This document shows positions 1 to 64,000 of a stretch of 64,000 nucleotides of DNA, piece after piece. The position numbers were made by a program, and so were the translations under genes. Location of the stretch: the NCBI GenBank assembly GCA_965221725.1, contig OZ244909.1, positions 2,629,925 through 2,693,924 of the forward strand, read 5' to 3'. The stretch comes from Gammaproteobacteria bacterium (lineage in GTDB: Bacteria; Pseudomonadota; Gammaproteobacteria; HK1). A model generated the notes under the pieces. It made no database searches, was not told the origin of the DNA, and worked only from the letters and a program-made list of their open reading frames with translations. The first letter of the stretch is position 1. Each line of letters begins with the position of its first letter.

Positions 1-1457
1 TCGGCGACACTTGAATCGAGGAAAGCGTTGCACTCCCCGAGCTCGCGCCGGGCCTCGGCCAGCGAACGCCAGTCGATAGCCGCAGTCCATCTCTGCGCGT
101 AGTCGAGCATGCGGACAAGTGGCTCGGGCCGGCCGGTCTGCGTCAACGCCTTGAGCGCGGAGAGATAGTTGGCGCGGTACACCGTGGGCACGATGATGCG
201 CTCTTCGCCGGCCGCGACCAGTTCCGCGTTCATCATGATTCGAGCAACCCGCCCGTTGCCGTCCACGAAGGGATGGACCTCGGCGACCAGGAACATCATG
301 AACACCGCACGGTGGAATGGTGTCTCCAGGCTGCGGTAGAGCTCAAAACCCCGGGCCAGGGTGCCGGTCACGAGGCCCGGCGCCACGAATACGGTGAGCC
401 CGGCCTGGTTGGCTGCCCGCTTGAAAGCGCCGGGCCGAGTGCCGGGACGACCCTCCATGACCGATGCATGACGGGCGGTCAGCAGCGCTTCCAGCGTCCT
501 GGAATCAGTGGGAGTCCGACGCATTTCCCCATCGTCGGAGACGATGCGCCAGGTGCCCAGGATATCGTGCGCATCCGCGGGCCGTTCATCGGGTACGGTG
601 CCCCGGAACACGATGTCGGCGGCCTCGTCGACGGCGAACTCGGTGCCCTCGATGAAGTTCGAGAAGTAGGCTTCGAAGAAGGCCAGCGTCGCACGGCTCT
701 CTTGCCCGCGGTCGGGCGCAATCCGGGAAAGTGGAGGATGATCGCGAAGCGCCGTATGCAGGACCCGGAACAACTCCAGGCGGTCCGGATCATGGGGCCG
801 ACCCTGACTACGGGCGACGGCTGATGGCGCCGAGAGTTGCGTTTTGCGGGTGCTGAGCAATGCTCCGATGGTCGCATCGAGCGCCGCCGCTTCCTCGATG
901 AGATCGAGGGCGGGTCCCAGGGCGCGGATCTCGTCACGTAGTCGGTTCACCGCATCCTCGCTGGAACGTCGAATCAGGGTATCCAGCCGTTCCTCGATCT
1001 CGACTCGCCCGAGCGTGCGAGCCACGAGTTCGCCGCGAGCGCGCGAAGGACGCATGTTTTCCAGGAAGGCACGGGCCGTGGAACACAGGAAGAGCTCGCC
1101 GAGAAAAGGCCGGTCGGCGGGGAGCGGCGCCACGCCGCGTCGAGGTCGAAGTGTGTGGCCAGGCAGCCTGATGTCCCGGCCGCGGGCGGCAATCAGGCAG
1201 ACCGAGCCGTCGCGCGCCGGGACGTTCTCCAGCGCCGTGCGATCGGCGATCAAGGCCCCCGGAAAGTACCCCGCGACGATGCTCCACAGGTTGCGCGCGA
1301 CGATTGCCTCGGGCGGATCGACCATGTTGCGGGAATAGAGCCGCGACGCCAGCTTGCGCAGCTTGCCGGCCTTGACTGCGCGCGATACCGCCCGCGTCAC
1401 CGACCTGTCGGAGACGAACACCTCGGGCATTTGATCCAGTGATTTCGCGGCGGACAT
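1..1457 (-). CDS. Fic-domain protein with long N-terminal extension (3' end runs off the window)
   Basis: Manual translation from ATG at 1457 (MSAAKSLDQMPEVF...). Canonical Fic motif HPFVDGNGRVAR at ~243-278 is in the same frame, and no stop was seen before position 1. Missing from the ORF track because it is open at the edge. Confidence 0.9.
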   Translation of the reverse strand, partial: MSAAKSLDQMPEVFVSDRSVTRAVSRAVKAGKLRKLASRLYSRNMVDPPEAIVARNLWSIVAGYFPGALIADRTALENVPARDGSVCLIAARGRDIRLPGHTLRPRRGVAPLPADRPFLGELFLCSTARAFLENMRPSRARGELVARTLGRVEIEERLDTLIRRSSEDAVNRLRDEIRALGPALDLIEEAAALDATIGALLSTRKTQLSAPSAVARSQGRPHDPDRLELFRVLHTALRDHPPLSRIAPDRGQESRATLAFFEAYFSNFIEGTEFAVDEAADIVFRGTVPDERPADAHDILGTWRIVSDDGEMRRTPTDSRTLEALLTARHASVMEGRPGTRPGAFKRAANQAGLTVFVAPGLVTGTLARGFELYRSLETPFHRAVFMMFLVAEVHPFVDGNGRVARIMMNAELVAAGEERIIVPTVYRANYLSALKALTQTGRPEPLVRMLDYAQRWTAAIDWRSLAEARRELGECNAFLDSSVA

Positions 1458-1615
1458 TTCCGATCTTAGTGGTCCATTGGGGTGGGAATACAGGATTTTT
1501 CCGGGGATAACTCAGGGATATTGAGATAAATATGGAATTAACGAAAGATTTCCAGATATGAATACGACAGTGAGCGAGGGTGCGGATTACGCAGCGGCTA
1601 GCGATCCCGAACGGA

Positions 1616-4600
1616 CTAAACAGTCATCAGTATCGCCGCGATCCGTCGGGCGGTGTCGGTGAAGTACTGGACTTCCTCTGGTCTGAGGGGGCGGCTGAGT
1701 ATGTCGCGCTCCCGGTAGGAGAGCCACTTCTTGAGGACCTGATAGCCGCCGAGCTTGTAGCGCCAGACGGCGGCGGGAACGTTGCGCCAGCAGGCGCGAT
1801 GGTTCAGGTAGATGTCGAAGGTGGTCTCGCCGACGGTGGGTATTGCGGCGCCCAAGGCGGCGCGTTCGTCGGGCGTCCAGACGCGCTCGACGGTTCGGCC
1901 TTGTCCCGGCATCACTGCGTCTCCGGCCCCGTAGTGTCCCCACCCGGCGGTCAGCGCGAAGTCATCGCCCGCCATGTTATGTCCGTCCGTTTTTTGGGGT
2001 ACGGCGATGACGACAAGCTCCGAGCGGAGCGGCGTTTCGGTGACCCCCGGTACGGGGGTGTCGGGGTCGAGCAAGGCCGCGAGTTCGCGCCCGCGCGCTG
2101 CCGACTCTGCGAGCGCCGCCGCCGCGCCCTCGGCCTCGCCGTCTGGCCAGTCGGGAAGGGGAATACGGGGCCATTCCATCCCGAGCGCACCCGCGTTTTC
2201 CGCGCGGTAGGTGGGGTCGTGGAGGGTAGCGAGGACATGGTGGAACAGGCCTTCCACGTCCATGCCCAAGCCGTCGAGATAGCGTCGAGCGGCAGCCGAG
2301 AGGTTGGCGCGGTGCGTGTTGTCGCCGTTCTGCCCAATCCCGTCATCACGTAGCCATGCCGGGAACATTGCCGCTCCCCGCTCTATCAGATGGAATGAAC
2401 CGACGTGTTTGGCGACACAGGCTTGCGGTTCCGATGCGCCCTTTCGGAGGTGCTGAGCGGAGGAAAGCCATACGTTCCCCTCGAAAACGTGCGTGATGTA
2501 GTCGGGCGCCGGAGCGGTCAGCAGTCGACGATCTGGCTCCCAGTAGAGTAAGCGATTGTCGAACGGTCGATAGGTGAGTTGAACGAATCCCCGCTCACTT
2601 GGTCCGCCGCGCGTGAGAAGAGCATCTCGCACCTTGCGGGCATCGGAGATCCTGAACGCGGAGGAGTTCCTCATCGCTGCCGGATAGCGTCGTTCGACCT
2701 TGTCGTGGCTCCAATCGGGGTCGAAATAGTTCGCGATCCGTCCTCGCAGGCGCTCCTCGTCGATATCAACAAGAAGGCGATCCCGTCCGGTGTGGATTCC
2801 TGGGAATGACACCGGGAAGAGCTCAGGTAGCGCTGGCCAGCCAAACCAGCAATCGTTGACGGCCATGTGCATGAACGGCAAACCGAGCGGCAATGTAGGG
2901 TGGATAACCTCGTAGATCGCACCCGGTTCCCCATCCGCCGTCTCGGCCAGTGCCTCGCGTTTCGCTTGGCCCCAGAGATGGCGGAATCCCACCTCTCCGG
3001 CGGGCGCGTGTTCGGCCTTGCGTACCAAGGTCGTGATCGCGGTGCCGACCTGGATGCCCACCGGATCGCCTTCCGTCGAGAAGATACTCGGATCGGGCGA
3101 GCCGTCCGGCGCGATCTTGCCGGTCTTGTACTTGTCGCCGTTCAGGCAGTCGATGCGGATCGCGTCAAATGCATCGAGATAGCGCTCCCGCATTCCCGCG
3201 AACGAGAGGCCGTCAAGCCACGAGTAGTTGGAGATGAAACAGACGACGCCTTGTCCGGTCTTCTCGGTGATCCGCCGTTCTGCCATGCGAAAGAAGCGGA
3301 CGTAGAGGTCGTTCAGGGCTCTCGGATCGGCCAAGCGAACCCGTCTTGGCCTGCGGTAAGCCTCCAGTAGCTGGTGTTCCTCGTCGACAGCTACGCCGGC
3401 GAAGCCGTTGTAGGGCGGATTGCCGAGAATGACGAGAATGGGGGTGTCCTGCTTCACCCGCTCCGCGCGGTCGCGTTCCTCCTCAAGCTCCGGGAAGGGC
3501 AGGGGCCGGGGCGTGCGCGGTTCCCAGCCGGTCAGCGCGTTGGTGAGGAAGATACCGGCGCGCTCGGCGCCGTCGTCGGCCAGCGACGCATCCAGGTCCT
3601 GCATGGTCAGGCCGACCTGAAGATGGGCGACCACGAAGGGCGCGGGCATGATTTCGAAGCCGAACACGCGCTCCGTCGCCGCCTGGCGAACCCGAGCGCC
3701 GGCGAGCGCCCCGAGGCCGCGCCCGCCGAGGTTGGCGGCGATGCGGCGCAGCACCTCGGCCAGATAGGCCCCGGTGCCGCAGCACGGGTCGAGCACGTAG
3801 ACGTTCTCCGCCGCGAGTCCGTCCGGGATGTCGAGGTCGTCCTTCAGCGCCCGATCCACGCGGGCGACCATGTAGCGCACGACTTCCGCCGGCGTGTACC
3901 AGACACCGAGCTGCTTGCGGAGCTCCGGGTCGAAGGCTTCGAGGAAGGGCTCGTAGAAGTACGGCACTGCCTCGCCCTCGTTGAAGCGGGAGAAGAACGC
4001 GTCCCGGTCCACGCGGTCGAGCGCCGCCGCCGTCCAGTCCAGCACCTCGACCAGGCCGAGCGGCTGGAGCCGGCCGGGGTCGGAGAGCTGCTGGAACAGC
4101 GCCCGCAGCACCGGGGCGCGCAGATGCCACACCGCTTCGCGCCAACTGAAGCGGGCGGTGCCGTAGCCCGCGTTCCCGGCGGGGTGCGGCGGGTCGCCAG
4201 TGTTGTTCGGGCCGGCGCCGACCCGCGCCCACAGCACCCAGGCGGAGAAGACGCCGTAGAACAGGGTCTGCACCAGGGTCGAATGGAAGAAGCGTGCGCC
4301 GCGTTCGCCCTCGAAGCGCACGCCCAGCGCATCTTCAAGGGCCGAGCGCACCGCCTTCAGCGACGGCGCGTCACCGGCCGCTTCGACCCGTGCGAGACCG
4401 TCGCGGGCGTAGGAGGCGAGCAGCCACGCCAGGTCCTTCGGCTCGGCCAGCGCGGCCCGGTGGGACAGTGCGCGCGCGAGATACTCGCCCAGGCCCGCGC
4501 CGATCGCCCGCGCGAAGGCGTGCGGATGCTCCAGCCGGCGGGCGAACGCCTCTTCGCTTTCGGCCAGCCGGAACGATTCCAGCATCGTCTCGCCACCGTC

Positions 4601-5008
4601 CGGGTCCGGGCCGATGAGGCCGAACTCGCGCAGGTTCGTCACCAGCACCAGGCGGTAGCGGCCCCAGTAGCGCGTCACCTGCTCGCGCACCGCCGGCGCC
4701 CGCAAGTCCTCGTGCGGAGACTTCACTTCGACGACGCCGCGCTCCGGCGTCTGTCCCTCGCGCGGGCGGCCGCGCTGGGTCTGCCTTGCGGTGTAGAGCC
4801 CGAAATCGGGATGGCCCGCGCCCTGGTCGGCGAGTTCGCCCACGCAGAACACCCTGGGCTTCAGCGTCGCGCCGACCGAATCGAGGAGATTCGCGAGCGG
4901 CCCGTAGCTCGACCGCTCTCCGGTGGCCCCGCCCGAGGCGCGGACCCGCCGCAGATCGTCGAGGTACGTCTCGACCGCCGTGGTCAGCTTCTTGTTCGTT
5001 CCGCCCAT
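1616..5008 (-). CDS. Single-chain type IIG/ISP-like restriction-modification enzyme (nuclease + N6-adenine methyltransferase + C-terminal specificity domain)
   Basis: N-terminal PDFGL...VVEVK PD-(D/E)xK-like motif, SAM motif DPCCGTG and catalytic GNPPY. The C-terminus (YKLGGYQVLKKWLSYRE) is typical of the type ISP C-terminal domain. Start trimmed to ATG 5008 (MGGTNKK); the upstream part of the listed ORF overlaps other gene remnants. Confidence 0.85.
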   Translation of the reverse strand: MGGTNKKLTTAVETYLDDLRRVRASGGATGERSSYGPLANLLDSVGATLKPRVFCVGELADQGAGHPDFGLYTARQTQRGRPREGQTPERGVVEVKSPHEDLRAPAVREQVTRYWGRYRLVLVTNLREFGLIGPDPDGGETMLESFRLAESEEAFARRLEHPHAFARAIGAGLGEYLARALSHRAALAEPKDLAWLLASYARDGLARVEAAGDAPSLKAVRSALEDALGVRFEGERGARFFHSTLVQTLFYGVFSAWVLWARVGAGPNNTGDPPHPAGNAGYGTARFSWREAVWHLRAPVLRALFQQLSDPGRLQPLGLVEVLDWTAAALDRVDRDAFFSRFNEGEAVPYFYEPFLEAFDPELRKQLGVWYTPAEVVRYMVARVDRALKDDLDIPDGLAAENVYVLDPCCGTGAYLAEVLRRIAANLGGRGLGALAGARVRQAATERVFGFEIMPAPFVVAHLQVGLTMQDLDASLADDGAERAGIFLTNALTGWEPRTPRPLPFPELEEERDRAERVKQDTPILVILGNPPYNGFAGVAVDEEHQLLEAYRRPRRVRLADPRALNDLYVRFFRMAERRITEKTGQGVVCFISNYSWLDGLSFAGMRERYLDAFDAIRIDCLNGDKYKTGKIAPDGSPDPSIFSTEGDPVGIQVGTAITTLVRKAEHAPAGEVGFRHLWGQAKREALAETADGEPGAIYEVIHPTLPLGLPFMHMAVNDCWFGWPALPELFPVSFPGIHTGRDRLLVDIDEERLRGRIANYFDPDWSHDKVERRYPAAMRNSSAFRISDARKVRDALLTRGGPSERGFVQLTYRPFDNRLLYWEPDRRLLTAPAPDYITHVFEGNVWLSSAQHLRKGASEPQACVAKHVGSFHLIERGAAMFPAWLRDDGIGQNGDNTHRANLSAAARRYLDGLGMDVEGLFHHVLATLHDPTYRAENAGALGMEWPRIPLPDWPDGEAEGAAAALAESAARGRELAALLDPDTPVPGVTETPLRSELVVIAVPQKTDGHNMAGDDFALTAGWGHYGAGDAVMPGQGRTVERVWTPDERAALGAAIPTVGETTFDIYLNHRACWRNVPAAVWRYKLGGYQVLKKWLSYRERDILSRPLRPEEVQYFTDTARRIAAILMTV

Positions 5009-5056
5009 CGTGCCGGTTGTCGTCGAGTACGGTCCGACATGCAAGTCCCGCCGCCG

Positions 5057-5256
5057 CCATCGAAGCTCCAATACAGCTTCGCCATCTCCGAGGCGAGTCG
5101 CTCGACAGTCACGTTGCCGCCCTTGTCTCCTCCGCCGTGTTTGCCGATGAGGACAGGCTGTGGCTCGACATCCTTCATCCGCAGGTGCGGCGCCAGCACG
5201 AGCTTGACGAACTCCTCCTCGGTGCGTCCTTCCACCGATACGGCGAGACGAATCAC
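5057..5256 (-). pseudogene. DUF4276-family protein, N-terminal fragment only (~66 aa)
   Basis: GTG start with GGAGG RBS; VIRLAVSVEGRTEEEFVKLVLAPHL...GGNVTVERLASEMAKLYWSFD, then the family-like sequence stops abruptly. Confidence 0.7.
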
Positions 5257-5655
5257 GGTCGTCCTCCAATGAGATTCTTCTGCCAGAGATCGCCGGACGT
5301 GAAGCTCTCTTCGAGCCAAAGCCGATATTCGCCGGGCTCGAGTGTGTGAAACCTCGTTTGTCCATCCACCAAATCCAGCACGAGGATCTCGTCGAGCTCG
5401 AACATATCGACGAGCAACGGCGACTGCGTCGCCACGATGATCTGTCTCTCCGTAGCCAGCGACTTGATCATGTCGCCGATCAGGGCGATGGCTGCCGGAT
5501 GCAGGCCGAGCTCTGGCTCGTCCAGCAGAAGCACATCCGGGAGCATCTCCGGCGGCAGGTTCAACAAGGTCACAAGGGCGAAGAATCGTAGCGAGCCATC
5601 GGATGTCCGCCAGGGATCTGAAGCCCCGGATGTGGACGGAGTCGATTCTGTTCAA
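5253..5655 (-). pseudogene. AAA/ABC-type ATPase with large internal deletion and frameshift
   Basis: N-terminal LNRIDSVHIRGFRSLAD is joined out of frame at ~5600-5608 directly to SDGSLRFFALVTLL...LLLDEPELGLHP (Walker B)...VATQSP. The Walker A region is absent. Confidence 0.8.
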
Positions 5656-5833
5656 CGATGTGTTCCCCCGATGTGACCACATGCCGATGATAGCGAAGCC
5701 GTGACAAGGCCTAACAAGCCACCGAATACAGGCGGTGTCGCCGAATGAACAACGCCTCGGGTCACCGCCGACCGGTGATCGGCGTGGATCGGATTCGGCC
5801 GCCGGTCCGGCGCGCGCCGGGGGGCGCGCTTCA

Positions 5834-6589
5834 TCAGGAGAGCTGCGCCAGCCAGTGCAATGCCTCCTCCGCGGTCTCGACGACGGGGCCCGGCTCTGCG
5901 GCCGGGCGGTCGATCATGATTACCGGGACACCGAGCGCACGGGCCGCGGCAAGTTTCGGGTAGGTGGCCGCACCGCCGCTGTTCTTGCTCACCAGCAACT
6001 CCACGCCGTGTTCGAGCAAGAGGGTGCGTTCATTCTCCAGTGCGAACGGCCCGCGGCCCGTGATCACCCGCGCTCGTGCGAGGGGCAGGGACATCGGGGG
6101 TGCGTCCACGCGCCGGACCAGGAACCTGATCTGCTTCAGTGGACCGAAGACCTCCAGGTCTCGCCCGCCGGTGGACAGGAACACGCAGCCCGGCGGGGGA
6201 ATCCGGACCTCCGCGACGGCTGCGGCCGCTGCCTTCAGGTCGGCGACAATGGTCCATCGGTCCCCCGCGACCGGGGACCAGGCGCGCCTTCGGAGTTGGA
6301 CTCGCGGGACCCGGAGCGCATCACACGCGAGCCTCGCGTGTCTGGAAATGGTCGCCGCGTAGGGATGGGTCGCATCCACGACCGCGGATACGCGCTCAGC
6401 CTCCAGGTAGGCGGACAGAGCTTCGATACCGCCAAACCCGCCGGAGCGCGTTCGGCCTGGAACCGCCGCCGGGTGGCGGGTTCGGCCCGCGAGCGAGGTG
6501 ATTGCGTCGAACTCCGTCTGCGACGCGAGCCGCCGTGCCACGCGCACCGCCTCGCCGGTGCCGCCCAGAATGAGAACCGTGCGCTTCAA
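5834..6589 (-). CDS. cobK: Precorrin-6A / cobalt-precorrin-6A reductase
   Basis: LILGGTGEA, GGFGG, VVDATHPYAATIS and VSKNSGG motifs. Confidence 0.93.
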   Translation of the reverse strand: MKRTVLILGGTGEAVRVARRLASQTEFDAITSLAGRTRHPAAVPGRTRSGGFGGIEALSAYLEAERVSAVVDATHPYAATISRHARLACDALRVPRVQLRRRAWSPVAGDRWTIVADLKAAAAAVAEVRIPPPGCVFLSTGGRDLEVFGPLKQIRFLVRRVDAPPMSLPLARARVITGRGPFALENERTLLLEHGVELLVSKNSGGAATYPKLAAARALGVPVIMIDRPAAEPGPVVETAEEALHWLAQLS

Positions 6590-6604
6590 GAATCCGTCCG
6601 GGTC

Positions 6605-6723
6605 TCCCGCCAGCCCGCCGGGAACCGTGGGTCTCGAAATTCCTTCGCTCTTCCCGTCGGTCCACTGAGAAGCGCGTGCCTGGAAGCGCGACCGATTTTC
6701 CCGCCAGCTCGCCGGGAACCGTG
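6605..6723. repeat. 25-bp direct repeat pair (period 94 bp) in the cbiD-cobK intergenic region
   Basis: TCCCGCCAGCCCGCCGGGAACCGTG at 6605-6629 and TCCCGCCAGCTCGCCGGGAACCGTG at 6699-6723 (1 mismatch). Confidence 0.8.
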
Positions 6724-6847
6724 CGCCAGGACCCGGAACAGAAGCTGCTCTGCGACGTGGACGCCTTCACTTCCCGACCACTTGCCGAGAGCCCTGCGTC
6801 CCGCAATCCGCCCGGTTTTCCCGCTCGCTCGTTGAGAGGCGTGCGCC

Positions 6848-7936
6848 TCAGAATCCATCCGCCCGGCCTGCCAACTCACCCTCACGGTCGAAGACCATGA
6901 CCTCGATCGCCGTCCCGCCGTCGAGCACCGACAGCGCCCGGGTGCGGGCTTCTCTCGCCACCCGATCGGCGAGCGGCAACCCGGCGGCGCCGGCCGCGTG
7001 CAGCACCTGGTTCGCGGTGTTCGCTCCTGTCACCTCATCGGCGAGTTCCGGGCTGCCGCCGAGGTCCCGCACCCACGCGGCCAGATGCGCGAGGTCCACC
7101 TGGCTGCGTCCGGAGTGGAGATCCATGTGTCCCATCGCGAGCTTGGAGAGCTTTCCGAACCCCCCGCCGATGGTCAGTCGCGGCACCGGATGGCGGCGCA
7201 GGTACTTGAGCAGTCCGCCCGCGAAGTCGCCCATATCGAGCATGGCAGTCTCCGGCAGGCCGTACAGTGCCTGCACCGCGCGTTCCGACGTGGAGCCGGT
7301 GCAGCCCGCGACATGCGGGTAGCCGGCCGCGCGCGCCACGTCGATCCCGCGATGGATGGAGTGGATCCAGGCCGAGCACGAGTAGGGCACCACCACGCCG
7401 GTGGTGCCGAGGATCGAGAGCCCGCCGACGATTCCGAGTCGCGGGTTCCAGGTCTGCTCCGCCAGCCGTTCGCCGTCGGTCACCGAGATCTCGACGATGA
7501 CGTCGGGGGCCGTTCCGGCCGCGGTGGCCACCTCCTCGACCACTGCGCGCATCATCCGGCGGGGAACCGGGTTGATGGCCGGCTCTCCGACCGCGACCGG
7601 AAGCCCCGGCAGGGTCACGGTTCCGACCCCGGGCCCAGCCCGGAATACCACCCCCTCGCCGGCCCCGGCTCGGCGGACCTTCGCGCAGATCAGTGCCTGG
7701 TGCGTCACGTCGGGGTCATCGCCGGCGTCCTTGACGACGCCGGCGAGGGCGGAGTCCGTATCAAGGCGTTCGGTGGCGAGAGCGAAGGCGGGTCGCTGCC
7801 CCTTCGGCAGCGTGATGCGCACGGGGTCCGGAAACTCGCCCGTCAGCAACGCGGTCCACGCTGCCTTGGTCGCCGCCGTTGCGCAGGCGCCGGTGGTCCA
7901 GCCTCGGCGCAGCGGTGCGGGTGGTTTGCGAGCCAT
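6848..7936 (-). CDS. cbiD: Cobalt-precorrin-5B C1-methyltransferase
   Basis: LRRGWTTGACATAA, VKDAGDDPDVTH, GEPAINPVPR and GGLSILGTTGVVVPYS motifs. Confidence 0.95.
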   Translation of the reverse strand: MARKPPAPLRRGWTTGACATAATKAAWTALLTGEFPDPVRITLPKGQRPAFALATERLDTDSALAGVVKDAGDDPDVTHQALICAKVRRAGAGEGVVFRAGPGVGTVTLPGLPVAVGEPAINPVPRRMMRAVVEEVATAAGTAPDVIVEISVTDGERLAEQTWNPRLGIVGGLSILGTTGVVVPYSCSAWIHSIHRGIDVARAAGYPHVAGCTGSTSERAVQALYGLPETAMLDMGDFAGGLLKYLRRHPVPRLTIGGGFGKLSKLAMGHMDLHSGRSQVDLAHLAAWVRDLGGSPELADEVTGANTANQVLHAAGAAGLPLADRVAREARTRALSVLDGGTAIEVMVFDREGELAGRADGF

Positions 7937-7962
7937 CCGGCATTGTAGACAGAATGCCGGCC

Positions 7963-9327
7963 ATGAGCCGGGGAATCATCATTGCCGCGCCCGGGTCGGG
8001 GAGCGGGAAGACCACGCTGACCCTGGCGTTGCTGCGAACTCTGCGTGACGCGGGTATCTCCGTCGCGTCCGGCAAGGTGGGGCCGGACTACATCGACCCC
8101 GCCTATCACGCCGCGGCCAGCGGGCGGACCTGCCACAACCTCGACACCTGGTCCATGTCGGACCGCACGCTGTCGGTGCTGATCGCGGACTTGCAGCGCG
8201 ATTCGGCCGTCGTCGTGGTCGAAGGAGTGATGGGGCTGTTCGACGGCGCTCCGGACGGGCGCGGTTCGGCCGCCGATCTCTCGCGTCGGACCGGGTGGCC
8301 GGTGGTGCTGGTGGTCGATGCCTCGGGTATGGCGGCGTCGGTGGCCGCGCTCGTGCACGGCTTCGCGAGCTTCGACCCCGGGGTGGAGGTCGCGGGCGTC
8401 ATTTTCAACCGCACCGGCAGCGCAAGACACGAGGCGTTGCTGCGTCGGGCCATGCAGCCGACGGGCATTCCGGTGTTCGGCTGCGTCATCCGCAGCGAAT
8501 GTCTGGCGCTGCCGGACCGGCATCTCGGTTTGGTGCAGGCGCGCGAGCACCCGGACCTTGGAGGCTTTCTCGCGCGTGCCGCCGCGCAGGTCGGCGCGGA
8601 GGTGGATACCGGCGCCCTGCTGGCCGCAGCGCGCCCGGCGCGCATCGCACCGCTGAAGGACGGACCCGGTCCGCCGGCGTTCGGTGGTCTGCCGATGCTC
8701 GGCCGGCGCATCGCGGTGGCCCGCGACGACGCGTTCGCGTTCTGCTATCCCTACGTGCTGGATAGCTGGCGCCGGGCCGGCTGCAAGCTTCGCTTATTCT
8801 CGCCGCTGGCCGACGAGTCGCCCGCCGATGACGCGGATGCGGTGTATCTCCCGGGCGGATACCCGGAGCTGCATGCCGCCCGGTTGGCCGCCGCCGGAAG
8901 GTTCAAGTCGGGCCTCGCGCGCTGTGCGGAGCGCGGCGCCGTCGTCTACGGCGAATGCGGCGGATACATGGTGCTGGGCGAGCGGCTCGTCGATGGCGCC
9001 GGTGTCTCGCACCGGATGGCGGGCCTGCTGCCGGTGGCGACGTCGTTCGAGTCACCACGCCTCAGTCTCGGCTACCGCGAGGTGGCACTGACGGAAGACG
9101 GTGGGCTCGGACGCAGCGGCGCCCGCTTTCGTGGCCACGAGTTCCACTTCGCGTCGGTGCTGACCGAAGCCCGGGGTGCGCCCCTGTTCCGAACATTCAA
9201 CGCGGAGCTGGAACCGCTGGGCGCCGCGGGTCTGCGGGCGGGTAACGTGATGGGGTCGTTCGTGCATTTGATGGATCGGTGCGGGGGATTCATTCGGCGC
9301 GATGGAACATCGGTAACCGAGTCGTAA
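7963..9327 (+). CDS. cobB: Cobyrinate/hydrogenobyrinate a,c-diamide synthase
   Basis: SGSGKTT, GKVGPDYIDP, VEGVMGLFDG, LPGGYPELH, YGECGGYM and GHEFH motifs. Start trimmed to MSRGII. Confidence 0.95.
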   Translation: MSRGIIIAAPGSGSGKTTLTLALLRTLRDAGISVASGKVGPDYIDPAYHAAASGRTCHNLDTWSMSDRTLSVLIADLQRDSAVVVVEGVMGLFDGAPDGRGSAADLSRRTGWPVVLVVDASGMAASVAALVHGFASFDPGVEVAGVIFNRTGSARHEALLRRAMQPTGIPVFGCVIRSECLALPDRHLGLVQAREHPDLGGFLARAAAQVGAEVDTGALLAAARPARIAPLKDGPGPPAFGGLPMLGRRIAVARDDAFAFCYPYVLDSWRRAGCKLRLFSPLADESPADDADAVYLPGGYPELHAARLAAAGRFKSGLARCAERGAVVYGECGGYMVLGERLVDGAGVSHRMAGLLPVATSFESPRLSLGYREVALTEDGGLGRSGARFRGHEFHFASVLTEARGAPLFRTFNAELEPLGAAGLRAGNVMGSFVHLMDRCGGFIRRDGTSVTES

Positions 9328-9336
9328 TGCGAATGC

Positions 9337-11391
9337 TCACTCCAGTAGAGCTTTGAGAAGTGCGTCAGGCGTATCCGAATAGAACAGGACGTTGATTCGC
9401 GTTGCCATGTCGTCGGAGAGCTCGAACAACTGCCGCCGCGCCGATACCGGCATCAGTACGACCGATGCTCCCTTCTCCACCGCAGCCTCCACGATTCCGA
9501 CGGCGTTCGCCAGCGGCTCCATCGAGCCACCAAGGTTCAACGCGCCGACCAGGATCAGGCCGCCCTTGATGTTCTTCTCCAGCAGACCGCTGCACAGCGC
9601 CATCAGCGCCGGCAACCCCATATCTGCGCCGGTGCGGTCGTTGTCCATGGCGCGGAGTTGTACCGAGAACTCATGGGCGCGGGGGTCTCGGTCTCCTACG
9701 AGTTCTTTCGCCCTGGTGTACAGGTTCTGCTCGGCGTACCGGACGCTCTCGCGAAAGGCAGGCGGAACCGGAGCATTCAGGATTCGGACCCCGCTGCCCT
9801 TGCCTGCGGTAACCTCGATTCGGTAGAGGCTCGGCCCCGTCTCCGGACTCCCCGGACCGATTCCCCAGACCTGTCCCGGCGGCAGGGGATCGGGATCGAT
9901 TGCTTCGTCACTGTGGAGCTCCGGTGTAACGACGAACTTCTCGACGCCGTCCTCCCCCATGGCGTAGCTGAAATGCGTGTTCCGAAACTCACTCCGGAAC
10001 ACCCGCTTCTGCTGCTCCTTGACCCTGCGCCGCGATTCGAGCGCGATGCGCACCAGCACCTCCAGCTCATCGTCCGGAACTTCCATCCCGGGGTCCGGAT
10101 ACAGCAGCTTGAGAAGTCCGCTCACTGTCTTGTTGACGGCGGTGATATCCCGGCCGCTCAGCGCGCCACCGAAGTGCACCCGCCCTTGCAGCGCCTGAAC
10201 CCGACTGCGGGTACGGAGGCGACTCCAGCACTCCGACAGGAAGTCGCTTACAAGGCCGAAGTGGTCCGTGAAGTGCTCGTTCGGATTGAGCTTGGGAAAG
10301 TCCCAGCCGGGGACATAGGCGTGGATGCGGTCCATGAACGCCGTGTCGTCCCGCATGTCCGCGGACAACGGACTCAGCAAGTGGCCGGCGCGCTGCTGAT
10401 CCTCGACCTCGACATCGAGGTTGCCCACCATGACCACACCACCTTCCGCCCGGATGCTCTCCTTGCCGCGCGAGAACTCGCCGGACTCCATGTAGCCCTT
10501 GAGGATGTTCACGCCGTCCTTCTGGTCGAAGGAGACGCCCGAAATCTCGTCGAAGCACACGACGTCGTACTGGCACACGAGTCCGCGCTGGCCGGAGGCG
10601 TTGTTGACGAACATCTTCGCCACCGTCGCCTTGCCGCCGGAAATCAGGTGCGCGTATGGTGAAATCTGCTGGAACAGGTGGCTCTTTCCGGTCCCGCGCG
10701 GTCCGAGCTCGACGAGGTTGTAGTTTTTCTCGACGAACGGCGCCATGCGGATCAGCGCGACGATCTGCGCCCGCTCCGACAGCGCCCCTGGCTCCAGCCC
10801 GACGCTGCGCAGCAGTAGCCGCCGCCACTCCTCGCTGGTCAGCGTCCGGCGTCCCCGAAAGAGCGTATCCAGGAGGTCGGCCTTCGAAAGCTGGATGGCA
10901 CGAAGGCTGTCGATTGCGAATGGTCGCCCGTTCTTCTCCAGCGCGATGGTCGCGTCGTAGCTCAACGTGACCTCGGCGTAGAAGCCGTCGGTGAGCATGC
11001 GCTCATGCTGCTTCACCAAGTCGTCGTCGACCCGCACGTCCTTGATGCCGAGGCTGGGAAGCTCCGCGATGAGCGAGTCAGTTCGCGCGTCCAGTCTCGC
11101 CCTGACGATGTCGATCAGCTTGATGGCGCCCCGCTCCCGGGCTCTCGCCTTGAACAGCTCCTCGTCACCGGTGCGCACCGTCCGGTCGGCGAGCTGCCGC
11201 TCGACGATCGCGAGTCCTTCCTCGATCTCCCGCCCGTCGGTGGTGGCGCAGTAGCGGCCGAGGAGAAACTCGACCACGTAGGTCGGTACCGGGTACTGCC
11301 GGGCGTATCTGCGAACCAGGTCCTTGCGGACGAGGTAGCCGTCGAATGCCTGCGCCGCCCGCTGGTCGAGACTGTCGAGCTCCAGCTTCAA
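9337..11391 (-). CDS. brxL: BREX system Lon-like AAA+ protein
   Basis: ELGPRGTGKSH Walker A, VCFDEI, GYMESGEFSRG and DTAFMDRIH, plus a Lon-like C-terminal domain. Last gene of the BREX operon. Confidence 0.92.
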   Translation of the reverse strand: MKLELDSLDQRAAQAFDGYLVRKDLVRRYARQYPVPTYVVEFLLGRYCATTDGREIEEGLAIVERQLADRTVRTGDEELFKARARERGAIKLIDIVRARLDARTDSLIAELPSLGIKDVRVDDDLVKQHERMLTDGFYAEVTLSYDATIALEKNGRPFAIDSLRAIQLSKADLLDTLFRGRRTLTSEEWRRLLLRSVGLEPGALSERAQIVALIRMAPFVEKNYNLVELGPRGTGKSHLFQQISPYAHLISGGKATVAKMFVNNASGQRGLVCQYDVVCFDEISGVSFDQKDGVNILKGYMESGEFSRGKESIRAEGGVVMVGNLDVEVEDQQRAGHLLSPLSADMRDDTAFMDRIHAYVPGWDFPKLNPNEHFTDHFGLVSDFLSECWSRLRTRSRVQALQGRVHFGGALSGRDITAVNKTVSGLLKLLYPDPGMEVPDDELEVLVRIALESRRRVKEQQKRVFRSEFRNTHFSYAMGEDGVEKFVVTPELHSDEAIDPDPLPPGQVWGIGPGSPETGPSLYRIEVTAGKGSGVRILNAPVPPAFRESVRYAEQNLYTRAKELVGDRDPRAHEFSVQLRAMDNDRTGADMGLPALMALCSGLLEKNIKGGLILVGALNLGGSMEPLANAVGIVEAAVEKGASVVLMPVSARRQLFELSDDMATRINVLFYSDTPDALLKALLE

Positions 11392-13766
11392 TCTTCACCT
11401 CCGATGATTGTCGATTGCCTCGCGACGACCGGACCGCTCGGATCCAGAACGACTACCGCGGCCGGCGTGCCTTCGAGCTCGTCGTCGGCGACCAGCAGGC
11501 TTGCCGCCCCCTCGGTATCCACCCGCCGCGCTCCGCTTGCGCTCGAGTCCGGGTCGTTGACGCGCGTCCGCAAGTCAACGGACAGTCCTGGCCGGGCGGG
11601 ATCGATGCGGACGCGGCACCGCAACCCGATCCAGGTCACTGCGGTGATGCTCGCATCCACAGTGGCGGAGGCCGCACCCGCGGTGACTCGAAGGACGGGA
11701 ATCAGGCTCTCCTGCAGGCTCAAGCCGCCGTGCGCGTACTCGTTGCCCGCGCCGAAGCAGGCGATTCCCGGGCCGACGGCGACCCGTTCCGCGGCGTTCC
11801 AGTACCAGGGAACGGTTGGCACCTGGACCGTGGAGTCCCCCTTGATGGAGGCGCAACGCGCCCAGCGGCTCCGAGTCAGGTACTTCGGCAGGTCCGCCTT
11901 GGGGAGTCCACCGGGAAGCCAGAGCCAGCCGTGGTCGGTGACGACACGGACCTCTCGCCAGCCGGCATCGAGGAGGGATTCGATGCGTTCGAGCAGCAAC
12001 GCGATCTGCTCGTTAATCCGCGCCGCCAGCTTCGCTTGCAGCGAATGGCCGAGCTTGTCGAGGTCGCCATACTCCGTCCAGGCCCGGCCGAAGGTTCCCC
12101 CCTCTCCCTCTGGGAGAGGGGACGGGGGTGAGGGTTCTCCTGTCTCGTCCGCGCTCAGGTACTGGTACCCGGATGCTTCGAGGAGCTTGCGGAACCGGTC
12201 CGTCGACAATGGACGTTTGATATCCGCATCCGCAGTGACGATCCGGAATTCCGCATCGAGCGATGCGCCCCCCAAGTGCTCGGATACCGGAGACACGGCC
12301 GGCTTTGCGGTCGCCGTCACCGTGGGATGGGCCGCCCACCGCGTGGATACTTCCACTGTGCGCCCTTTCGATTGCAGGCGTCCTACCAGACGCCGGGACA
12401 CATCCAGCCGGAGGCCGTCCGCGAAAAGGATGGCCGAGCCGGAATCGACACGCATGTCGTCCGCTTTCTGCTCGCTGTGGAGCGGCAGCGGCTCCTGGTC
12501 CGCCAATGCCTGAAGGTGACGCGCAGTCGCGTCCAGCCACGGCCGGTAGATGGCGTTCAGGGCACGGCTCACCGCGTTCGTATCCGCGGACGAGCTCACT
12601 TCGGCGAAGCAGGAAAGCGCTGCGGCGTCGATTGCCCAGGCACCCGCCGCGTACTGCGCGGCCATCTCGTCCGGGGAGATTCCCCCAAGCTCCCTCGACG
12701 TTCGCTCCGCGACTTCGGCCAAGTGCACGAGGGCGCGCGCGAGGGGGGCCAGGTCGAGCTTCGCCCATACCCATTCGCGCCTCGGGCCGTGGGTTTTCTC
12801 GAGCTTGATGACCTCTTCGCGTGCAGCCGATGGTGTCTTTCCCTTCAGGGCCTGGAGGGCTCGGCGCAGCTCCGCTTCACCCTTTTCATTGCTCTGAGGC
12901 CAGGAAGATGGCTGCTCGACGAACAGATCGTTCGGCATCGCCTTGCGCAGCATCCCCGGCAGGCCGGAATACAGCGCTGGGGACTCGGCGAATCGGCTCC
13001 ACACCGATCCCCACGATCCTTCGCGCCGGCCGAGGCGTTCCGCGGCAACCAGCGCGCCATCCTTGTCCGGGTCGAATCGGAAGTCGGACTTGCAACGCGA
13101 TGCAAAGGCGCTCCGCCGCCCGGCCTCCCAGCCCGCCGACACCGGTTCGGGCTCGCTGAGCCAGAGGAGCAAGTCCCTGATCGGGTCATCGGAGAAAAGT
13201 GCATCGAAATCGTTTGCTTCGAGGCGCCGGCCTTCCAGCAAGCGGATCGATGTGATGGCGAGTTCAGGGAGAGCCCCCAGCATGGACTGCCGAGTCGCCG
13301 TATCCCGAGCCACGTCCAGACCAAGGCCGCCATCGCTGGAGACCATGAATGCCTCCACCGTCCAGTCCCGGCCGTTCTTCTGCGTCCAGCACGTACCCCG
13401 GTACTGAAGCTCCACCAGCGGCTTCAGGTCGCTCGGACAGGCTTCCGCCGAACCGAGTGCCTTCCGACTCACGTCGGGCAGGTAGACCACGGGGGTAGTG
13501 TCGCTGGCGAGCCCTGGCAGTTCCAGCGCTCGATCGACCACGCACCGCAGCCAGATCGATGGTCCGGTCCGGTTCTCTGGTTCGTACTCGCCGAGAACCA
13601 GAAGCTGCGGCATCAATGCGCGGAGCCGCGTGAGAATGGGCCGCCACTGCCCGTCGTGGTCGGTCCAGAGAACCGCGATGGGTTTCTCGGCGTCGTTGGG
13701 GTTGTGGGCGGATGCGGACTCGAGCGACGCCTTCAGTCGCTCGACGACGGTACGACCGGAGTCCAT
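11388..13766 (-). CDS. pglZ: BREX phosphatase/nuclease PglZ (type B)
   Basis: ILFADGLRLD, PTVTATAKPAVSP, VVTDHGWL and YAHGGLSLQE alkaline-phosphatase-fold motifs; 4-bp overlap with brxL. Confidence 0.92.
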   Translation of the reverse strand: MDSGRTVVERLKASLESASAHNPNDAEKPIAVLWTDHDGQWRPILTRLRALMPQLLVLGEYEPENRTGPSIWLRCVVDRALELPGLASDTTPVVYLPDVSRKALGSAEACPSDLKPLVELQYRGTCWTQKNGRDWTVEAFMVSSDGGLGLDVARDTATRQSMLGALPELAITSIRLLEGRRLEANDFDALFSDDPIRDLLLWLSEPEPVSAGWEAGRRSAFASRCKSDFRFDPDKDGALVAAERLGRREGSWGSVWSRFAESPALYSGLPGMLRKAMPNDLFVEQPSSWPQSNEKGEAELRRALQALKGKTPSAAREEVIKLEKTHGPRREWVWAKLDLAPLARALVHLAEVAERTSRELGGISPDEMAAQYAAGAWAIDAAALSCFAEVSSSADTNAVSRALNAIYRPWLDATARHLQALADQEPLPLHSEQKADDMRVDSGSAILFADGLRLDVSRRLVGRLQSKGRTVEVSTRWAAHPTVTATAKPAVSPVSEHLGGASLDAEFRIVTADADIKRPLSTDRFRKLLEASGYQYLSADETGEPSPPSPLPEGEGGTFGRAWTEYGDLDKLGHSLQAKLAARINEQIALLLERIESLLDAGWREVRVVTDHGWLWLPGGLPKADLPKYLTRSRWARCASIKGDSTVQVPTVPWYWNAAERVAVGPGIACFGAGNEYAHGGLSLQESLIPVLRVTAGAASATVDASITAVTWIGLRCRVRIDPARPGLSVDLRTRVNDPDSSASGARRVDTEGAASLLVADDELEGTPAAVVVLDPSGPVVARQSTIIGGED
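12099..12134. repeat. REP-like palindromic element inserted in frame in pglZ (encodes PSPPSPLPEGEG)
   Basis: Perfect 10-bp inverted repeat CCCCTCTCCC-tct-GGGAGAGGGG (12099-12121) followed by acGGGGGTGAGGG. Confidence 0.85.
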
Positions 13767-14018
13767 CTCAATTCCCCACTGTTCCGGTCACGCACTGGCC
13801 GCGTGAATCGTCAGCAACAGCGGATGTGTCCGCAAGCAAATCGCGGCGAAGTGCCTCAATCGAAGCTCCTGCAAACCGGGCACCGGTGAAGTCCAGAATC
13901 CTGCTTTCACCCATCCGTATGTTGTTCAATAGTGATTCTGTGCTATCAGCCAATGGGGCGGTCGGCGACACGCTGGAGATGTTCACGACTCAATCCCTGC
14001 TCTCGATGCTACGAGTGG

Positions 14019-14231
14019 TCACCCCACCCGCGAATATGGATAGCTGTTCTTTATGTAGTAATTCAGAAACTGGCCCTTGGAGGATGCCTGCATGATCTGC
14101 TCATACATATGGTCAGGTACACCATAGTATTGGTACACGCGACCATTCAGAAATTCGACTTCCAACGTTTGCGCGCAAGTATCGTACCCAATCGAACTTA
14201 CATTCGATGATGCTACCGGACTCTTATTCAT
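14019..14231 (-). CDS. KTSC-domain protein
   Basis: MNKSPVASSNVSSIGYD...TLEVEFLNGRVYQYYGVP...SKGQFLN is a classic KTSC pattern. The ATG overlaps the herA stop region. Confidence 0.88.
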   Translation of the reverse strand: MNKSPVASSNVSSIGYDTCAQTLEVEFLNGRVYQYYGVPDHMYEQIMQASSKGQFLNYYIKNSYPYSRVG

Positions 14232-16074
14232 TATCGTTTCCCCTGTCTTCCGAGATGGTGTCATCTACCGGAATTCGTTGAATATTCAGATCTTGAGTCA
14301 CCGCAAGTGGTCTTTGTGCTCTCCAAGACGCTACGACTCGATCATAACCTTCGCCCCGTCTGTCCAAACGCCATTTCTCGCTTACCTCGGGGTCCCCACT
14401 TCGCGGCCGGTATCGTTCCTCCGGCAGCGTAACGCGGCAGCGCATTGGCAACTTTGCGGCCTCTCCGGTAACGATGGTTTCTCCGGTCCGCAGAATGGGC
14501 AAGACGTCGAGCAAACCGGCGAGTCCGTCCGGCAACGTCCCTTGAACGCGGGAGCGGTCCGAAGGGTTTGACAGCCGAAGGGCAAAGAAGGTACCGCACT
14601 GTGAAAGGACTGTTTCGTTCACTTCCGACGGACGTTGACTGATGACCATGGCGCCAACGCCATACTTGCGTCCTTCCTTAGCAATTCGCTGCACTACATC
14701 GGAGGCCAACTGGTCAGATTTCTCGGAGAGATAGCGATGTGCCTCTTCCATCACCACAAGCAGCGGTCTATTGATTCCACCTTCTGATTTTTCTCGGCTC
14801 CAGAACAGTGCCTCGTAGACGACCTTCAGAATCGAGCCGACGAGACGTTCGAGAACCGCACTCGGTACGCCCGATAGGTCAAGAATCGTGATGGGTTTTT
14901 CGCCGCCCAGCCACCGTCGCAAAATTCCGTCCAGATCCTCTTGGGTTCTCCCTGAGAGGTCGGGCTCCCATGGTCCTGGATGAAGAAGAAAATCATATCG
15001 TCGGTCCAGTAATCTGGACCGAAGCAGATTCAACGGCCTTTGAATTCCGACTGCTTGGTTGTTCAAGAATGGACCGGCAGCGCCCATGGCGTGGAGTTTG
15101 TATCTTGGAGGTACCAGTCTATCTGGATCACCTGCATTCTGACGAGTCGACTGATCTCTATTCGGCCCTTCGAATGTGGTGATCTCGAAATCGATCAGAT
15201 CGTACCAGAGGCGCTTGAGGCTGAAGGGCAAGGGCGTATCAACAGTAATGGAGGCGGAATCGACGCCAGGAAACTGTTGTGCCTCGTGGGATTTCAGCTT
15301 GAGTTCGAAAATCTTGTCAGTGAAAGCCGTCTCGCGATTGCCCTCCAGTCCACCGGTGAGAAACTCAAGCAGTTCACTCGTGTCCAGAGCCCAGTATGGG
15401 ATGAATAGCCGTTCTTCGCCATATTGCGGCTCGACACTGAACACCTGTGCCACGTCGGCGAGTGGTGCCGAGTATTCGCCGTGCACATCCAGCATCAATA
15501 CGCGTGCGCTGGGATACGACACATCACCCACCGGGGACGTGGTGATGGCTCTGAGGAGACTCGCAATCGTGGTCGACTTGCCGGAGCCCGTGGAACCCAG
15601 GACTGCGGAGTGACGCGTCACGAGCTCGTTGAGTGCGACCTTGGCGGAGATGCTTTCGGCGCTGGAAAGCGTTCCAATCGTTACGTGGCCTTGTCCCGGA
15701 ACATCGTACACTCGGCGCAAGTGTTCCTCGATGGCCAGGTGGACAGAGTCACCAATATTCGGATACTGACTGATCCCGCGCTCGAACATGCCTCCGACGA
15801 TCTCACCGACGAGTTCGATGGTCATCCAACGCCCCACGTCCTCGACGGTGTCCACGTGCTCCGGCACGGCCCCCGCGCCAACCGTGGCCACGATGCCCAG
15901 CAGGTCCTGATAGCCTTGCGGCACTCGAACGAAACTGCCGACTTGACCGACTCTGTACGTTCGTCCGTTGATGATGGACAGACCGGATGCGACCGACTGA
16001 GCAAGGTGGACGGTGAGTGCTGCTCCGGAGACAGATGCGATTCTGCCGAGATACGTCGGGTCGCGGCTAAGCAT
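14224..16074 (-). CDS. herA: HerA/FtsK-family ATPase (DUF87), partner of SIR2
   Basis: N-terminal HAS-barrel-like region, Walker A LGSTGSGKST, Walker B VVMEEAHRY, RIAKEGRKYG and SQRPSE. ATG 16074 overlaps the SIR2 stop. Confidence 0.9.
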   Translation of the reverse strand: MLSRDPTYLGRIASVSGAALTVHLAQSVASGLSIINGRTYRVGQVGSFVRVPQGYQDLLGIVATVGAGAVPEHVDTVEDVGRWMTIELVGEIVGGMFERGISQYPNIGDSVHLAIEEHLRRVYDVPGQGHVTIGTLSSAESISAKVALNELVTRHSAVLGSTGSGKSTTIASLLRAITTSPVGDVSYPSARVLMLDVHGEYSAPLADVAQVFSVEPQYGEERLFIPYWALDTSELLEFLTGGLEGNRETAFTDKIFELKLKSHEAQQFPGVDSASITVDTPLPFSLKRLWYDLIDFEITTFEGPNRDQSTRQNAGDPDRLVPPRYKLHAMGAAGPFLNNQAVGIQRPLNLLRSRLLDRRYDFLLHPGPWEPDLSGRTQEDLDGILRRWLGGEKPITILDLSGVPSAVLERLVGSILKVVYEALFWSREKSEGGINRPLLVVMEEAHRYLSEKSDQLASDVVQRIAKEGRKYGVGAMVISQRPSEVNETVLSQCGTFFALRLSNPSDRSRVQGTLPDGLAGLLDVLPILRTGETIVTGEAAKLPMRCRVTLPEERYRPRSGDPEVSEKWRLDRRGEGYDRVVASWRAQRPLAVTQDLNIQRIPVDDTISEDRGNDNE

Positions 16075-17314
16075 CGGGGCTGTCCGCCTTGTTCTGGGGC
16101 TCTGCGAGTTCTTCCGCATCAGGGCGCGATTGCGGCGCGGAGGATGACATCTGCTGAGCTTGAGTCAGCGCAAGAAATTCGGCCAGGCTGGCGAAGTCAC
16201 CGAGCAGAAATTCAGCCGGCCTGTCTGCGGCGGGAACACGCCAAAATGTCTGGCGGATGTTCTCCTTGTCCTCGTCAGAAGAATGGCTGGGTTGCCATCG
16301 CCCAATGACGCTACTGATGACGGCGCCGTCACGTGCGTAGACACTTAGATTGGGTCGCGATCGAGCAAGCTTGATCGCCGACTGTTCGTCATCGATTCGA
16401 CGGTACTGGAATGCGAATACGGCGGTATGGGAATTCGCGGCCAGTGACTCGTCCAGCACTGCGCAGATGTGAGCATCGAGAAATGAGAATCCCGTGCAGA
16501 TCAGCAGGGTGTCAGGCGTCGTCAAGAACTGCCGCAGCCGTTCGAACAATGCGGAGTAGGGCAGTCTCGTGACCTGATCGTACTTGAGGTGGTCAGGGTA
16601 AATCAGTTCCGTGGTTTCTCGCTGACCGGTTCTGACGACGGTGTCCCCCTTGACCTTCCAGCCAAGTGAACCGTGGAGCTTCCAGAGGCGGGACCAACGA
16701 GCTGGGAGCTCGTCCAGGGAAACGCTGGCCGGATCAAAGAAAGGGAAGTGTGATCCCGTAAACCCATCGAAGTAGGCGACTCTGGCTCTTTCAAAGGCCT
16801 CCTCGATGAGAAGGTCGTAGTTGGGCGTGAAAATCTCGACCGAGTGCTCCCTTTGTGTACCAGCGATCCATGAGACAAGTTGCGAGTAAGGATTGGATTG
16901 CTCCGGAAGGCGCGAGCGCACTTGGGCTCCGATTTCCGCACAAATACGTCGTCCGAGATCATCGTATCCGCCCCCATCCAATCCGTGAACGAATGCTGTT
17001 CCGATCGCCTGGGCGAGTTTACGTACTTGGGTCAATATCGCCTCGATGTTGCCGTTTCCCGGGATCTCGTTCTTCAGAACGTCGACTCGACTTCGGTCTT
17101 CGTCGGCAAGCGCGACAAGGACGGCGTCCGTGAGGCCGGCGACATCGGGTATGAGCGGTTTGCCATCCGGGACAATGCGGTTGTGGTCGTCGACGCGAAC
17201 TGCCGTCGGTGCCCCCGCGCCGATGAGGATGCCGATACGCTTTCGACCCTGCGACAGGATTTGGCGTAGATCGGCCATGTAGCGATCCGGGTTGTGAAGG
17301 GTGGCAGGAGGCAT
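16067..17314 (-). CDS. SIR2-like (SIR2_2) NADase of a SIR2-HerA anti-phage system
   Basis: LIGAGA, IFTPNYDLL and WKLHGSLGW motifs, plus LLICTGFSFLDAHI. ATG 17314 is preceded by GAGGA. Confidence 0.9.
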   Translation of the reverse strand: MPPATLHNPDRYMADLRQILSQGRKRIGILIGAGAPTAVRVDDHNRIVPDGKPLIPDVAGLTDAVLVALADEDRSRVDVLKNEIPGNGNIEAILTQVRKLAQAIGTAFVHGLDGGGYDDLGRRICAEIGAQVRSRLPEQSNPYSQLVSWIAGTQREHSVEIFTPNYDLLIEEAFERARVAYFDGFTGSHFPFFDPASVSLDELPARWSRLWKLHGSLGWKVKGDTVVRTGQRETTELIYPDHLKYDQVTRLPYSALFERLRQFLTTPDTLLICTGFSFLDAHICAVLDESLAANSHTAVFAFQYRRIDDEQSAIKLARSRPNLSVYARDGAVISSVIGRWQPSHSSDEDKENIRQTFWRVPAADRPAEFLLGDFASLAEFLALTQAQQMSSSAPQSRPDAEELAEPQNKADSPDA

Positions 17315-17352
17315 TTGTCGAATCCTCAATATGTCGTGGCGACATGCCGTGG

Positions 17353-17568
17353 CTACGCAACATCCGCGGCAAGCTGTCGAGTCTGTTCATCAAGGGTTCG
17401 AATCGCACCCTGGATGGCGTCAACCTCCCGTTCCTCGAAGAACGGCTCGCCGCACTGGCCGCAGACCCAGGCTGGTACGGCATCGAGCGCCAGGTGGTAT
17501 CCGTGCCGATCGACATGAAAGGGCACGGTCGAGCGTTTCATTACTCCTCTGCAGTGAAGGCATTCCAT
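17353..17568 (-). CDS. YgiT/MqsA-type zinc-finger protein (orphan antitoxin-like)
   Basis: CLHC...VPAWVCGQCGEPFF (two CxxC pairs), 71 aa; overlaps the pglX 3' end. Confidence 0.75.
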   Translation of the reverse strand: MECLHCRGVMKRSTVPFHVDRHGYHLALDAVPAWVCGQCGEPFFEEREVDAIQGAIRTLDEQTRQLAADVA

Positions 17569-20500
17569 TGCAGGTCGTTCCAGCGATTGCCGTCGAAGTC
17601 GGAACCTCCCGGGAAGTCGGTGCGGCCGGTCTGCGAACCCTCACCGGGGCAGTTCCAGAACCACGGATAGTCTTCCCGCGGCCGAAGCTCGTGGTCCTCG
17701 TCCACGTCCGTTGCTTCGTCGTCCTGCCGCCATGCAGGCTTCGACCGTTTGACCGGCTCGAGTACCTCCTTGCCTCGGTCCTTCTTCCACGAAATCTTGG
17801 GTCTGGTGCGGAGGATGCCCGCACCTTTCTTGCCGCCGGGGATGTCTTCGGCCATGAAGGGACGGATGTTGAGCCGTACACCGTCGTTGATGTCCGGCTC
17901 CCAGCCGATGGGTTGTTCGTGGATTGGCTTCCAGCGGACGAAGATGTCAAAGGGGGGGGCGCCTTCGAGGATGGCTTCGAGGCGCCTCTTGAGTTCATGC
18001 GCTGCCGCCAAACGGTCCTCTGCGCCCGCTTCACGACGCTGTGCGGCATCCCTCTGCCGCGTAATCCAGTCGCCGAGATAGCTGTAGGTGAGGGATTCCA
18101 GAAGTCGGCGACCCTTGCCGTCTCCCGCGGCCAGCTTGTGGTAGTTGACCAGCGCGTGAAAGCCGTCGCGGCGACGACCATCCCAGATGTGCCAGATGAA
18201 GGGACGATGGTGGAACACCTTGCAGTGCTGGTCGAAGAAGCGGTCGCGGAGCCACTCTTCGAGGCTGTTGCTGTCTACATTGGCGAGGATGGTAGTGAGA
18301 ACGGCGTCACTCCATGTGTCGCCGTATGCCGCCGCAAGCAGGCCAAGCAGTCGGTCCCAAGCCGGCGGTTCGCCTCGTACCGGTGGGATGCAGACGATGC
18401 CGTCCTCGTCCACCAATTTGAGAAGCGCCGTGGTGCGCCATACCCATTCACGCTGTTCGTCGGCCAACTCCATGTCGAAGTCCTGCTCTGCCGGCCATCG
18501 GTAGGCGAACAGACGGGCAACGGCGACGTGCAACACCGTCGGATCGGTCCGCAGTGGGCCGTGAACGATGTGTTTCCGCGTCTCGTCCCAGATTACTGAT
18601 CCACAGGGGTGACCGTGGAAGATCCACTGGGTCGGGTCGTCGGAGTAGGGTCGAGGGAGGCCGTTGGGGTACTGCTCGCTGGCCACATTCGTCCAGCGAT
18701 CGAGATCGAAGGGGACCTTGGCCAGTGTGGCGTTGGTGACGTTGAGCTTCTGATCGATGCGCCGGACTGCTTCGTTGTACTCGGGGGAGGAGCAGAAGCA
18801 CAACACAGGCAGGAGATGATCCGGATTCTTCGGAACAATCGGTACACAGCTAATGTCGAACAGATCTCCGCTGTAGAGAGTGGCCGGCAATTCACGCATC
18901 ACGCGGACTGCGATTCCCTGCTTCTCCCATACTGCTCTGCCCTTCACGTAGGCGTTTGGGTTTTCGTAATGTATGCGCCCGCCGTCCGCCCAGAAGAAAA
19001 CACGCTCCCGGCCGCCGTAGTGCATTGTCTCGTCTACCGGAGTCTGAAACCGACACCACAACGAGTTACCGAGCGCCACCTCCCAGAAATACATTCGAAA
19101 GCGTAGTGAGTCACCACCGTGCATGCCGTTCGGCGCAAGAGCGTATTTCTCCAGTAGTGCTGCGGACGAAGGTAGCTCCAGCGTGACCCGGGCATCCGGG
19201 TTCCCTAGTTGCTCGGCTTGCTCGACGCTCAGAGTCTCCGCGTCCCTCAGCCGCGCGGCTTTCTCGCTGGCCGTTCGGAAATTGGAGACATCCAGCCCAC
19301 GCATTGCAGGGGGAGTTGAAATGACAGCGGTCACTCCATCGAAACGACTGTGGGGATGCTCATGGCCCAGCGTGAGCAGAATCGCCTTGACCACTTCGCC
19401 AGTGACGGTTTCGAATGCCCCCGGACCCAAACGCGCGAGCATATGCCACGTCGCCGTCTTCAATAACCCTTGCCGGAGCTTACGGTACGAAGCAAGGAAC
19501 AACCAGTTCTGCGGAAGCACGAGACTGGCGGTTCCACCCTCCGTGCATAATTCCAGACAACGCTCCAGGAACGCGGTAGCCAAATCATGCTTGGCGCGGG
19601 GGTGGCGCCGTTCACAGAACGCGCGCAACGCCTGGCTCTGCTTGCCGCGCGCAAGGTAGGGCACGTTGGTGACGACAAGTGTGTACCGCTCGGACAGCAA
19701 CTGCGCGGCCCGCGCCATTCCACGTGCGGCCACCGCACGCTCGATTTCGTCGTCGCTCGTGCGCTCCTGTTCCAGCACGACGGCAAACAGTTCTCGAATC
19801 GACTCGAAATCGTGCTGGAAGAGATCTGCTTGAAGCGCGTGCGGGTCGATGAGCGAGCCGAGCACCGGCGCCTGCGAGAACAGCTCGTACAGGGTCTCCA
19901 TGCTGTTGCGGAGAGGCGCGGAGACCAGCGTGTCATCAACGTCGAACAAATCGCGACCCGGGGGAAGTCCGCTGGCGGCCGCAGCCCGCTCCGAAAGCGC
20001 CGTCCATTGCTCCTTGGTCGCATTGGGCGCCAAGCCGGAGCAGGCAAGGTTCATCTCGGGGAGGAGCCGATAGTCTTCGGTGCCCGAATAAGTCCAGGCC
20101 GCGAGCGCCAGGGCGAACGCCGCAACCTCGACGCAACGTGAGTCGAGTTCCAGGCCGTACAGGTTCTCCCGCAGCACCGCGTCCACGGCGTCCCGAGCAG
20201 AGAGCCCTTCCAGCTCCATGCGCATCGGAACGAGCATCGAGAAGGCGGCGACGAGAAAGTGCCCCGAGCCGCAGCAAGGGTCCAGAATGCGCAGCTCGCT
20301 CAATCGTTCCGGCCACCGGTCGAAGGCCCCCGCGGCCGGATGCCAGCGCCCTGGCTTCGCTTCATGCAAGTGACTCGCCTGACCGGGGTCGACGGCAACC
20401 GCGTCCGAACCGACAAGAGTCGACGACTCCCCCGACTCTGTGGCCGTCACACCCTCGCCGGCGCCTGTGTCCGCACCCGCGGACTTCGGTTCTGTCGCTT

Positions 20501-21332
20501 CGTTCTGGTCCCCGTGTCGAACGAACCGCAAGTACTCAAGCGGTACGCCGGGGATCGCTGCCTTGCGCCGAAGCTCCATTTCGCTGGTCGCACCGCTCAA
20601 TTCGTCGTCGCTCAGGCGGCGCGCCGCCCACCAAGCCCCCAACGTGTTGTCGAGCAGAAACGCCACCATGTAGGGCTCGGTGAAGAGCTGTGTCACCGCC
20701 GGCAGTTCGTCCGTTCCGATCTTGACCTCGGAGCGGTTGACCTCGTCCTTCTTCTTGGATTGCCAGAACTGATAGGCCCAGCCGAGCACGTCCGTCGCAA
20801 CGAATATGTCCACCGGCAAGCTCTCGATCAGTTCTTCCAGCTTCAGGCGGTGTTCACGTGCGAATCGAACCTCAAAGGCTGGATGTGCGGGCCTGAACAC
20901 CTGCGGCAACATCCGATGGGCGAAACGGGTAGCCATCGCCCATTTGCCGAGACCCTCGTCCTTCCCCAAATCTTCGCAGTCCTTCAGAGAGACCGAGACA
21001 TCTCCCCACTCAGACGCGATCAGCAGATTGTTCTCCGCCAGAAAACGCGCGAACAGCATGCCGTTCCAGTGCTCGTATGCGCATTCGATCACCAAGCGAT
21101 CGATTGACTGAGTTCCCAAGCGCGCATCCCGCCGATCTCCGAGCTGCCGTCCGTGAGCACGCAGCCGCCGGCGCAGATTTCGTTCCTCAGAACCCATGTG
21201 CTCGTACGGCTCGCGGTGGTGCACGGCCAACGACTCAAGCGCCGCTCTCGCGCCGGCTTCGGCCGCTTCCCTGGCGCCCAAAATGACTCGTTCGAGCCGT
21301 TTCCTCAGCTCCGCCGCAACGGTTGCGTTCAT
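17541..21332 (-). CDS. pglX: BREX adenine methyltransferase PglX
   Basis: PAVTQLFTEPYMV, LDPCCGSGHFL (SAM binding), TNVPY (motif IV variant) and RPFIWHIWDG; expected position between brxC and pglZ. Confidence 0.92.
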   Translation of the reverse strand: MNATVAAELRKRLERVILGAREAAEAGARAALESLAVHHREPYEHMGSEERNLRRRLRAHGRQLGDRRDARLGTQSIDRLVIECAYEHWNGMLFARFLAENNLLIASEWGDVSVSLKDCEDLGKDEGLGKWAMATRFAHRMLPQVFRPAHPAFEVRFAREHRLKLEELIESLPVDIFVATDVLGWAYQFWQSKKKDEVNRSEVKIGTDELPAVTQLFTEPYMVAFLLDNTLGAWWAARRLSDDELSGATSEMELRRKAAIPGVPLEYLRFVRHGDQNEATEPKSAGADTGAGEGVTATESGESSTLVGSDAVAVDPGQASHLHEAKPGRWHPAAGAFDRWPERLSELRILDPCCGSGHFLVAAFSMLVPMRMELEGLSARDAVDAVLRENLYGLELDSRCVEVAAFALALAAWTYSGTEDYRLLPEMNLACSGLAPNATKEQWTALSERAAAASGLPPGRDLFDVDDTLVSAPLRNSMETLYELFSQAPVLGSLIDPHALQADLFQHDFESIRELFAVVLEQERTSDDEIERAVAARGMARAAQLLSERYTLVVTNVPYLARGKQSQALRAFCERRHPRAKHDLATAFLERCLELCTEGGTASLVLPQNWLFLASYRKLRQGLLKTATWHMLARLGPGAFETVTGEVVKAILLTLGHEHPHSRFDGVTAVISTPPAMRGLDVSNFRTASEKAARLRDAETLSVEQAEQLGNPDARVTLELPSSAALLEKYALAPNGMHGGDSLRFRMYFWEVALGNSLWCRFQTPVDETMHYGGRERVFFWADGGRIHYENPNAYVKGRAVWEKQGIAVRVMRELPATLYSGDLFDISCVPIVPKNPDHLLPVLCFCSSPEYNEAVRRIDQKLNVTNATLAKVPFDLDRWTNVASEQYPNGLPRPYSDDPTQWIFHGHPCGSVIWDETRKHIVHGPLRTDPTVLHVAVARLFAYRWPAEQDFDMELADEQREWVWRTTALLKLVDEDGIVCIPPVRGEPPAWDRLLGLLAAAYGDTWSDAVLTTILANVDSNSLEEWLRDRFFDQHCKVFHHRPFIWHIWDGRRRDGFHALVNYHKLAAGDGKGRRLLESLTYSYLGDWITRQRDAAQRREAGAEDRLAAAHELKRRLEAILEGAPPFDIFVRWKPIHEQPIGWEPDINDGVRLNIRPFMAEDIPGGKKGAGILRTRPKISWKKDRGKEVLEPVKRSKPAWRQDDEATDVDEDHELRPREDYPWFWNCPGEGSQTGRTDFPGGSDFDGNRWNDLQWNAFTAEE

Positions 21333-21625
21333 TTACTTCCGCACTCCCATCGAGTGACGCGAAAGAAGATACTCGGCGACTATCCCCATGCACTCCGTGA
21401 CGGTCCTGGCTTCAGCCCGCGTAATGCTCGGGAGCCATGGGTGTCCATGGCCGGTACCTTGCTTGTTGCGAAGCTGATTGATACCACATGCCAGCTCGTA
21501 CATGGCCCTCTCGATTCGTTGCATTGGGTTCCCGCCGCTCGTAGCGCCGTGAAGAGTAGACAGATTGAGGGAAGAAAAAGCCTGCCCCAGGAGCGTTGGG
21601 AAGTTCGATGTTTGCGGATTGCCGA
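21333..21625 (-). pseudogene. Abortive-infection family (Abi_C/HEPN-like) C-terminal remnant
   Basis: NFPTLLGQAF...RIERAMYELACGINQLRNKQGTGHGHPWLPSIT...IVAEYLL has the RNxxGxGHG pattern of Abi_C proteins. It has no N-terminus or start of its own. The 5' boundary is approximate. Confidence 0.6.
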
Positions 21626-22073
21626 CATTCTTGTCTCTTCGTTCTCCGATCCCGATTCCACGAAATCCACATGTGCCATCTCTCCGCCGGTGCTGAAGTG
21701 TGCGTCCGACGTAATCGAGTCGGGATGTTCGGGCCTCAACTCCTCCGAGTTCACTCGAAACCGTTGGCCCCTTTACAAGAATGTCAATGTGTAGCGAAGT
21801 GCTCGCGTTTCGCCGTACGAGAGGACAACTTCGACTTGCGCGACACCTCCCGTCGCATCGCCCCGCCAGATCCAGCCGTGCACGCCGCCGCCCGTCACGA
21901 ATCGGAGCATGCAAGTCCCGCGGCGCTGCTTTCAGCAGTCCGATTGTTGCGATGAAATTCGACTTGCCGGATCCGTTTGGACCGATCAGAACGTTCAGCG
22001 GCTCGAGCTTCAACTCTTGCGCGCTTGAACCGAAAGAGAGCACGTCGGTCAGCGGGATGCGGTTGATCAGCAT
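21626..22073 (-). pseudogene. AAA-family ATPase N-terminal remnant (frameshift, nonsense codon, truncation)
   Basis: MLINRI...LNVLIGPNGSGKSNF (Walker A). A +1 frameshift near 21893 (GACGGGCGGCGGCGTG) continues as GGVHGWIWRG, with an in-frame TAA at ~21773. No Walker B. Confidence 0.75.
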
Positions 22074-22089
22074 GGCTCGTCCTCTTCTG

Positions 22090-25000
22090 TCAATCGATCA
22101 CGATAGGGCCGTGCTCGATCGCCTCCAAAAGGCGTTGCTCGGTCTGCCTGGTCCAAGTTTTCACGTCATCCGGGGTGCGAAGGGTAGAGCTCTCCAGCTT
22201 CAGGTGGCGGGTCGTCGGCTCGACAAGGCGGTCAGCTTCGGCACGGGCCTCCGTGAACCATTGCGGGAGTGCGGCGGTACGAGTTCGCCAATCGTCGAGT
22301 GAGATGCGCTCGATGGATTCCAGCACCTCCTGCTCGGTGCCGATGGTGCCCTTGGTCGCCTTCTCGATGCGCAAGTGGGCGAAGATGGCGTCGCGGCTCT
22401 CCGGTTCGATCGTTCGCCAGATCTCGGTGCCTTCCAGGCGTTGCCGCTCCGATTCGTAGGCTTGATGATGCCGTGACTCCGCTTCCACGATCGCGGTTCT
22501 GAGCGCGTCCACCAGCAACCTCCCGATCTCCGGTAGTGGGTCCGATGCGTCGAGCAGTCGACGGTTAGCGACGATTGCTTCGATCTGAGGCTTGGCTTCC
22601 TTTGCCGCATGCAGGCCATCCGCATGTCGGAGGAGCGCCTCCAGTCGCTGGAACGCAGGCAGTCGTTCCACGGCCAGCGTTCCCGCCGCCGCCCACTCAT
22701 TGGTGTTTGCGACGAGGACATCATGCCGATCCAGAATGGCGAGCAACTGCTCGTTGCCCGCAAGTGACGTCAGCTCCGACAGGTGCCGGGTATCGGGACA
22801 CTCCGGCAGCGGCGCGTCGCCACCCGCACCCCGAGCCAACTCGTCGAGGCGGTTCAGCAACCGTCCTGCGGCAGCGGCCTCCTCGTTCGGCTTGCAGTCG
22901 ATTCCGGCGGTCTGGAACAGGCTGCGCAGCTTCAGGCGCTGGCGGGTGCTGATGGTTGCGCTCTCGGTCCGGAAGTCCGTGCTCGGCACCTTCGCCTGAT
23001 CGAGTTGTCCCGGGTGCAGCGCCACGCCGTTCGCAGTAGCCCGAAGGTGACCGGCTCCGAACAGACTGATTAGTGCTGCATCAATGGCATCCCGCGGCCA
23101 ACCGCAGGGCGGGTCGGAGAAATGCGAACGCACGTCGCGTCCCCGCTTGCCGGCACCGACGAAGGTCAGGACGGCAGCGCATACCGGGTGCTCCTCGGTC
23201 TTGCCGCTGTAGGCGAGCACTTCGAGCGGATGTTCGGCCCCGGCGCGGGCCCGCTCGATCACCTTTGCCCACCGGTCGTAGTCCGCGTCGTTGAACTTGT
23301 GAAAGAGCCGGACCAGGGAGGCGTCGGCGGCCTCCCGGACCTTGTCGGACAGGTTCGACTCGGGCCGCTCGTTGCCGCCGCCCTGGATCACCCTGGCGCT
23401 GCCCACCACGTCGGCCACCACCGCCCGCAGGTAGTTCTCCGCCTCGGTCAGGCGGGTCTCCATGCCCTGGCGCGCCTCGATGCCTTCGGGCATCGATGGC
23501 ACTCCCTTGTATTCCAGAGTGGACTTCGCAGCGTCCCGATCAGCGATGAGACGCGCGAGACCTTCCGCCTGCGACTTCGGCACGAAAACATGGATGACCG
23601 GGCTGTCCGTTCCGGCCGCCCGCGCGTCGGCCACCACCGCACTCTCCCGGGCGCCCCACCCGTCGCGCACCCACATCGGGACGTCTCGGCCACCGTCCGC
23701 CGGTGGATCGGCGCCGAAGTGGAGGGAGAGCCTGCGCGGCTCCTTGCTCGCTCCGTGGGACAGCCTCGTGGAACCCACCGCCTTGTGTATCGCTTCGCCG
23801 AGGAGCGCGGCGCGTTCGGTCGCCATACGCGCGAGGTCGTTCGCGAGCCGGCTTTTCCGATTGCGGAACTCGGTTTCCCAATCGCTGCTTTCCCGGGTTT
23901 GCAGGCCGTACTCGTCGCTGAGCTTCAGCAACGTGCCGGCATCCACGAGCTCGTCCAGGAGCTTTGGCAACCGTCCTCGCAGCGTCGCCCCGTCACCAGC
24001 CAGGTTCTCGACCAGCAAGTCTGCCAATGTCTCCGTGTTCGCACGCACGCCGATGTCGGCCCCCGCTTCGCGCGGAAGCTTGCGGATCAGGAACACAAGG
24101 GCGCAGAGCCGAGATTTCAACGCTCCCTCCGGCGTGGAGTCGTCACGTTGCTTGACGATTGCCTCGTTGATCTCCCGGAGCAGCACGCCGGTCTGAAGCA
24201 GGTTGGCCGAGATCTCGTCGAACAGGAAATCCGCTGGTACCACCGTGCCTACGGGCTCTTCGGCGGTGCGGCGGATGGCGTCGTAGACGATGCGAAGCTG
24301 CGTGCGAAGCTGGCCGGCCATGCCCGCGCGGTCGACCGCGCGCAGCGTGTGTTCCCAGAAGCGCCGGCGAACCGGCAGCAACGGATAGTCATCGACCAGA
24401 ATGGACTTGTCCTCGCCGCGAGGGGCGATGCGGGTGGTGACCAGATGGCGATCGATCTCTCCAGCGCTCGCGTCGAGCGAGGACTGAATGTCCTGCACGC
24501 GATCCGGACGCTTCGCCAGCACCACCCGCCGGATCACGGTCTCGACGTCACGGTCCGAAAGCTCGACGTTGACCGTGAACCGACCCTGGAGTCGTTGCAG
24601 CGCAGGCGTGCCGGACAGCGCCGTCTGTCCGGTCCCGACAAAGAGAAGACGATTGCCGAACCGCTTGCTACACGCTTCGACAATCTCCTGTACGACGTAG
24701 GAACGGCCGGTGTCGTCTCCGATGTACTGCTGCACCTCGTCGAGGATGACGACGGTTCCCGGCATCTTGCCCTCCGGGGCGAGCGCATCCTGAAGCGCGG
24801 TGATGAACTCCTCGTTCGTGATGTCGTTCGGCTTGGGAAACTGGCTCCGCAGTGCCTGTCTCGCTTCCTTCTCGCCAGCGGCAAAGCTCGGGTCTGCGGC
24901 AAGCAGTGCGCCGGCGATGAGCGGACTCACGTAGAGGTCGTTCAGCTCTCGCCGAAAATCCCGGCCTCGCTCTTCGAGTGCTGTGCTCACCTGGTCGTAG

Positions 25001-25536
25001 ATTCCGTTTCTCTCGAGCCAGAGGCGGAAGCGCGCCTGGGGCAGCCCCTCGGGCAGACCCAGTGACTTGAACACGATACCAAGGAGGGCAAGTCTGACAC
25101 TGTCCCCGGTCCCGGTTTCGAGCGTTCCCGCCGCGGCGTGCAGACCGTGGCCTCGCCTCCCGATGGTGGAGATTTCCGTCAGCAGCTCGTGCACGTCGTT
25201 CGGCAGCCGCGCGAGTCCGCGGGCGCTGGCTTTGTCTTCGGGGAAGGTGTAGTCCGTCCAGAGGAAGCGCAGCATTTTCGCCAAGTGAGACTTGCCGCTG
25301 CCGAAGAAGCCGCTGATCCACGCGGCCGCTTGCTCGGGCTGATCCTGATGGTTTACGTAGGACTCCAGGATTCGAACCAGCCCGCTGCGATACTGACCCT
25401 CGCAGACGAAGTGCTCCAGCTCGAAGCGCAGCGTCTGGCGCTCGTTGGGGTCCAGAGCGTCGGTCATGGCCGCGACGCCGTTGTTAAGGAGCGTGATCCG
25501 ATCGGGATCCTTCCGATAGACCTCCCTGTTCTTCAT
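22090..25536 (-). CDS. brxC: BREX P-loop ATPase BrxC (DUF6079 family)
   Basis: WISGFFGSGKSHL Walker A, ILDEVQQYIG Walker B and YPLLP; 1148 aa. Confidence 0.92.
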   Translation of the reverse strand: MKNREVYRKDPDRITLLNNGVAAMTDALDPNERQTLRFELEHFVCEGQYRSGLVRILESYVNHQDQPEQAAAWISGFFGSGKSHLAKMLRFLWTDYTFPEDKASARGLARLPNDVHELLTEISTIGRRGHGLHAAAGTLETGTGDSVRLALLGIVFKSLGLPEGLPQARFRLWLERNGIYDQVSTALEERGRDFRRELNDLYVSPLIAGALLAADPSFAAGEKEARQALRSQFPKPNDITNEEFITALQDALAPEGKMPGTVVILDEVQQYIGDDTGRSYVVQEIVEACSKRFGNRLLFVGTGQTALSGTPALQRLQGRFTVNVELSDRDVETVIRRVVLAKRPDRVQDIQSSLDASAGEIDRHLVTTRIAPRGEDKSILVDDYPLLPVRRRFWEHTLRAVDRAGMAGQLRTQLRIVYDAIRRTAEEPVGTVVPADFLFDEISANLLQTGVLLREINEAIVKQRDDSTPEGALKSRLCALVFLIRKLPREAGADIGVRANTETLADLLVENLAGDGATLRGRLPKLLDELVDAGTLLKLSDEYGLQTRESSDWETEFRNRKSRLANDLARMATERAALLGEAIHKAVGSTRLSHGASKEPRRLSLHFGADPPADGGRDVPMWVRDGWGARESAVVADARAAGTDSPVIHVFVPKSQAEGLARLIADRDAAKSTLEYKGVPSMPEGIEARQGMETRLTEAENYLRAVVADVVGSARVIQGGGNERPESNLSDKVREAADASLVRLFHKFNDADYDRWAKVIERARAGAEHPLEVLAYSGKTEEHPVCAAVLTFVGAGKRGRDVRSHFSDPPCGWPRDAIDAALISLFGAGHLRATANGVALHPGQLDQAKVPSTDFRTESATISTRQRLKLRSLFQTAGIDCKPNEEAAAAGRLLNRLDELARGAGGDAPLPECPDTRHLSELTSLAGNEQLLAILDRHDVLVANTNEWAAAGTLAVERLPAFQRLEALLRHADGLHAAKEAKPQIEAIVANRRLLDASDPLPEIGRLLVDALRTAIVEAESRHHQAYESERQRLEGTEIWRTIEPESRDAIFAHLRIEKATKGTIGTEQEVLESIERISLDDWRTRTAALPQWFTEARAEADRLVEPTTRHLKLESSTLRTPDDVKTWTRQTEQRLLEAIEHGPIVID

Positions 25537-26150
25537 GCTTCTCCCTCACCCCATACCCCTCTCTCGGGGGGAGAGGGGCTTGCGTCGTACGCCCCCGGGT
25601 CTTCCTGCAAGGTGATCGGGACCGCAAGGTAGTTCCATCCGTCCCTTGCATCCAGCAGGCGATAGTTGCTGTCCACGTACTCACCGGGAAAGAACACCAC
25701 GATTCGGCCTCGCACGTCGCGTTCGATCGCCCGCATGACCTCCGAAACCCGAATGAACCCGAACAGCGATGCGATGCCGAACAGGGCGACGACTGACTCC
25801 TCGTCGGATTCGGGTGCGTTCAGAATCGTCCGCACTCGACCGACGGTGTGCTCGAGGAAATCATCCTCGATCTTGAGATCGAGGTCCCCCGGTGACTCGA
25901 AGTAACTCTCCCGATACTCAACCTTGTTGGTCATCCACTCCGCGAACGCATCGGTCAGATCGCACTCGATCCAGTGGTGGCCCGCACTGCTGGTCGCCAT
26001 CTTGAAGAGTGTCTTGCGTGCCCGTAGCCGCCGCTCATCGGCCTTGTCGTAGACGACGAATATCGCCCGCTGGGCTCCAGCGAGATCCTTCTCCCACGCG
26101 AGGGAGATGTGTCGCTCGTAGCGCTCAGCGAGTCTGTCGATGCGGCCCAC
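25533..26150 (-). CDS. brxB: BREX protein BrxB (DUF1788)
   Basis: VVYDKADERRLR...GRIVVFFPGEYVDSNYRLLDARDGWNYLAVPI; lies immediately upstream of brxC. Confidence 0.85.
   Translation of the reverse strand: MGRIDRLAERYERHISLAWEKDLAGAQRAIFVVYDKADERRLRARKTLFKMATSSAGHHWIECDLTDAFAEWMTNKVEYRESYFESPGDLDLKIEDDFLEHTVGRVRTILNAPESDEESVVALFGIASLFGFIRVSEVMRAIERDVRGRIVVFFPGEYVDSNYRLLDARDGWNYLAVPITLQEDPGAYDASPSPPERGVWGEGEA
25543..25578. repeat. Second copy (opposite orientation) of the REP-like palindrome, forming the brxB C-terminal tail
   Basis: CCCTCACCCCatac followed by CCCCTCTCTC-ggg-GGGAGAGGGG; reads SPSPPERGVWGEG in brxB. Confidence 0.8.
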
Positions 26151-26964
26151 GGGTCAGCTCCCATTCTCTCCTGGTAAACATCATCGGAAAGGACACGTCG
26201 AGCATCTGGCCCGAATGCTTGAGGTCGAGCAGCCCCAACCGATTTGCGTCGACGGCGCTGTCGACGAGAGCGCCGGGGGACGCATCGAGAATTGCGGTCC
26301 ACGGTGTCTCGAGCAGCAATCGGCCGCGACGACCTGTCGCGAACCCGACCAGCAATGCGAACGTCACCGCTGCCGCGGGCGCTGCGACGCGCTGCCTGGT
26401 CTTGCGCCCGCGGCCTCGAAGGTGGCCGGACTGTGTCCAGGAAGATGCGGCGTTGCGCACGACCTTGTCGAGCGTCGACCCGTTCAGGCGATCTCCGACG
26501 GATCCGACGAGTCCATCCTTCATGGCTTGTCGCCCGAACTCGTGGCCGATTGGCGTGGCGATCACCGCTCCGGCAGTAGCACGAAGCAAGGGGTCGCGGA
26601 CGAGGGCGAGAAGCAGCGCCAGCAGGGGCCGGCTGGACGAGTGGCGCCCCCACAGGCTCCTGAGCGCACGGAATAGAAGCAGCCGTCCATCCAGTCCGTA
26701 AAGCTCGGTCAGGCGCTGAAGCGAGAGCTGGCGAGTCGCTGCCGTTCGCTTCCCGAGACAGTTGTCGTGCGTGATGGCCTCGGCGTAGTCCTGACGGCGC
26801 GCCTCGCCCGGAACCGCGACCAGGAGTTGAGACAGCTCGTCGAGCATGATCGTGCGGCTGGTGTGGGTGCCGCGATCGCCGGAGCGAAAGCCCCAGAGGG
26901 AGGCCTGAAGTTCGGGCAGGCCAGCGATCCCGGGCTCGAAATTCAGGACGGAAATTGCGCGCAT
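26125..26964 (-). CDS. brxA: BrxA-like protein (first gene of the BREX operon)
   Basis: WGFRSGDRGTHTSRTIMLDEL...NCLGKRTAATR...VRNAASSWTQSGHL. Assigned mainly from position upstream of brxB-brxC; start uncertain. Confidence 0.65.
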   Translation of the reverse strand: MRAISVLNFEPGIAGLPELQASLWGFRSGDRGTHTSRTIMLDELSQLLVAVPGEARRQDYAEAITHDNCLGKRTAATRQLSLQRLTELYGLDGRLLLFRALRSLWGRHSSSRPLLALLLALVRDPLLRATAGAVIATPIGHEFGRQAMKDGLVGSVGDRLNGSTLDKVVRNAASSWTQSGHLRGRGRKTRQRVAAPAAAVTFALLVGFATGRRGRLLLETPWTAILDASPGALVDSAVDANRLGLLDLKHSGQMLDVSFPMMFTRREWELTRGPHRQTR

Positions 26965-27032
26965 GACGGGAAGGATAGAGGAGAGAAAGATGATGTCAAA
27001 TGTTCGCCGGCCAGTTTGCCGGCGGGTGTTCT

Positions 27033-27055
27033 CCTCTCTCTCCTCGGGAGAGAGG
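27033..27055. repeat. Degenerate third copy of the CTCTCCC/GGGAGAG hairpin upstream of brxA
   Basis: CTCTCTCC-tcg-GGAGAGAG perfect 8-bp stem (27036-27054). Confidence 0.55.
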
Positions 27056-27210
27056 CTTATCCGCATCCAGCGTGAAATGGCCCTGCCAAGCCGTGAGGGG
27101 GACTTCACCCGCATGCATATCCGACGCCGGATCGGCTGCTACTCGCCGGCGGTTCTGCTTGCAACGGTCGGGCCAGATGCGCCCACTCGCGGTGCGCGTC
27201 CCGCCCGAAG

Positions 27211-27891
27211 TCAACTCCCGACCGACGGATGCAGGTATCGGGCGACCAGGGCGATGGCGATGCCGATGATGACCGCCAGCGGGGGGAGCTCCATCAGCCC
27301 GCGCAGTGCGCCGCGGCCCGTGAACGGGATGAAGGGGGTGGCGGCGTGGAATCGTGCGAAGTGCGGGTCGCTTTCGGCGAGCTTGCGCCGGTCCTGGTGC
27401 CAGGAGCCGACGAGGACGAAGAGGATGATTCCGCCGTAGAACGCGACATCGCTCGCGAATCCGTCCGCGACGAGGTGGGCGAGGGCCCAGATCGCCAGGC
27501 CCATGAAGATCGCGTGGCGCGTGATGCGGTGTACGCCTCGCGGCTCGGCCCCGACCGCCCCCCCGACCATGGCCGGGCTCGGATTCATCACCCCGGCCAC
27601 CGTCAGCACGAAGCCGACCACGTTCGCGAGTACCAGCGCGAATTCGACGGCACCGGAGACCGGCACCGACCACAGCCGCGGCCCGGAGTGCAGGTGCGTG
27701 AAGTAGTAGTAGACGAGCGGCGCGAAGAACACCACCGCGACGATCGAGTACACGGCAGCGAACATCCGGTCCCCGAGCCGGGCCACCAGCGAGGCCCGTA
27801 TCGACCGGCTCGAGAGGATCATGTGGCTCGCCGCGAAGAGCAGCAGGAGTACGACGATGATGGCGGTGTCTTTTATCGGGTGACCTCCCAT
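27211..27891 (-). CDS. nnrU: NnrU-family membrane protein
   Basis: Hydrophobic; FAASHM, GVHRITRHAIFMGLAIWALAHL and HQDRRK...TPFIPF. Confidence 0.75.
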   Translation of the reverse strand: MGGHPIKDTAIIVVLLLLFAASHMILSSRSIRASLVARLGDRMFAAVYSIVAVVFFAPLVYYYFTHLHSGPRLWSVPVSGAVEFALVLANVVGFVLTVAGVMNPSPAMVGGAVGAEPRGVHRITRHAIFMGLAIWALAHLVADGFASDVAFYGGIILFVLVGSWHQDRRKLAESDPHFARFHAATPFIPFTGRGALRGLMELPPLAVIIGIAIALVARYLHPSVGS

Positions 27892-27906
27892 CGAATGATC
27901 TCGGGG

Positions 27907-28227
27907 TCATGCCTCGGCGTCGTGAACGAGGCGCTGGCGGGCGTGCTTGAGCTGTGAGCGCCGGCGCTTGTCCTCGAGCCGACGCCGCTTCGCGGCGGCG
28001 CTCGGCTTCGTGGGCGTTCGCGGTTTCTCCTCCACCGCGGCCCGGCGCACGAGCGTGACGAGCCGCTCCAGCGCATCCTCCCGGTTGCGTTCCCGGGTGC
28101 GGAACCGATGCGCGCTGATGACGATCTCGCCGTGCTTCGTCGCCCGCGTTCCCGCGAGCTCCAGCAATCGCGCGCGCACATCCTCGGGAAGTGACGGCGA
28201 GCCGCGGGCGTCGAAGCGAAGCTGCAC
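27907..28227 (-). pseudogene. arfB: Alternative ribosome-rescue peptidyl-tRNA hydrolase, 5'-truncated (GGQ motif lost)
   Basis: VQLRFDARGSPSLP...GEIVISAHRFRTRERNREDALERL...KPRTPTKPS...RRLEDKRRRS. The upstream GGQNVNK segment is absent. Confidence 0.8.
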
Positions 28228-29106
28228 CTCGGTGAGGACGCCCGGGACATCGACCGGCTGTGGGAACGGATGTGGTGGCACGTGCACTTCTGCGGGCGCG
28301 GGGGCGCCGCCGCGTTCGCCATCGCCGCCATCGACATCGCACTGTGGGATCTCGAAGGGCGGCGGCGCGGCGAGCCCCTGTGGCGGATGCTCGGTGGACA
28401 TCGGCGAAAGGTGCCGGCCTACGCGGGCGGTATCGACCTTTACTTCACCCTCGATGCGCTCCGGGAGCAGACCCGTGGATTTCTGGATCGCGGCTTCGGC
28501 GCGATCAAGATGAAGGTGGGACGCGAGCGGCTCGCGGAGGACGTGGAGCGGGTGGCGGCCGTGCGCGAGCTGGTCGGCCCGGACTTCCCGCTGATGGCGG
28601 ACGCGAACATGCGCTGGCAGGTGCATGAGGCGATCCGGGCGGCACGCGCCCTTGCGCCGTTCTCGCTGGTGTGGCTGGAGGAGCCGGTGATCCCCGACGA
28701 CGTGGACGGTCTCGCGCGGGTCGCGGTGGAGGGTGGGGTGCCGATCGCGACCGGTGAGAACCTGCACAGTGTCTACGAGTTCGAGCAGACCATCGCCCGG
28801 GGACGAGTGAGCTTTCCGGAGCCGGATGCGGCGACGCTCGGTGGCATCACCCCGTGGCTGCGGGTGGCGCGTCTCGCCGAGGCCCGCAACCTGCCGGTGA
28901 CCTCGCACGGTATCCACGACATCCACGTGCATCTGCTCGGCGCGGTCCCCAACGGCTCGTGGCTCGAGTTCCACGGCTTCGGGCTCGAACGCTTCCTGGC
29001 CGAGCCGCTACGGCTCGAAGATGGCGGCGCCGTCGCTCCGGACCGCCCCGGCCACGGCGTCGAGCTCGACTTCGACGCGCTGGATGCCCACCGCGTCCGG
29101 ACCTGA
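28228..29106 (+). pseudogene. Mandelate racemase/muconate lactonising enzyme family protein, 5'-truncated
   Basis: LGEDARDIDRLWERMWW...AIDIALWDL...IKMKVG...LMADAN...WLEEP...IATGEN. The N-terminal capping-domain strands and start are missing. Confidence 0.75.
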
Positions 29107-29119
29107 TGGTCGGTCGGCG

Positions 29120-30292
29120 TCAGGAATCGCTCCCGCCGGTTTGTTGGTCCGGGTCCTCGCTGGTCCGGGTCAGTTCGTCCATGCGTCGGGCGATGTAGTC
29201 CCGCTTGAACGACGGCAGTTCGTAGGCCCAGCCCTGCCAGCGCGCGTTCAGCCGAGCGGCTTCGGCGCGAACCTCGTCGAGCGGGAGGAGTGGTTCCGGT
29301 GGGTCCTTCGGCTGCGCACCGGGCTCACCATCGGACGTGTCGGCAGCGGCTCCGGCACCCGCTCCATCGGCAGCGGCTTTCTGCTCCGTCAGCCCTGCGT
29401 CGACCTCGGCCCGCAACCGCACCCAGGCGCTGTCGTCGCGCATCACGGAGTCGAGGCGCACGCGCAATCCGTCGAAGGTGGTGATTTCAAGGCGCTTGTC
29501 CACGGAACCGGCGAAATCCAGCGAGGATGCCGGCGCCACGTCCTCGAAGCGCAGATCTTCGAGGAAGCGCCCGATATCGTTGACGCGGTACTGGGAGTCG
29601 AGTTCTCGGCCCCCGGGCACGTCGCGCAGCCCGAAATCCCGGTCTGCGGACGTCTCTCTGGTCGCGGCGATGATTGCGCCGTCCGCGTGGGAGACCTCGG
29701 TGGTGCGCAGACGCTCGCGCTCGATGCGGGCGACGACACGGTCCAGCCAGTCGATGACCTTGTCTCCGCCGGGGACCGAGCCTTCGACGAGCCACGCCTG
29801 CGGGTCATCGGCGACGCGGATGTAGAGTTCGGTGCGACCGGCGTCGGCTTTCGAGGGGCGACGGTTTCCGAGCACCCAGTCCGCGAGCACGACGCCCGAG
29901 GTGTCCTCCAACACGAGCCGCACGGACTTCGCGTCCTCGCCGGTCGGGTCTTCGAGCCACAGCTTCGGGTAGCGCTCGGGGTTGCTCGTCTTCGGCTCGA
30001 GCCGCTTCATCCCCGCCGCGCCGAGAAGCAGCTTGTGAACCCGGTTCGGGTCGGCGCGATAGCCTTCCTTGTCTTCCACCACCCAGGCGTCGGCGTCGCG
30101 CGCCAGGGTGAATGTGCCCTCGCTGCCGGTCACGCGGACCCGCGCCACCGCATTCACCCGCTCCAGCAACTCGGGGAAGACGATATCCCCACCCGGCTCC
30201 GGCGCGTCCGATCCGCGTTCGATGAACAGCACCGCGCCGACGGCGACCAGGGTTACGAGACCGAGCACCGGAACCGCACGCGCGCCACGCAT
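29120..30292 (-). CDS. DUF4340-domain protein
   Basis: N-terminal TM segment, WVVEDKEGYRAD, LYIRVADDPQAWLV and GWAYELP; last gene of the GldAFG-like operon. Confidence 0.75.
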   Translation of the reverse strand: MRGARAVPVLGLVTLVAVGAVLFIERGSDAPEPGGDIVFPELLERVNAVARVRVTGSEGTFTLARDADAWVVEDKEGYRADPNRVHKLLLGAAGMKRLEPKTSNPERYPKLWLEDPTGEDAKSVRLVLEDTSGVVLADWVLGNRRPSKADAGRTELYIRVADDPQAWLVEGSVPGGDKVIDWLDRVVARIERERLRTTEVSHADGAIIAATRETSADRDFGLRDVPGGRELDSQYRVNDIGRFLEDLRFEDVAPASSLDFAGSVDKRLEITTFDGLRVRLDSVMRDDSAWVRLRAEVDAGLTEQKAAADGAGAGAAADTSDGEPGAQPKDPPEPLLPLDEVRAEAARLNARWQGWAYELPSFKRDYIARRMDELTRTSEDPDQQTGGSDS

Positions 30293-30320
30293 CGCCCTGG
30301 ACTCCTCAGAGATTTCCGGG

Positions 30321-32309
30321 CTAGGTGGCCGCGCCCGCGTCGCGCCGGCGTCGGACCTGTGCAAGGCCCGCCGCCAGTCCGACGAGGCCGATGAGGATCG
30401 GTACCAACCCGATGTTCGCGAACTTGAGCCAGGCTTCCAGCGCCTCGATGTCGGCGCGAAGCTGCCTGCGTACCTCGCGCAACTCCTTGCCGATCCGTAC
30501 CCGTTCCTGGCGGAACCGGACGAGTTCCTCGCGCTGCGCGTCGGTGAGCACGAGCGCGTCGTCGCCCTGACTGCTCTCCTCGAGCGCGACGAGCCGGCCC
30601 TCGGTTTCCGTGAGCTCGGCGATGAGCTCCTGCTCCTTGGCGCGGAAGGTGCGCTCGGCCTGTTGCCGGAGCGCTGCCACCCGGGTGAACGGCCGGGTGA
30701 ATGTGCCGCGGTTGCGCACGCTGATGAGGTCGCCCGATCCGGTGAGGTTGTCGAGGGCGTTGATCACGAGCGGGCCGTTGGCGGCGCTCGGGATCGCGAT
30801 CCGGTTGCCGAGGAACTCCTGCACCACCACCCAGAACCGGTCCGCAAGCATGTCGGCATCCGCGACCACGATGATCTGGGCGTCCTCGGTCGATTCCGAC
30901 AGATGCTCCGCCTTCGGCCCGGACTCGGCGTCCGTCTCGGCGCCCTCGGCGGCTGCTTCTCCGTGCGCGTCTCGCGCCGCCGTCTCGCTGGTGTCCTCGT
31001 CCCGGGGCGCCTCGCTCTGTGGGCGTCCGTCCGGGAACGCGGTGCGGACCTTGCCGGAGATGCGCGCCACCACTGTGTAGGGACGATCCTGCGAAGCGTA
31101 GTCATCGAGCAGGTCGTGGGGGTCCGTCGTTACCGCCGCAACCTGTGCGGTCGTGAATTGCGCCGCGCCGGCGGTGGTGGTCACCAGCGGCGTGAACGTG
31201 GTGGTCGCTCCCTCCACGGGTTCCAGGTACCCCGGGGTGCCGAACCCGAGGTTGGCGAGGCTGCCGGTGACGATGTCTTCCTGATCGAAGGTGGACGGCG
31301 TGATGTTCATCCACACCGGGTAGTCGAACGTCAGGATGCGGCCGCTTTGCTCCATGCGCACCTTGAGCGCGAGCCCGAGGTCGGCCACCACGTCATCGCC
31401 GAGGGTCACCCCCCACGCAGAGAGCAGATCGTCGATCTCGGAGCGACGCGACATCATCGGCGGCATCATCCCGCCGGCCATGGCCATGGCTTCCTGCTGG
31501 GCCTCGGAGTACGGGTCGGCGAACGCGACCACCCGGCCGCCGCGGAGCACGTACTGGTCGATGGCGTAGAGCGCTTCGCGCGGCAGGGTCTGCGGATGGA
31601 CCAGCATCAGGACGTCGACGTCGTCGGGGACTTCGTCGAGGCTCGGATGCAGCGAACGCAGCTCGAAGAGCTGGCGGATCTGATCGACCACCGTCCAGGG
31701 CGGCCCGGCCATTGCGCCCATCGCCGCTTGCATCGCTGGTCCCTGCCCCTCGATGGGGAGCGAGCTCAGCAAGCCGACGACCTTCTGCTGCGGACTCGAG
31801 AGGTTGTGGACGAGCTTGGTCACGTCGTATTCGAGGAACTGCTCGCGTTCCGTCGTGAAGAAGGGAATCACTTCCTCGTCGTCGACCGAGTTCGTTCCCA
31901 CGAGACCGAAGTAGAAGATCCCCTCGTCGAGCCCGAGCGGCACGCCCCGCAGGCCGAACCCGACCGCCCGATCCTCCTCGTCGGAGAACGGCTCGGGGTC
32001 GATTACGCGCAGGCTCAGCTTGCCGCCCGCGATGCGCTCATACTCTTCGAGGAGCGCCCGCACGCGGTCGGCGTAGCCCCCGATCCCCGGCGCCCGCTCC
32101 AGCTCGCGCCTGGAGAGGTAGAACCGCAGGGTCACCGGCTCATCGAGACCCGTGAGGATTGCGCGGGTGCCGGCCGATGGGGTGAACAGGCGGTGCTCGG
32201 TCAGATCGATGCGCACCGGGCCGAGGAGCCGGCTCGCGAGGATGTTCACCGCGAACAGGAGCACCACGGCAAGCACGACTCCGGTGGTGGTCATCATGCG
32301 GCTGGTCAT
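30321..32309 (-). CDS. GldG-family / ABC-type uncharacterised transport auxiliary protein
   Basis: RIDLTEHRLFT, IDPEPFSDEED, EQFLEYD, AIDQYVLRGG, IIVVADADML and VINALDNL; C-terminal coiled coil plus TM segment. Confidence 0.85.
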   Translation of the reverse strand: MTSRMMTTTGVVLAVVLLFAVNILASRLLGPVRIDLTEHRLFTPSAGTRAILTGLDEPVTLRFYLSRRELERAPGIGGYADRVRALLEEYERIAGGKLSLRVIDPEPFSDEEDRAVGFGLRGVPLGLDEGIFYFGLVGTNSVDDEEVIPFFTTEREQFLEYDVTKLVHNLSSPQQKVVGLLSSLPIEGQGPAMQAAMGAMAGPPWTVVDQIRQLFELRSLHPSLDEVPDDVDVLMLVHPQTLPREALYAIDQYVLRGGRVVAFADPYSEAQQEAMAMAGGMMPPMMSRRSEIDDLLSAWGVTLGDDVVADLGLALKVRMEQSGRILTFDYPVWMNITPSTFDQEDIVTGSLANLGFGTPGYLEPVEGATTTFTPLVTTTAGAAQFTTAQVAAVTTDPHDLLDDYASQDRPYTVVARISGKVRTAFPDGRPQSEAPRDEDTSETAARDAHGEAAAEGAETDAESGPKAEHLSESTEDAQIIVVADADMLADRFWVVVQEFLGNRIAIPSAANGPLVINALDNLTGSGDLISVRNRGTFTRPFTRVAALRQQAERTFRAKEQELIAELTETEGRLVALEESSQGDDALVLTDAQREELVRFRQERVRIGKELREVRRQLRADIEALEAWLKFANIGLVPILIGLVGLAAGLAQVRRRRDAGAAT

Positions 32310-32453
32310 GCGTGACTCCTCGCGGTCGGCACGCAGACATCACCGACTGGCGCCGCCGGTTCCGGCGCATTCGGGTTCATGGCCGTGAACCGCCGACTCC
32401 CCCGCGCGTCCGGCATCGTCATCGACATCATCCTCACGCCCCTCCCACGCTTC

Positions 32454-33188
32454 TCACGCCGCCTTGCGCCACTCGATCGCCACCGCGTTGACGAACAGCC
32501 AGAATGCGATGAGGGAGACGAAGTAGATGATGTCGCTCGCCTGCAGCACCCCCTTGCTGATGGCCTGGAAATGGGTCAGGAAGCTGAACGAGCGAACCGT
32601 GTCCACCACGATGGGCGGGGCGATGGCATCGACGAGTTCGAGCACCAGCGGGAAGCCGCTCAGCACGAAGCCCAGGCACACCACGCCGCTCACCACGAAG
32701 GCGATGACCTGATTGCGGGTCAGAGCCGAGATGCACGAGCCGATGGCGAGAAACGCCCCGGCCATCAGCAGGCTGCCGAGATAGCCGGCGAGGATGACGC
32801 CGTTGTCGGGGTCGCCGAGGTAGTTGACGGTGATCCAGAGCGGGAAGGTGAGCGCGAGCGCGATGGCGGTGAATATCCAGGCCGCGAGGAATTTCCCCAT
32901 CACCGCCTGGAACATGGTAATCGGCAGGGTGAACAGGAGCTCGATGGTGCCCGCTCGGCGCTCTTCGGCCCACAACCGCATCGCGAGCGCGGGGATCAGA
33001 AACAGGTAGAGCCAGGGATGGAACTGGAAGAAGGCGCGCAGATCAGCCTGCCCGCCATCGAAGAAGCCGCCGATGTAGAAGGCGAAGATGCCGCTCAGAA
33101 ACACGAAGATGGCGAGGAAGACATAGGCGATGGGAGTCCCGAAGTAGCCGGCGAGCTCCCGCACGCAGATGGTGCGGACGTTAGCCAT
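32454..33188 (-). CDS. ABC transporter permease (GldF-like)
   Basis: RELAGYFGTPIAY, PALAMRLWAEERRAGTIELLFTLP and SALTRNQVIAF. Confidence 0.9.
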   Translation of the reverse strand: MANVRTICVRELAGYFGTPIAYVFLAIFVFLSGIFAFYIGGFFDGGQADLRAFFQFHPWLYLFLIPALAMRLWAEERRAGTIELLFTLPITMFQAVMGKFLAAWIFTAIALALTFPLWITVNYLGDPDNGVILAGYLGSLLMAGAFLAIGSCISALTRNQVIAFVVSGVVCLGFVLSGFPLVLELVDAIAPPIVVDTVRSFSFLTHFQAISKGVLQASDIIYFVSLIAFWLFVNAVAIEWRKAA

Positions 33189-34149
33189 TGCGCGCAGCCT
33201 CCTCGCCGGTGGTCATTGCCCGGAACACGTCGTCGAGGCGGCCCCGCTCGACGTGCAATCCGGTCACATGCCATCCGTGCGCGTGCGCTGCGGTGCTCAC
33301 CGCACCGGCGAGGGGCTTCGTGCCGGCCGGGAGCGCAAGCAGCTCGAGCGTGCCGTCCGATCGTGAACTCACCTCGGCCTGCGACACCTCGGGCAGCGCC
33401 CGGAGTGTTTCCACCACGCGGCCCACCGTCGCTTCGTCCGGGTCGCTCATCGCGAGGGAAAGCCTGAGCGCGTTGTGCATGCGCGACCGGGACAGCAGCT
33501 CCTCCGGGGTCCCGTCGCTCACGATCCGTCCGCTCGCGATGATCGTCGCCCGCGTACACACCGCGTCCACCTCTTCCAGGATGTGAGTGGAGAGGATGAT
33601 CACCTTCTCCGCCGACATGCCCTTGATGAGGGAGCGCACCTCGTGCTTCTGGTTGGGGTCGAGGCCATCGGTGGGCTCGTCGAGGATGAGGATCCGGGGG
33701 TCATGGAGAATGGCCTGGGCGAGTCCGACCCGTCGCTTGAACCCTTTGGACAGCGTGTCGATCGGCATCTCCAGGACTGATTCCAGGCTCACCTTCTCCA
33801 CCACGTCCGCGATGCGGCGCTCGGCGTCCGCGCCCCTGAACCCGTGAATTCCGGCCACGAACCGCAGGAATCCCCGCGCTGTCATCTCTCCGTAGAGCGG
33901 CGCTCCTTCGGGCAGGTACCCGATCCATCGCCTGACCTCCACCGGGCTGGCGGCGATGTCCACGCCGCCGATGCGGATCGTGCCCCGGTCGGGTCTCAGG
34001 AAGCCGGTCACCATCTTCATGGTGGTCGATTTGCCCGCCCCGTTCGGCCCGAGAAAACCGAGCACCTCGCCGCGGCCGACGCTGAACGATACATCGTCCA
34101 CGGCGGTCACCGCCCCGAACCGCTTCGTGATGTTGCCGATCTCGATCAT
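33181..34149 (-). CDS. ABC transporter ATP-binding protein (GldA-like)
   Basis: GPNGAGKST, LSKGFKRRVG, ILDEPTDGLDP and LSTH. Confidence 0.93.
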   Translation of the reverse strand: MIEIGNITKRFGAVTAVDDVSFSVGRGEVLGFLGPNGAGKSTTMKMVTGFLRPDRGTIRIGGVDIAASPVEVRRWIGYLPEGAPLYGEMTARGFLRFVAGIHGFRGADAERRIADVVEKVSLESVLEMPIDTLSKGFKRRVGLAQAILHDPRILILDEPTDGLDPNQKHEVRSLIKGMSAEKVIILSTHILEEVDAVCTRATIIASGRIVSDGTPEELLSRSRMHNALRLSLAMSDPDEATVGRVVETLRALPEVSQAEVSSRSDGTLELLALPAGTKPLAGAVSTAAHAHGWHVTGLHVERGRLDDVFRAMTTGEEAARNG

Positions 34150-34221
34150 GCTCGCCGGAACCCTTCTGCGTTACGCCGCGCGCGCGAACCGGGTGCGGGC
34201 ACGTGCCGGAGCGACCATGCT

Positions 34222-34248
34222 CAATGGGGGTCCATCGGCGCATTTCAA
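34222..34248 (-). promoter_or_regulatory. Candidate sigma32 (RpoH) promoter for the ABC/GldG operon
   Basis: Minus strand TTGAAA (34248-34243)-N13-CCCCATTG, against consensus TTGAAA-N13/14-CCCCATnT. Confidence 0.5.
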
Positions 34249-34280
34249 CCCTGCGGCGTCGCGACCCCGGGAAGGGGCGA

Positions 34281-34307
34281 TTGAAATCGCCCGCCTCGCC
34301 CGCATGT
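34281..34307 (+). promoter_or_regulatory. Candidate sigma32 promoter for degQ
   Basis: TTGAAA (34281-34286)-N13-CCGCATGT, about 30 nt upstream of the ATG. Confidence 0.45.
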
Positions 34308-34335
34308 GCGGGTGATCTCCACCGGAGTTCCTTCG

Positions 34336-35760
34336 ATGAACGGACTGGCGAGATTGTGCCCCGGACCGGCGCGGCATGAGCGAGCGTTCCCCCGGCGATG
34401 GCGCGTCACTGGAGCGCTCGTCGCGGGATGCATCCTCTCGGTTGCGGCCGCGCAAGCGGCGACGCTGCCGCTGCCACTGCGCGACGGGGTCCCGACCCTT
34501 GCGCCCCTGCTTCGGGACGTCACCCCGGCCGTGGTCAACATATCGGTCGAGACCATGGTTCCCCAGCGCAACAACCCGTTGTTTCGCGATCCCTTCTTCC
34601 GCCGTTTCTTCGACCTGCCCGAAGGCGCCCCGGCGCGGCCCCGGCAAAGTGCAGGCTCGGGGGTGATCGTCGATGCCGAGCGCGGTTACGTGCTGTCCAA
34701 TCACCACGTCGTCGCCAGGGCCGAGTCGGTGACGGTCACTCTCAAGAACAACCGCCGCTACGAAGCCGAAGTGCTCGGCAGCGATCCAGGGACCGATATC
34801 GCGCTGCTCCGAATCGAGGCCGACGGGCTCGCCTCGATCCCGATCGGGGACAGCGATACGCTGGAGGTCGGGGACTTCGTCCTCGCCATCGGCAACCCGT
34901 TCGGGCTCGGGCAGACCGTCACCTCAGGCATTGTCAGCGCCCTCGGGCGCAGCGGCATCAACGTCGAGGGCTACGAGGACTTCATTCAGACCGATGCGTC
35001 GATCAACCCCGGCAACTCGGGCGGCGCGCTGGTCAACCTGCGCGGCGAGTTGGTGGGCATCAACACCGCGATCATCGGGCCCTCCGGGGGGAACGTGGGC
35101 ATCGGTTTCGCGGTGCCCGTCAGCATCGCGACCGCAGTGATGGACCAGCTCGCTGCGCACGGCGAGATGCAGCGCGGAAGAATCGGGGTGATGATTCAGG
35201 ATCTCACGCCGGATCTCGCCGAGGCCCTCGATCTGGAGATCCAGCACGGCGCCCTGGTCTCCCGCGTGGAAGCGGGCTCACCGGCGGAGGCGGCGGGACT
35301 CCAGGCCGGCGATGTCATCGTTGCCGTGGACGGGGTGAAGGTGGAGGGCTCGCGCGATCTCAGGAACGCCATCGGCCTGATTCGGGTCGGCGAGGAGGTC
35401 GAGATCGCGATCGAGCGCGAGAGTCGCCGCGCCCAGCTCACCGTGCGGGTCGGTGAAGCGCGGGACGACGCCCTCGCCACCGCGATGGAGGTTCCCCCCG
35501 CACTCGAAGGGGCGACGCTGCGGGACCTGGAGCAGGGCGATCCGGCGCATGGTCGCATCGAGGGGGTCATCGCCGCGGAGGTGGCGCCGGGGTCCCGCGC
35601 GGCGCGCAGCGGCATGAGGCCCGGCGACGTGATCGTGGCGCTGAACCGGCGCCGCGTACGCAACGCCGAGGAGTTGCAGAACGCGCTCGACCAGGCCGGT
35701 CAGGTTCTCGCGCTCAACATCGTGCGCGGCGACAGTCAGTTGTTCATCGTGATTCGCTGA
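34336..35760 (+). CDS. degQ: Do/DegQ-family periplasmic serine endoprotease with two PDZ domains
   Basis: Signal peptide, GSGVIVDA, SNHHV, DIALL and QTDASINPGNSGGAL; two PDZ-like repeats. Start uncertain. Confidence 0.93.
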   Translation: MNGLARLCPGPARHERAFPRRWRVTGALVAGCILSVAAAQAATLPLPLRDGVPTLAPLLRDVTPAVVNISVETMVPQRNNPLFRDPFFRRFFDLPEGAPARPRQSAGSGVIVDAERGYVLSNHHVVARAESVTVTLKNNRRYEAEVLGSDPGTDIALLRIEADGLASIPIGDSDTLEVGDFVLAIGNPFGLGQTVTSGIVSALGRSGINVEGYEDFIQTDASINPGNSGGALVNLRGELVGINTAIIGPSGGNVGIGFAVPVSIATAVMDQLAAHGEMQRGRIGVMIQDLTPDLAEALDLEIQHGALVSRVEAGSPAEAAGLQAGDVIVAVDGVKVEGSRDLRNAIGLIRVGEEVEIAIERESRRAQLTVRVGEARDDALATAMEVPPALEGATLRDLEQGDPAHGRIEGVIAAEVAPGSRAARSGMRPGDVIVALNRRRVRNAEELQNALDQAGQVLALNIVRGDSQLFIVIR

Positions 35761-35809
35761 CCGGATTCTCTGGCAGAATCGAATCTCCCCGAGAGGTGTT
35801 TCTTCGACC

Positions 35810-36208
35810 ATGACGGCACCCCTGTTCCACATGATCTCCGGCGGCGCCCGCCCGGTCGCTCCCTACAGTCACGCGGTGGAGGCGGACGGTTGGGTCTTCC
35901 TCACCGGGCAGGTTCCCAACCGCCCCGACGACGATACGCGGCCCCTTGCGCCGGATATCGAAGCCCAGACGCGCCGCGTGATGGACAATCTCGTCATCGT
36001 GCTCGAAGGCGTCGGGCTGACGCTCGAGCACGTGGTAGCGGGCCGCGTCTTCCTCACCCGTTTCGAGGAGGACTACGAGCGAATGAACCAGGTATATCTG
36101 TCGTACTTTGCGCCGGGTCGGCTGCCGGCGAGAACCTGTATCGGAGTGACGGCACTGGCGCGCGATGCCCGCATCGAGATCGACTTCATCGCGCGGCGTC
36201 CCGGATGA
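35810..36208 (+). CDS. RidA/YjgF-family protein
   Basis: PYSHAV, FLTGQVP and PARTCIGV...IEID. Confidence 0.9.
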   Translation: MTAPLFHMISGGARPVAPYSHAVEADGWVFLTGQVPNRPDDDTRPLAPDIEAQTRRVMDNLVIVLEGVGLTLEHVVAGRVFLTRFEEDYERMNQVYLSYFAPGRLPARTCIGVTALARDARIEIDFIARRPG

Positions 36209-37218
36209 CGCGGAGTTCGTCGTCGATCGACGCGCCCGGTATCCACACGGAGTCCACCACCCCTTCCCGGACGCCCCCGCGCATCCCCGTCGGTGTGAGC
36301 AGTTGTCTGCTCGGCGAAGCGGTGCGTTACGACGGCGGCCACAAGCATGACCGGTACGTGACGGGGGTGCTCGGGCGGTACTTCGAGTACGTCGCCTGGT
36401 GTCCGGAGGCACTGGCCGGACTCGGGGTGCCGCGGCCTCCGATCCGGCTCTCCGGAGATCCCCGCGCCCCCCGCGCAGTGCGGGTGACCGACCCGTTGGT
36501 CGACGTCACCGATGCCTTGCTCGCAATCGCCGACAGGGTCGTGTCGGACATGGGCGCATTGCGGGGATACATCTTCAAGCGGGGCTCTCCGAGCTGTGGC
36601 ATGGCGCGCGTCAAGGTCTACGGCGAGCCGGGGAAGTCCCCGCGGCTGGGGACGGGGGTGTTCGCCCGCGCCGTGATGCAGGCGCATCCGCTGCTCCCAT
36701 GCGAAGAGGAGGGCCGATTGAACGATGGGCCGTTGCGCGAGAGCTTCATCGAGCGCGTCTTCGCCTACGACCGCTGGTTGCGGACGATGGCCCCCGGGTT
36801 TACGCCGGGACGGTTGGTGACATTTCATACTCGGCACAAGTTTCTGCTGCTCTCGCACAGCGAGGTCCACTACCGGGCGGCGGGTCGGCTCGTCGCTGAT
36901 GCGGGCCGACGCGAGCCGGCCCGGCTTGCCCGCGAATACCTCTCGATCCTCATGGAGGGGATGGCGCACCGGGCCACCCCCCGGCGCCACGCCAACGTCC
37001 TGCAGCACCTCGCCGGATTTCTCAAGCGCTCCCTCGACGCCGGCGACCGGCGCGCGCTCGCAGACGTGATCGACGAATACCGCACCGGGTCCGTTCCCCT
37101 CGTGGTCCCCATCAGGTTCCTGCGCCATCACTTCCGGCGCGCTCCAGACCGCTACGTGGAGATGCAGCACTACCTGGAGCCGTATCCCGACGAACTCGGT
37201 CTCAGAAACAACCTCTGA
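36205..37218 (+). CDS. DUF523/DUF1722 (YbgA-family, 2-thiouracil desulfurase-like) protein
   Basis: GVSSCLLGEAVRYDGGH, WCPE, GYIFKRGSPSCG, PCEEEGRLND and FHTRHKFLLLSH; ATGA overlap with ridA. Confidence 0.88.
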   Translation: MTRSSSSIDAPGIHTESTTPSRTPPRIPVGVSSCLLGEAVRYDGGHKHDRYVTGVLGRYFEYVAWCPEALAGLGVPRPPIRLSGDPRAPRAVRVTDPLVDVTDALLAIADRVVSDMGALRGYIFKRGSPSCGMARVKVYGEPGKSPRLGTGVFARAVMQAHPLLPCEEEGRLNDGPLRESFIERVFAYDRWLRTMAPGFTPGRLVTFHTRHKFLLLSHSEVHYRAAGRLVADAGRREPARLAREYLSILMEGMAHRATPRRHANVLQHLAGFLKRSLDAGDRRALADVIDEYRTGSVPLVVPIRFLRHHFRRAPDRYVEMQHYLEPYPDELGLRNNL

Positions 37219-37332
37219 CCCGCACCAATCCGCGCCCGCAGGACTTGCTTCCGGGTGATGTGCGCCGGCGCGGAAGCGTCTGGATGGTCGGGAGCGTTCG
37301 CGGCGCCCGGACGCGAACCGGGCAATGGCCAG

Positions 37333-38619
37333 TCAGCGCATCGGCACCGGCCGGCCGTCGGCGCCATCCCATGCGACCCCGAGGAAGTCGAGGATGGTAG
37401 GCGCGATGTCCACCGCGCACGTGGGGGCCTCGATACGGTGCACCTCGCCGGAGCCGTCGTCGACAATCAGCATCGCATTCGTCTCGTAGCGGCCGAGGCC
37501 GCCATGCTGGCCGCGCCCCGGCCCGTCGATGCTCGAGAACCGGCAACCGGCGACGTGGGAGATCCCCGGGACGCCGAACCGGTTCGGGGCGTCCACCCTG
37601 GCCATCGAAAACGCGATGGCGAGACCACCGTCCTCGCGCTGTCCCACCCTGGCCAGGGCGTCGCCCGCGAACACCGGGCCGCACCACGGCTGGTGCTGGA
37701 GCCAGCCCACGATGTCGTCGCGTCGCGAGGCCGCGCGGTCGGCCAGGTAGACGAGTGCGCCCATGCCGCTCGATGCGAACACGACATCGGTCGATTCGGC
37801 GTCCGCCTTGAGTCCCGCCCCGATCATCAGGTTCTCGACGGGAACGACCCGATCCGTCGTCTCGTGCCCATGATCCGAGCAGACCACCAGCAGCACCTCC
37901 TCGCCCCGATCGCGCATGCGGCCGACCGCGGCGACAACGTCCGCCACATTCGCGTCCGCCGCATGCACCAGCGCGCGATGCTCGGGCGAGCCGAGCTCCA
38001 TGACGTGCTGGGAATGGTCGGGTTCGCAGAGCCAGAGCGTGTGCAGAGCATGTCCGCCGGGGGCGTCGAGCGCGGCGCAGAACCGGTGGGTGGTCTCACG
38101 GTCGCCAGCGGCGTCATAGGTGACGTCGAGATGCTCCGGCCCTTCCACCGGCGCGAAGCCCGGACGGTGCGAGCCGCTGCGGTGCAGCAGCAGACCGTGC
38201 CCGTTCGGATCCTGCATGTGGGCGGCGCCGGCCGAGGAGTTGAGCCAGCCCGCCGCTCCGCCGTGATCGCGAAGTCGCTCGCTCAGCGTGGGCCGGCGGA
38301 GCGTGCGTCCCGTCGCGCGGCGCAGCCGTTCGCGAAACGTTGATGGCCCCACCGGGACGGGAACGAGCCCGCTTCCTTCATCGAGGGCGATGACGTTGCC
38401 GTGCAGTCCGTGCGAGGCGGGAAAGCACCCGGTCGCGAGCGACGCGGAGTTCACCCGGGTCGCGGAGGGGAAGACGGAACGGTGATGCGGGTACCAGCGC
38501 GCGGCGGTCGCGAGCCGGTGCAGGTTGGGGGCGCGCGCTTCGTCCACATGGTCGCCGCGCAGACCGTCGACCACGACGTGAACCACACGCCGTTCGACCG
38601 AAGCGCGGGTACCGCCCAT
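37333..38619 (-). CDS. Alkaline phosphatase superfamily protein (type I phosphodiesterase/nucleotide pyrophosphatase)
   Basis: VVVDGLRGD, FPSATRVNSASLATG, EPDHSQH, CSDHGH and GQHGG. Confidence 0.85.
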   Translation of the reverse strand: MGGTRASVERRVVHVVVDGLRGDHVDEARAPNLHRLATAARWYPHHRSVFPSATRVNSASLATGCFPASHGLHGNVIALDEGSGLVPVPVGPSTFRERLRRATGRTLRRPTLSERLRDHGGAAGWLNSSAGAAHMQDPNGHGLLLHRSGSHRPGFAPVEGPEHLDVTYDAAGDRETTHRFCAALDAPGGHALHTLWLCEPDHSQHVMELGSPEHRALVHAADANVADVVAAVGRMRDRGEEVLLVVCSDHGHETTDRVVPVENLMIGAGLKADAESTDVVFASSGMGALVYLADRAASRRDDIVGWLQHQPWCGPVFAGDALARVGQREDGGLAIAFSMARVDAPNRFGVPGISHVAGCRFSSIDGPGRGQHGGLGRYETNAMLIVDDGSGEVHRIEAPTCAVDIAPTILDFLGVAWDGADGRPVPMR

Positions 38620-38627
38620 CCCGAAGC

Positions 38628-39932
38628 TCAGAAGAAACGCACCAACGCGAGCTGGATGTAGTCGTCCCGACGAAGCGGGGCCATCGGGTCGTCACGCTCG
38701 ACGCCGTTCCAGGCCCGTGCCTCCAGCTCGACCCTCCAGTCGTCGCGCACGCGCCGCGAGGCCTCGAGGGTGAGAGCGGTTGCATCGCCTTCGGCATCGG
38801 CGACGACCGCCGCCACGAGTTCGGTGCCCGCCTCGTCGTTGAGCCCGAGCCGCACGCCGGCGAAGAGGTCGTTCTCGAGAGGGTGCGGCGCGCGTCCCCC
38901 ACGCCCGTCGAACAGGTGCTCCACGAGCAGCCCCAGATCGCTGTCGCTCCCGCGGATGCCGAACCATGTGTATTCGAACCCGGCGACCCACGCGAGGTAG
39001 GCATCTCCCTGCCCCGACTGATGGAGCAGCTCCGCCTTCCACAGCATGGCTTCCTTCGTCGCCTGGAGATCGAGCGAAGTGCGCTGCACGACGTCGTAGT
39101 GGGGCGTCAGGACCACCTCCGCCGGAGACGCTGGCGACGATCCGGCGCCAGGGCACCCCGGCCGCGGCGCCGGTTGTCCATCGGCGCACAAGCTCAGGGG
39201 CAGCAGCCGCGGCTCGCGACTCGTGCCGTGGAAGTGCGCCACGCCGATATCGAAATCCCCGAACGCGTGCGACCAGCGCACCGCGAAGTCGACGCGCTCG
39301 CGGCCCGCCCCCGACTCATGGGTGGCGCGGCTCGTGTCGACGAAGGGCTCGGAACGCAGGCGCCCCTCGCGTCCCGGGTAGGTCCGCTCGCGGAATCCCG
39401 GGAGCACGAAGAGATCGAGCACGCCCCAGTCTCGGGCGAGGGAGAGGTTGACGAGCGGCTGGCCCAGCTTGTCTTCGAGGTCGACGTTCTCCACGAGGTC
39501 CGTCTGGTTGATGACGTCGACGAGATGGTAGGACTCGGTGACGCCCCAGAACACGCGACCGATGCCGGCGCGCAGTTCGAAGTCGTCGAAGACCCGCTGG
39601 TACATCAGCTCCCGCACGTCGAAGTGCGTGCGCCGGTCATCGGCCGAATCGACACGCAGGAACGGCGTGAACACCAGGCTCTGCGCGTCGTCGAAGGCGT
39701 GGTAGAGCTCCGGCTGGACCGCGAACGACAGGCCATGGTGCGTCTGGGGAGGATGTTCGGGTGCGTGCAGGAAGACGCGCGGCTCGATTTCCACCCGGCC
39801 GCTCATCTCGAGGGCGCCGAGCGGAGGTGTGATTGCCAGCAGCGAAACCGCGGCGAGCATGATCCGGGTCGGCGCCAAGCCCGACGCGAAGGTCCTGCGA
39901 GCGCCCCCCGACTCGGCATTCATGGCATGCAT
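38628..39932 (-). CDS. Putative outer-membrane beta-barrel protein (family usually found with MMPL + LolA-like genes)
   Basis: Signal-peptide-like N-terminus, RTHFDVREL, GIGRVFWGVTES, VDVINQTD, alternating amphipathic strands and a C-terminal Phe (LVRFF). Confidence 0.7.
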   Translation of the reverse strand: MHAMNAESGGARRTFASGLAPTRIMLAAVSLLAITPPLGALEMSGRVEIEPRVFLHAPEHPPQTHHGLSFAVQPELYHAFDDAQSLVFTPFLRVDSADDRRTHFDVRELMYQRVFDDFELRAGIGRVFWGVTESYHLVDVINQTDLVENVDLEDKLGQPLVNLSLARDWGVLDLFVLPGFRERTYPGREGRLRSEPFVDTSRATHESGAGRERVDFAVRWSHAFGDFDIGVAHFHGTSREPRLLPLSLCADGQPAPRPGCPGAGSSPASPAEVVLTPHYDVVQRTSLDLQATKEAMLWKAELLHQSGQGDAYLAWVAGFEYTWFGIRGSDSDLGLLVEHLFDGRGGRAPHPLENDLFAGVRLGLNDEAGTELVAAVVADAEGDATALTLEASRRVRDDWRVELEARAWNGVERDDPMAPLRRDDYIQLALVRFF

Positions 39933-40042
39933 TCCCGCCGTGCGCGGTGGCGAGCATGATCCGAGCCTGCGCCAGACCCGATGCGAGGTTCCTGCGAGCA
40001 CCCGCCGGCCTGGTAGTCATTGCATGCATTCCCGCCGCGCGC
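39852..40042. repeat. Imperfect tandem duplication, period 97 bp, covering the translation start and signal-peptide N-region of the OM protein gene
   Basis: GGCGAGCATGATCCG at 39852 and 39949; GCATGCATTCCCGCCG at 39925 and 40022. The copies encode MHAMNAESGGARRTFASGLAPTRIMLA and MHAMTTRPAGARRNLASGLAQARIMLA in different frames. Confidence 0.85.
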
Positions 40043-40158
40043 GTCCCGGATGCGCGCACACGGGAGTTGCGCGGCAGTCCTTGCGCGAGACACGGCCAGC
40101 GGATCGAACCCCGTTCCGCGCCGCGTCATCTCGGGAGCCATCTCGATCCCGGCAAACA

Positions 40159-40944
40159 TCACCGGGCTCGCTTGAGCGCGTTGCGATCGAAGTCCCGGTC
40201 GGTGAGTCCGGTGTTCAGACGGTAGTCTTTCCACTCGATCCGGGTGCTCTTGCCGGTCCGGTCGTTCGCCATGTGCATCACGTCGGGACGCCAGAACCGG
40301 TCGAGATACTGACGGTAGCCTTCGATCGTGAGCGTCTTCAGCAGCGTATTCCTGCGATCGTAATACTCTGTCTTGACGATCCGCCAGATCTCCTGGTCGA
40401 TCCATACCACCTGGCGGGTGTATCCGGAGTGTTCGTACTGGGGGAAGTACTCCACCACCATGGTCTGCCTCCCATCGAGCTCTTCGTCGCGCAGCCACTT
40501 GTAGCGAAACTTGTCCACCTCCTGTGACGCAAGGTCCTCGTAGGCGAATTCGCTGCCCATGAACGACCCCGACTTGTTTCTCGACGAGATCCGCTTGACC
40601 CGCTTCAGCGCCGGCAGGTAGAGCCACTGGTCGTCCGGCTTCGTGGCATGCGTATGGCTCAGGAAGGCGGTGCCCTTCACATCCCGCGGGCTTTCGAACC
40701 GGGACAGGCTCTTGTCCCCGTCGCCCTCGACCTCCAGGGTGCTGATGCGAAGCTCGCGACGGCTTTCCTGTCCCTGCCGGTTGCGCAGGGTCATGACCAG
40801 ACTGGCGCGCTGGTCCTTCCAGCCGCTGTCCCGGCGTTCCATCTCCGTGACGATCGCCAGGCCCTTCTCCTCCGGTGTCTGCGCATGTGCGGCGGGCACC
40901 GGAGCGACGGTAAGCAGCACGATCGGCAGAAGTATCGTCTTCAC
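40159..40944 (-). CDS. Outer-membrane lipoprotein-sorting (LolA-like, DUF1329) periplasmic protein
   Basis: GTG start with GGAGG, signal peptide, FESPRDVKGTAFL, DDQWLYLPALKRVKRIS and SFMGSEFAYEDL. Confidence 0.88.
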   Translation of the reverse strand: MKTILLPIVLLTVAPVPAAHAQTPEEKGLAIVTEMERRDSGWKDQRASLVMTLRNRQGQESRRELRISTLEVEGDGDKSLSRFESPRDVKGTAFLSHTHATKPDDQWLYLPALKRVKRISSRNKSGSFMGSEFAYEDLASQEVDKFRYKWLRDEELDGRQTMVVEYFPQYEHSGYTRQVVWIDQEIWRIVKTEYYDRRNTLLKTLTIEGYRQYLDRFWRPDVMHMANDRTGKSTRIEWKDYRLNTGLTDRDFDRNALKRAR

Positions 40945-41045
40945 TCCAGGCCTCCTTCGACAATCTCGAGTGTGGCAGCCGGCGTGCGCGGGCCGCGGAG
41001 CGCTGAACGCGCCGCAAGCGCGTGGATAGCGGGGAGTGGCGCGAA

Positions 41046-42119
41046 TCATCTTCCGATGCCCGAAGCCGCTGCCTGCCCGACGCGGGGAAGACCACGAGCA
41101 AAAGCCGCGAAGAGGAGCTTCAGGGCCGAGTCCGAGCGCACCAGAGCGCTGGTGACGATAACGACGCCCTTTACGCTGGTGCGCGAGATCTTCACCTCCT
41201 GGCCGTTGCTGAAGTGCGGCGTGGCATGAATCCGGCGCAGCGTCAGAACTGCCATGCCCAGTGCCCACAGGCAGTGGCGGCGAATTCCCGTCTCGTGAGC
41301 AGGAATGAGCAAGGTATACCGCAGCGCGTTCGCAAGGTGCTGGCGCGCAACGGCCACCAGTTCGAAGAGTCCCTTCACGAACCTCGGATCCGCCTGACCC
41401 GGAGACAACGAACTCAAATCGAACCCGAAGGAGGAAAAGACGTCCCGCGGCAACCAGCAGACGCCACGTTCGTGATCGTCCCACATGTCCTTGAGTATGT
41501 TGGTCATCTGCAACCCCTGCCCGAAGGATGTGGCCAACGCAAGCATCTCCTCGCGTCGAGCGCGGATCTCATCGGAATAATCGCAGAACAGTTCCGTGAG
41601 CATTTCACCGACCACGCCGGCGACGTGGTAGCAGTAGCGATCCATCTCGGGAAGATCGCTCAGACCCTCCAGGCTTGCCTCCTGCTGGAATTCCGCCATC
41701 CCGCGTTTCATGGTGCGCACGCAGCGCTCCATGGCGGCGCGCTGTGCCGAAGAGAATCCGTGGGTGATCCTCACCACGCGGTCGATGTTCGCGACGAGAT
41801 CCCGCTCGCTGCGGGTTGTCGCTGGTGACAAGAGTGCGGTCAGCTCTCGCGCGAACGCTTCCACATCGTCTTCGTGACCTTCCACGATGGTGATGAAGCG
41901 CTGGAAGTATTCCTCTTTCAACCCCGGTGACAACGCGGGTTCGTCCTCGATGGTGTCGGCGATTCTGCAAAGCAGGTAGGCATTCGCTACCGCATCGCGT
42001 AACGGGTTTGGCAGTTGCGGGATGGTGAAGGCGAACGTGCGGGAGACACCCTGCAGGATGTCCGTCTGGTAGGCGAGATCCCGCCCATGCGACGCGGTGC
42101 AGGAAGTGGCATTGGCCAT
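41046..42119 (-). CDS. sqs: Squalene synthase (single-enzyme, farnesyl-diphosphate farnesyltransferase type)
   Basis: [39 protein letters not shown] and [12 protein letters not shown] (SQS signature); sterol-gene context. Start taken at MANATS. Confidence 0.85.
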
Positions 42120-42287
42120 GAGCTTTTCGTCGTGAGAGATGCTTTCCGGATTCCGAGGTGCGCGTGCCAGCGGCCTCCGCCGGAGGTTCTCGAATCCGGC
42201 CCCTTCCGGTGCGGGCAGACCGATGGTTTCACGCACGAAAGAATACAGTCAAGGCACAGCACCCGACAACACCGATCCTGGCGAGCG

Positions 42288-42316
42288 TTGACAGGTTCCG
42301 ACCGCATGGATAGGGT
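42288..42316 (+). promoter_or_regulatory. Candidate sigma70 promoter for the MMPL gene
   Basis: TTGACA (42288-42293)-17 bp-TAGGGT (42311-42316), 50 nt upstream of ATG 42366. Confidence 0.5.
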
Positions 42317-42365
42317 TCGCAGACCTCCGCCTTCGCGGAGACACCGATCGGGCGGATTCTGCGCC

Positions 42366-44681
42366 ATGTCATTGAAATCGGATTTTTTCGATCTGGTCGT
42401 AGGCCGGCACTGGTTGACGACATTCGCCACTCTGGTGGTGGTCGCGATCCTTGCGGCGGGGATGCAGTACCTGATCGTTGTCGATGTAGGCATCCGAAAT
42501 CACTTCAGTGGCGATGATCCGCATTTGGTCAAGCTGGAAAACTTCGAAGAAACCTATGCGGTATCCGACAGCGTCCTGGTCGTTGCCGCCCCACCGGACG
42601 ACACGGTTTTCACCCGCGAGACGTTGGGTGCAATCGAGCGATTGACAGAGGCGCTGTGGCAGACGCCCTATGCGACTCGTGTCGATTCGATCACCAACTA
42701 CTCGCATTCGGAAGGAAATGAAGAAGGCCTGGTAGTCGAACCGTTGGTCGACGATGCCGCCTTGCTTGATGATGATCAACTCGACCGGGTGCGAACGATT
42801 GCCCTCACCACACAGGATACGGCCGGGCGCTTCGTCTCTCTCGACGGGCGCCTGGCCGGGCTGATCGTCAGTCTCATACTTCCCGATGACGGCCGGGAGC
42901 AGAAAAAAGCCGAAGTGGTCGACGCTCTCTACGACCTCGTCGACGCGCAGAGCACAGCCAATCCCGAAATCGAATATCACATCTATGGCGAGTTGTTGCT
43001 TGATCAAACCATTCGGGAGGCGCTGAATGAGGACATGTCAGTCCTTGCGCCGATTGCGTTTGCGACGATGATGCTGGTTGCCATTCTGGTGCTGCGTTCG
43101 GTATGGGGCGTTCTGGGAATTCTGGTGATGTTGATCGCCGTGATGATATCCGGTTTCGGATTTGCCGGTTGGTTCGGATTGAAATTCTACGGCGAGAGTG
43201 GCGCGGCACTATTCGTGCTGATGGCGATTGCCGTCGCCCATTCAGTCCATCTGATTCAGGGGGTGATGAACGGAATGCGTAGCGGGATGGAACGCAAGGC
43301 TGCGACGATTCATTCGCTGCAGATCAATGCCCGCCCCATCTTTCTGACTTCCGTGACCACCGCAATCGGTTTTCTGAGTCTGAATTTCTCGGAGATGCCG
43401 CCTTTCCGGGTGATGGGCAACATCGTTGCTTTTGGCGCCATGTGCGCATTCGTCTATGCGGTCACGCTTCTGCCGGCTCTGCTGTCGATGATGCCCATGC
43501 GGGCACCAGCCATGAAAAAGGAGGGAGTCGAGTTCTTAGAGCATCTGGGAAATTTCGTGACTTCCAACGGCACCATCCTGCTCTGGATTTTTGCCATTTT
43601 GTCGGTGGTCAGCGCAATCGGGGTTTCGAGAATCGAGCTGGACGACAACAATCTCCAGTTGCTGGAAGAAAGCTACGAACTGCGTCAGTCTGCTGATTTC
43701 ATCAGCGAAAATTTTTCAGGACTGGATACATTCGAATATTCGCTGAGTTCCGGGCGCGAAGGGGGAATTACCGACGTCTCGTACCTGAATCAGGTCGATG
43801 CATTCGCTGATTGGCTCCGCGACCAACCAGAGGTTTCCCACGTCACTGCGGTGACCGATGTGCTGAAGCGGTTGAATCGGAATCTGAACGGCGATGTGGA
43901 CGGCTCCTATATCCTCCCGGAAAGCTCGGATCTTGCGGCGCAATATCTGCTTCTCTACGAGTTTTCTCTCCCGGTGGGACTCGATCTGAACAATCTCATC
44001 GACTTTGACCGTTCAGCGACTCGCATGACGGTCGTGGTTGAAGCGATGTCGGTTAGAGAACAAATCGAATTCGACGAACGAGCCTCCGCCTGGTTGCGGG
44101 AGAACGCACCACAGATCGGAACCGGAGCAACCGGAGTGACCATCGTCAGTGCCTATTCGGTGATGAGGAATATCGTCAAGATGCTGATTGGCACCGTCAT
44201 TGCGATGTCAATTGTCTCGCTCATTCTCGTTTTTGTTTTCAAGAGCGTGTGGCTCGGACTCCTGAGCTTGATACCGAACTTCCTGCCGGCCATCATGGCG
44301 ATGGGGGTTTGGGGATACACTGTGGGAACCGTCAGTGTCGCAGCGTCGATTGTGACCGCGATCGCATTCGGCATCATCGTGGATGACACCATTCACTTGT
44401 TGTCCAAGTACCTGAGATCACGTGGTGAGGGCAAGTCACCCACGGAGGCAATCGTGCCGACCTTCAAGCTCGTCGGGAGGCCGTTGTTGACCACCACCTT
44501 GATTTTCGCGCTGGGGTTTCTGGTATTCGGCGCGTCGGGGCTTGCGACCAATCAGACCCTTGGGGTGCTGGTGGGGCTCACGGTCGTCATCGCGCTGATG
44601 GCGGACTTCCTCCTCTTTCCCCCCCTGCTGGTAGCCCTTGACAAGACCAAAGCATTGGTGACTCGCACAGCGACGCATTAG
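42366..44681 (+). CDS. MMPL-family RND transporter (candidate sterol exporter)
   Basis: Two repeats of TM + periplasmic domain + 5 TM; motifs TTAIGFLSL and GIIVDDTIH. Divergent from sqs, convergent with the DHCR24-like gene. Confidence 0.9.
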   Translation: MSLKSDFFDLVVGRHWLTTFATLVVVAILAAGMQYLIVVDVGIRNHFSGDDPHLVKLENFEETYAVSDSVLVVAAPPDDTVFTRETLGAIERLTEALWQTPYATRVDSITNYSHSEGNEEGLVVEPLVDDAALLDDDQLDRVRTIALTTQDTAGRFVSLDGRLAGLIVSLILPDDGREQKKAEVVDALYDLVDAQSTANPEIEYHIYGELLLDQTIREALNEDMSVLAPIAFATMMLVAILVLRSVWGVLGILVMLIAVMISGFGFAGWFGLKFYGESGAALFVLMAIAVAHSVHLIQGVMNGMRSGMERKAATIHSLQINARPIFLTSVTTAIGFLSLNFSEMPPFRVMGNIVAFGAMCAFVYAVTLLPALLSMMPMRAPAMKKEGVEFLEHLGNFVTSNGTILLWIFAILSVVSAIGVSRIELDDNNLQLLEESYELRQSADFISENFSGLDTFEYSLSSGREGGITDVSYLNQVDAFADWLRDQPEVSHVTAVTDVLKRLNRNLNGDVDGSYILPESSDLAAQYLLLYEFSLPVGLDLNNLIDFDRSATRMTVVVEAMSVREQIEFDERASAWLRENAPQIGTGATGVTIVSAYSVMRNIVKMLIGTVIAMSIVSLILVFVFKSVWLGLLSLIPNFLPAIMAMGVWGYTVGTVSVAASIVTAIAFGIIVDDTIHLLSKYLRSRGEGKSPTEAIVPTFKLVGRPLLTTTLIFALGFLVFGASGLATNQTLGVLVGLTVVIALMADFLLFPPLLVALDKTKALVTRTATH

Positions 44682-46345
44682 TCGTCGGCTTTCTCTCTGA
44701 TTTCAGCGATCAACCAACTTTCCGGCATGACCTTGTCGTAAACCTCGGGGAAAGCATTTTCCGCCTCGTACTTGCGCCGCATGGCGCGGTAGTTGCCGTG
44801 TTCGAAGGTCTGTTCGAATTCATCGCGCGTCATGCAGAGATCGGCATAGAGCATCAAGTAGCCGCCACATTCACGTACGAACTGCTCAAGACGTCGAGTT
44901 GCCGGCACTTGATGGTAGTGACCAGTGGCGGCGCTTGGCGGAATACCGTAGATGCCGAGATCGACGAACATTTGATGGGGTGCACCCTTGGCTGGGTTGC
45001 GAAGAAAACCCTCATTGGCTCCGTGATCGAACAGCCTGACCGGACAGACCCATAGCGGATGAATGTCGAAGAGTTCGTCGCTGATGTGGATCGAGTCGGC
45101 GAGGCATTCGATAGGTATCAAGATATCGTGCGCGACACGATTTGCAAAAGCCTTTCGTCGCACATCCGGCGTCTGCGTCAGCTTCATGAGCGAGATCTTG
45201 GGTGCGCCCATCCATGCCCACAGATAGCGGTACCACACAGAATTGGCGAAGCCGATGAGATCCTTGATCTGAAAAAAAACGGAGGGTGTATGACGGTGGA
45301 AGTAATGGCGAGCTGGAATGTAGTCGGTGAACTTTCCAATTTCTAGACTTTGCGCAGCATGGCTGTAAAACCAGGGTTTATGAAACCTGTTGATGTGATT
45401 GACGCGTACTCCGGGGGGAGGGGAGGCGAATTCACCCTTCAGGATGACGCCCGAGTTTTCGGAAAATATCAATCCCTCGATAAAGCGGGGAGCGTTGGGA
45501 TCGGCGGTAAGTTCTTCCAGTCGGGCACAAAAACCTTCCAGAGAGTGAAATGGCTCGTAATTGAGCTTGACGTGCGGTTGAATTGGCACAATGCGTAACT
45601 CGACCGCTACGAGGAACCCCAACGTACCATGCGACCAGGGTAGCGCGTGGAACAGATCGGCGTTTTCTTCACGCGTGGCTCGAATCAGTTCGCCATTGGC
45701 AACGACGACCTCGAATGCCTCGACCGTTTCGTGCAGAAAACCTTCGCGATGGCTTGTGGTTTCGATGCCGACACCCATGCAGAGTCCGCCCAGTGTCAGG
45801 TCGTCCATCTCCGCCAGAACGGTGAGCGCGTATCCTCTGGGGACGAGAAAATGCGTGATATCCCCCATTGTCACCATCGGTTCGGCGCGCACGATGCCCC
45901 GTACTTCATCCACTTCCAGAACATTGCGGAGATCGATGTGCACCTGATGCATGCTTTCCTTAAAGTCCGGGTTGCGCGGTGTCATCGACTTCCAGGGCTT
46001 GCGTGCCGTGCACATGCGCTTTCCACTGGCATAACCGTCCCGGACTTGCGACTGAATCGCGCGTACGGCGGCGGCATGCCTGGCGTCGGTGTTCCGGAAA
46101 GTGCGATAGAACCACTTGCCAAGATCTTCAATCTTTTGGTAGACGAAGCTGGCCGGCACCGCGAAGCCCGCAATGACGAACTCACGGTGGTGGAACATGA
46201 AATCGGTGAAGGACTTCGGGACCTTCATCACATCAATGTACTCCCTGTCGAAATCTGCTGTTTTCCCCGACTCTGAGTCAGCCCGGAAAACCGCTAATCC
46301 CGAATACAGGGAGGTCTTGTCGCACGGGGAAGTTAATTTTTTCAA
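44678..46345 (-). CDS. Delta24-sterol reductase-like FAD oxidoreductase (DHCR24/DWF1 family)
   Basis: RMCTARKPW, VRAEPMVTMG, LTLGGLCMGVGIETTSH, FHALPWSHGTLGFL, YFHRHTPSVF, PLWVCP and AFPEVYDKV. Start is TTG 46345 (TTGA overlap) or ATG 46228. Confidence 0.88.
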   Translation of the reverse strand: MKKLTSPCDKTSLYSGLAVFRADSESGKTADFDREYIDVMKVPKSFTDFMFHHREFVIAGFAVPASFVYQKIEDLGKWFYRTFRNTDARHAAAVRAIQSQVRDGYASGKRMCTARKPWKSMTPRNPDFKESMHQVHIDLRNVLEVDEVRGIVRAEPMVTMGDITHFLVPRGYALTVLAEMDDLTLGGLCMGVGIETTSHREGFLHETVEAFEVVVANGELIRATREENADLFHALPWSHGTLGFLVAVELRIVPIQPHVKLNYEPFHSLEGFCARLEELTADPNAPRFIEGLIFSENSGVILKGEFASPPPGVRVNHINRFHKPWFYSHAAQSLEIGKFTDYIPARHYFHRHTPSVFFQIKDLIGFANSVWYRYLWAWMGAPKISLMKLTQTPDVRRKAFANRVAHDILIPIECLADSIHISDELFDIHPLWVCPVRLFDHGANEGFLRNPAKGAPHQMFVDLGIYGIPPSAATGHYHQVPATRRLEQFVRECGGYLMLYADLCMTRDEFEQTFEHGNYRAMRRKYEAENAFPEVYDKVMPESWLIAEIREKADD

Positions 46346-48360
46346 GCAGGCAGTTCGTGCAACCGATTCGCAATATGGACTTTCAGCTTTTCGGACACCG
46401 ACAAGGTAGGAAAAGGACTGATTTTCAGTTTGTAGTTGCCGGGGATCGGAGAAAAATCAAAATAATAAGCAATCATCAGCATGGTAACGATCATCTGCAT
46501 GTTCATCCAATCGTACCCCACGCACATGTGGGTACCCAGCCCATACGGGGCGTATCCGTAACTCCGGTGCTCCTTGCGTGGCAACAGATAACGATCGATA
46601 TCGAATTTGAAAGGATCCGGAAAACTGTCACTCATGTAATGTGCTGCGGTTTGCATGATGTGTACCCGTTCCCCTAGCGGCAGTGCGTAGTCTTCCACCA
46701 CGCAGGAATTCGCCACATTTCGAACCTGCATGCTGACAACGGGATACATTCGCAGGCACTCCATGAGAAAACGAAGTGTCACGTCATAGTTTTCCGGGAT
46801 GAACTTCTCCCTGTCGGGATTGCCGTTATCGAAAATTGCGGTTGCCTCCTCCCGAATTCTCGCCGCAAGCTCCGGGTGTCTGGCCATCTCGAAAAGTGCA
46901 AATCCGAGGAGATCACCGACGTAGATACTTTGAAGTATTGGTGCGGCTGCCAGCATGAAGGGGAGGTTCTGCTCCGGCAGAAATTGCGGGTCACTGCTGT
47001 GCAGGCTGATGAGATCGTCCGCCAATTCTCGGACTGCTCCCGCCCGCTGGAAGGGCGTATGGCTTTGCTCTATTCGTCGCACGAAGGTACCGAGAAGTCC
47101 GAAACGTTTCTTCATGGCTGGAGTGCGGGCCATGAATTTCGGCATGATATGTCCGACATAACAGTTGGATGCCGTTTCCTTCCATTTCACCAATTCCTCG
47201 AAGATGTCCTGCGTGTCCGTGCTGACGGTAATCATGGTCATTTGCATATTGATCATCAGCCGAGTATCGCGCTTTACATCGATCTCCGAGTTATTTTGCC
47301 ACTTTCGGTTCGACATGAACTGTCGGGTCAGCCGACATATGTCGTCCAGTCTTTCGTTGAATTTGTCCGTTGAGTAGACGCCTCTCATCACTTTGCGAAG
47401 TCGGAAGTGATCAGCACCATCCAGGGACGTGATCAAACCTTGTGCGCCACAGGCCTGCTCCAGCTCACGAAAATAATTCCCGGAAGTCAGGTACATTCGA
47501 GCATTTCTATGTATCCATCGATTCGCCTTTTCTCCCGCCACAAAAGTCATTGGTTTCTGAAATGGTAGTCCTATCTGGAAAACCGGGCCGTATTGCTCGG
47601 TTATACTTGCAAATAACGCGGGAATGTTGCCATTCCAGAGATGCCGGTTCGACAGAAATTTCTTGATGGAAACTCTGGGAATTTTCTTTCTCAGAGGTGT
47701 GCTTTGTAAAGTAGGCGCGATAATTGTCTGTTCGACGCCGGAAGCAATTGTTCGATTAATCAACTCTACTTTGCAAATCCACTCGATTCGATCTTCCGTT
47801 TCCTTGTCCAGATCAAAAATAAAGCGAACGACATCACATGCATTCAAAAGACCGATAATAAGTGAATCTCGCGGATTGGGTATGATATCCGCGAAGAGCA
47901 CTTCTCCAATTCTTTCCTTGATGTACAGACCTGCGGGATCCTGGATGGCGTATTCCCTTAGTTCCGCATGCCAATCGGAGTAGTTCATTGTGTAGAACCC
48001 TCCATCATGGTGCTGCAGAATTCCCATTCGGACCAAGCGCTGCAATGAGGTATCAATGATGGTTTCCGAATGAACCGCAAGCCGCTCTATCCAGTAACGC
48101 GCTTCCTGCGAACCGGAATGAGACGCAATCTCTTCCAGGCACAGATCCAGAACCGAATCGCCTGTTTTGGTCGAATCGATCAGGAAAAGAGATTTTTCAT
48201 CCGTATCAATGCGTGATTTCAGGGAGAGGTCCGCCAGAACTGCCCCGATGAAGGCACAGTTCAGGGTCCAGCCTTCTACTTGATAGAAATATCCGGTCTG
48301 ATCGTTGAGAAGCATCACAACGAGTTCCTCCGGAACATTCAGCGCATACTTCGAGGTCAT
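46342..48360 (-). CDS. GPP34 (GOLPH3-like) domain - cytochrome P450 fusion protein
   Basis: The N-terminal ~205 aa (EELVVMLLNDQTG...GAVLADLSLKSRIDTD...TKTGDSVLD...WIERL...LQRLVRMGIL) fit the GPP34 pattern. The C-terminal P450 has ExxR (ECLR), DPFKFDIDR and heme motif YGLGTHMCVG. Confidence 0.8.
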   Translation of the reverse strand: MTSKYALNVPEELVVMLLNDQTGYFYQVEGWTLNCAFIGAVLADLSLKSRIDTDEKSLFLIDSTKTGDSVLDLCLEEIASHSGSQEARYWIERLAVHSETIIDTSLQRLVRMGILQHHDGGFYTMNYSDWHAELREYAIQDPAGLYIKERIGEVLFADIIPNPRDSLIIGLLNACDVVRFIFDLDKETEDRIEWICKVELINRTIASGVEQTIIAPTLQSTPLRKKIPRVSIKKFLSNRHLWNGNIPALFASITEQYGPVFQIGLPFQKPMTFVAGEKANRWIHRNARMYLTSGNYFRELEQACGAQGLITSLDGADHFRLRKVMRGVYSTDKFNERLDDICRLTRQFMSNRKWQNNSEIDVKRDTRLMINMQMTMITVSTDTQDIFEELVKWKETASNCYVGHIMPKFMARTPAMKKRFGLLGTFVRRIEQSHTPFQRAGAVRELADDLISLHSSDPQFLPEQNLPFMLAAAPILQSIYVGDLLGFALFEMARHPELAARIREEATAIFDNGNPDREKFIPENYDVTLRFLMECLRMYPVVSMQVRNVANSCVVEDYALPLGERVHIMQTAAHYMSDSFPDPFKFDIDRYLLPRKEHRSYGYAPYGLGTHMCVGYDWMNMQMIVTMLMIAYYFDFSPIPGNYKLKISPFPTLSVSEKLKVHIANRLHELPA

Positions 48361-48420
48361 GTCAACGGCATCCTTGGCTCGACCTGAAGCACTCCGGTTG
48401 CGGCAGCATCGGATGGCGAG

Positions 48421-51400
48421 TCAGACGGAAGCCAGCTCGATCCGGGGTGGTATCGTGTCTGTGGTGCTACCGGTGTTAGCGAGATTCTCCATTCGGCTCC
48501 GGCGGCGTTGCTCGTAGAGACCAAGAGCGTGCAGAGGAAAGTACTGCCGATAGAGGACATAGTCCAGAAGTGCGGTTCGGAAGAACACCCCTGCCATGTC
48601 CTGCTTGGGCCATGTTCCGTCGGGGCGTTGCATGTCGAGCAGGAAGTGGGCGCCGTGCGAAATCGCGGTCCAGTTGGATTCTCCCGCCTCGATGAGCGCG
48701 ATCAGCGCCCATGCGGTCTGGATCACCTGGCTTTCCTCGTGCTGAACGTATCGGCCGGTCAGGCATCCGCTGTGGTGCTCGCCCCATCCGCCGTCTTCCC
48801 GCTGGCGCCCCAGCAGCCAGTGACAGGCCGAACGAAGCGCCGGATCGCCGGGCTGGACCCCGGCGGCGAGGAGACCTCTGATCCCGAAGAGGGTGCCGTA
48901 AATGAACTGAATTCCCCATACGCCGCGCCACGATCCGTCTCTCTTCTGGGTTCGACGAAGCCAGACGGCAGCCCGAGAGACGGCTCTGGAGATAATATCC
49001 GTCATTATATCATCCGCTATCTCCGGCACATGCTCTCGACAAGCCGAGAGTGCCGCCAAGCAGGACCCCGTACATTCGACGAAGGAGTGCTCGGTCATCG
49101 ATTCGCCGAACATTTCGGCCGGGTTCAGCCACTCCAGACCGACGAGCGAGCGTCGTGCCTCGTAGCTGCCAAAGCCGCCATCGCGGTTTTGGCGGCGCAA
49201 CATGAACCTGACCGCTTCGCTCAGCGCGGCCGGATTCGATCTACCGCGTCCGGCGGCGACGATTCCGAGCACCGCCTCTGCGGTACAGTCGCTCACCGGC
49301 CACCCATGCCATCCGCCGGGGAAACACCAGCCGCCTTTGGGATCGGACCGATAGGCATCGCGGAATCCGTCGAAGCTGGTGCCGATCTGCTCTCTGAGCA
49401 GGAATTCGGCGCCGCGCTCAAGGGCATCCCGAGCCCCGTCGAACGTGGGAACCTCAGCCAGCGCCTGCAGCGCGAACCCGCTGTCCCATGAGGCACTTCT
49501 CGCTCCGGTGACACGCGCCCCCTGCTCCTCATCCTCCCAGATCCAGCCGTCCATTCGCGCCAGTGCCTGGTCGAGGTCGGCATCGTCCGGATCGCGCAGC
49601 CACAGGGCAAGCATGTTGAGAAGACCGCTGACTGGAGAGATGCTCGTATGATCGGTGGTCCGCAGCTCCCATTTGATCTGTCGGAGGATCTCTTCGGTGC
49701 ATCGGGCGCGCAAGCGCTCGCCGTGGAAGCGGTCTAACAGCCGCGCGAATCCGTACCCCGCCTTGAGCCACACACTCGGCCGCGCGAACAGATCCGCCTC
49801 CCGCAGGCACCCGCGGGCAGCGGAGAAATCCGCGCTGGCGAATCCTCGGGGGAACAGCTCTTCGCGTAGCGACGCGATCAAGGGGGTGACGGGCGCCTGG
49901 AACCGGTGCGCATAGATCACCGCCATCGCCATGTAGATGAGCCGCGTATGGCAGTACCAGTTCGAGGGGTGCAAGGGGACCCAGCGCGGCAGGCCCCACA
50001 GTTCCGGCAGGATGGCGTTGACTCCACGCCAGTCGTAGAGGTTGAGGAGCGCGAGCCAGAATTTCCCCCAGCTCGGAATCCCGATAATTCCTTCGGCCTG
50101 TATGAATCGAAGGGCCGGCCCGACCAGAGGGTCGTCTCGTTCGACGCCAAGCGACCGTGCCGCGACGTACACCAGCGCGGTGACGAAGAGCTGGGGCGGC
50201 GAGTGCTCGTGCATGCCCCACGCTCCCCCTTCGAGCCGACTCTGTTCGAAGAAGCGAAGCACATGCCGACGCCGGGTGGGTTCGAGCGGACGGCCGATGA
50301 TATGGTGCAGCAGCACATATTGCGCGGTCAGCATGGGACACCAGACCATCTCGCCCTCCCAGCCTCCGTCCTTGCTCTGAAGACTCAGAAGGCGATCGGC
50401 CGCGCTGCGCAATGCCGGACCGGCATCGGGCGATTCAACCTCCTTCGGCCGGTCGGACCTGGAGGCAACTCTCTCCGAGGCCATGGAGTGCAGAAACGCG
50501 CGGGCAAGATTGTACCGTACGCTCTCTTCCCTTTCCTTGCGCCCGGCTCTCACCTTGCGCAATTGCAGGGCCCCGCACATGAACCACCAGATACGGACGG
50601 TGAGCGCACGGAAGACGGTACTGAACCGATGCAAGGTGAGGCGGGGGGGACGGGACAGTGAAACTTCCCTGGCCAGTGCCCGGATCGCGGTTCCGGAAAA
50701 AGCGAGACTCATGCCGGCCACGGATCGGTCTTCGCATGCGAGGATCCGCGTGGTTCGATCGCGGTACCGAGCACTTGTCCGCCACCCCATATAGACGGCG
50801 TGTCGTAGTGCGTGCGCCTCGGCTCGATAATCGGCGAAGACTTCGTAGAGCCCCATGGCGAGCAACTCCGGCATGTGGGTATCCCGGAGCCGCCGGTTGG
50901 TGAAGTCGCGAAAGCTCTCGCTCTCGGCGAGGGCAAGCGCATCGCCGAAACCCAGGGTCATGCCGACCGCAGTCATGGGATGGTAGTGCCCGGCCGCGTC
51001 ACCGATCAGTACTCGATGCGAGTTCCCGTAGGCAGCGCGCGGCCGGAGTTGATTGGCCGCAAAGTGGAACTGCCTTGCCCGAATTGCTTCGACGAACTTC
51101 GATCTGAGCGCCTCCGGCATGAGATCGGCATAGGATTCCGTCAGAAAACCGACCCGGTCCCGTTTTGCCCAGCAATCCAACGGAACATCGATGATGATTC
51201 GGACGCAGCCATCCGCCACACTGTACGCGAGCACCGGGCCTGGTCCGCCGAGCAGTACATGGCCCTGGCCCTCGAAGGGCAAGTTCCCCCCCGTCAACGT
51301 GACCCCGACCATTCGCGAACAGTGAATGGGGTCTGTCGACAGCCCGAGCGATCGACGCACGGTCGAAGCCCGGCCGTCGGCGCCGACGATTCGCGCCGCG

Positions 51401-51873
51401 TTCAGGGTGTGCAAGGCGCCGTTGCAGCTATAGGTCAGCCGCTGGTCTTCAACCGCGGTGACCCGTGCCCTGGTGACAAAATCTATCGCCGCCTCGTCTT
51501 CGATGGCTTCCCGCAACTTCGAGACGAGCAACGTATGCTCGCATACCAGACCCTGGGAGCCTTTGGGGTAGGGAAGTGCGATCGGTTCCGATCCGTCTTC
51601 CGGGAACACCACGAATCCATTGCCGGCGGCGCTGCGGGGCAAGGTGTCGAGATCGATCCCGAGGTTACGCAGTATCCGCACGGCCGGCGGATGCAGCCAT
51701 TCGCCCGCCATGCGCTCGGCCGCCTTGGGGTTCGCCTCCAGCAGAGCGACGCGAGCGCCTCTTTGCGCGTGGGCCAGTGCACACACGTTCCCCACCGGCC
51801 CCGCGCCGACGATGACCACGTCGTAACACCGCGAAGCGGCGCCGTTCTCGGGAAGATGTCCGGCCGTGTTCAA
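48421..51873 (-). CDS. osc: Squalene epoxidase - oxidosqualene cyclase fusion (~1150 aa)
   Basis: FAD domain: VIVGAGPVG, GEWLHP and GDAAGHYHPMTAVGM. Cyclase: QW repeats (QSKDGGW, QNRDGGF, QKRDGSW, QREDGGWGE, QRPDGTW) and the OSC catalytic DCTAE (49276-49290). True start taken as TTG 51873 overlapping the cyp51 TGA. Confidence 0.92.
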   Translation of the reverse strand: MNTAGHLPENGAASRCYDVVIVGAGPVGNVCALAHAQRGARVALLEANPKAAERMAGEWLHPPAVRILRNLGIDLDTLPRSAAGNGFVVFPEDGSEPIALPYPKGSQGLVCEHTLLVSKLREAIEDEAAIDFVTRARVTAVEDQRLTYSCNGALHTLNAARIVGADGRASTVRRSLGLSTDPIHCSRMVGVTLTGGNLPFEGQGHVLLGGPGPVLAYSVADGCVRIIIDVPLDCWAKRDRVGFLTESYADLMPEALRSKFVEAIRARQFHFAANQLRPRAAYGNSHRVLIGDAAGHYHPMTAVGMTLGFGDALALAESESFRDFTNRRLRDTHMPELLAMGLYEVFADYRAEAHALRHAVYMGWRTSARYRDRTTRILACEDRSVAGMSLAFSGTAIRALAREVSLSRPPRLTLHRFSTVFRALTVRIWWFMCGALQLRKVRAGRKEREESVRYNLARAFLHSMASERVASRSDRPKEVESPDAGPALRSAADRLLSLQSKDGGWEGEMVWCPMLTAQYVLLHHIIGRPLEPTRRRHVLRFFEQSRLEGGAWGMHEHSPPQLFVTALVYVAARSLGVERDDPLVGPALRFIQAEGIIGIPSWGKFWLALLNLYDWRGVNAILPELWGLPRWVPLHPSNWYCHTRLIYMAMAVIYAHRFQAPVTPLIASLREELFPRGFASADFSAARGCLREADLFARPSVWLKAGYGFARLLDRFHGERLRARCTEEILRQIKWELRTTDHTSISPVSGLLNMLALWLRDPDDADLDQALARMDGWIWEDEEQGARVTGARSASWDSGFALQALAEVPTFDGARDALERGAEFLLREQIGTSFDGFRDAYRSDPKGGWCFPGGWHGWPVSDCTAEAVLGIVAAGRGRSNPAALSEAVRFMLRRQNRDGGFGSYEARRSLVGLEWLNPAEMFGESMTEHSFVECTGSCLAALSACREHVPEIADDIMTDIISRAVSRAAVWLRRTQKRDGSWRGVWGIQFIYGTLFGIRGLLAAGVQPGDPALRSACHWLLGRQREDGGWGEHHSGCLTGRYVQHEESQVIQTAWALIALIEAGESNWTAISHGAHFLLDMQRPDGTWPKQDMAGVFFRTALLDYVLYRQYFPLHALGLYEQRRRSRMENLANTGSTTDTIPPRIELASV

Positions 51874-53279
51874 CTGAATACACTCGGTTGCGCGCGGCGA
51901 CGGTAGGACACCCGGCACGGTGTCACTGGTCCTGTTACCCAGGTCCCGTAGTTCGGGGCAGGAAACTCCACCATCGGTTCGAAATCGAAGCGGTCGAGCA
52001 AGACCGTCCAGATCGCCTTGAGTTGCATCACGGCAAATTTCTCCCCCATGCACCGATGCTTCCCCCCGCCAAAGCCGATCAGGGTGTAGTGGTGCTGCTT
52101 GCCCTCGCTCCGGGGGGGGGCGAACCGCTCCGGATCGAAGCGTTCCGGATCGGCAAACACGTCGGACAGGCGATGCGACACCGCCGGAGAGATCATGGCC
52201 AGGGTCCCGGCCGGCACGGTGTGACCCGCATACTGCAACGATCGACGCACCTTGCGGACCAGCACGATCAGCGGCGGGTGCAGGCGCTCGCACTCGCGCA
52301 CCGTGCATTCGAGTGCCGTCTGCTTCTTGAGGCTCGCGAGACTCATGGCGCCTTCCTCTGCGTAGACCTCACGCATTTCGCCGCGGATCCGGGCTATCCA
52401 GTCCGGCGCACGGAACATCTCGAGCCCCATCCAGCTCGCAAGCACGGCGCTGGTATGCTGGCCGGCAAACAGCACTGTCAGCAAAAGCCCGATAATCTCG
52501 TCTTCGCTCAAGGCCCGACCATCCTTGTAACGGGCCTGCATGAGTGCCTGCATGAAATCTTCGGCTACGGTACCGGCCTCCCGGCGCCTCCTGATGATTC
52601 CGCCGAGGATCTCCGCAATCTTGCGTCGGGCCCGGTCACGTTTTCGATGCGCCGGGATAGGCAACCTCGGGAAGAAGAACCCGAGGAGGTTGATGCCCTC
52701 CTGTAGATCGTGATAGGCCTCGGCGAACCCCGAGTCCACCTGATCGCGGACTTCCTGGCCAAGCAGGCTGCGGCTGGCGATGTTGACGGTGAGCTTGTTC
52801 AGCGCCACCGGCAGGTCGATGGTCCCCTCCTCTCCGAGCGCATCGGCAAACCGACTGGCTTCGTCGTGCATGATGTGAGCATAGTTGCGCATCGGCGCGT
52901 CTCGCAGCGCCGGATACAGCAATGCCAACTGCTCCGCCATGACCTCGGGCGCGACATCGTAGGCGACACCACGTCCGAAGACGGGCACCGTGAACTGGTA
53001 GACGGCCCTGGCATCAAGCTGGTCCGCCGGCGCCCGGAAATAGCAATCGTGGGCCTCCAGCCCCGCAAACAGCACAAACCGGCGGGGGCCGAGCCTGAAG
53101 CTGACAAGCTCACCGTGTTCATGCTGGCAACGGTCGAGCATGGCTACCGGATCCTTTTGAAACTCCGGCAGGTGGCCGAGCAACGGCCAGCCACCGGAGA
53201 GTTCCGGAATCGATTTCCCCGTCGAGGAGGCGGACTGCGCTGAGCGCAGAGGCACTGCGATGTCGGACCGATTTGCCAT
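51870..53279 (-). CDS. cyp51: Sterol 14alpha-demethylase
   Basis: YQFTVPVFGRGVAYD (SRS1), LFAGQHTS (CYP51 I-helix), ECERLHPP and GFGGGKHRCMGE. Start taken at MANRSD. Confidence 0.93.
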   Translation of the reverse strand: MANRSDIAVPLRSAQSASSTGKSIPELSGGWPLLGHLPEFQKDPVAMLDRCQHEHGELVSFRLGPRRFVLFAGLEAHDCYFRAPADQLDARAVYQFTVPVFGRGVAYDVAPEVMAEQLALLYPALRDAPMRNYAHIMHDEASRFADALGEEGTIDLPVALNKLTVNIASRSLLGQEVRDQVDSGFAEAYHDLQEGINLLGFFFPRLPIPAHRKRDRARRKIAEILGGIIRRRREAGTVAEDFMQALMQARYKDGRALSEDEIIGLLLTVLFAGQHTSAVLASWMGLEMFRAPDWIARIRGEMREVYAEEGAMSLASLKKQTALECTVRECERLHPPLIVLVRKVRRSLQYAGHTVPAGTLAMISPAVSHRLSDVFADPERFDPERFAPPRSEGKQHHYTLIGFGGGKHRCMGEKFAVMQLKAIWTVLLDRFDFEPMVEFPAPNYGTWVTGPVTPCRVSYRRRAQPSVFS

Positions 53280-53287
53280 CTCTGTTC

Positions 53288-54400
53288 TCAATAGACAAAG
53301 GGGACCAGCGACCAGGGCACGCGCTTTCGGTAGCGCCCCCACAGCTCCCCGTACTTGGCGCGGCAGCGCCGCTCATCACGGCGCGCACGATGCCACAACA
53401 AACTTGCAAGCCACGCCGGCAACAGGAAGGGGATCCAGGACGCAAAACTGGTGGTCAGCACGAACGCGAGGTAGATGCAGATCTCGCCCGTGTAGTTGAG
53501 ATGTCGTGCGATCCCCCAGAACCCGGATACAAGCAGGCGCCCGTCGAGAGCTTGGGCGGGTTTGCCCCAGATCGTGATGGACGGGTCACGCTTGAAGCGA
53601 TGCTTTTGCCCGTTGGCGCCTCGGAACAACCAGAAGCCGAGCACGTACAGGAGCATGATCGCGACGGCCGCGAAAGGGCTCAACGGGGGACCGGATGCGT
53701 CGACCAGCCACCAGCCAGCGATGCAGTAGAAGAAGGGCACGAGCACGTAATCACCCCAGACGAGCATCCACCCGAAACGCTCGCTGACGATGTCCCAGGT
53801 ATGGATCATTCCGCCCTCGAACAGGAAGTAATTCAGTATGTACGCTATCGTCAGGAGCTGGTATAGGGCCATCGCCAGGGTCAGGTGGCCGTAGGTTTCG
53901 TATTGCACCACCGCGAAAGAAGCATTGAACAATGCCAGCCCGATGAGGGACGGGCGGTAGCTGAACAGCTTGAGATCGACCCCGAACCAGGCAGGGTTGA
54001 GTTCCACGCCGTAGAAGGCCCCGCGCCAGAATCCCGGCGGAGATTCGGTCTGCTCTCGGAGCTGCTTGCGGGTGCCTTGCCAATACAGCCAGCCGGAAAT
54101 CGCGAACGCGAACAGGTTTGCAGCCACGAAGAGCGCGAAGAAATGCGTATACAGGGACGACAGGGAGAACACGTCCAAGACCTGTGCAATGCCTGCCACC
54201 AGCGCGGTGAGCAGCAGCAGCGTCAGGCCGTTGAGCTTGTAGGTGACCGATATTCCGCCGAGGTCCGGCCCCTTGACCCGGCGCCCCGGCAGGAGCGCCG
54301 AGCCCACGAACAAGGCCCCGATGAAGACGGCTGTCATCACCGCCGCCTCGATCAGCAGCCCGCCCGAAAGGGGGGGGATCGGCAGAGGCAGATTAGGCAT
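53288..54400 (-). CDS. ERG4/ERG24-family sterol reductase (probably Delta14-reductase)
   Basis: YKLNG, GVELNP, DIVSERFGWMLVWGD, VPFFY, ANGQKHRFK, LLVSGFWGIARHLNYTGE and HRARRDERRCRAKYG. Confidence 0.9.
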   Translation of the reverse strand: MPNLPLPIPPLSGGLLIEAAVMTAVFIGALFVGSALLPGRRVKGPDLGGISVTYKLNGLTLLLLTALVAGIAQVLDVFSLSSLYTHFFALFVAANLFAFAISGWLYWQGTRKQLREQTESPPGFWRGAFYGVELNPAWFGVDLKLFSYRPSLIGLALFNASFAVVQYETYGHLTLAMALYQLLTIAYILNYFLFEGGMIHTWDIVSERFGWMLVWGDYVLVPFFYCIAGWWLVDASGPPLSPFAAVAIMLLYVLGFWLFRGANGQKHRFKRDPSITIWGKPAQALDGRLLVSGFWGIARHLNYTGEICIYLAFVLTTSFASWIPFLLPAWLASLLWHRARRDERRCRAKYGELWGRYRKRVPWSLVPFVY

Positions 54401-54410
54401 CGGTGTTTCC

Positions 54411-55532
54411 TTATGCGACCTCTGCCACCGCCGGTTCGGGGCTCGGCACCGCGCTCTTCTTCTCCCTGTCCAGATACTCCTGCCACTTGCGCACCGTCAC
54501 ATGCTGAAACGCAGGCACCACCCGGTTGAATTCGAGGGTACGGGCGTCCCAGTGCTGCTCATACCCCTCCTGTTCGGCTTCCAGCGCGAACCCGTCCTCG
54601 CAGAGCAGCGGACCGATGAGCACCCGGTTGGAGATCCTCATCACCACGTCCATTGCGAACCGGGGGATATGTATCGGCACCAGCGGGATCTTCAGGGACT
54701 TGAAATAGAACAGAAAGAATGCCCGCGTGGTGCGCTCGTTGATGGGCAGGACGAAGAGCCAGTGCTTGATCGCCTCATCGGTGTTCGACCACTGGTAGGG
54801 ATATTCGTAGCAGAGCTTCATCGAATTGGTGTCGATTCGGTTGCGATCGACGAACAATCCGGAAATGCGGCCGCGACCGACGCTCGTGTCGTAATCGACA
54901 TGCACGTTGTCGCCGATCGTCTCGCATCTCGTGAGCTGGGCGCCTTCGAACGGACGGTAGCGGCGGTGCAGCCAGGCGTGACTGAAGTCGCTGACGTTGT
55001 CGATCACCATCGAGTGGTGGGCCGACCAAGTGAAATTCAGTGGTACACAGGCCCACCGACCGGGACCTTCAAGCTCGGGAATCTCGGGAATACGGCGTAT
55101 TTCGGCGAGTTCCGGATTCCCGGGAAACATCCAGACCAGTCCGTAGCGCACTTTCACGGGATAGGTTCGGATGGAGACGTCCGGCAAGCCTCGCTCGGGG
55201 AGTTCGTGTGCGGCTTCGGCCAGCTTTCCGTCCGGACCGTACTTCCATCCGTGGTAGGCGCATACGAGCCGGCAGCCCTCTACCGCGCCGATTGAAAGCT
55301 TTAGCTGGCGATGTGCGCAGCGATTGTCCATGGCGTGAAACGAACCATCCGTGGCCCGAAACAGCGCAATCGAGTGCTTCCAGAAAATGACTTCGACGAC
55401 GGTCCCCGGCTTCATGTTGCGCACTTCCTCGACCGCATACCAGTAGTCGGGATCCATACCCGTGGCACGCACCTTCTGGCGTAGGTTGCTGGCTTCCTCG
55501 AAGCCGGGCGGACGCGATGATACGGGGGTCAT
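54411..55532 (-). CDS. sdmA: Rieske-type sterol C4-methyl oxygenase (SdmA-like)
   Basis: Rieske CAH...CAYHGW, mononuclear Fe DNVSDFSHAWLH...ED, and YPYQ...HWLFVLP..ERTTRAFF. Resembles Methylococcus SdmA as recalled; paired with an SdmB-like gene. Confidence 0.82.
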   Translation of the reverse strand: MTPVSSRPPGFEEASNLRQKVRATGMDPDYWYAVEEVRNMKPGTVVEVIFWKHSIALFRATDGSFHAMDNRCAHRQLKLSIGAVEGCRLVCAYHGWKYGPDGKLAEAAHELPERGLPDVSIRTYPVKVRYGLVWMFPGNPELAEIRRIPEIPELEGPGRWACVPLNFTWSAHHSMVIDNVSDFSHAWLHRRYRPFEGAQLTRCETIGDNVHVDYDTSVGRGRISGLFVDRNRIDTNSMKLCYEYPYQWSNTDEAIKHWLFVLPINERTTRAFFLFYFKSLKIPLVPIHIPRFAMDVVMRISNRVLIGPLLCEDGFALEAEQEGYEQHWDARTLEFNRVVPAFQHVTVRKWQEYLDREKKSAVPSPEPAVAEVA

Positions 55533-56683
55533 GACGCACCTCCATCGGCTGTCATGTGTGGATGAGAGTCCGGCGCGGCATCCTCCGCCCGAGCTTTGCC
55601 GTTCGCACGGGGGAGGGGCTTCTTTGCCCGCGGATTGGTGATCGCCTTGCGCTCATGATAGTGGAACGCATACGCCTCGTGCACGGCGGCACGGATGGTC
55701 GTCGGCTGGTAGCCGAGTTCCCGTTTCGCCTTGTCCAGGTTGGCGTGACGGCACTTTTGCAGGAGCCGGATGGCGCCTGGTGTGAGTCGCTGGGGAAAGT
55801 CCGGGTGGAACCGGCTGAGATAGAAACTCGCCGCCTCCGAAAAGACATACATCAGGCCGGCTGGCATCCGCCGCCGAGGCCGCGGTTGTCCGGAGACCTC
55901 CTCGTACAGGTTCAGCAGATCGGAGATGGTCTTGTATTCGGTGCTGAAAATATATTTTTCGCCGGATCGGCCACGGTGCATGCAAAGCACATGTCCCGCG
56001 ACGATGTCCCCGACGGCAACGAACTCGAAGCCGCCATCGACGTACGCACGCAGCTTCCCGTTCGTGTAGTCGCACAACGTCCTTCCAAGACGCGACGGAG
56101 AGAAATCCGCGCCTCCGACGACTGCGCAGCAGGTTGCGACGACGATATCCTGCCCCTTCGCTGCGGCATGCCAGCATTCGTGCTCGACGAGCGACTTGCT
56201 TCGCTCGTAGGGCATCGTGCGTTCCATTGGATAGAACGGCATCGTCTCGTTGCTGGGAGCGGAAGGATTGTCCGGATCGTAGCCGACGGCGCTGAACGAG
56301 CCGGTGACCACCACCCGTCCGGCGTCCACTTCCCGGGCCGCCAGCAGCACGTTGCGGGTGCCGAGGACGTTGCACTCGAAGATCTCGCGTTGATGAGCGC
56401 GATTGCCCTCGATCGTGGAGATCTTTGCCGCGACATGATAGACGCCCCGGCAGCCCTTGATTGCACTCCGGGTGGCGTCAAGGTCCCGGAGATCACCGAA
56501 GGCGCGCTCCACTTCCAGACCTTCCATCGCCTGATTGTTGCTCTCGGGCCTCAGCAGCACGCGCACGCGAATACCGTCGGCGAGCAGGCGACGCACGAGG
56601 TTGGCGCCCACATGTCCGGTCGCACCGGTCACGAAGACTGGGGGTTCGGCCGAGTGGTGGATCTTGTTCAGCTCTGATTTCAA
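55529..56683 (-). CDS. sdmB: NAD(P)-dependent SDR, sterol C4 decarboxylase/3-ketoreductase (SdmB-like)
   Basis: VTGATGHVGANLVR, GDLRD, YxxxK (YERSK) and SRLGRT...LRAYV.GGFEFV; ATGA overlap with sdmA. Confidence 0.8.
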   Translation of the reverse strand: MKSELNKIHHSAEPPVFVTGATGHVGANLVRRLLADGIRVRVLLRPESNNQAMEGLEVERAFGDLRDLDATRSAIKGCRGVYHVAAKISTIEGNRAHQREIFECNVLGTRNVLLAAREVDAGRVVVTGSFSAVGYDPDNPSAPSNETMPFYPMERTMPYERSKSLVEHECWHAAAKGQDIVVATCCAVVGGADFSPSRLGRTLCDYTNGKLRAYVDGGFEFVAVGDIVAGHVLCMHRGRSGEKYIFSTEYKTISDLLNLYEEVSGQPRPRRRMPAGLMYVFSEAASFYLSRFHPDFPQRLTPGAIRLLQKCRHANLDKAKRELGYQPTTIRAAVHEAYAFHYHERKAITNPRAKKPLPRANGKARAEDAAPDSHPHMTADGGAS

Positions 56684-56742
56684 GTTTCTGATCCTACTGT
56701 GTTTTTCAGTCCCGGAGACGAAACCCGACTTCGTCCCTGCGT

Positions 56743-57973
56743 CAGGGTGACCGCATATAAAGTCATTGTCCCATCAACAACTTATCTCGGAAGGCATCGT
56801 TCAGAGCGGCCCGGACTCTCTTGCGCCTATAGCTCATTTTCGTCTTCTCGCGCTTGAGTAGGTTCATCGCCATGTGACGAATCACCCCGATGTTGTGAGG
56901 CGCATTGCCTCGACGAATCCGGCTTGCGTCTTCGCGAAACGTCACGTCCAACCGCCAGTGCAACCCGTTCTCGATACTCCAATGTGAACGCACCGCCCGT
57001 TGAAACACCTTCACGTCATCAAGCGAGGTGATGTAGTAGCGCCGCTCAACACTGACACGCCCTCCACAATGACGTTCCGACTCCACCATTCCCATCGCTT
57101 TCAGTCCCTTCCACTTCCCGACACCCGACAACGCACCAAGGTCCGTGGACAAGAAATAGCTCCGGTGCTCAATCCGCCCGTGACCTTCGTCGCAAGTCGC
57201 CTCGTGCCCCATCTCCGAACCGCCAAAGTCGCACCGCTCCGCCGCCTCGAAATACGCCCGAACCTCGCGCTCCAATTCCGGCTGATTGCGCTTCAGCGCC
57301 AACACGTAATCCCCACCGCCTTTCTTGACCTGCTTCGCGATCGCGCGTTGGCACCCCATCGCATCCAGCGTCACGATACACCCCTTCAATTGAAGCTTCT
57401 CCAGCAACTCCGGCACCGCCACGATCTCGTTCGACTTCTCGTCGGTTTTCACCTGCCCAAGCACCACCCCATTGCGACACGCCCAGGCACTGACCATATG
57501 CAGCGCCTTCACCCCTCGCTTGCGATCATGGGTGCGTCGATGCGTCTTGCCATCGAGCGCAATGATCTCACCGTCGCTGAGCTTGACCACGTCCTCCATC
57601 CAACTGAGAAAGCACGCCTGAAACCCACTGACCGACAACGCCGAGATGATGCGGGCAATCGTGTCATCGACCGGGACCCCATTGGCCAGCGGGACATAAC
57701 GACGTAACCAGTCCAGCTTTGCGCGACCGAACTCCTCGATGTCGCACCAACCTTCGGCCCCACTGAGCACCGCGCACACGCACAGCACGATGACATCAAT
57801 CAACTCATGCTTCTTGTTCCGGTCGACGCGCGGGTCTTCCAACTTCGAGAAATGTTCGATCAGACCCTCGGGGGCACTGTTGTCCATTGCTGATCACGTT
57901 CCTCTCCTTGGCCAGAGTGGCATTAGATCACAGAATGCACTGATTTACATGGGATTTTAGTGATCTTGCCCTG
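56743..57973 (-). mobile_element. Complete ISAs1-family insertion sequence (1231 bp) with 10-bp target-site duplication
   Basis: Ends CAGGGTGACC... (56743) and ...TCTTGCCCTG (57973). Flanking direct repeat GTCCCTGCGT at 56733-56742 and 57974-57983. Confidence 0.95.
56763..57887 (-). CDS. ISAs1-family transposase (intact, 374 aa)
   Basis: HFSKLEDPR, IIALDGKT, DEKSNEI, IVTLDAMGCQ, VRSHWSIENGLHWRLDVTFRED. Confidence 0.96.
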   Translation of the reverse strand: MDNSAPEGLIEHFSKLEDPRVDRNKKHELIDVIVLCVCAVLSGAEGWCDIEEFGRAKLDWLRRYVPLANGVPVDDTIARIISALSVSGFQACFLSWMEDVVKLSDGEIIALDGKTHRRTHDRKRGVKALHMVSAWACRNGVVLGQVKTDEKSNEIVAVPELLEKLQLKGCIVTLDAMGCQRAIAKQVKKGGGDYVLALKRNQPELEREVRAYFEAAERCDFGGSEMGHEATCDEGHGRIEHRSYFLSTDLGALSGVGKWKGLKAMGMVESERHCGGRVSVERRYYITSLDDVKVFQRAVRSHWSIENGLHWRLDVTFREDASRIRRGNAPHNIGVIRHMAMNLLKREKTKMSYRRKRVRAALNDAFRDKLLMGQ

Positions 57974-58032
57974 GTCCCTGCGTCGGGCCGCATCGCGCCC
58001 CCGACCTGTTTTGGAGTCGGCTACGCAAGCGT

Positions 58033-58062
58033 AGTGTAGAGACGAGAAAACGTAAAATCCAA
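58033..58062 (-). promoter_or_regulatory. Candidate native sigma70 promoter of the sterol operon, now separated from it by ISAs1
   Basis: AT-rich patch; minus strand TTGGAT-18 bp-TACACT. Adjacent palindrome TATCGG-g-CCGATA (58074-58086). Confidence 0.3.
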
Positions 58063-58227
58063 TACTACATTCATATCGGGCCGATAATTTTTTGTTATAT
58101 CCGGTGTCTGCTGGTGCCTCCTCTCGGGGGCGAAACACGATTATGCGCCCATCATGCGGATCGGCGATGCAGCGAACGAGTCCCGCGCGGGAGCGCCGTC
58201 CCCGGCGCCGCCCTGATGTTCCCCTGC

Positions 58228-59019
58228 TTACCAGCGGTTCCTCAGCTCGCGCAACCTCAGGAAGACGGTCTTCGGGTCGAGCGGTCCGGACAGGTCGGGG
58301 AACGCTTCGCGCAGTCTGGCAATGATGACGGGGCTCTCGAGACGGAAGAACGTGTTGATCTCCTTCTCCAGCGCCAGTGTCGACACCGGGGCGTCGTCGG
58401 GGGCGCGCCCGTCCACCTCGCCGAGCAGCTCGGCCGCCCGTGTGTTGCCGGGCTCGCGATCGAGGGTGAAGCGGAGGTTGTTCTCCAGGTAGTCGTGGCC
58501 GGGGTAGATGCGGGTCGCATCCGGCAGCTTCGCAAGCTGCCGGACGAACGTCTGGTACAGCTCGTGGGGATGGCCGCCGTTGTGGCAGTTGCCCGCACCG
58601 GCGTTGAACAGCGTGTCGCCGCAGAACAGCGCCGGGGTGTCGGTGTGCGAGAGCAGGCAGACATGGCTCATCGTATGGCCCGGGGTGTCGAGCGCTTCGA
58701 GTTCCACGGTGCGGCCGACTCTGACTACGTCCCCGGCCTCGAGCCCTTCGTCCATGTTCGGAATGCGTGCCCCCGCGTTCGCATGGGCCAGGATCTTCGC
58801 CCCCGTCGCCTCCACCATGGGGCCGTTGCCGCCGATGTGGTCGCCGTGCTCGTGGGTGTTGAGGATCTGCGTGATCTCGAATCCCCGAGCCCGAGCCGTG
58901 GCAAGGCACTTGCGGTGATCGAGCGGATCGACGGCGAGCGCCTCCCCGGTGTCAGGGCATGCGATGAGGTAGTTGAAGTTGCGGTAGGCGTTCGCAGTCC
59001 AGATCTGTTCGACGATCAT
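58228..59019 (-). CDS. gloB: Hydroxyacylglutathione hydrolase (glyoxalase II)-like metallo-beta-lactamase
   Basis: NFNYLI, LNTHEHGDHIGGN, DTPGHTMSH, FCGDTLFNAGAG and YPGHDY. Start at MIVEQIW. Confidence 0.82.
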   Translation of the reverse strand: MIVEQIWTANAYRNFNYLIACPDTGEALAVDPLDHRKCLATARARGFEITQILNTHEHGDHIGGNGPMVEATGAKILAHANAGARIPNMDEGLEAGDVVRVGRTVELEALDTPGHTMSHVCLLSHTDTPALFCGDTLFNAGAGNCHNGGHPHELYQTFVRQLAKLPDATRIYPGHDYLENNLRFTLDREPGNTRAAELLGEVDGRAPDDAPVSTLALEKEINTFFRLESPVIIARLREAFPDLSGPLDPKTVFLRLRELRNRW

Positions 59020-59132
59020 GGTGCGTCTCCGGAGGTGGGGCGAGGGTGGCAGTCTACCGTCCCACCGCGGGCGCATGGGGACGGGGTGCGGGCGATCGCG
59101 CCACCCTGGCGCCGGCGGGGCCTGACCGCCGG

Positions 59133-59753
59133 TCAGTACAGCATCTCGGGAAGGGTTTCGCGGAGCCTGCGGTCGATCGCCTCGCCGTCGGACCGGCCGG
59201 TGTGGTCGGCGAGCATCTGCCCGAACGACGCCAGCGCGCTCTCGCGATCCACCCGCGACTCGTCCGCCCAGAGCCGTGAGCGCACGAGCGCCTTCGTGCA
59301 CTGGAGAAAGACCTCTTCCACCTCGATCAGAAGGCCGCTCTGCGGTGCCCGGCCATTGATGGCGAGCGGTTCGAGCCGTGCCGGGTCCGTGGTCAGGATC
59401 GCGCGGCCGTTGAGCCGAAGCGTCTCGTTCGCGCCGGGGATCATGAACAGCAGCCCCACATGGGGATTCTCGAGGATGTTCCTCAGTGAATCGGTGCGGT
59501 TGTTGCCGCGGCGATCCGGCAGGAGGATGGTTCGGTCGTCGAGGACGGCGACGAAGCCCGGGGGGTCGCCGCGCGGCGAGCAGTCCGCCCGCCCGTCCGC
59601 CCCCGAGGTGGCGAGCACCACGAACGGAGAGAGTGCGATGAACCGGCGGCAGTGCCGGTCCAGGCGGTCGAGCGACTTCCTCACCGCGTTCTCGCTCGGC
59701 TCGCCGTAGCGGCTTCGGAGATCCTCCGCTGTTTCGATGAGGTGCTGCGCCAC
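59133..59753 (-). CDS. Pyridoxamine 5'-phosphate oxidase-family FMN-binding protein
   Basis: FIALSPFVVLAT, DCSPRGDPPGFV, LPDRRGNNRTDS and GLLFMIPG..ETLRLNG; GTG start with GGAG RBS. Confidence 0.88.
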   Translation of the reverse strand: MAQHLIETAEDLRSRYGEPSENAVRKSLDRLDRHCRRFIALSPFVVLATSGADGRADCSPRGDPPGFVAVLDDRTILLPDRRGNNRTDSLRNILENPHVGLLFMIPGANETLRLNGRAILTTDPARLEPLAINGRAPQSGLLIEVEEVFLQCTKALVRSRLWADESRVDRESALASFGQMLADHTGRSDGEAIDRRLRETLPEMLY

Positions 59754-59841
59754 TGGTCGCTCCGTTCGTGTCGGCCCACCCGGGCCTGCGCCGATCATGC
59801 GCCACGCGGGGCCGGGGTCTCAAGGGAGAGCCGTGGCCCGG

Positions 59842-60015
59842 CAGGACCATTTTTTGTCGGGAGCGAGTGCCGACGACCGGTGCGCAGATGCCCTCAATGC
59901 CGTCGAAAGCAGCTCCATGCGGCCCGAACGGACACCCAGACAACGAAACTCTCTCCCCGAAATGACCCGTTGGACGCGCTCACATCAACCGCTGCCGGAC
60001 AAAAAACGAGCCCTG
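59842..60015. mobile_element. 174-bp non-coding MITE with imperfect terminal inverted repeats and 10-bp target-site duplication
   Basis: Left end CAGGACCATTTTTTGTCGG; right end (revcomp) CAGGGCTCGTTTTTTGTCCGG. Perfect flanking direct repeat CGTGGCCCGG at 59832-59841 and 60016-60025. Confidence 0.75.
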
Positions 60016-60160
60016 CGTGGCCCGGTTTTGCGAGCGTCGGACGCGCTCGATTCCAGGGGCGCCATCCGCCGCGGGCGGCGGCATTCCGGCTTGCGCCCCG
60101 GTCGCGGCCGGGGTCTCCGATCGGGCGAACGTGCGGCTCGACGACGACCGAAACCGGACC

Positions 60161-61375
60161 CTACCGTGCGTGCTCCTGCTTCCCCGCCCAACGCATGGCC
60201 GCGAAGGTGGCCGCCCCGAAGACGGCAAACGCCCCGATCTGCGCGTACATGGTGCCGTCGAAGCCCCGGCCCACCAGCGCTCCGAGCGGGACGGACAGGA
60301 AGGTCGAGAGCGATGCGACCACCGCCGCCCCCACGCCGGCGATGTGCCCGAGGGGCTCCATCGCCAGTGCATTGAGGTTGCCGAACAGAAGGCCGATGAA
60401 CACGAAGACGACCATCAGGTACGTCATGAACAGCCACAGCGGCGGCAGCCCGTCGAACGCGAACACCCCCGCCCACGCCGCCACCGAGAGAAGCGCGATG
60501 GAGCCGGCTGCAATCTTCGACAGCCGGCGCATCCCGTGCCGCATCACGAGCCGGCTGTTCAGGAGCGACGCGACGCCGATGGCGAGGGCCAGGGCGCCGA
60601 AGTACACCGGGAAGAGGGCGCCGGTCCGATATGCCTCCTGAAAGATCTGCTGGGACGTGGCGAGGTAGGCGACGAAGGGAGCGAAGATGCACCCCTGCGC
60701 CAGGGTATATCCCAGGGCGGCGCGGATGCGCAGGATCTCCAGCAATGCCTGACCGACGGTCCGGGGCCGTAACGGCCGCCGCCGTTCCACCGGTAGGGTC
60801 TCCGGCTGGCGCAGCGCCAGCCACGCGAAGGCCAGCGCCGCGATCAACAGGAAGGCCGTGAAGATCGTGCGCCAGTTGCCCAGCCACAGGATCCCCTGTC
60901 CGAACGCGGGAGCGATGGCCGGCACGAGGATGAACACCGACATCACGAACGACATGAGGCGAGCCATCCGGCGCCCCTCGTACTGATCGCGCACCAGAGC
61001 CACCGTCACCACGCGCGGTCCCGCAACCCCGATCCCCTGCAGGATGCGGCCTGCGATCATCGCCTCGAAGGTGGTCGCGAAGATGGATACCACACACCCG
61101 ATCGCGAAGACCGCAAGGCCGGCATGGATCGCCGGTTTGCGCCCGATCTGGTCGGAGAGCGGGCCGAAGAGAATCTGGCCGAGCCCGAGCCCCACGAACA
61201 GCGAGGTGATGACGAGCTGCACGTCGTTCGCGTGCGTCGCGCCGAGGTCGCGACCGATGTCCGGCAGTGCGGGCAGCATCGCATCGATCGAGAGCGCGAC
61301 CAGCGACATCAGCAGCGCGACGAGGGGAACGAACTCGGCGGTGCGAAGTGCCGGTCCGGCCTGCATCGTGTTCAT
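60161..61375 (-). CDS. Bcr/CflA-family multidrug efflux MFS transporter
   Basis: ALSIDAMLPALP, GPLSDQIGRKP, GRILQG, LVRDQYEG..MARLMS and PETLP. Confidence 0.92.
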   Translation of the reverse strand: MNTMQAGPALRTAEFVPLVALLMSLVALSIDAMLPALPDIGRDLGATHANDVQLVITSLFVGLGLGQILFGPLSDQIGRKPAIHAGLAVFAIGCVVSIFATTFEAMIAGRILQGIGVAGPRVVTVALVRDQYEGRRMARLMSFVMSVFILVPAIAPAFGQGILWLGNWRTIFTAFLLIAALAFAWLALRQPETLPVERRRPLRPRTVGQALLEILRIRAALGYTLAQGCIFAPFVAYLATSQQIFQEAYRTGALFPVYFGALALAIGVASLLNSRLVMRHGMRRLSKIAAGSIALLSVAAWAGVFAFDGLPPLWLFMTYLMVVFVFIGLLFGNLNALAMEPLGHIAGVGAAVVASLSTFLSVPLGALVGRGFDGTMYAQIGAFAVFGAATFAAMRWAGKQEHAR

Positions 61376-61424
61376 CCCGGCTGCTCCCGTGTCGAAGGAG
61401 CTCGCACGATGACTGCTTGCAGGT

Positions 61425-63059
61425 TCAGAGCGATTTCGCCCGATCGCGCAGCACGAACTTCTGAATCTTGCCGGTCGAGGTCTTCGGCAGCGGGCCGAAC
61501 ACCACGGTGCGCGGCATCTTGTAGCGCGCGATGCGCTCGCGGCACCACGCCATGACCTGCTTCTCGCCGAGGTCGTCGGCGCCGTCGCGAGGGGTCACGA
61601 ACGCGCAGACGGTCTCGCCCCAGTGATCGTCGGGTCGGGCGACCACCGCCGCTTCCATGATGTCGGGGTGCCGGAACAGGCATTCCTCGACCTCCAGGCT
61701 CGAGATGTTCTCGCCGCCGCTGATGATGATGTCCTTGGCGCGATCCTTCACTTCCACGTAGCCGTCGGGGTGACGCACCGCGAGGTCGCCGGTGTGGAAC
61801 CAGCCGCCGCGGAACGCCTCTTCCGTAGCTTCCTGATTCTTGAGGTAGCCGCGCATCACGGTATTGCCGCGCAGCATCAGCTCGCCGATGGTCTCGCCGT
61901 CGCGCGGGGTCTCGGCCATGGTCTCGCCGTCGGCCACCATCATCGCGTGCATGGTGTGGTAAGGGACGCCCTGGCGGGCCATTCGTTCCGCGCGCCCTTC
62001 CATGTCGAGCACATCCCATGCGTCTTGCCACGCGCACACGGTGGCCGGGCCGTAGGTCTCGGTGAGGCCGTAGAGATGGGTGACGTTGAACCCCATCCTC
62101 GACATCCCCTCGATCACCGCGCTCGGCGGTGCCGCCCCGCCGGTCGCCACCTCGACCACATGCCCGAACCGGCGCTTCACCGACTCCGGCGCATGCAGCA
62201 GCAGGTTGAGCACGACCGGCGCACCGCACATGTGAGTCACCCCGTGCTCCTCGATGAGCCCGAAGACGAGCGCGGGGTCGATGGCCCGCAGGCACACGTG
62301 GGTGCCTCCCGCCGCGGTCACCCCCCAGGTGTACGTCCAGCCGTTGCAGTGGAACATCGGCAGCGTCCACAGGTAGCGCGACCGGGCGCCGATGCCGAAC
62401 GCGAGCATCTGGCCGCTGGCATTGAGGTACGCGCCGCGGTGGTGGGAGACGACGCCCTTGGGGTTGCCGGTGGTGCCCGACGTGTAGCCGAGACTGATCG
62501 CCTGCCATTCGTCGTCCGGGAGGCGGTAGCCGTAGTCCGGCGATCCCTCGTCGAGGAAGGCCTCGTAGTCCGTCTCTCCGATCCGGTCGCCGCTCTCGCA
62601 CAGGGGGTCGTCGATGTCGATCACGATCGGCGGCGCGCGCATCCCTTCGAGTGCCCGCGCGATGACCGGCGAGAACTCGCGGTCGGTGATGAGCACCTTC
62701 GTCTCGGCGTGGCCCAGGATGAACCGGATGGTGGCGGCGTCCAGCCGGTAGTTCAGCGCGTTGAGGACCGCGCCGCACATCGGCACCCCGAAGTGGGCCT
62801 CGAGCATCTCGGGGATGTTCGGGGCCATGAGCGAGACGGTGTCGCCGACGCCGATGCCGCGCCTGGCCAGCGCGCCGGCGAGGCGCCGGCAGCGCGCGTG
62901 CAGCTCCGCGTAGGTGTGCCGGCGCGGTCCGTGCACCACGGCCGTCTTGTCGGGGTAGACCATCGCGGACCGCTCCAGGAAGCTGATCGGCGAGAGCGGC
63001 ACGAAGTTCGCGGGTCGCTTGTCGAGGCCCTGCTCGTAGGGGTTGCCGGTTACGGTCAT
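61425..63059 (-). CDS. Acyl-CoA synthetase (AMP-forming)
   Basis: YTSGTTGNPKG, LPMFHCNGW, YGLTETYGP, GWFHTGD, DRAKDIIISGGENISS and PKTSTGKIQK. Confidence 0.93.
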   Translation of the reverse strand: MTVTGNPYEQGLDKRPANFVPLSPISFLERSAMVYPDKTAVVHGPRRHTYAELHARCRRLAGALARRGIGVGDTVSLMAPNIPEMLEAHFGVPMCGAVLNALNYRLDAATIRFILGHAETKVLITDREFSPVIARALEGMRAPPIVIDIDDPLCESGDRIGETDYEAFLDEGSPDYGYRLPDDEWQAISLGYTSGTTGNPKGVVSHHRGAYLNASGQMLAFGIGARSRYLWTLPMFHCNGWTYTWGVTAAGGTHVCLRAIDPALVFGLIEEHGVTHMCGAPVVLNLLLHAPESVKRRFGHVVEVATGGAAPPSAVIEGMSRMGFNVTHLYGLTETYGPATVCAWQDAWDVLDMEGRAERMARQGVPYHTMHAMMVADGETMAETPRDGETIGELMLRGNTVMRGYLKNQEATEEAFRGGWFHTGDLAVRHPDGYVEVKDRAKDIIISGGENISSLEVEECLFRHPDIMEAAVVARPDDHWGETVCAFVTPRDGADDLGEKQVMAWCRERIARYKMPRTVVFGPLPKTSTGKIQKFVLRDRAKSL

Positions 63060-63185
63060 CGCGTATGCTCGGTGAGTCGTCGGCGGTGGAAATGCAGCGT
63101 AGTGTGTCCGGGCTATCCCACCATCGAAAGCGCCGCACACGCTCGGATCGGGCGCGGCGTTGGAATCGAACGCATCGTTTACGGG

Positions 63186-64000
<815 letters not shown>

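Follow-up and report, generated by a model that had tools for sequence, protein, structure and literature searches.

A GPP34-P450 fusion with a remodelled I-helix core in a bacterial sterol operon

The locus described here raises the question of what a cytochrome P450 may do when its sterol operon already encodes a canonical CYP51, and when its I-helix lacks the acid-alcohol pair. The pair is typical of monooxygenase P450s, although it is not obligatory for membership of the P450 superfamily. We analysed the gene in a window of 64,000 nucleotides from a Gammaproteobacteria bacterium (contig OZ244909.1, positions 2,629,925 to 2,693,924), together with its homologues and their genomic neighbourhoods.

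The fusion protein and its operon

The gene encodes a GPP34 domain and a P450 domain on one polypeptide (Table 1), with an AGGA sequence about 11-14 nt 5' of the ATG at 48360. The combination of PF05719 and PF00067 is the two-domain architecture of GPP34_L from sponge symbionts, of which the window protein is a member (PMC11706023). NCBIfam has no model specific to the fusion and gave weak generic P450 matches alone. Words of the gene are present in five sequencing runs of unspecified library type, and absent from the RNA runs listed.

Table 1. Positions of the fusion gene, its motifs and the surrounding genes in the window
Feature	Position	Strand	Remarks
GPP34-P450 fusion gene, 672 aa	46342..48360	-	ATG at 48360; TGA stop 46342-46344
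GPP34 domain (GOLPH3/Vps74-like), N-terminal, residues 10-193	47782..48333	-	Pfam PF05719, E 5e-24
P450 domain, residues ~232-666	46363..47667	-	Pfam PF00067, E 4.5e-30; profile and Foldseek matches
I-helix, residues 463-494	46879..46974	-	continuous helix in AF2 model, pLDDT block means 87-97
Remodelled O2-activation core Q477-S478-I479-Y480-V481-G482-D483, in place of A-G-x-D-T-x-x	46912..46932	-	codons, checked by hand: Q477 46930-32, S478 46927-29, I479 46924-26, Y480 46921-23, V481 46918-20, G482 46915-17, D483 46912-14
K-helix ExxR, E534...R537	46750..46761	-	invariant in 61 aligned homologues
Haem-binding loop P605-YGLGTHMC613VG615	46516..46548	-	standard spacing, without insertion
457-aa protein, no family match	38628-40001	-	accompanies MMPL gene in related loci
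LolA-like protein	40159-41484	-	accompanies MMPL gene in related loci
MMPL/RND transporter, sterol-sensing-domain signature (HpnN/BstA-like)	42015..44681	+	convergent, runs towards downstream end of operon
FAD_binding_4 oxidoreductase, DHCR24-like, candidate sterol Delta24-reductase	44678..46345	-	directly downstream of P450
Squalene monooxygenase-oxidosqualene cyclase (SQMO-OSC) fusion	48421..51900	-	TIGR03463 osq_cycl, E 2e-220
Canonical CYP51 (sterol 14alpha-demethylase)	51870..53342	-	YQFTVPVFGRGVAYD, FAGQHTS, FGGGKHRCMGEKFA; E 5e-107, full length, M. capsulatus CYP51
ERG4/ERG24-family sterol reductase, candidate C-14 reductase	53288..54400	-	E 7e-73
SdmA-type Rieske 4-methylsterol monooxygenase	54411..55532	-	NF052579, E 1e-120
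SdmB-type sterol C-4 demethylation reductase	55529..56683	-	NF052578, E 8e-89

The whole fusion protein was modelled with AF2 (pLDDT 86.3, pTM 0.82), and Foldseek gave target-normalised TM-scores of about 0.8 to P450 BM3 and CYP51 (E 2e-14). The loop of the Cys ligand follows the pattern F/Y-x-x-G-x-x-x-C-x-G, and across 61 aligned homologues P605, L608, H611, C613 and G615 do not vary; the same holds for R590 in FDIDRY, the PERF-like Arg of the meander. With the Cys loop, ExxR, the PERF-like Arg and the fold all present, the window protein is a member of the P450 superfamily and, to judge from its sequence, retains everything needed for haem binding via Cys613.

The fusion P450 lies on the same strand as the genes for SQMO-OSC, CYP51, the C-14 reductase, SdmA/B and the DHCR24-like protein, separated by short intergenic gaps, and is co-operonic with them. 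The listed start of the FAD_binding_4 gene, the product of which we take to resemble human DHCR24, overlaps the stop of the fusion gene. The CYP51 reading frame is hidden beneath the adjoining 1295-aa ORF, whose start is over-extended: the SQMO-OSC gene truly starts near 51.9 kb, and its ORF as listed extends to 52308. Neither the fusion P450 nor the co-encoded CYP51 was seen to have a ferredoxin or reductase gene beside it. Because the operon contains a full canonical CYP51, the fusion P450 is ruled out as the 14-demethylase of the cluster and is available for a non-standard step, which agrees with the sterol-pathway role that the initial annotation had envisaged.

By sequence, the best-scoring solved structures are those of CYP51 (profile E 1e-24 to M. 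capsulatus CYP51), with which the fusion P450 shares the sterol-pathway context and a His two residues ahead of the Cys ligand. However, its identity to CYP51 is about 16-25%, and 15-17% in the structural alignments with CYP51 chains, against the threshold of >=40% in the CYP nomenclature rule, and its E values range from 1e-15 to 1e-24, compared with 5e-107 for the true CYP51 encoded 3.5 kb upstream. The B'-helix signature of CYP51, Y-x-x-(F/L)-x-x-P-x-F-G-x-x-V-x-(Y/F)-D, is absent: the fusion P450 reads YFRELEQACGAQGLITSLDG, where the neighbouring gene has the sequence given in Table 1. Likewise, the I-helix motif A-G-Q/H-H-T-S of CYP51 has no equivalent in the fusion P450 in either the phmmer or the profile alignment.

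Register and conservation of the I-helix core

Residues 474-496 of the fusion P450 read PILQSIYVGDLLGFALFEMARHP (nt 46873..46941, minus strand); the interval of the initial annotation, with its upper bound at 46955, takes in residues 469-473 as well. Between the anchors P474 and F487 there is no (D/E)(T/S) dipeptide. Where a typical monooxygenase has (A/G)-G-x-(D/E)-(T/S), the protein has Q-S-I-Y-V in one register and L-Q-S-I-Y in the other, and neither contains an acid-alcohol pair. With the Cys613 loop in place and E534 and R537 invariant, the earlier claim of a lost pair alongside intact haem machinery is confirmed.

The register itself is less straightforward. The distance from P474 to F487 is 13 steps, compared with 14 in the canonical relatives, so that the segment is one residue shorter. 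Anchoring at the C-terminal side places A-G-x-D-T on L-Q-S-I-Y, as the initial annotation had done by eye, and a single-sequence phmmer comparison with CYP51 agrees. In a profile-profile alignment, A-G-x-D falls on Q477-S478-I479-Y480 and the Thr lies opposite a gap, as if deleted. The family profile aligned with M. capsulatus CYP51 gives the same four pairs and matches the Thr with residue 481; the two profile alignments differ only in the placement of the one-residue gap. The earlier register is probably shifted by one, because the profile alignments favour Q477-S478-I479-Y480 and because transitional relatives read A-G-H-Y-T. Most likely, as far as the alignments indicate, Tyr480 occupies the position of the acid and Val481, which is hydrophobic, that of the Thr.

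The rebuilt segment is held with little variation. S478 is found in 119 of 121 homologues and Y480, G482 and D483 in all 121; S/A-x-Y-x-G-D occurs in each of the 82 main-clade genes (window and 80 genomic loci), so that the motif is conserved among orthologues. Both domains are present in 119 of the 120 homologues listed, and hundreds of GPP34-P450 proteins from metagenome-assembled genomes (MAGs) of many phyla share 50-92% identity with the window protein. Canonical relatives (24-32% identity), fused as well as stand-alone, retain AG(L/M)DT or AGxHT. They are homologous over both domains (hhalign probability 100%, 657 aligned columns, 28% identity), but have lost neither the acid-alcohol pair nor the additional residue, and the four sampled are not located beside sterol or RND genes. 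In a neighbour-joining tree every shortened sequence falls within one clade, two deep members of which (P0134 and P0137) have Asn instead of Tyr.

The possibility that misalignment conceals an existing pair, or that the protein is a pseudo-enzyme in neutral drift, has in its favour that the by-eye register was probably off by one and that gap placement varies between methods. Yet the dipeptide is absent in every register, the segment is invariant over more than 10 phyla at 50-92% overall identity, the reading frame is intact and the AF2 model is confident. We find this explanation hardly credible, and the conservation data, as far as sequences go, already contradict it. Because S478, Y480, G482 and D483 are near-invariant across homologues, the change does not reflect decay or drift; on the homologues compared, it is a conserved, clade-defining trait, far beyond chance. 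An ancestral A-G-x-D-T would have become (A/Q)-S-x-Y-(L/V)-G-D with the loss of one residue. We tentatively favour the view that selection has maintained a rebuilt O2-activation segment in one clade of GPP34-P450 fusions.

Neighbours of the fusion gene across phyla

We surveyed 80 related loci and the window over +-10 kb around the gene. All 80 loci come from MAGs of more than 10 phyla, among them Alpha- and Gammaproteobacteria, Chloroflexota, Latescibacterota, Nitrospirales, Gemmatimonadota, Acidimicrobiales and Binatia, as well as others including Ca. Poriferihabitaceae. Sterol-type neighbours are present in 72 of the 80 loci: KshA_C-type Rieske proteins in 43, a sterol methyltransferase in 42, an amine-oxidase-like FAD protein in 33, SQMO-OSC in 15 and ERG24/SdmA/SdmB in 8-10. 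Canonical CYP51 is also present in five of them, and the arrangement of OSC, CYP51, SdmA/B and reductase with the fusion P450 recurs in six (L001, L039, L048, L059, L061 and L063). RND pumps lie within 10 kb at 66 of 81 places (65 of the 80 loci and the window) and within 1.5 kb at 50 of 81; in 24 loci an MMPL/RND gene directly adjoins the fusion gene. They belong to three lineages, BstA/HpnN-like MMPL, a second MMPL/SSD type and AcrB, and an AcrB-type pump likewise adjoins P0123 and P0124, which branch deeper in the clade. On the four contigs sampled for canonical or transitional relatives, the gene has no sterol or RND neighbours. The fusion clade thus accompanies sterol-tailoring genes and RND lipid pumps across phyla. 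In place of an oxidosqualene cyclase within 10 kb, many clade loci carry sterol methyltransferase, a KshA-type Rieske oxygenase and RND pumps; therefore the conserved role is broader than filling one gap in the pathway of the window.

These neighbourhoods bear on the published interpretation of the family. GPP34_L has so far been read only as a PI4P-binding symbiosis factor that serves to evade phagocytosis, and the fusion is reported to be among the most widespread symbiont-specific proteins of sponge microbiomes (PMC11706023). The hypothesis of a eukaryote-like effector against sponge phagosome maturation, with the P450 as an accessory, builds on the architecture and on the restriction to sponge symbionts (PMC11706023). 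The survey matches the description of a sponge-associated family of many phyla, with the link to sponges given by MAG names and taxa: all 80 loci are MAGs, and many have sponge-dataset names or belong to taxa such as Poriferihabitaceae. However, inspection of the N-terminus revealed neither a signal peptide nor any clear mark of secretion, and the gene has sterol operons and RND modules as its surroundings. The PI4P contacts of Vps74 are W88, R97, K178 and R181. Vps74 matches the GPP34 domain weakly (E 0.002, residues 7-102 only), and in this one alignment the query lacks the stretch that holds W88, and R97 pairs with E29, so that neither residue has a counterpart there. We consider the effector hypothesis very improbable for this clade.

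The prominence of the pumps also suggests a different role, in which the protein is a largely non-catalytic haem protein that binds, hands off or senses sterols and, docked on the inner membrane by GPP34, feeds or gates the neighbouring RND transporter. The RND pump is the most constant neighbour, in three lineages, the catalytic pair has been lost, and GPP34 domains of eukaryotes bind lipids and membranes (PMC11706023). The Cys ligand, ExxR, the haem-propionate His and the new invariant motif at the catalytic site are nevertheless conserved more strictly than a carrier would require, which makes such a role improbable.

Possible chemistry of the rebuilt core

Many characterised P450s that lack both members of the pair (CYP74, CYP8A1, CYP152) bypass O2 and electrons, and CYP74 and CYP8A carry a catalytic Asn in the I-helix. 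On the reading of the initial annotation, the fusion P450 could similarly have ceased to activate O2 and act, in the manner of CYP74, CYP8A1 or CYP5A1, as an isomerase or rearranging enzyme on a pre-oxidised sterol (hydroperoxide or endoperoxide), perhaps shifting a nuclear double bond, for example Delta8 to Delta7. This would fit the loss of both acid and alcohol, the hydrophobic residue at the Thr position and the one-residue deletion, which should make the I-helix bulge of the O2 groove more regular. The Asn at the Tyr site in P0134 and P0137 recalls that of CYP74/CYP8A, and neither a Delta8-7 isomerase nor a C-5 desaturase was found among the labelled ORFs of six sterol clusters mapped gene by gene. 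On the other hand, the spacing of the haem loop is standard, without the typical CYP74 insertion, the invariant Ser, Tyr and Asp are still in the groove region, and there is no sign of a peroxide-generating partner. The clade is equally conserved in loci without an OSC nearby, where the neighbours suggest methylation of the side chain and oxygenation by Rieske enzymes more than a nuclear isomerisation. We regard an O2-independent isomerase as rather unlikely. The more specific suggestion of the initial annotation, a Delta8-7 isomerase, a desaturase or C-C cleavage, is speculative.

The similarity to these families would be one of function. CYP74 (allene oxide synthase/hydroperoxide lyase), CYP8A1, CYP5A1 and CYP152 have lost or replaced the pair and kept the thiolate haem, and CYP255 has kept it with a Gln-Glu pair in the I-helix (PMC11842817), but the replacement residues in the fusion P450 are others, and it lacks the haem-loop insertion of CYP74 and the Arg-Pro of CYP152. 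Apart from P0134 and P0137 the clade has Tyr and not Asn, and none of the five families is among the best 60 solved-structure matches listed for the fusion P450. A functional precedent is CYP114, which acts on a polycyclic terpenoid in the gibberellin pathway of bacteria; its lack of the acid is conserved and is required for ring contraction, and the enzyme is still O2- and ferredoxin-dependent (PMC10293830). In contrast to the fusion P450, CYP114 retains the Thr and carries Ala in place of the acid, and shows neither a deletion nor a GPP34 domain. The assertion of the initial annotation that P450s without the pair may perform unusual chemistry finds support here, since loss of the acid enables the skeletal rearrangement (PMC10293830).

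Our preferred explanation, which we advance with some reserve, is that the fusion P450 is a haem-thiolate enzyme with an accessory role in sterol tailoring, in which proton delivery has been rewired and the rebuilt I-helix maintained. It would be cytoplasmic and membrane-associated, with the GPP34 domain as a membrane- or lipid-docking module. The invariant Asp483 would lie one turn beyond Tyr480/Val481; from helical geometry, Tyr480 and Asp483 (i, i+3) should share one helical face and may form a relay. Proton delivery to the iron-bound oxygen may be rerouted via this dyad and Ser478, or be substrate-assisted, which would alter the outcome of an O2- and ferredoxin-dependent cycle, by analogy with the missing acid in CYP114. 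The sterol product may then be taken over by the adjacent RND system. Two points count against this explanation: many P450s that have lost both members of the pair bypass O2 and electrons, as noted above, and no ferredoxin or reductase gene was seen beside the fusion P450, although the co-encoded CYP51 has none either. The initial annotation was to stand unless a conserved Thr or Ser and an acid were located at the O2-activation groove: the canonical pair is indeed absent, but S478, Y480 and D483 are invariant within two turns. With an invariant Ser, Tyr and Asp near the groove, the proton relay may have moved to a new place, and the enzyme may still carry out O2-dependent chemistry of the ordinary kind.

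The fusion P450 probably does something unusual to sterols. To our knowledge, several nuclear steps of bacterial sterol pathways still lack enzymes, and in the clusters examined no other enzyme for a nuclear double-bond shift, desaturation or rearrangement was recognised. Our literature search returned no paper linking the GPP34-P450 fusion to sterols and no description of a Tyr at the acid position with a one-residue I-helix deletion; the SMT paper on sponge symbiont clusters mentions no P450 or CYP51 by those names. The GPP34_L study describes neither the I-helix nor sterol genes (PMC11706023), in contrast to the rebuilt I-helix and the sterol and RND clusters reported here. We speculate that the (A/Q)-S-x-Y-(L/V)-G-D clade is an unrecognised sterol enzyme of sponge symbionts, with atypical or non-monooxygenase chemistry (double-bond shift, desaturation or rearrangement) coupled to RND export towards the host, a proposal that we hold to be possible but doubtful.

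In the main clade, an O2-activation site that is rebuilt and invariant occurs in sterol/RND clusters, alongside a normal CYP51, which offers a testable alternative function for the family, with S478, Y480 and D483 as a defined set of residues for mutation. Sponge symbionts have been discussed as a source of unusual sterols, which bears on sterane biomarkers as evidence of early animals (PMC10070321). If the proposal is true, the most widespread symbiosis-specific family of sponge microbiomes would concern sterol supply or modification and not PI4P mimicry, and there would be an additional bacterial route to unusual sponge sterols relevant to these biomarkers.

I-helix of the fused P450

The fused P450 is a member of the P450 superfamily, with a haem-thiolate fold and an invariant non-canonical distal motif. 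In the 672-residue product, Pfam assigns residues 10-193 to GPP34 (E 5e-24) and detects a P450 domain as well. The haem loop PYGLGTHMC613VG, the ExxR motif (E534/R537) and the FDIDRY meander are all present and do not vary across an alignment of 61 homologues, in agreement with the initial annotation, which had described the haem Cys and ExxR as intact. The AlphaFold model, built with the 61-homologue alignment, is confident (pLDDT 86.3, pTM 0.82), contains a continuous I-helix at residues 463-494, and superposes on P450 BM3 and CYP51 with a TM of ~0.8.

Residues 474-496 read PILQSIYVGDLLGFALFEMARHP (codons verified against the nucleotide sequence), and the central I-helix contains no Asp/Glu-Thr/Ser dipeptide. 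The canonical acid-alcohol pair is therefore absent whichever register is chosen, as had been noticed by eye, and an alignment artefact is hardly credible because the pair is missing in either register. The register first proposed, L-Q-S-I-Y for A-G-x-D-T, anchored on the C-terminal ARHP, is reproduced by a single-sequence phmmer comparison with CYP51, but is probably off by one according to distant relatives. These relatives (24-32% identity) were collected by an exhaustive P450-domain search and comprise fused (~660-690 residues) and stand-alone (~450 residues) proteins. Nearly all retain AG(L/M/I)DT or AGxHT, and the canonical ones are one residue longer than the window protein in the P474-F487 interval. 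In a profile-profile alignment of the close family with 40 canonical relatives (probability 100%, 657 columns, significant across both domains), A-G-x-D is paired with Q477-S478-I479-Y480, with a gap at the Thr; the family profile aligned to M. capsulatus CYP51 pairs A-G-H-H-T with Q-S-I-Y-L. Two transitional sequences, P0127 and P0131, read A-G-H-Y-T-G. Going by the profile alignments and the transitional sequences, the acid position is probably taken by Tyr480 and that of the Thr by Val481, for which most homologues have Leu. The A-G-H-Y-T-G motif further suggests that replacement of the acid by Tyr and loss of one residue came first, and loss of the Thr later.

The rebuilt motif is strongly conserved: S478 is found in 119 of 121 homologues (52-92% identity), Y480, G482 and D483 in all 121, and S/A-x-Y-x-G-D in 82/82 main-clade genes from the window and 80 genomic loci. 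These counts led us to reject decay of the fused P450. A neighbour-joining tree built on the P450 domain unites all shortened non-canonical sequences in one clade among canonical fusions. Together, the invariance of the motif and the single clade indicate that the motif arose once and has since been under strong purifying selection at the normal O2-activation site.

The pair is likewise absent (VNSFTY / VNSIMY) from P0217 (711 residues) and P0235 (738 residues), which form a separate lineage in the tree and have their extra length at the C-terminus. At one related locus (L061, 7734-9758, plus strand), a tandem GPP34-P450 paralogue adjoins the main-clade copy; its I-helix, PYIQALDPIAGT, retains the acid and has Pro in place of Thr.

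Sterol operon in the window

Features of the window, in order of position
Feature	Position	Strand	Remark
Defence island	1616-26653		
LolA-like protein and 457-aa protein	38628-41484	-	457-aa protein without family assignment; near MMPL gene
MMPL/RND transporter, HpnN/BstA-like	42015-44681	+	sterol-sensing-domain signature; convergent with operon
FAD oxidoreductase, presumably DHCR24-like	44678-46345	-	downstream of GPP34-P450
GPP34-P450 fusion gene	46342..48360	-	672-aa ORF
I-helix segment (residues 474-496)	46873..46941	-	
GPP34 domain	47782-48333	-	N-terminal
Squalene monooxygenase-oxidosqualene cyclase fusion (SQMO-OSC)	48421 to ~51900	-	upstream of GPP34-P450
Canonical CYP51	51870-53342	-	overlaps listed ORF 48421-52308
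ERG4/ERG24 sterol reductase	53288-54400	-	after SdmA
SdmA	54411-55532	-	after SdmB
SdmB	55529-56683	-	first in minus-strand order
DDE transposase	56763-57887	-	directly upstream of sdmB

The fused gene lies close to its neighbours: its ATG is preceded by AGGA, 60 nt separate the gene from the OSC stop, and its stop is overlapped by the listed start of the downstream ORF. Squalene monooxygenase and oxidosqualene cyclase are joined in one polypeptide, and 15 related loci, spread over several phyla, carry the same fusion (57-75% identity). The listed 1295-aa SQMO-OSC ORF is ~135 codons too long at its 5' end, where it masks a complete CYP51 gene; the first ~150 residues of the translation resemble out-of-frame GC-rich sequence. 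The masked gene product matches M. capsulatus CYP51 over its full length (E 5e-107) and carries all CYP51 signatures (YQFTVPVFGRGVAYD, FAGQHTS and FGGGKHRCMGEKFA). The fused P450 differs from CYP51 by every test. Because the operon contains a full canonical CYP51, we reject the fused P450 as the 14-demethylase of the cluster and consider it an extra enzyme.

Companions of the BstA-like MMPL gene (BstA: PMC10942540) are the LolA-like protein in at least 13 related loci and the 457-aa protein in at least 7. By analogy with BstB/BstC, both are candidate sterol carriers of the periplasm or outer membrane. The transposase at the operon edge (DDE_Tnp_1 plus the N-terminal domain that accompanies it) fits with a cluster that apparently moves between phyla. 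The defence island encodes a Type ISP restriction-modification enzyme, a BREX BrxL Lon-like protease, a SIR2-like protein adjoining a HerA helicase, an Abi/AAA protein, and very large ORFs (1263 and 1148 aa) without assignment.

Related loci across phyla

A scan of GTDB genomes for GPP34-P450 gave 476 confirmed relatives. Gene context was counted within 10 kb on either side in the best 80 of these, all from MAGs, belonging to Alpha- and Gammaproteobacteria (including Ca. Poriferihabitaceae and Arenicellales), Chloroflexota, Latescibacterota, Nitrospirales, Gemmatimonadota, Acidimicrobiales, Binatia and Thermodesulfobacteriota. Of these 80 loci, 72 have one or more sterol-type neighbours. Window-like copies (55-72% identity to the window protein) are accompanied by SQMO-OSC in 15 loci, some of which hold 51-52% copies, and by BstA-like MMPL in 24; copies further removed (50-53%) have as neighbours a KshA_C-type Rieske oxygenase (43), a sterol methyltransferase with a Sterol_MT_C domain (42), an amine-oxidase-like flavoprotein (33), and MMPL/SSD (25) or AcrB (16). 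In Nitrospirales, Binatia and Thermodesulfobacteriota, GPP34-P450 lies within complete clusters of OSC, CYP51, ERG24, SdmA/B and SMTs. With the window included, an RND pump is found within the 10-kb flank in 66/81 loci and within 1.5 kb in 50/81. Two deeper non-canonical clade members (37-39% identity) also adjoin AcrB-type pumps, and one of the two has a KshA-type Rieske gene in its vicinity. None of the four canonical or transitional relatives whose contigs were looked up has a sterol/RND context, an indication, from this small sample, that the rebuilt I-helix and the move into sterol/RND clusters are linked.

A conserved five-gene module, encoding an amine-oxidase-like FAD protein, a KshA_C-type Rieske oxygenase, GPP34-P450, a sterol methyltransferase and an MMPL/SSD transporter, is found at L034 (7266-15720) and ~40 similar loci (e.g. 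L029-L036, L050-L058, L064-L077). These loci, from Chloroflexota and other symbionts, contain no OSC within 10 kb. The composition of the module resembles that of a unit that takes up, modifies and exports sterols, with the Rieske protein as a possible oxygenase or desaturase of the sterol ring. Across the 80 loci, the sterol genes and GPP34-P450 share 50-80% amino-acid identity among more than 10 bacterial phyla, an indication that the module as a whole has undergone extensive horizontal transfer among these symbiont MAGs.

Possible function of the fused P450

The fused P450 is encoded in sterol operons and RND modules, and coexists with CYP51. Its most likely role, which we propose tentatively, is to oxidise sterols in an atypical yet O2-dependent reaction; it would be a cytoplasmic accessory enzyme of sterol tailoring, held at the membrane by its GPP34 domain. 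In an alpha-helix, residues i and i+3 lie on one face, as Tyr480 and Asp483 would. Should Tyr480 occupy the acid position, the two residues could take over proton shuttling; the Thr position would be hydrophobic, and Ser478 would be located where the groove Gly normally sits. CYP114 provides a precedent in which removal of the acid can redirect an O2-/ferredoxin-dependent P450 to skeletal rearrangement of a polycyclic terpenoid (PMC10293830), and in CYP255 other I-helix replacements confer peroxygenase behaviour (PMC11842817). The fused P450 resembles these enzymes, and CYP74, CYP8A and CYP152, only in the non-canonical I-helix.

An O2-independent isomerase or peroxide-rearranging P450, the chemistry proposed initially, ranks second and is rather unlikely; a Delta8-7 isomerase role is one among several possibilities. 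Non-catalytic sterol hand-off to the RND pump, or a sensor function for it, ranks third and is improbable.

The window protein has the GPP34_L architecture, which has been described as confined to sponge symbionts (16 phyla) and read as a PI4P-binding anti-phagocytosis factor (PMC11706023). Such an effector role is very unlikely for the window protein, which has no signal peptide and is encoded in an operon context. In the sole, weak alignment with Vps74 (E 0.002), W88 and R97, which we take to be the PI4P-contact residues, have no counterpart: the Trp falls in a stretch missing from the bacterial domain, and the Arg is paired with Glu29. PI4P may not be a ligand of the fused GPP34 domain.

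In the literature searched, we found no paper combining GPP34, P450 and sterol. What appears to be new is the specific rebuilt I-helix motif, with its one-residue deletion and single origin, and the systematic occurrence of this clade within sterol and RND clusters beside a normal CYP51.

Follow-up and report, generated by a model that had tools for sequence, protein, structure and literature searches.

In sponge symbionts belonging to ten phyla, clusters of sterol genes that include a fused SMO/OSC gene have already been described (Kelly et al. 2022, PMC9531527; Brown et al. 2023, PMC10070321), and oxidosqualene cyclases (OSCs) from sponge metagenomes have been placed in Group 1 (PMC10070321). 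Group I has been described as the "only bacterial LAS" (Wei 2016), and a resurrected Group I ancestor produced lanosterol (Hoshino and Gaucher 2021, PMC8237579). The residues H449 and V453 (human OSC numbering, used throughout) are on record for the lanosterol-making enzymes of Methylococcus and Gemmata (Desmond and Gribaldo 2009, PMC2817430), and only position 453 discriminates reliably, valine having tracked lanosterol in all bacteria tested (Wei 2016; PMC2817430). Gemmata obscuriglobus, an OSC1/Group I representative, makes parkeol in addition to lanosterol (PMC4919349). For the Eudoraea arborane cyclase, the determinants reported in a preprint are W230S, H232Y, Y503V (given there as "521") and N697Y (PMC12324236). 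On the biochemistry of fused squalene epoxidase-oxidosqualene cyclase (SE-OSC) enzymes, the literature gave only a methods note and a supplementary table in Brown et al. 2023, and no measured product for any fused SE-OSC or member of the sponge-symbiont subclade was found in the searchable literature.

Here we describe an SE-OSC gene in a 64,000-nucleotide stretch of a gammaproteobacterial contig (the window). Its product is likely a bifunctional squalene-to-lanosterol enzyme with a cyclase of the Group I clade and lanosterol as the main product.

Domain architecture

The initial annotation described a single polypeptide containing an epoxidase and a cyclase, which was borne out by the 1150-aa reading frame and its Pfam and PDB matches. 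The gene lies intact within an enclosing open reading frame at 48421..52308 on the minus strand and comprises two domains and a linker:

48421..51873, minus strand: SE-OSC fusion gene, 1150 aa, TTG start, with full-length homologues at 63-90% identity
50491..51873, minus strand: squalene epoxidase domain, aa 1-461 (Pfam SE/FAD_binding_3, human SQLE alignment, AF2 model with Foldseek, motifs)
50422..50490, minus strand: inter-domain linker, aa 462-484 (AF2, alignment)
48478..50421, minus strand: oxidosqualene cyclase domain, aa 485-1132, Group I bacterial type (Pfam, 1W6K, TIGR01787, Foldseek, QW motifs)

The TTG start at 51873 and the TGA stop of the P450 gene upstream overlap (TTGA), and no other in-frame start lies between that stop and the Rossmann beta-strand. 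The epoxidase domain carries the FAD-binding Rossmann motif GAGPVG (aa 23), ADGRASTVR (aa 165) and GDAAGHYHPMTAVGMT, and has C-terminal helices at aa 385-461; the GxGxxG, DG and GD motifs and the SE Pfam domain that characterize squalene epoxidases are all present. Pfam FAD_binding_3 and SE matched aa 17-360 (E 6e-23 and 5.5e-23), with the SE-specific PF08491 scoring 81.8 bits (cutoff 20.1). Human SQLE 6C6N matched aa 17-364 in a PDB search (E 2.6e-25), and the AF2 model of this domain gave a Foldseek TMt of 0.82-0.83 to 6C6R/6C6N. The linker is weakly conserved in alignment and was modelled by AF2 as lacking secondary structure across aa 462-484, with pLDDT below 50 at aa 462-478.

In the cyclase domain, Pfam SQHop_cyclase_N and SQHop_cyclase_C matched aa 489-1121 (E 1.6e-51 and 1.6e-56), and human OSC 1W6K matched aa 495-1123 (E 1.6e-126). 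TIGR01787 scored 504 bits, exceeding its own cutoff, and the NCBIfam osq_cycl score fell under the curated cutoff. Six QW-like motifs were identified, and the Foldseek TMt of 0.78 to 1W6K agrees with the beta-gamma double alpha/alpha-barrel fold. The catalytic Asp lies in xxDCTAE, as opposed to the DxDD of squalene-hopene cyclases, and is accompanied by two Cys partners. Judged from its sequence and modelled fold, the product of 48421-51873 is a true squalene epoxidase and oxidosqualene cyclase on one chain.

Active-site residues of the cyclase

Residues were mapped onto human OSC by HMMER alignments, which were ungapped or near-ungapped, and by MAFFT. Three codons locate the motif around the catalytic aspartate:

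49288..49290, minus strand: catalytic Asp862 (human D455, in VSDCTAE)
49294-49296, minus strand: V860 (V453)
49306-49308, minus strand: H856 (position 449)

VSDCTAE spans aa 860-866, with C863 corresponding to C456 and C934 to C533; these residues are invariant in 81 fused sequences, as are all catalytic and cation-stabilizing residues. Retained relative to human OSC are H232 (H642), Y503 (Y904), V453, D455, C456, C533, F444, W387, W581, Y587, F696 and Y704. Changed are Y98 (M509, where WEGEMVWCPML replaces GDYGGPLFL), G100 (Trp), W230 (Y640), T381 (A791, plus a one-residue deletion at 383), C449 (H856), I524 (Ser) and N697 (F1098). Each of the unusual residues that had been listed from the sequence at the outset, namely H449, V453, F697, the shortened 381 loop and a motif other than YGGP, was thus present. 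Only the "shift" of WCH to WYCH required correction: the alignment is ungapped there, which rules out an indel, and the change is L229W plus W230Y. No variation was seen among the 81 fused homologues at M98, W100, Y230, A381, del383, H449, V453, S524 or F697.

Placement in the Group I clade

From these residues a divergent active site had been proposed, with parkeol, an isomeric sterol or a new skeleton as the possible product. A further 25 or so clusters (50% identity), some of them fused and others not, carry the signature M/V98-W100-Y230-H232-A381-del383-H449-V453-Y503-F697; Nannocystis radixulma, Fischerella and Sandaracinaceae are among them. In a neighbour-joining tree without bootstrap, the window cyclase grouped with sequences from Nannocystis, Fischerella and Myxococcota. 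The signature sequences formed one clade in that unbootstrapped tree, apart from the Y98/W230/N697 clade of eukaryotic and Eudoraea enzymes. Group I features are present, with V453 rather than I453 and with H232 and Y503 retained; S524 and Q584 occur in the sponge and fused subclades, and C524 and N584 in most other Group I enzymes.

In sequence terms, the aberrant-looking residues are the standard set of bacterial Group I (OSC1) lanosterol synthases, and Gemmata and Methylococcus probably carry this set in full beyond H449/V453. Because this residue set is clade-wide, the reading of a new product is not supported, and the claim of a divergent active site becomes a negative result. Human or plant numbering, applied to a bacterial Group I cyclase, lets substitutions common to the whole clade pass for innovations. 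The initial annotation had itself named ordinary lanosterol synthases among close homologues with these residues as the finding that would speak against it; this is substantially the case for the stand-alone cyclases of Group I.

Gene neighbourhood and proposed pathway

The SE-OSC gene closes a run of sterol genes on the minus strand and is followed by accessory genes:

55529..56683, minus strand: SdmB-like NAD(P)-dependent sterol C-4 decarboxylase/dehydrogenase (Pfam Epimerase/3Beta_HSD)
54411..55532, minus strand: SdmA-like Rieske 4-beta-methylsterol monooxygenase (Pfam Rieske and VanA_C)
53288..54400, minus strand: ERG24-type sterol C-14 reductase (Pfam ERG4_ERG24, E 7e-73; synteny)
51870..53342, minus strand: CYP51 sterol 14-alpha-demethylase, directly upstream of SE-OSC and translationally coupled to it (E 4.8e-107 to Methylococcus CYP51 6MCW)
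46342..48360, minus strand: GPP34-P450 fusion, accessory gene directly downstream of SE-OSC (Pfam GPP34 at aa 10-193, and p450)
44678..46345, minus strand: FAD_binding_4 oxidoreductase, probably a DHCR24/DWF1-like sterol C-24 reductase (Pfam FAD_binding_4)
42015..44681, plus strand: HAE3/HpnN-like RND (MMPL) transporter (Pfam MMPL, Patched, Sterol-sensing; NCBIfam HAE3/HpnN-like)

The NCBIfam SdmA model scored 403 bits (E 1e-120), under its 600-bit cutoff, and the SdmB model 299 bits (E 8e-89), also under cutoff. The order SdmB-SdmA-ERG24-CYP51-SE/OSC is the same in most of 80 related loci, CYP51 being syntenic with SE-OSC in most of them. As in the published clusters of steroid genes, ERG24, CYP51 and LSS lie on one strand with DFR-like and "hypothetical" genes before them. 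The conserved operon requires a 14-alpha-methyl, 4,4-dimethyl tetracyclic substrate, which supports a lanosterol-type product; clade relatives and operon context together point to lanosterol. Among the accessory genes, the GPP34-P450 fusion belongs to a large conserved family and adjoins the cluster in about 15 of the 80 loci, and the FAD_binding_4 gene occurs in four of them. The C-terminus of its product (AFPEVYDKV) presumably resembles that of DHCR24. The transporter has a Pfam sterol-sensing-domain match, and its translation probably begins downstream of 42015. No reductase partner for the epoxidase was identified within the window, and RNA runs, all very small, yielded no evidence of expression.

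We propose that the enzyme is membrane-associated and that its single polypeptide would carry squalene through two steps to a protosterol. In the first, the N-terminal FAD monooxygenase (aa 1-461) would turn squalene into (3S)-2,3-oxidosqualene with O2 and a reductant as the presumed electron donor. In the second, Asp862, held by Cys863 and Cys934, would protonate the epoxide in the cyclase (aa 485-1132); the chain would fold to the protosteryl cation, and hydride and methyl shifts would be followed by C-8/C-9 deprotonation (His642/Tyr904), giving lanosterol as the main product. Fusion would probably bring stoichiometric co-expression, a short-range hand-over of the hydrophobic intermediate and joint horizontal transfer of both steps. 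The product would pass to the presumably co-transcribed CYP51, ERG24 and SdmA/SdmB, which may yield 14-demethylated, C-4-demethylated sterols. The host is predicted to be an uncultured sponge-symbiont gammaproteobacterium.

Sterol synthesis by sponge symbionts bears on the reading of sterane biomarkers such as 24-isopropylcholestane and on who makes the sterols of the holobiont. The locus is another well-preserved copy of a widely transferred cluster, with an uncommon accessory module of the GPP34-P450, DHCR24-like gene and RND transporter.

Alternative products

Of the other products considered, we think it unlikely, though less so than the rest, that the enzyme is a Gemmata-like multiproduct cyclase in which deprotonation is less tightly directed, so that substantial parkeol (delta-9(11)) is released with lanosterol. 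Arabidopsis CAS1 I481V, which has the H/V combination, produces a mixture of cycloartenol, lanosterol and parkeol, and this counts in favour of such a mixture. The dual product of Gemmata obscuriglobus, itself a Group I/OSC1 member, likewise keeps some life in the parkeol suggestion of the initial annotation, and in E. coli a bacterial cyclase of metagenomic origin yielded both lanosterol and parkeol (Table 1, PMC12324236). However, the same residue signature is found in Nannocystis, and for both Nannocystis and the sterol-producing myxobacterium Sandaracinus the reported sterols comprise lanosterol and downstream delta-8 compounds but no parkeol (Table 3, PMC4919349). The lanosterol reported from the resurrected Group I ancestor and the intact H232 and Y503 also argue against a mixture. 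A related suggestion, that the fused sponge-symbiont enzymes with their S524, Q584 and intra-chain substrate hand-over might release substantial amounts of a non-lanosterol protosterol such as parkeol, also appears improbable. If true, unusual sterols (e.g., delta-9(11), 14-methyl) in sponge holobionts would come in part from their symbiotic bacteria.

It is very doubtful that the changes at 230 and 697 steer cyclization towards a skeleton that is non-sterol or pentacyclic, whether arborane-like or new. The initial annotation placed W230 and N697 among the positions altered in the Eudoraea arborane cyclase, in agreement with PMC12324236 and with our alignment, in which the Eudoraea cluster P0189 has S230/Y232/V503/Y697; positions 230 and 697 are two of the four eudoraenol determinants, and F697 is aromatic, as is Y697 of the Eudoraea enzyme. 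Against this, the window cyclase has Y230/H232/Y503/F697 and so lacks H232Y and Y503V and has Tyr rather than Ser at 230, and the Eudoraea enzyme belongs to another clade (Y98-x-G-P). Y230 and F697 also occur in the cyclase of Nannocystis, a sterol-making genus, and a new skeleton would leave the adjacent CYP51, ERG24 and SdmAB without a substrate.

A cycloartenol synthase is equally hard to credit. H449 in its W-P-x-S-D-C-T-A-E context is of the plant type, HGWPVSDCTAE matching the plant CAS motif except at one residue, but in place of the Y381/H449/I453 combination of cycloartenol synthases the window cyclase has A381, H449 and V453, with 453 being the position that discriminates reliably. 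A gene for a cyclopropyl isomerase is absent from the cluster.

Finally, only the unusual TTG start speaks for an error of assembly or annotation or for a decaying pseudogene, and these readings of the fusion can practically be dismissed: the frame is intact, the same fused ORF occurs in all 80 related, independent loci, the domain junction shows zero differences in contigs of independent public runs (depth ~246x in X1), and the published omega of 0.17 indicates strong purifying selection on the gene (PMC9531527).

Comparison with known systems

The closest described systems are the sponge-symbiont "clusters of steroid genes", whose order DFR-hypothetical-ERG24-CYP51-LSS is that of the window, DFR of the published description corresponding to the SdmB-like gene and "hypothetical" to SdmA. 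The cluster published for Aplysina aerophoba has a gene that matches both ERG1 and ERG7, and the length of the published LSS alignment, 3765 nt, fits a fused gene (PMC9531527). Several of its nearest relatives (63-90% identity to the window gene) come from sponge MAGs, and no deposited sequence exceeds 90% identity to it. The clusters differ in their 3' flank, which holds the GPP34-P450, DHCR24-like and RND transporter genes here and usually SMT or FDFT1 in the published sponge clusters.

The Group I synthases of Gemmata, Nannocystis and, by literature, Methylococcus share the clade, the active-site signature and H449/V453 with the window enzyme, but are stand-alone cyclases accompanied by a separate SE gene. 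The cyclase domain is 43% identical to that of Nannocystis, and most Group I synthases have C524 and N584 where the window enzyme has S524 and Q584. Human lanosterol synthase (1W6K) has the same fold (TMt 0.78) at ~35% identity and no fused epoxidase. Human squalene epoxidase (6C6N) shares the FAD-monooxygenase fold, the C-terminal helices and the GxGxxG, DG and GD motifs at ~22% identity, whereas the window epoxidase lacks the N-terminal regulatory domain and its C-terminus runs into the cyclase. The Eudoraea adriatica arborane (eudoraenol) synthase is a bacterial OSC likewise changed at 230 and 697; its S230/Y232/V503/Y697, however, is set in a Group II (Y98-x-G-P) background, and the Y230/H232/Y503/F697 of the window enzyme in a Group I background.

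The fused gene and its operon

The fused squalene epoxidase–oxidosqualene cyclase gene (SE-OSC) is the final gene of a five-gene same-strand block in which the ORFs overlap or abut, an order preserved in most of 80 related loci.

55529-56683, minus strand: SdmB-like dehydrogenase, first of the block
54411-55532, minus strand: SdmA-like Rieske oxygenase, second
53288-54400, minus strand: ERG24 reductase, third
51870-53342, minus strand: CYP51 (E = 4.8e-107 to Methylococcus CYP51)
48421-51873, minus strand: SE-OSC, a single uninterrupted ORF of 1150 codons

The TTG start of SE-OSC and the TGA that ends the upstream P450 overlap as TTGA, and no other in-frame start was found between the P450 stop and the first Rossmann beta-strand. 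Pfam placed an FAD monooxygenase in aa 17-360, including the SE domain specific to squalene epoxidases, and both squalene/oxidosqualene cyclase domains in aa 489-1121. In a search of solved structures, the N-terminal part matched human squalene epoxidase (E = 2.6e-25) and the C-terminal part human lanosterol synthase (1W6K, E = 1.6e-126). An AlphaFold2 model built with 39 homologues as input (mean pLDDT 78, pTM 0.74) contained two folded bodies connected by disordered aa 462-478, and in Foldseek this model matched human OSC with a TMt of 0.78 and human SQLE with 0.82-0.83. The GxGxxG, DG and GD motifs are all present in the epoxidase domain, as are VSDCTAE and six QW-like motifs in the cyclase domain. 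Contigs spanning the domain junction from independent public runs carried zero differences. Pfam, structure matches, model and contigs agree that the fusion is real, confirming the single polypeptide claimed by the initial annotation.

Relatives of the fused gene

The closest protein to SE-OSC, from a 'Thiotrichales' MAG, is 90% identical. A scan in which each species was represented by a single genome yielded 409 relatives, of which the best 80 (63-90% identity, all MAGs) were analyzed. Their labels include Alpha- and Gammaproteobacteria, Binatia, Nitrospirales, Acidimicrobiales, Opitutales, Vicinamibacterales, Bryobacterales and Thermodesulfobacteriota, altogether at least eight phyla or classes, and in the tree their fused genes group very closely as one clade. 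Several are titled as sponge-derived (Spongia, Porisulfidus 'lac_sponge', Poriferihabitaceae), and part of the sequence also occurs in sponge-metagenome runs. Kelly et al. 2022 had already described this cluster, as ERG24-CYP51-LSS with 'DFR' and a hypothetical gene ahead (PMC9531527). Of 537 Ircinia MAGs, 115, belonging to ten phyla, carried it, and they presented evidence that it had moved horizontally and was under purifying selection. The spread among our 80 loci is the same transfer between phyla that they reported in these symbionts. Brown et al. 2023 mention trimming 'fused SMO/OSC homologs' before tree building and report an Aplysina aerophoba gene matching ERG1 and ERG7 beside ERG11, ERG24 and sdmAB (PMC10070321). 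SE-OSC belongs to a known, published kind and is at most 90% identical to deposited sequences.

Active-site residues and their distribution

All residues listed by the initial annotation were present when checked against human numbering, except that the supposed shift at WYCH proved to be L229W and W230Y substitutions in an ungapped alignment. Relative to human OSC, SE-OSC carries Y98M (WEGEMVWCPML), W230Y, C449H, I524S, N697F and T381A, with one residue deleted at 383. It keeps V453, D455/C456/C533 for catalysis, the H232/Y503 pair for deprotonation and the aromatic cation-stabilizers W387, F444, W581, Y587, F696 and Y704. Each of these changed and kept positions is invariant in 81 fused sequences, comprising the window gene and the 80 loci from species-representative genomes.

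When a cyclase-domain query was searched against 1.84 billion cluster representatives, the same residue set (M/V98-x-W100-C/N101, Y230, H232, T233, A381, R382, deletion at 383, H449, V453, S/C524, F697) was found in approximately 25 clusters. Cluster representatives P0121, P0124 and P0126-P0129 are fused, and many others are stand-alone cyclases of 620-690 aa. A search from one stand-alone protein recovered the signature in Nannocystis radixulma, Fischerella sp., Nannocystaceae and fused Sandaracinaceae proteins. A neighbor-joining tree separated two clades, one with human, plant and other Y98-G-G-P/W230/N697 enzymes and the other with every signature-bearing sequence, the fused forms being concentrated in one subclade. 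The signature clade matches the published bacterial Group 1/OSC1 (Group I). The active site, proposed earlier to be exceptional, is not unusual for its kind, as its residues are invariant among fused sequences and common to the clade.

Group I cyclases, including SE-OSC at aa 509-512 (window 50338-50349), are without Tyr98 and have M/V98 and Trp100 instead. Tyr98 in human OSC is credited with enforcing the B-ring boat; the clade is reported to make lanosterol despite its absence. Four sequences (P0143, P0156, P0163 and P0208) lie inside the Group I clade but are altered at 230, 232 and 503, with P0156 (Streptomyces luteireticuli) having L230/W232/L503 and retaining D455; their products may be non-sterol.

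Predicted product

A product other than plain lanosterol, perhaps parkeol, an isomeric sterol or a new skeleton, had been suggested. Reports on Group I relatives do not support a novel product. Wei et al. 2016 found bacterial lanosterol synthases to be the sole content of Group 1, with lanosterol accompanying V453 in all bacteria tested, and the resurrected Group I ancestor yields lanosterol (Hoshino and Gaucher 2021, PMC8237579). H449 occurs in Methylococcus and Gemmata, both lanosterol makers, leaving 453 as the sole diagnostic position (Desmond and Gribaldo 2009, PMC2817430). Cyclases from sponge metagenomes also fall in Group 1 (Brown et al. 2023, PMC10070321). Moreover, SdmB, SdmA, ERG24 and CYP51 take a 14-alpha-methyl, 4,4-dimethyl tetracyclic sterol as their substrate, and this counts against a non-sterol product. 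The chief uncertainty concerns parkeol as a possible side-product, by analogy with the OSC1 member Gemmata, whose products are lanosterol and parkeol. A literature search found no report of a measured product for any fused SE-OSC.

The mechanism we propose joins the observed architecture, catalytic residues, clade and synteny of SE-OSC with a product identity, channelling, reductant and operon end product that we infer. Squalene would be epoxidized by the FAD-dependent domain at the membrane surface and the oxidosqualene passed over short range to the cyclase domain. Protonation by Asp862 (SE-OSC numbering) would initiate cyclization to the protosteryl cation, followed by rearrangement and deprotonation to lanosterol, which would be handed on to CYP51, ERG24 and SdmAB.

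Flanking genes

Three genes lie downstream of SE-OSC, and a transposase directly adjoins the operon upstream.

46342-48360, minus strand: GPP34-P450 fusion, 672 aa, with an N-terminal GPP34/GOLPH3-like domain (aa 10-193) and a divergent cytochrome P450
44678-46345, minus strand: FAD_binding_4 oxidoreductase, probably DHCR24-like
42015-44681, plus strand: HAE3/HpnN-like transporter of the RND (MMPL) type that also matches Patched and the sterol-sensing domain
56763-57887, minus strand: DDE_Tnp_1 transposase

The P450 part of the GPP34-P450 fusion matches CYP51/CYP120 structures at only ~1e-16. Both domains are present in every one of at least 120 full-length homologues (51-92% identity), which are annotated only as 'cytochrome P450'; a literature search found no publication on this fusion. 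It adjoins the sterol cluster in about 15 of the 80 loci, usually together with the RND transporter, a putative sterol exporter convergent with the sterol genes; the transporter probably starts downstream of the TTG given for it. Only 4 of 80 loci have the oxidoreductase beside the cluster; its C-terminus (…AFPEVYDKV) is reminiscent of the DHCR24/DWF1 sterol C-24 reductase. GC content is 0.50-0.56 over the accessory genes (42000-48000) compared to 0.65-0.70 across much of the remaining window, which with the adjoining transposase is consistent with recent horizontal acquisition.

Elsewhere in the window, a defence island occupies 1616-25536, with cobalamin genes (6848-9327) between its Type ISP and BREX genes.

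1616-5365: Type ISP restriction-modification enzyme
6848-7936, minus strand: CbiD, cobalamin biosynthesis
7879-9327, plus strand: CobB/CobQ-type amidotransferase, cobalamin biosynthesis
9337-11391: BREX BrxL
14224-17329: SIR2-like gene and HerA helicase pair, among BREX genes
17541-21332: Eco57I/MmeI-type methylase

Large ORFs at 11388-13766 and 22090-25536 had no Pfam match.

Comparison with the Eudoraea arborane synthase

Published determinants of the Eudoraea enzyme are W230S, H232Y, Y503V and N697Y (PMC12324236; the preprint text has 521 for 503), in agreement with the initial annotation, which named 230 and 697. P0189, confirmed as the Eudoraea sequence, has S/Y/V/Y at these columns of our alignment, which validates the column mapping. 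The Eudoraea enzyme belongs to the other clade rather than the signature-bearing one. In contrast to it, SE-OSC has H232 and Y503 intact, and its Tyr230/Phe697 are like those of the cyclase of Nannocystis, a genus that makes sterols.
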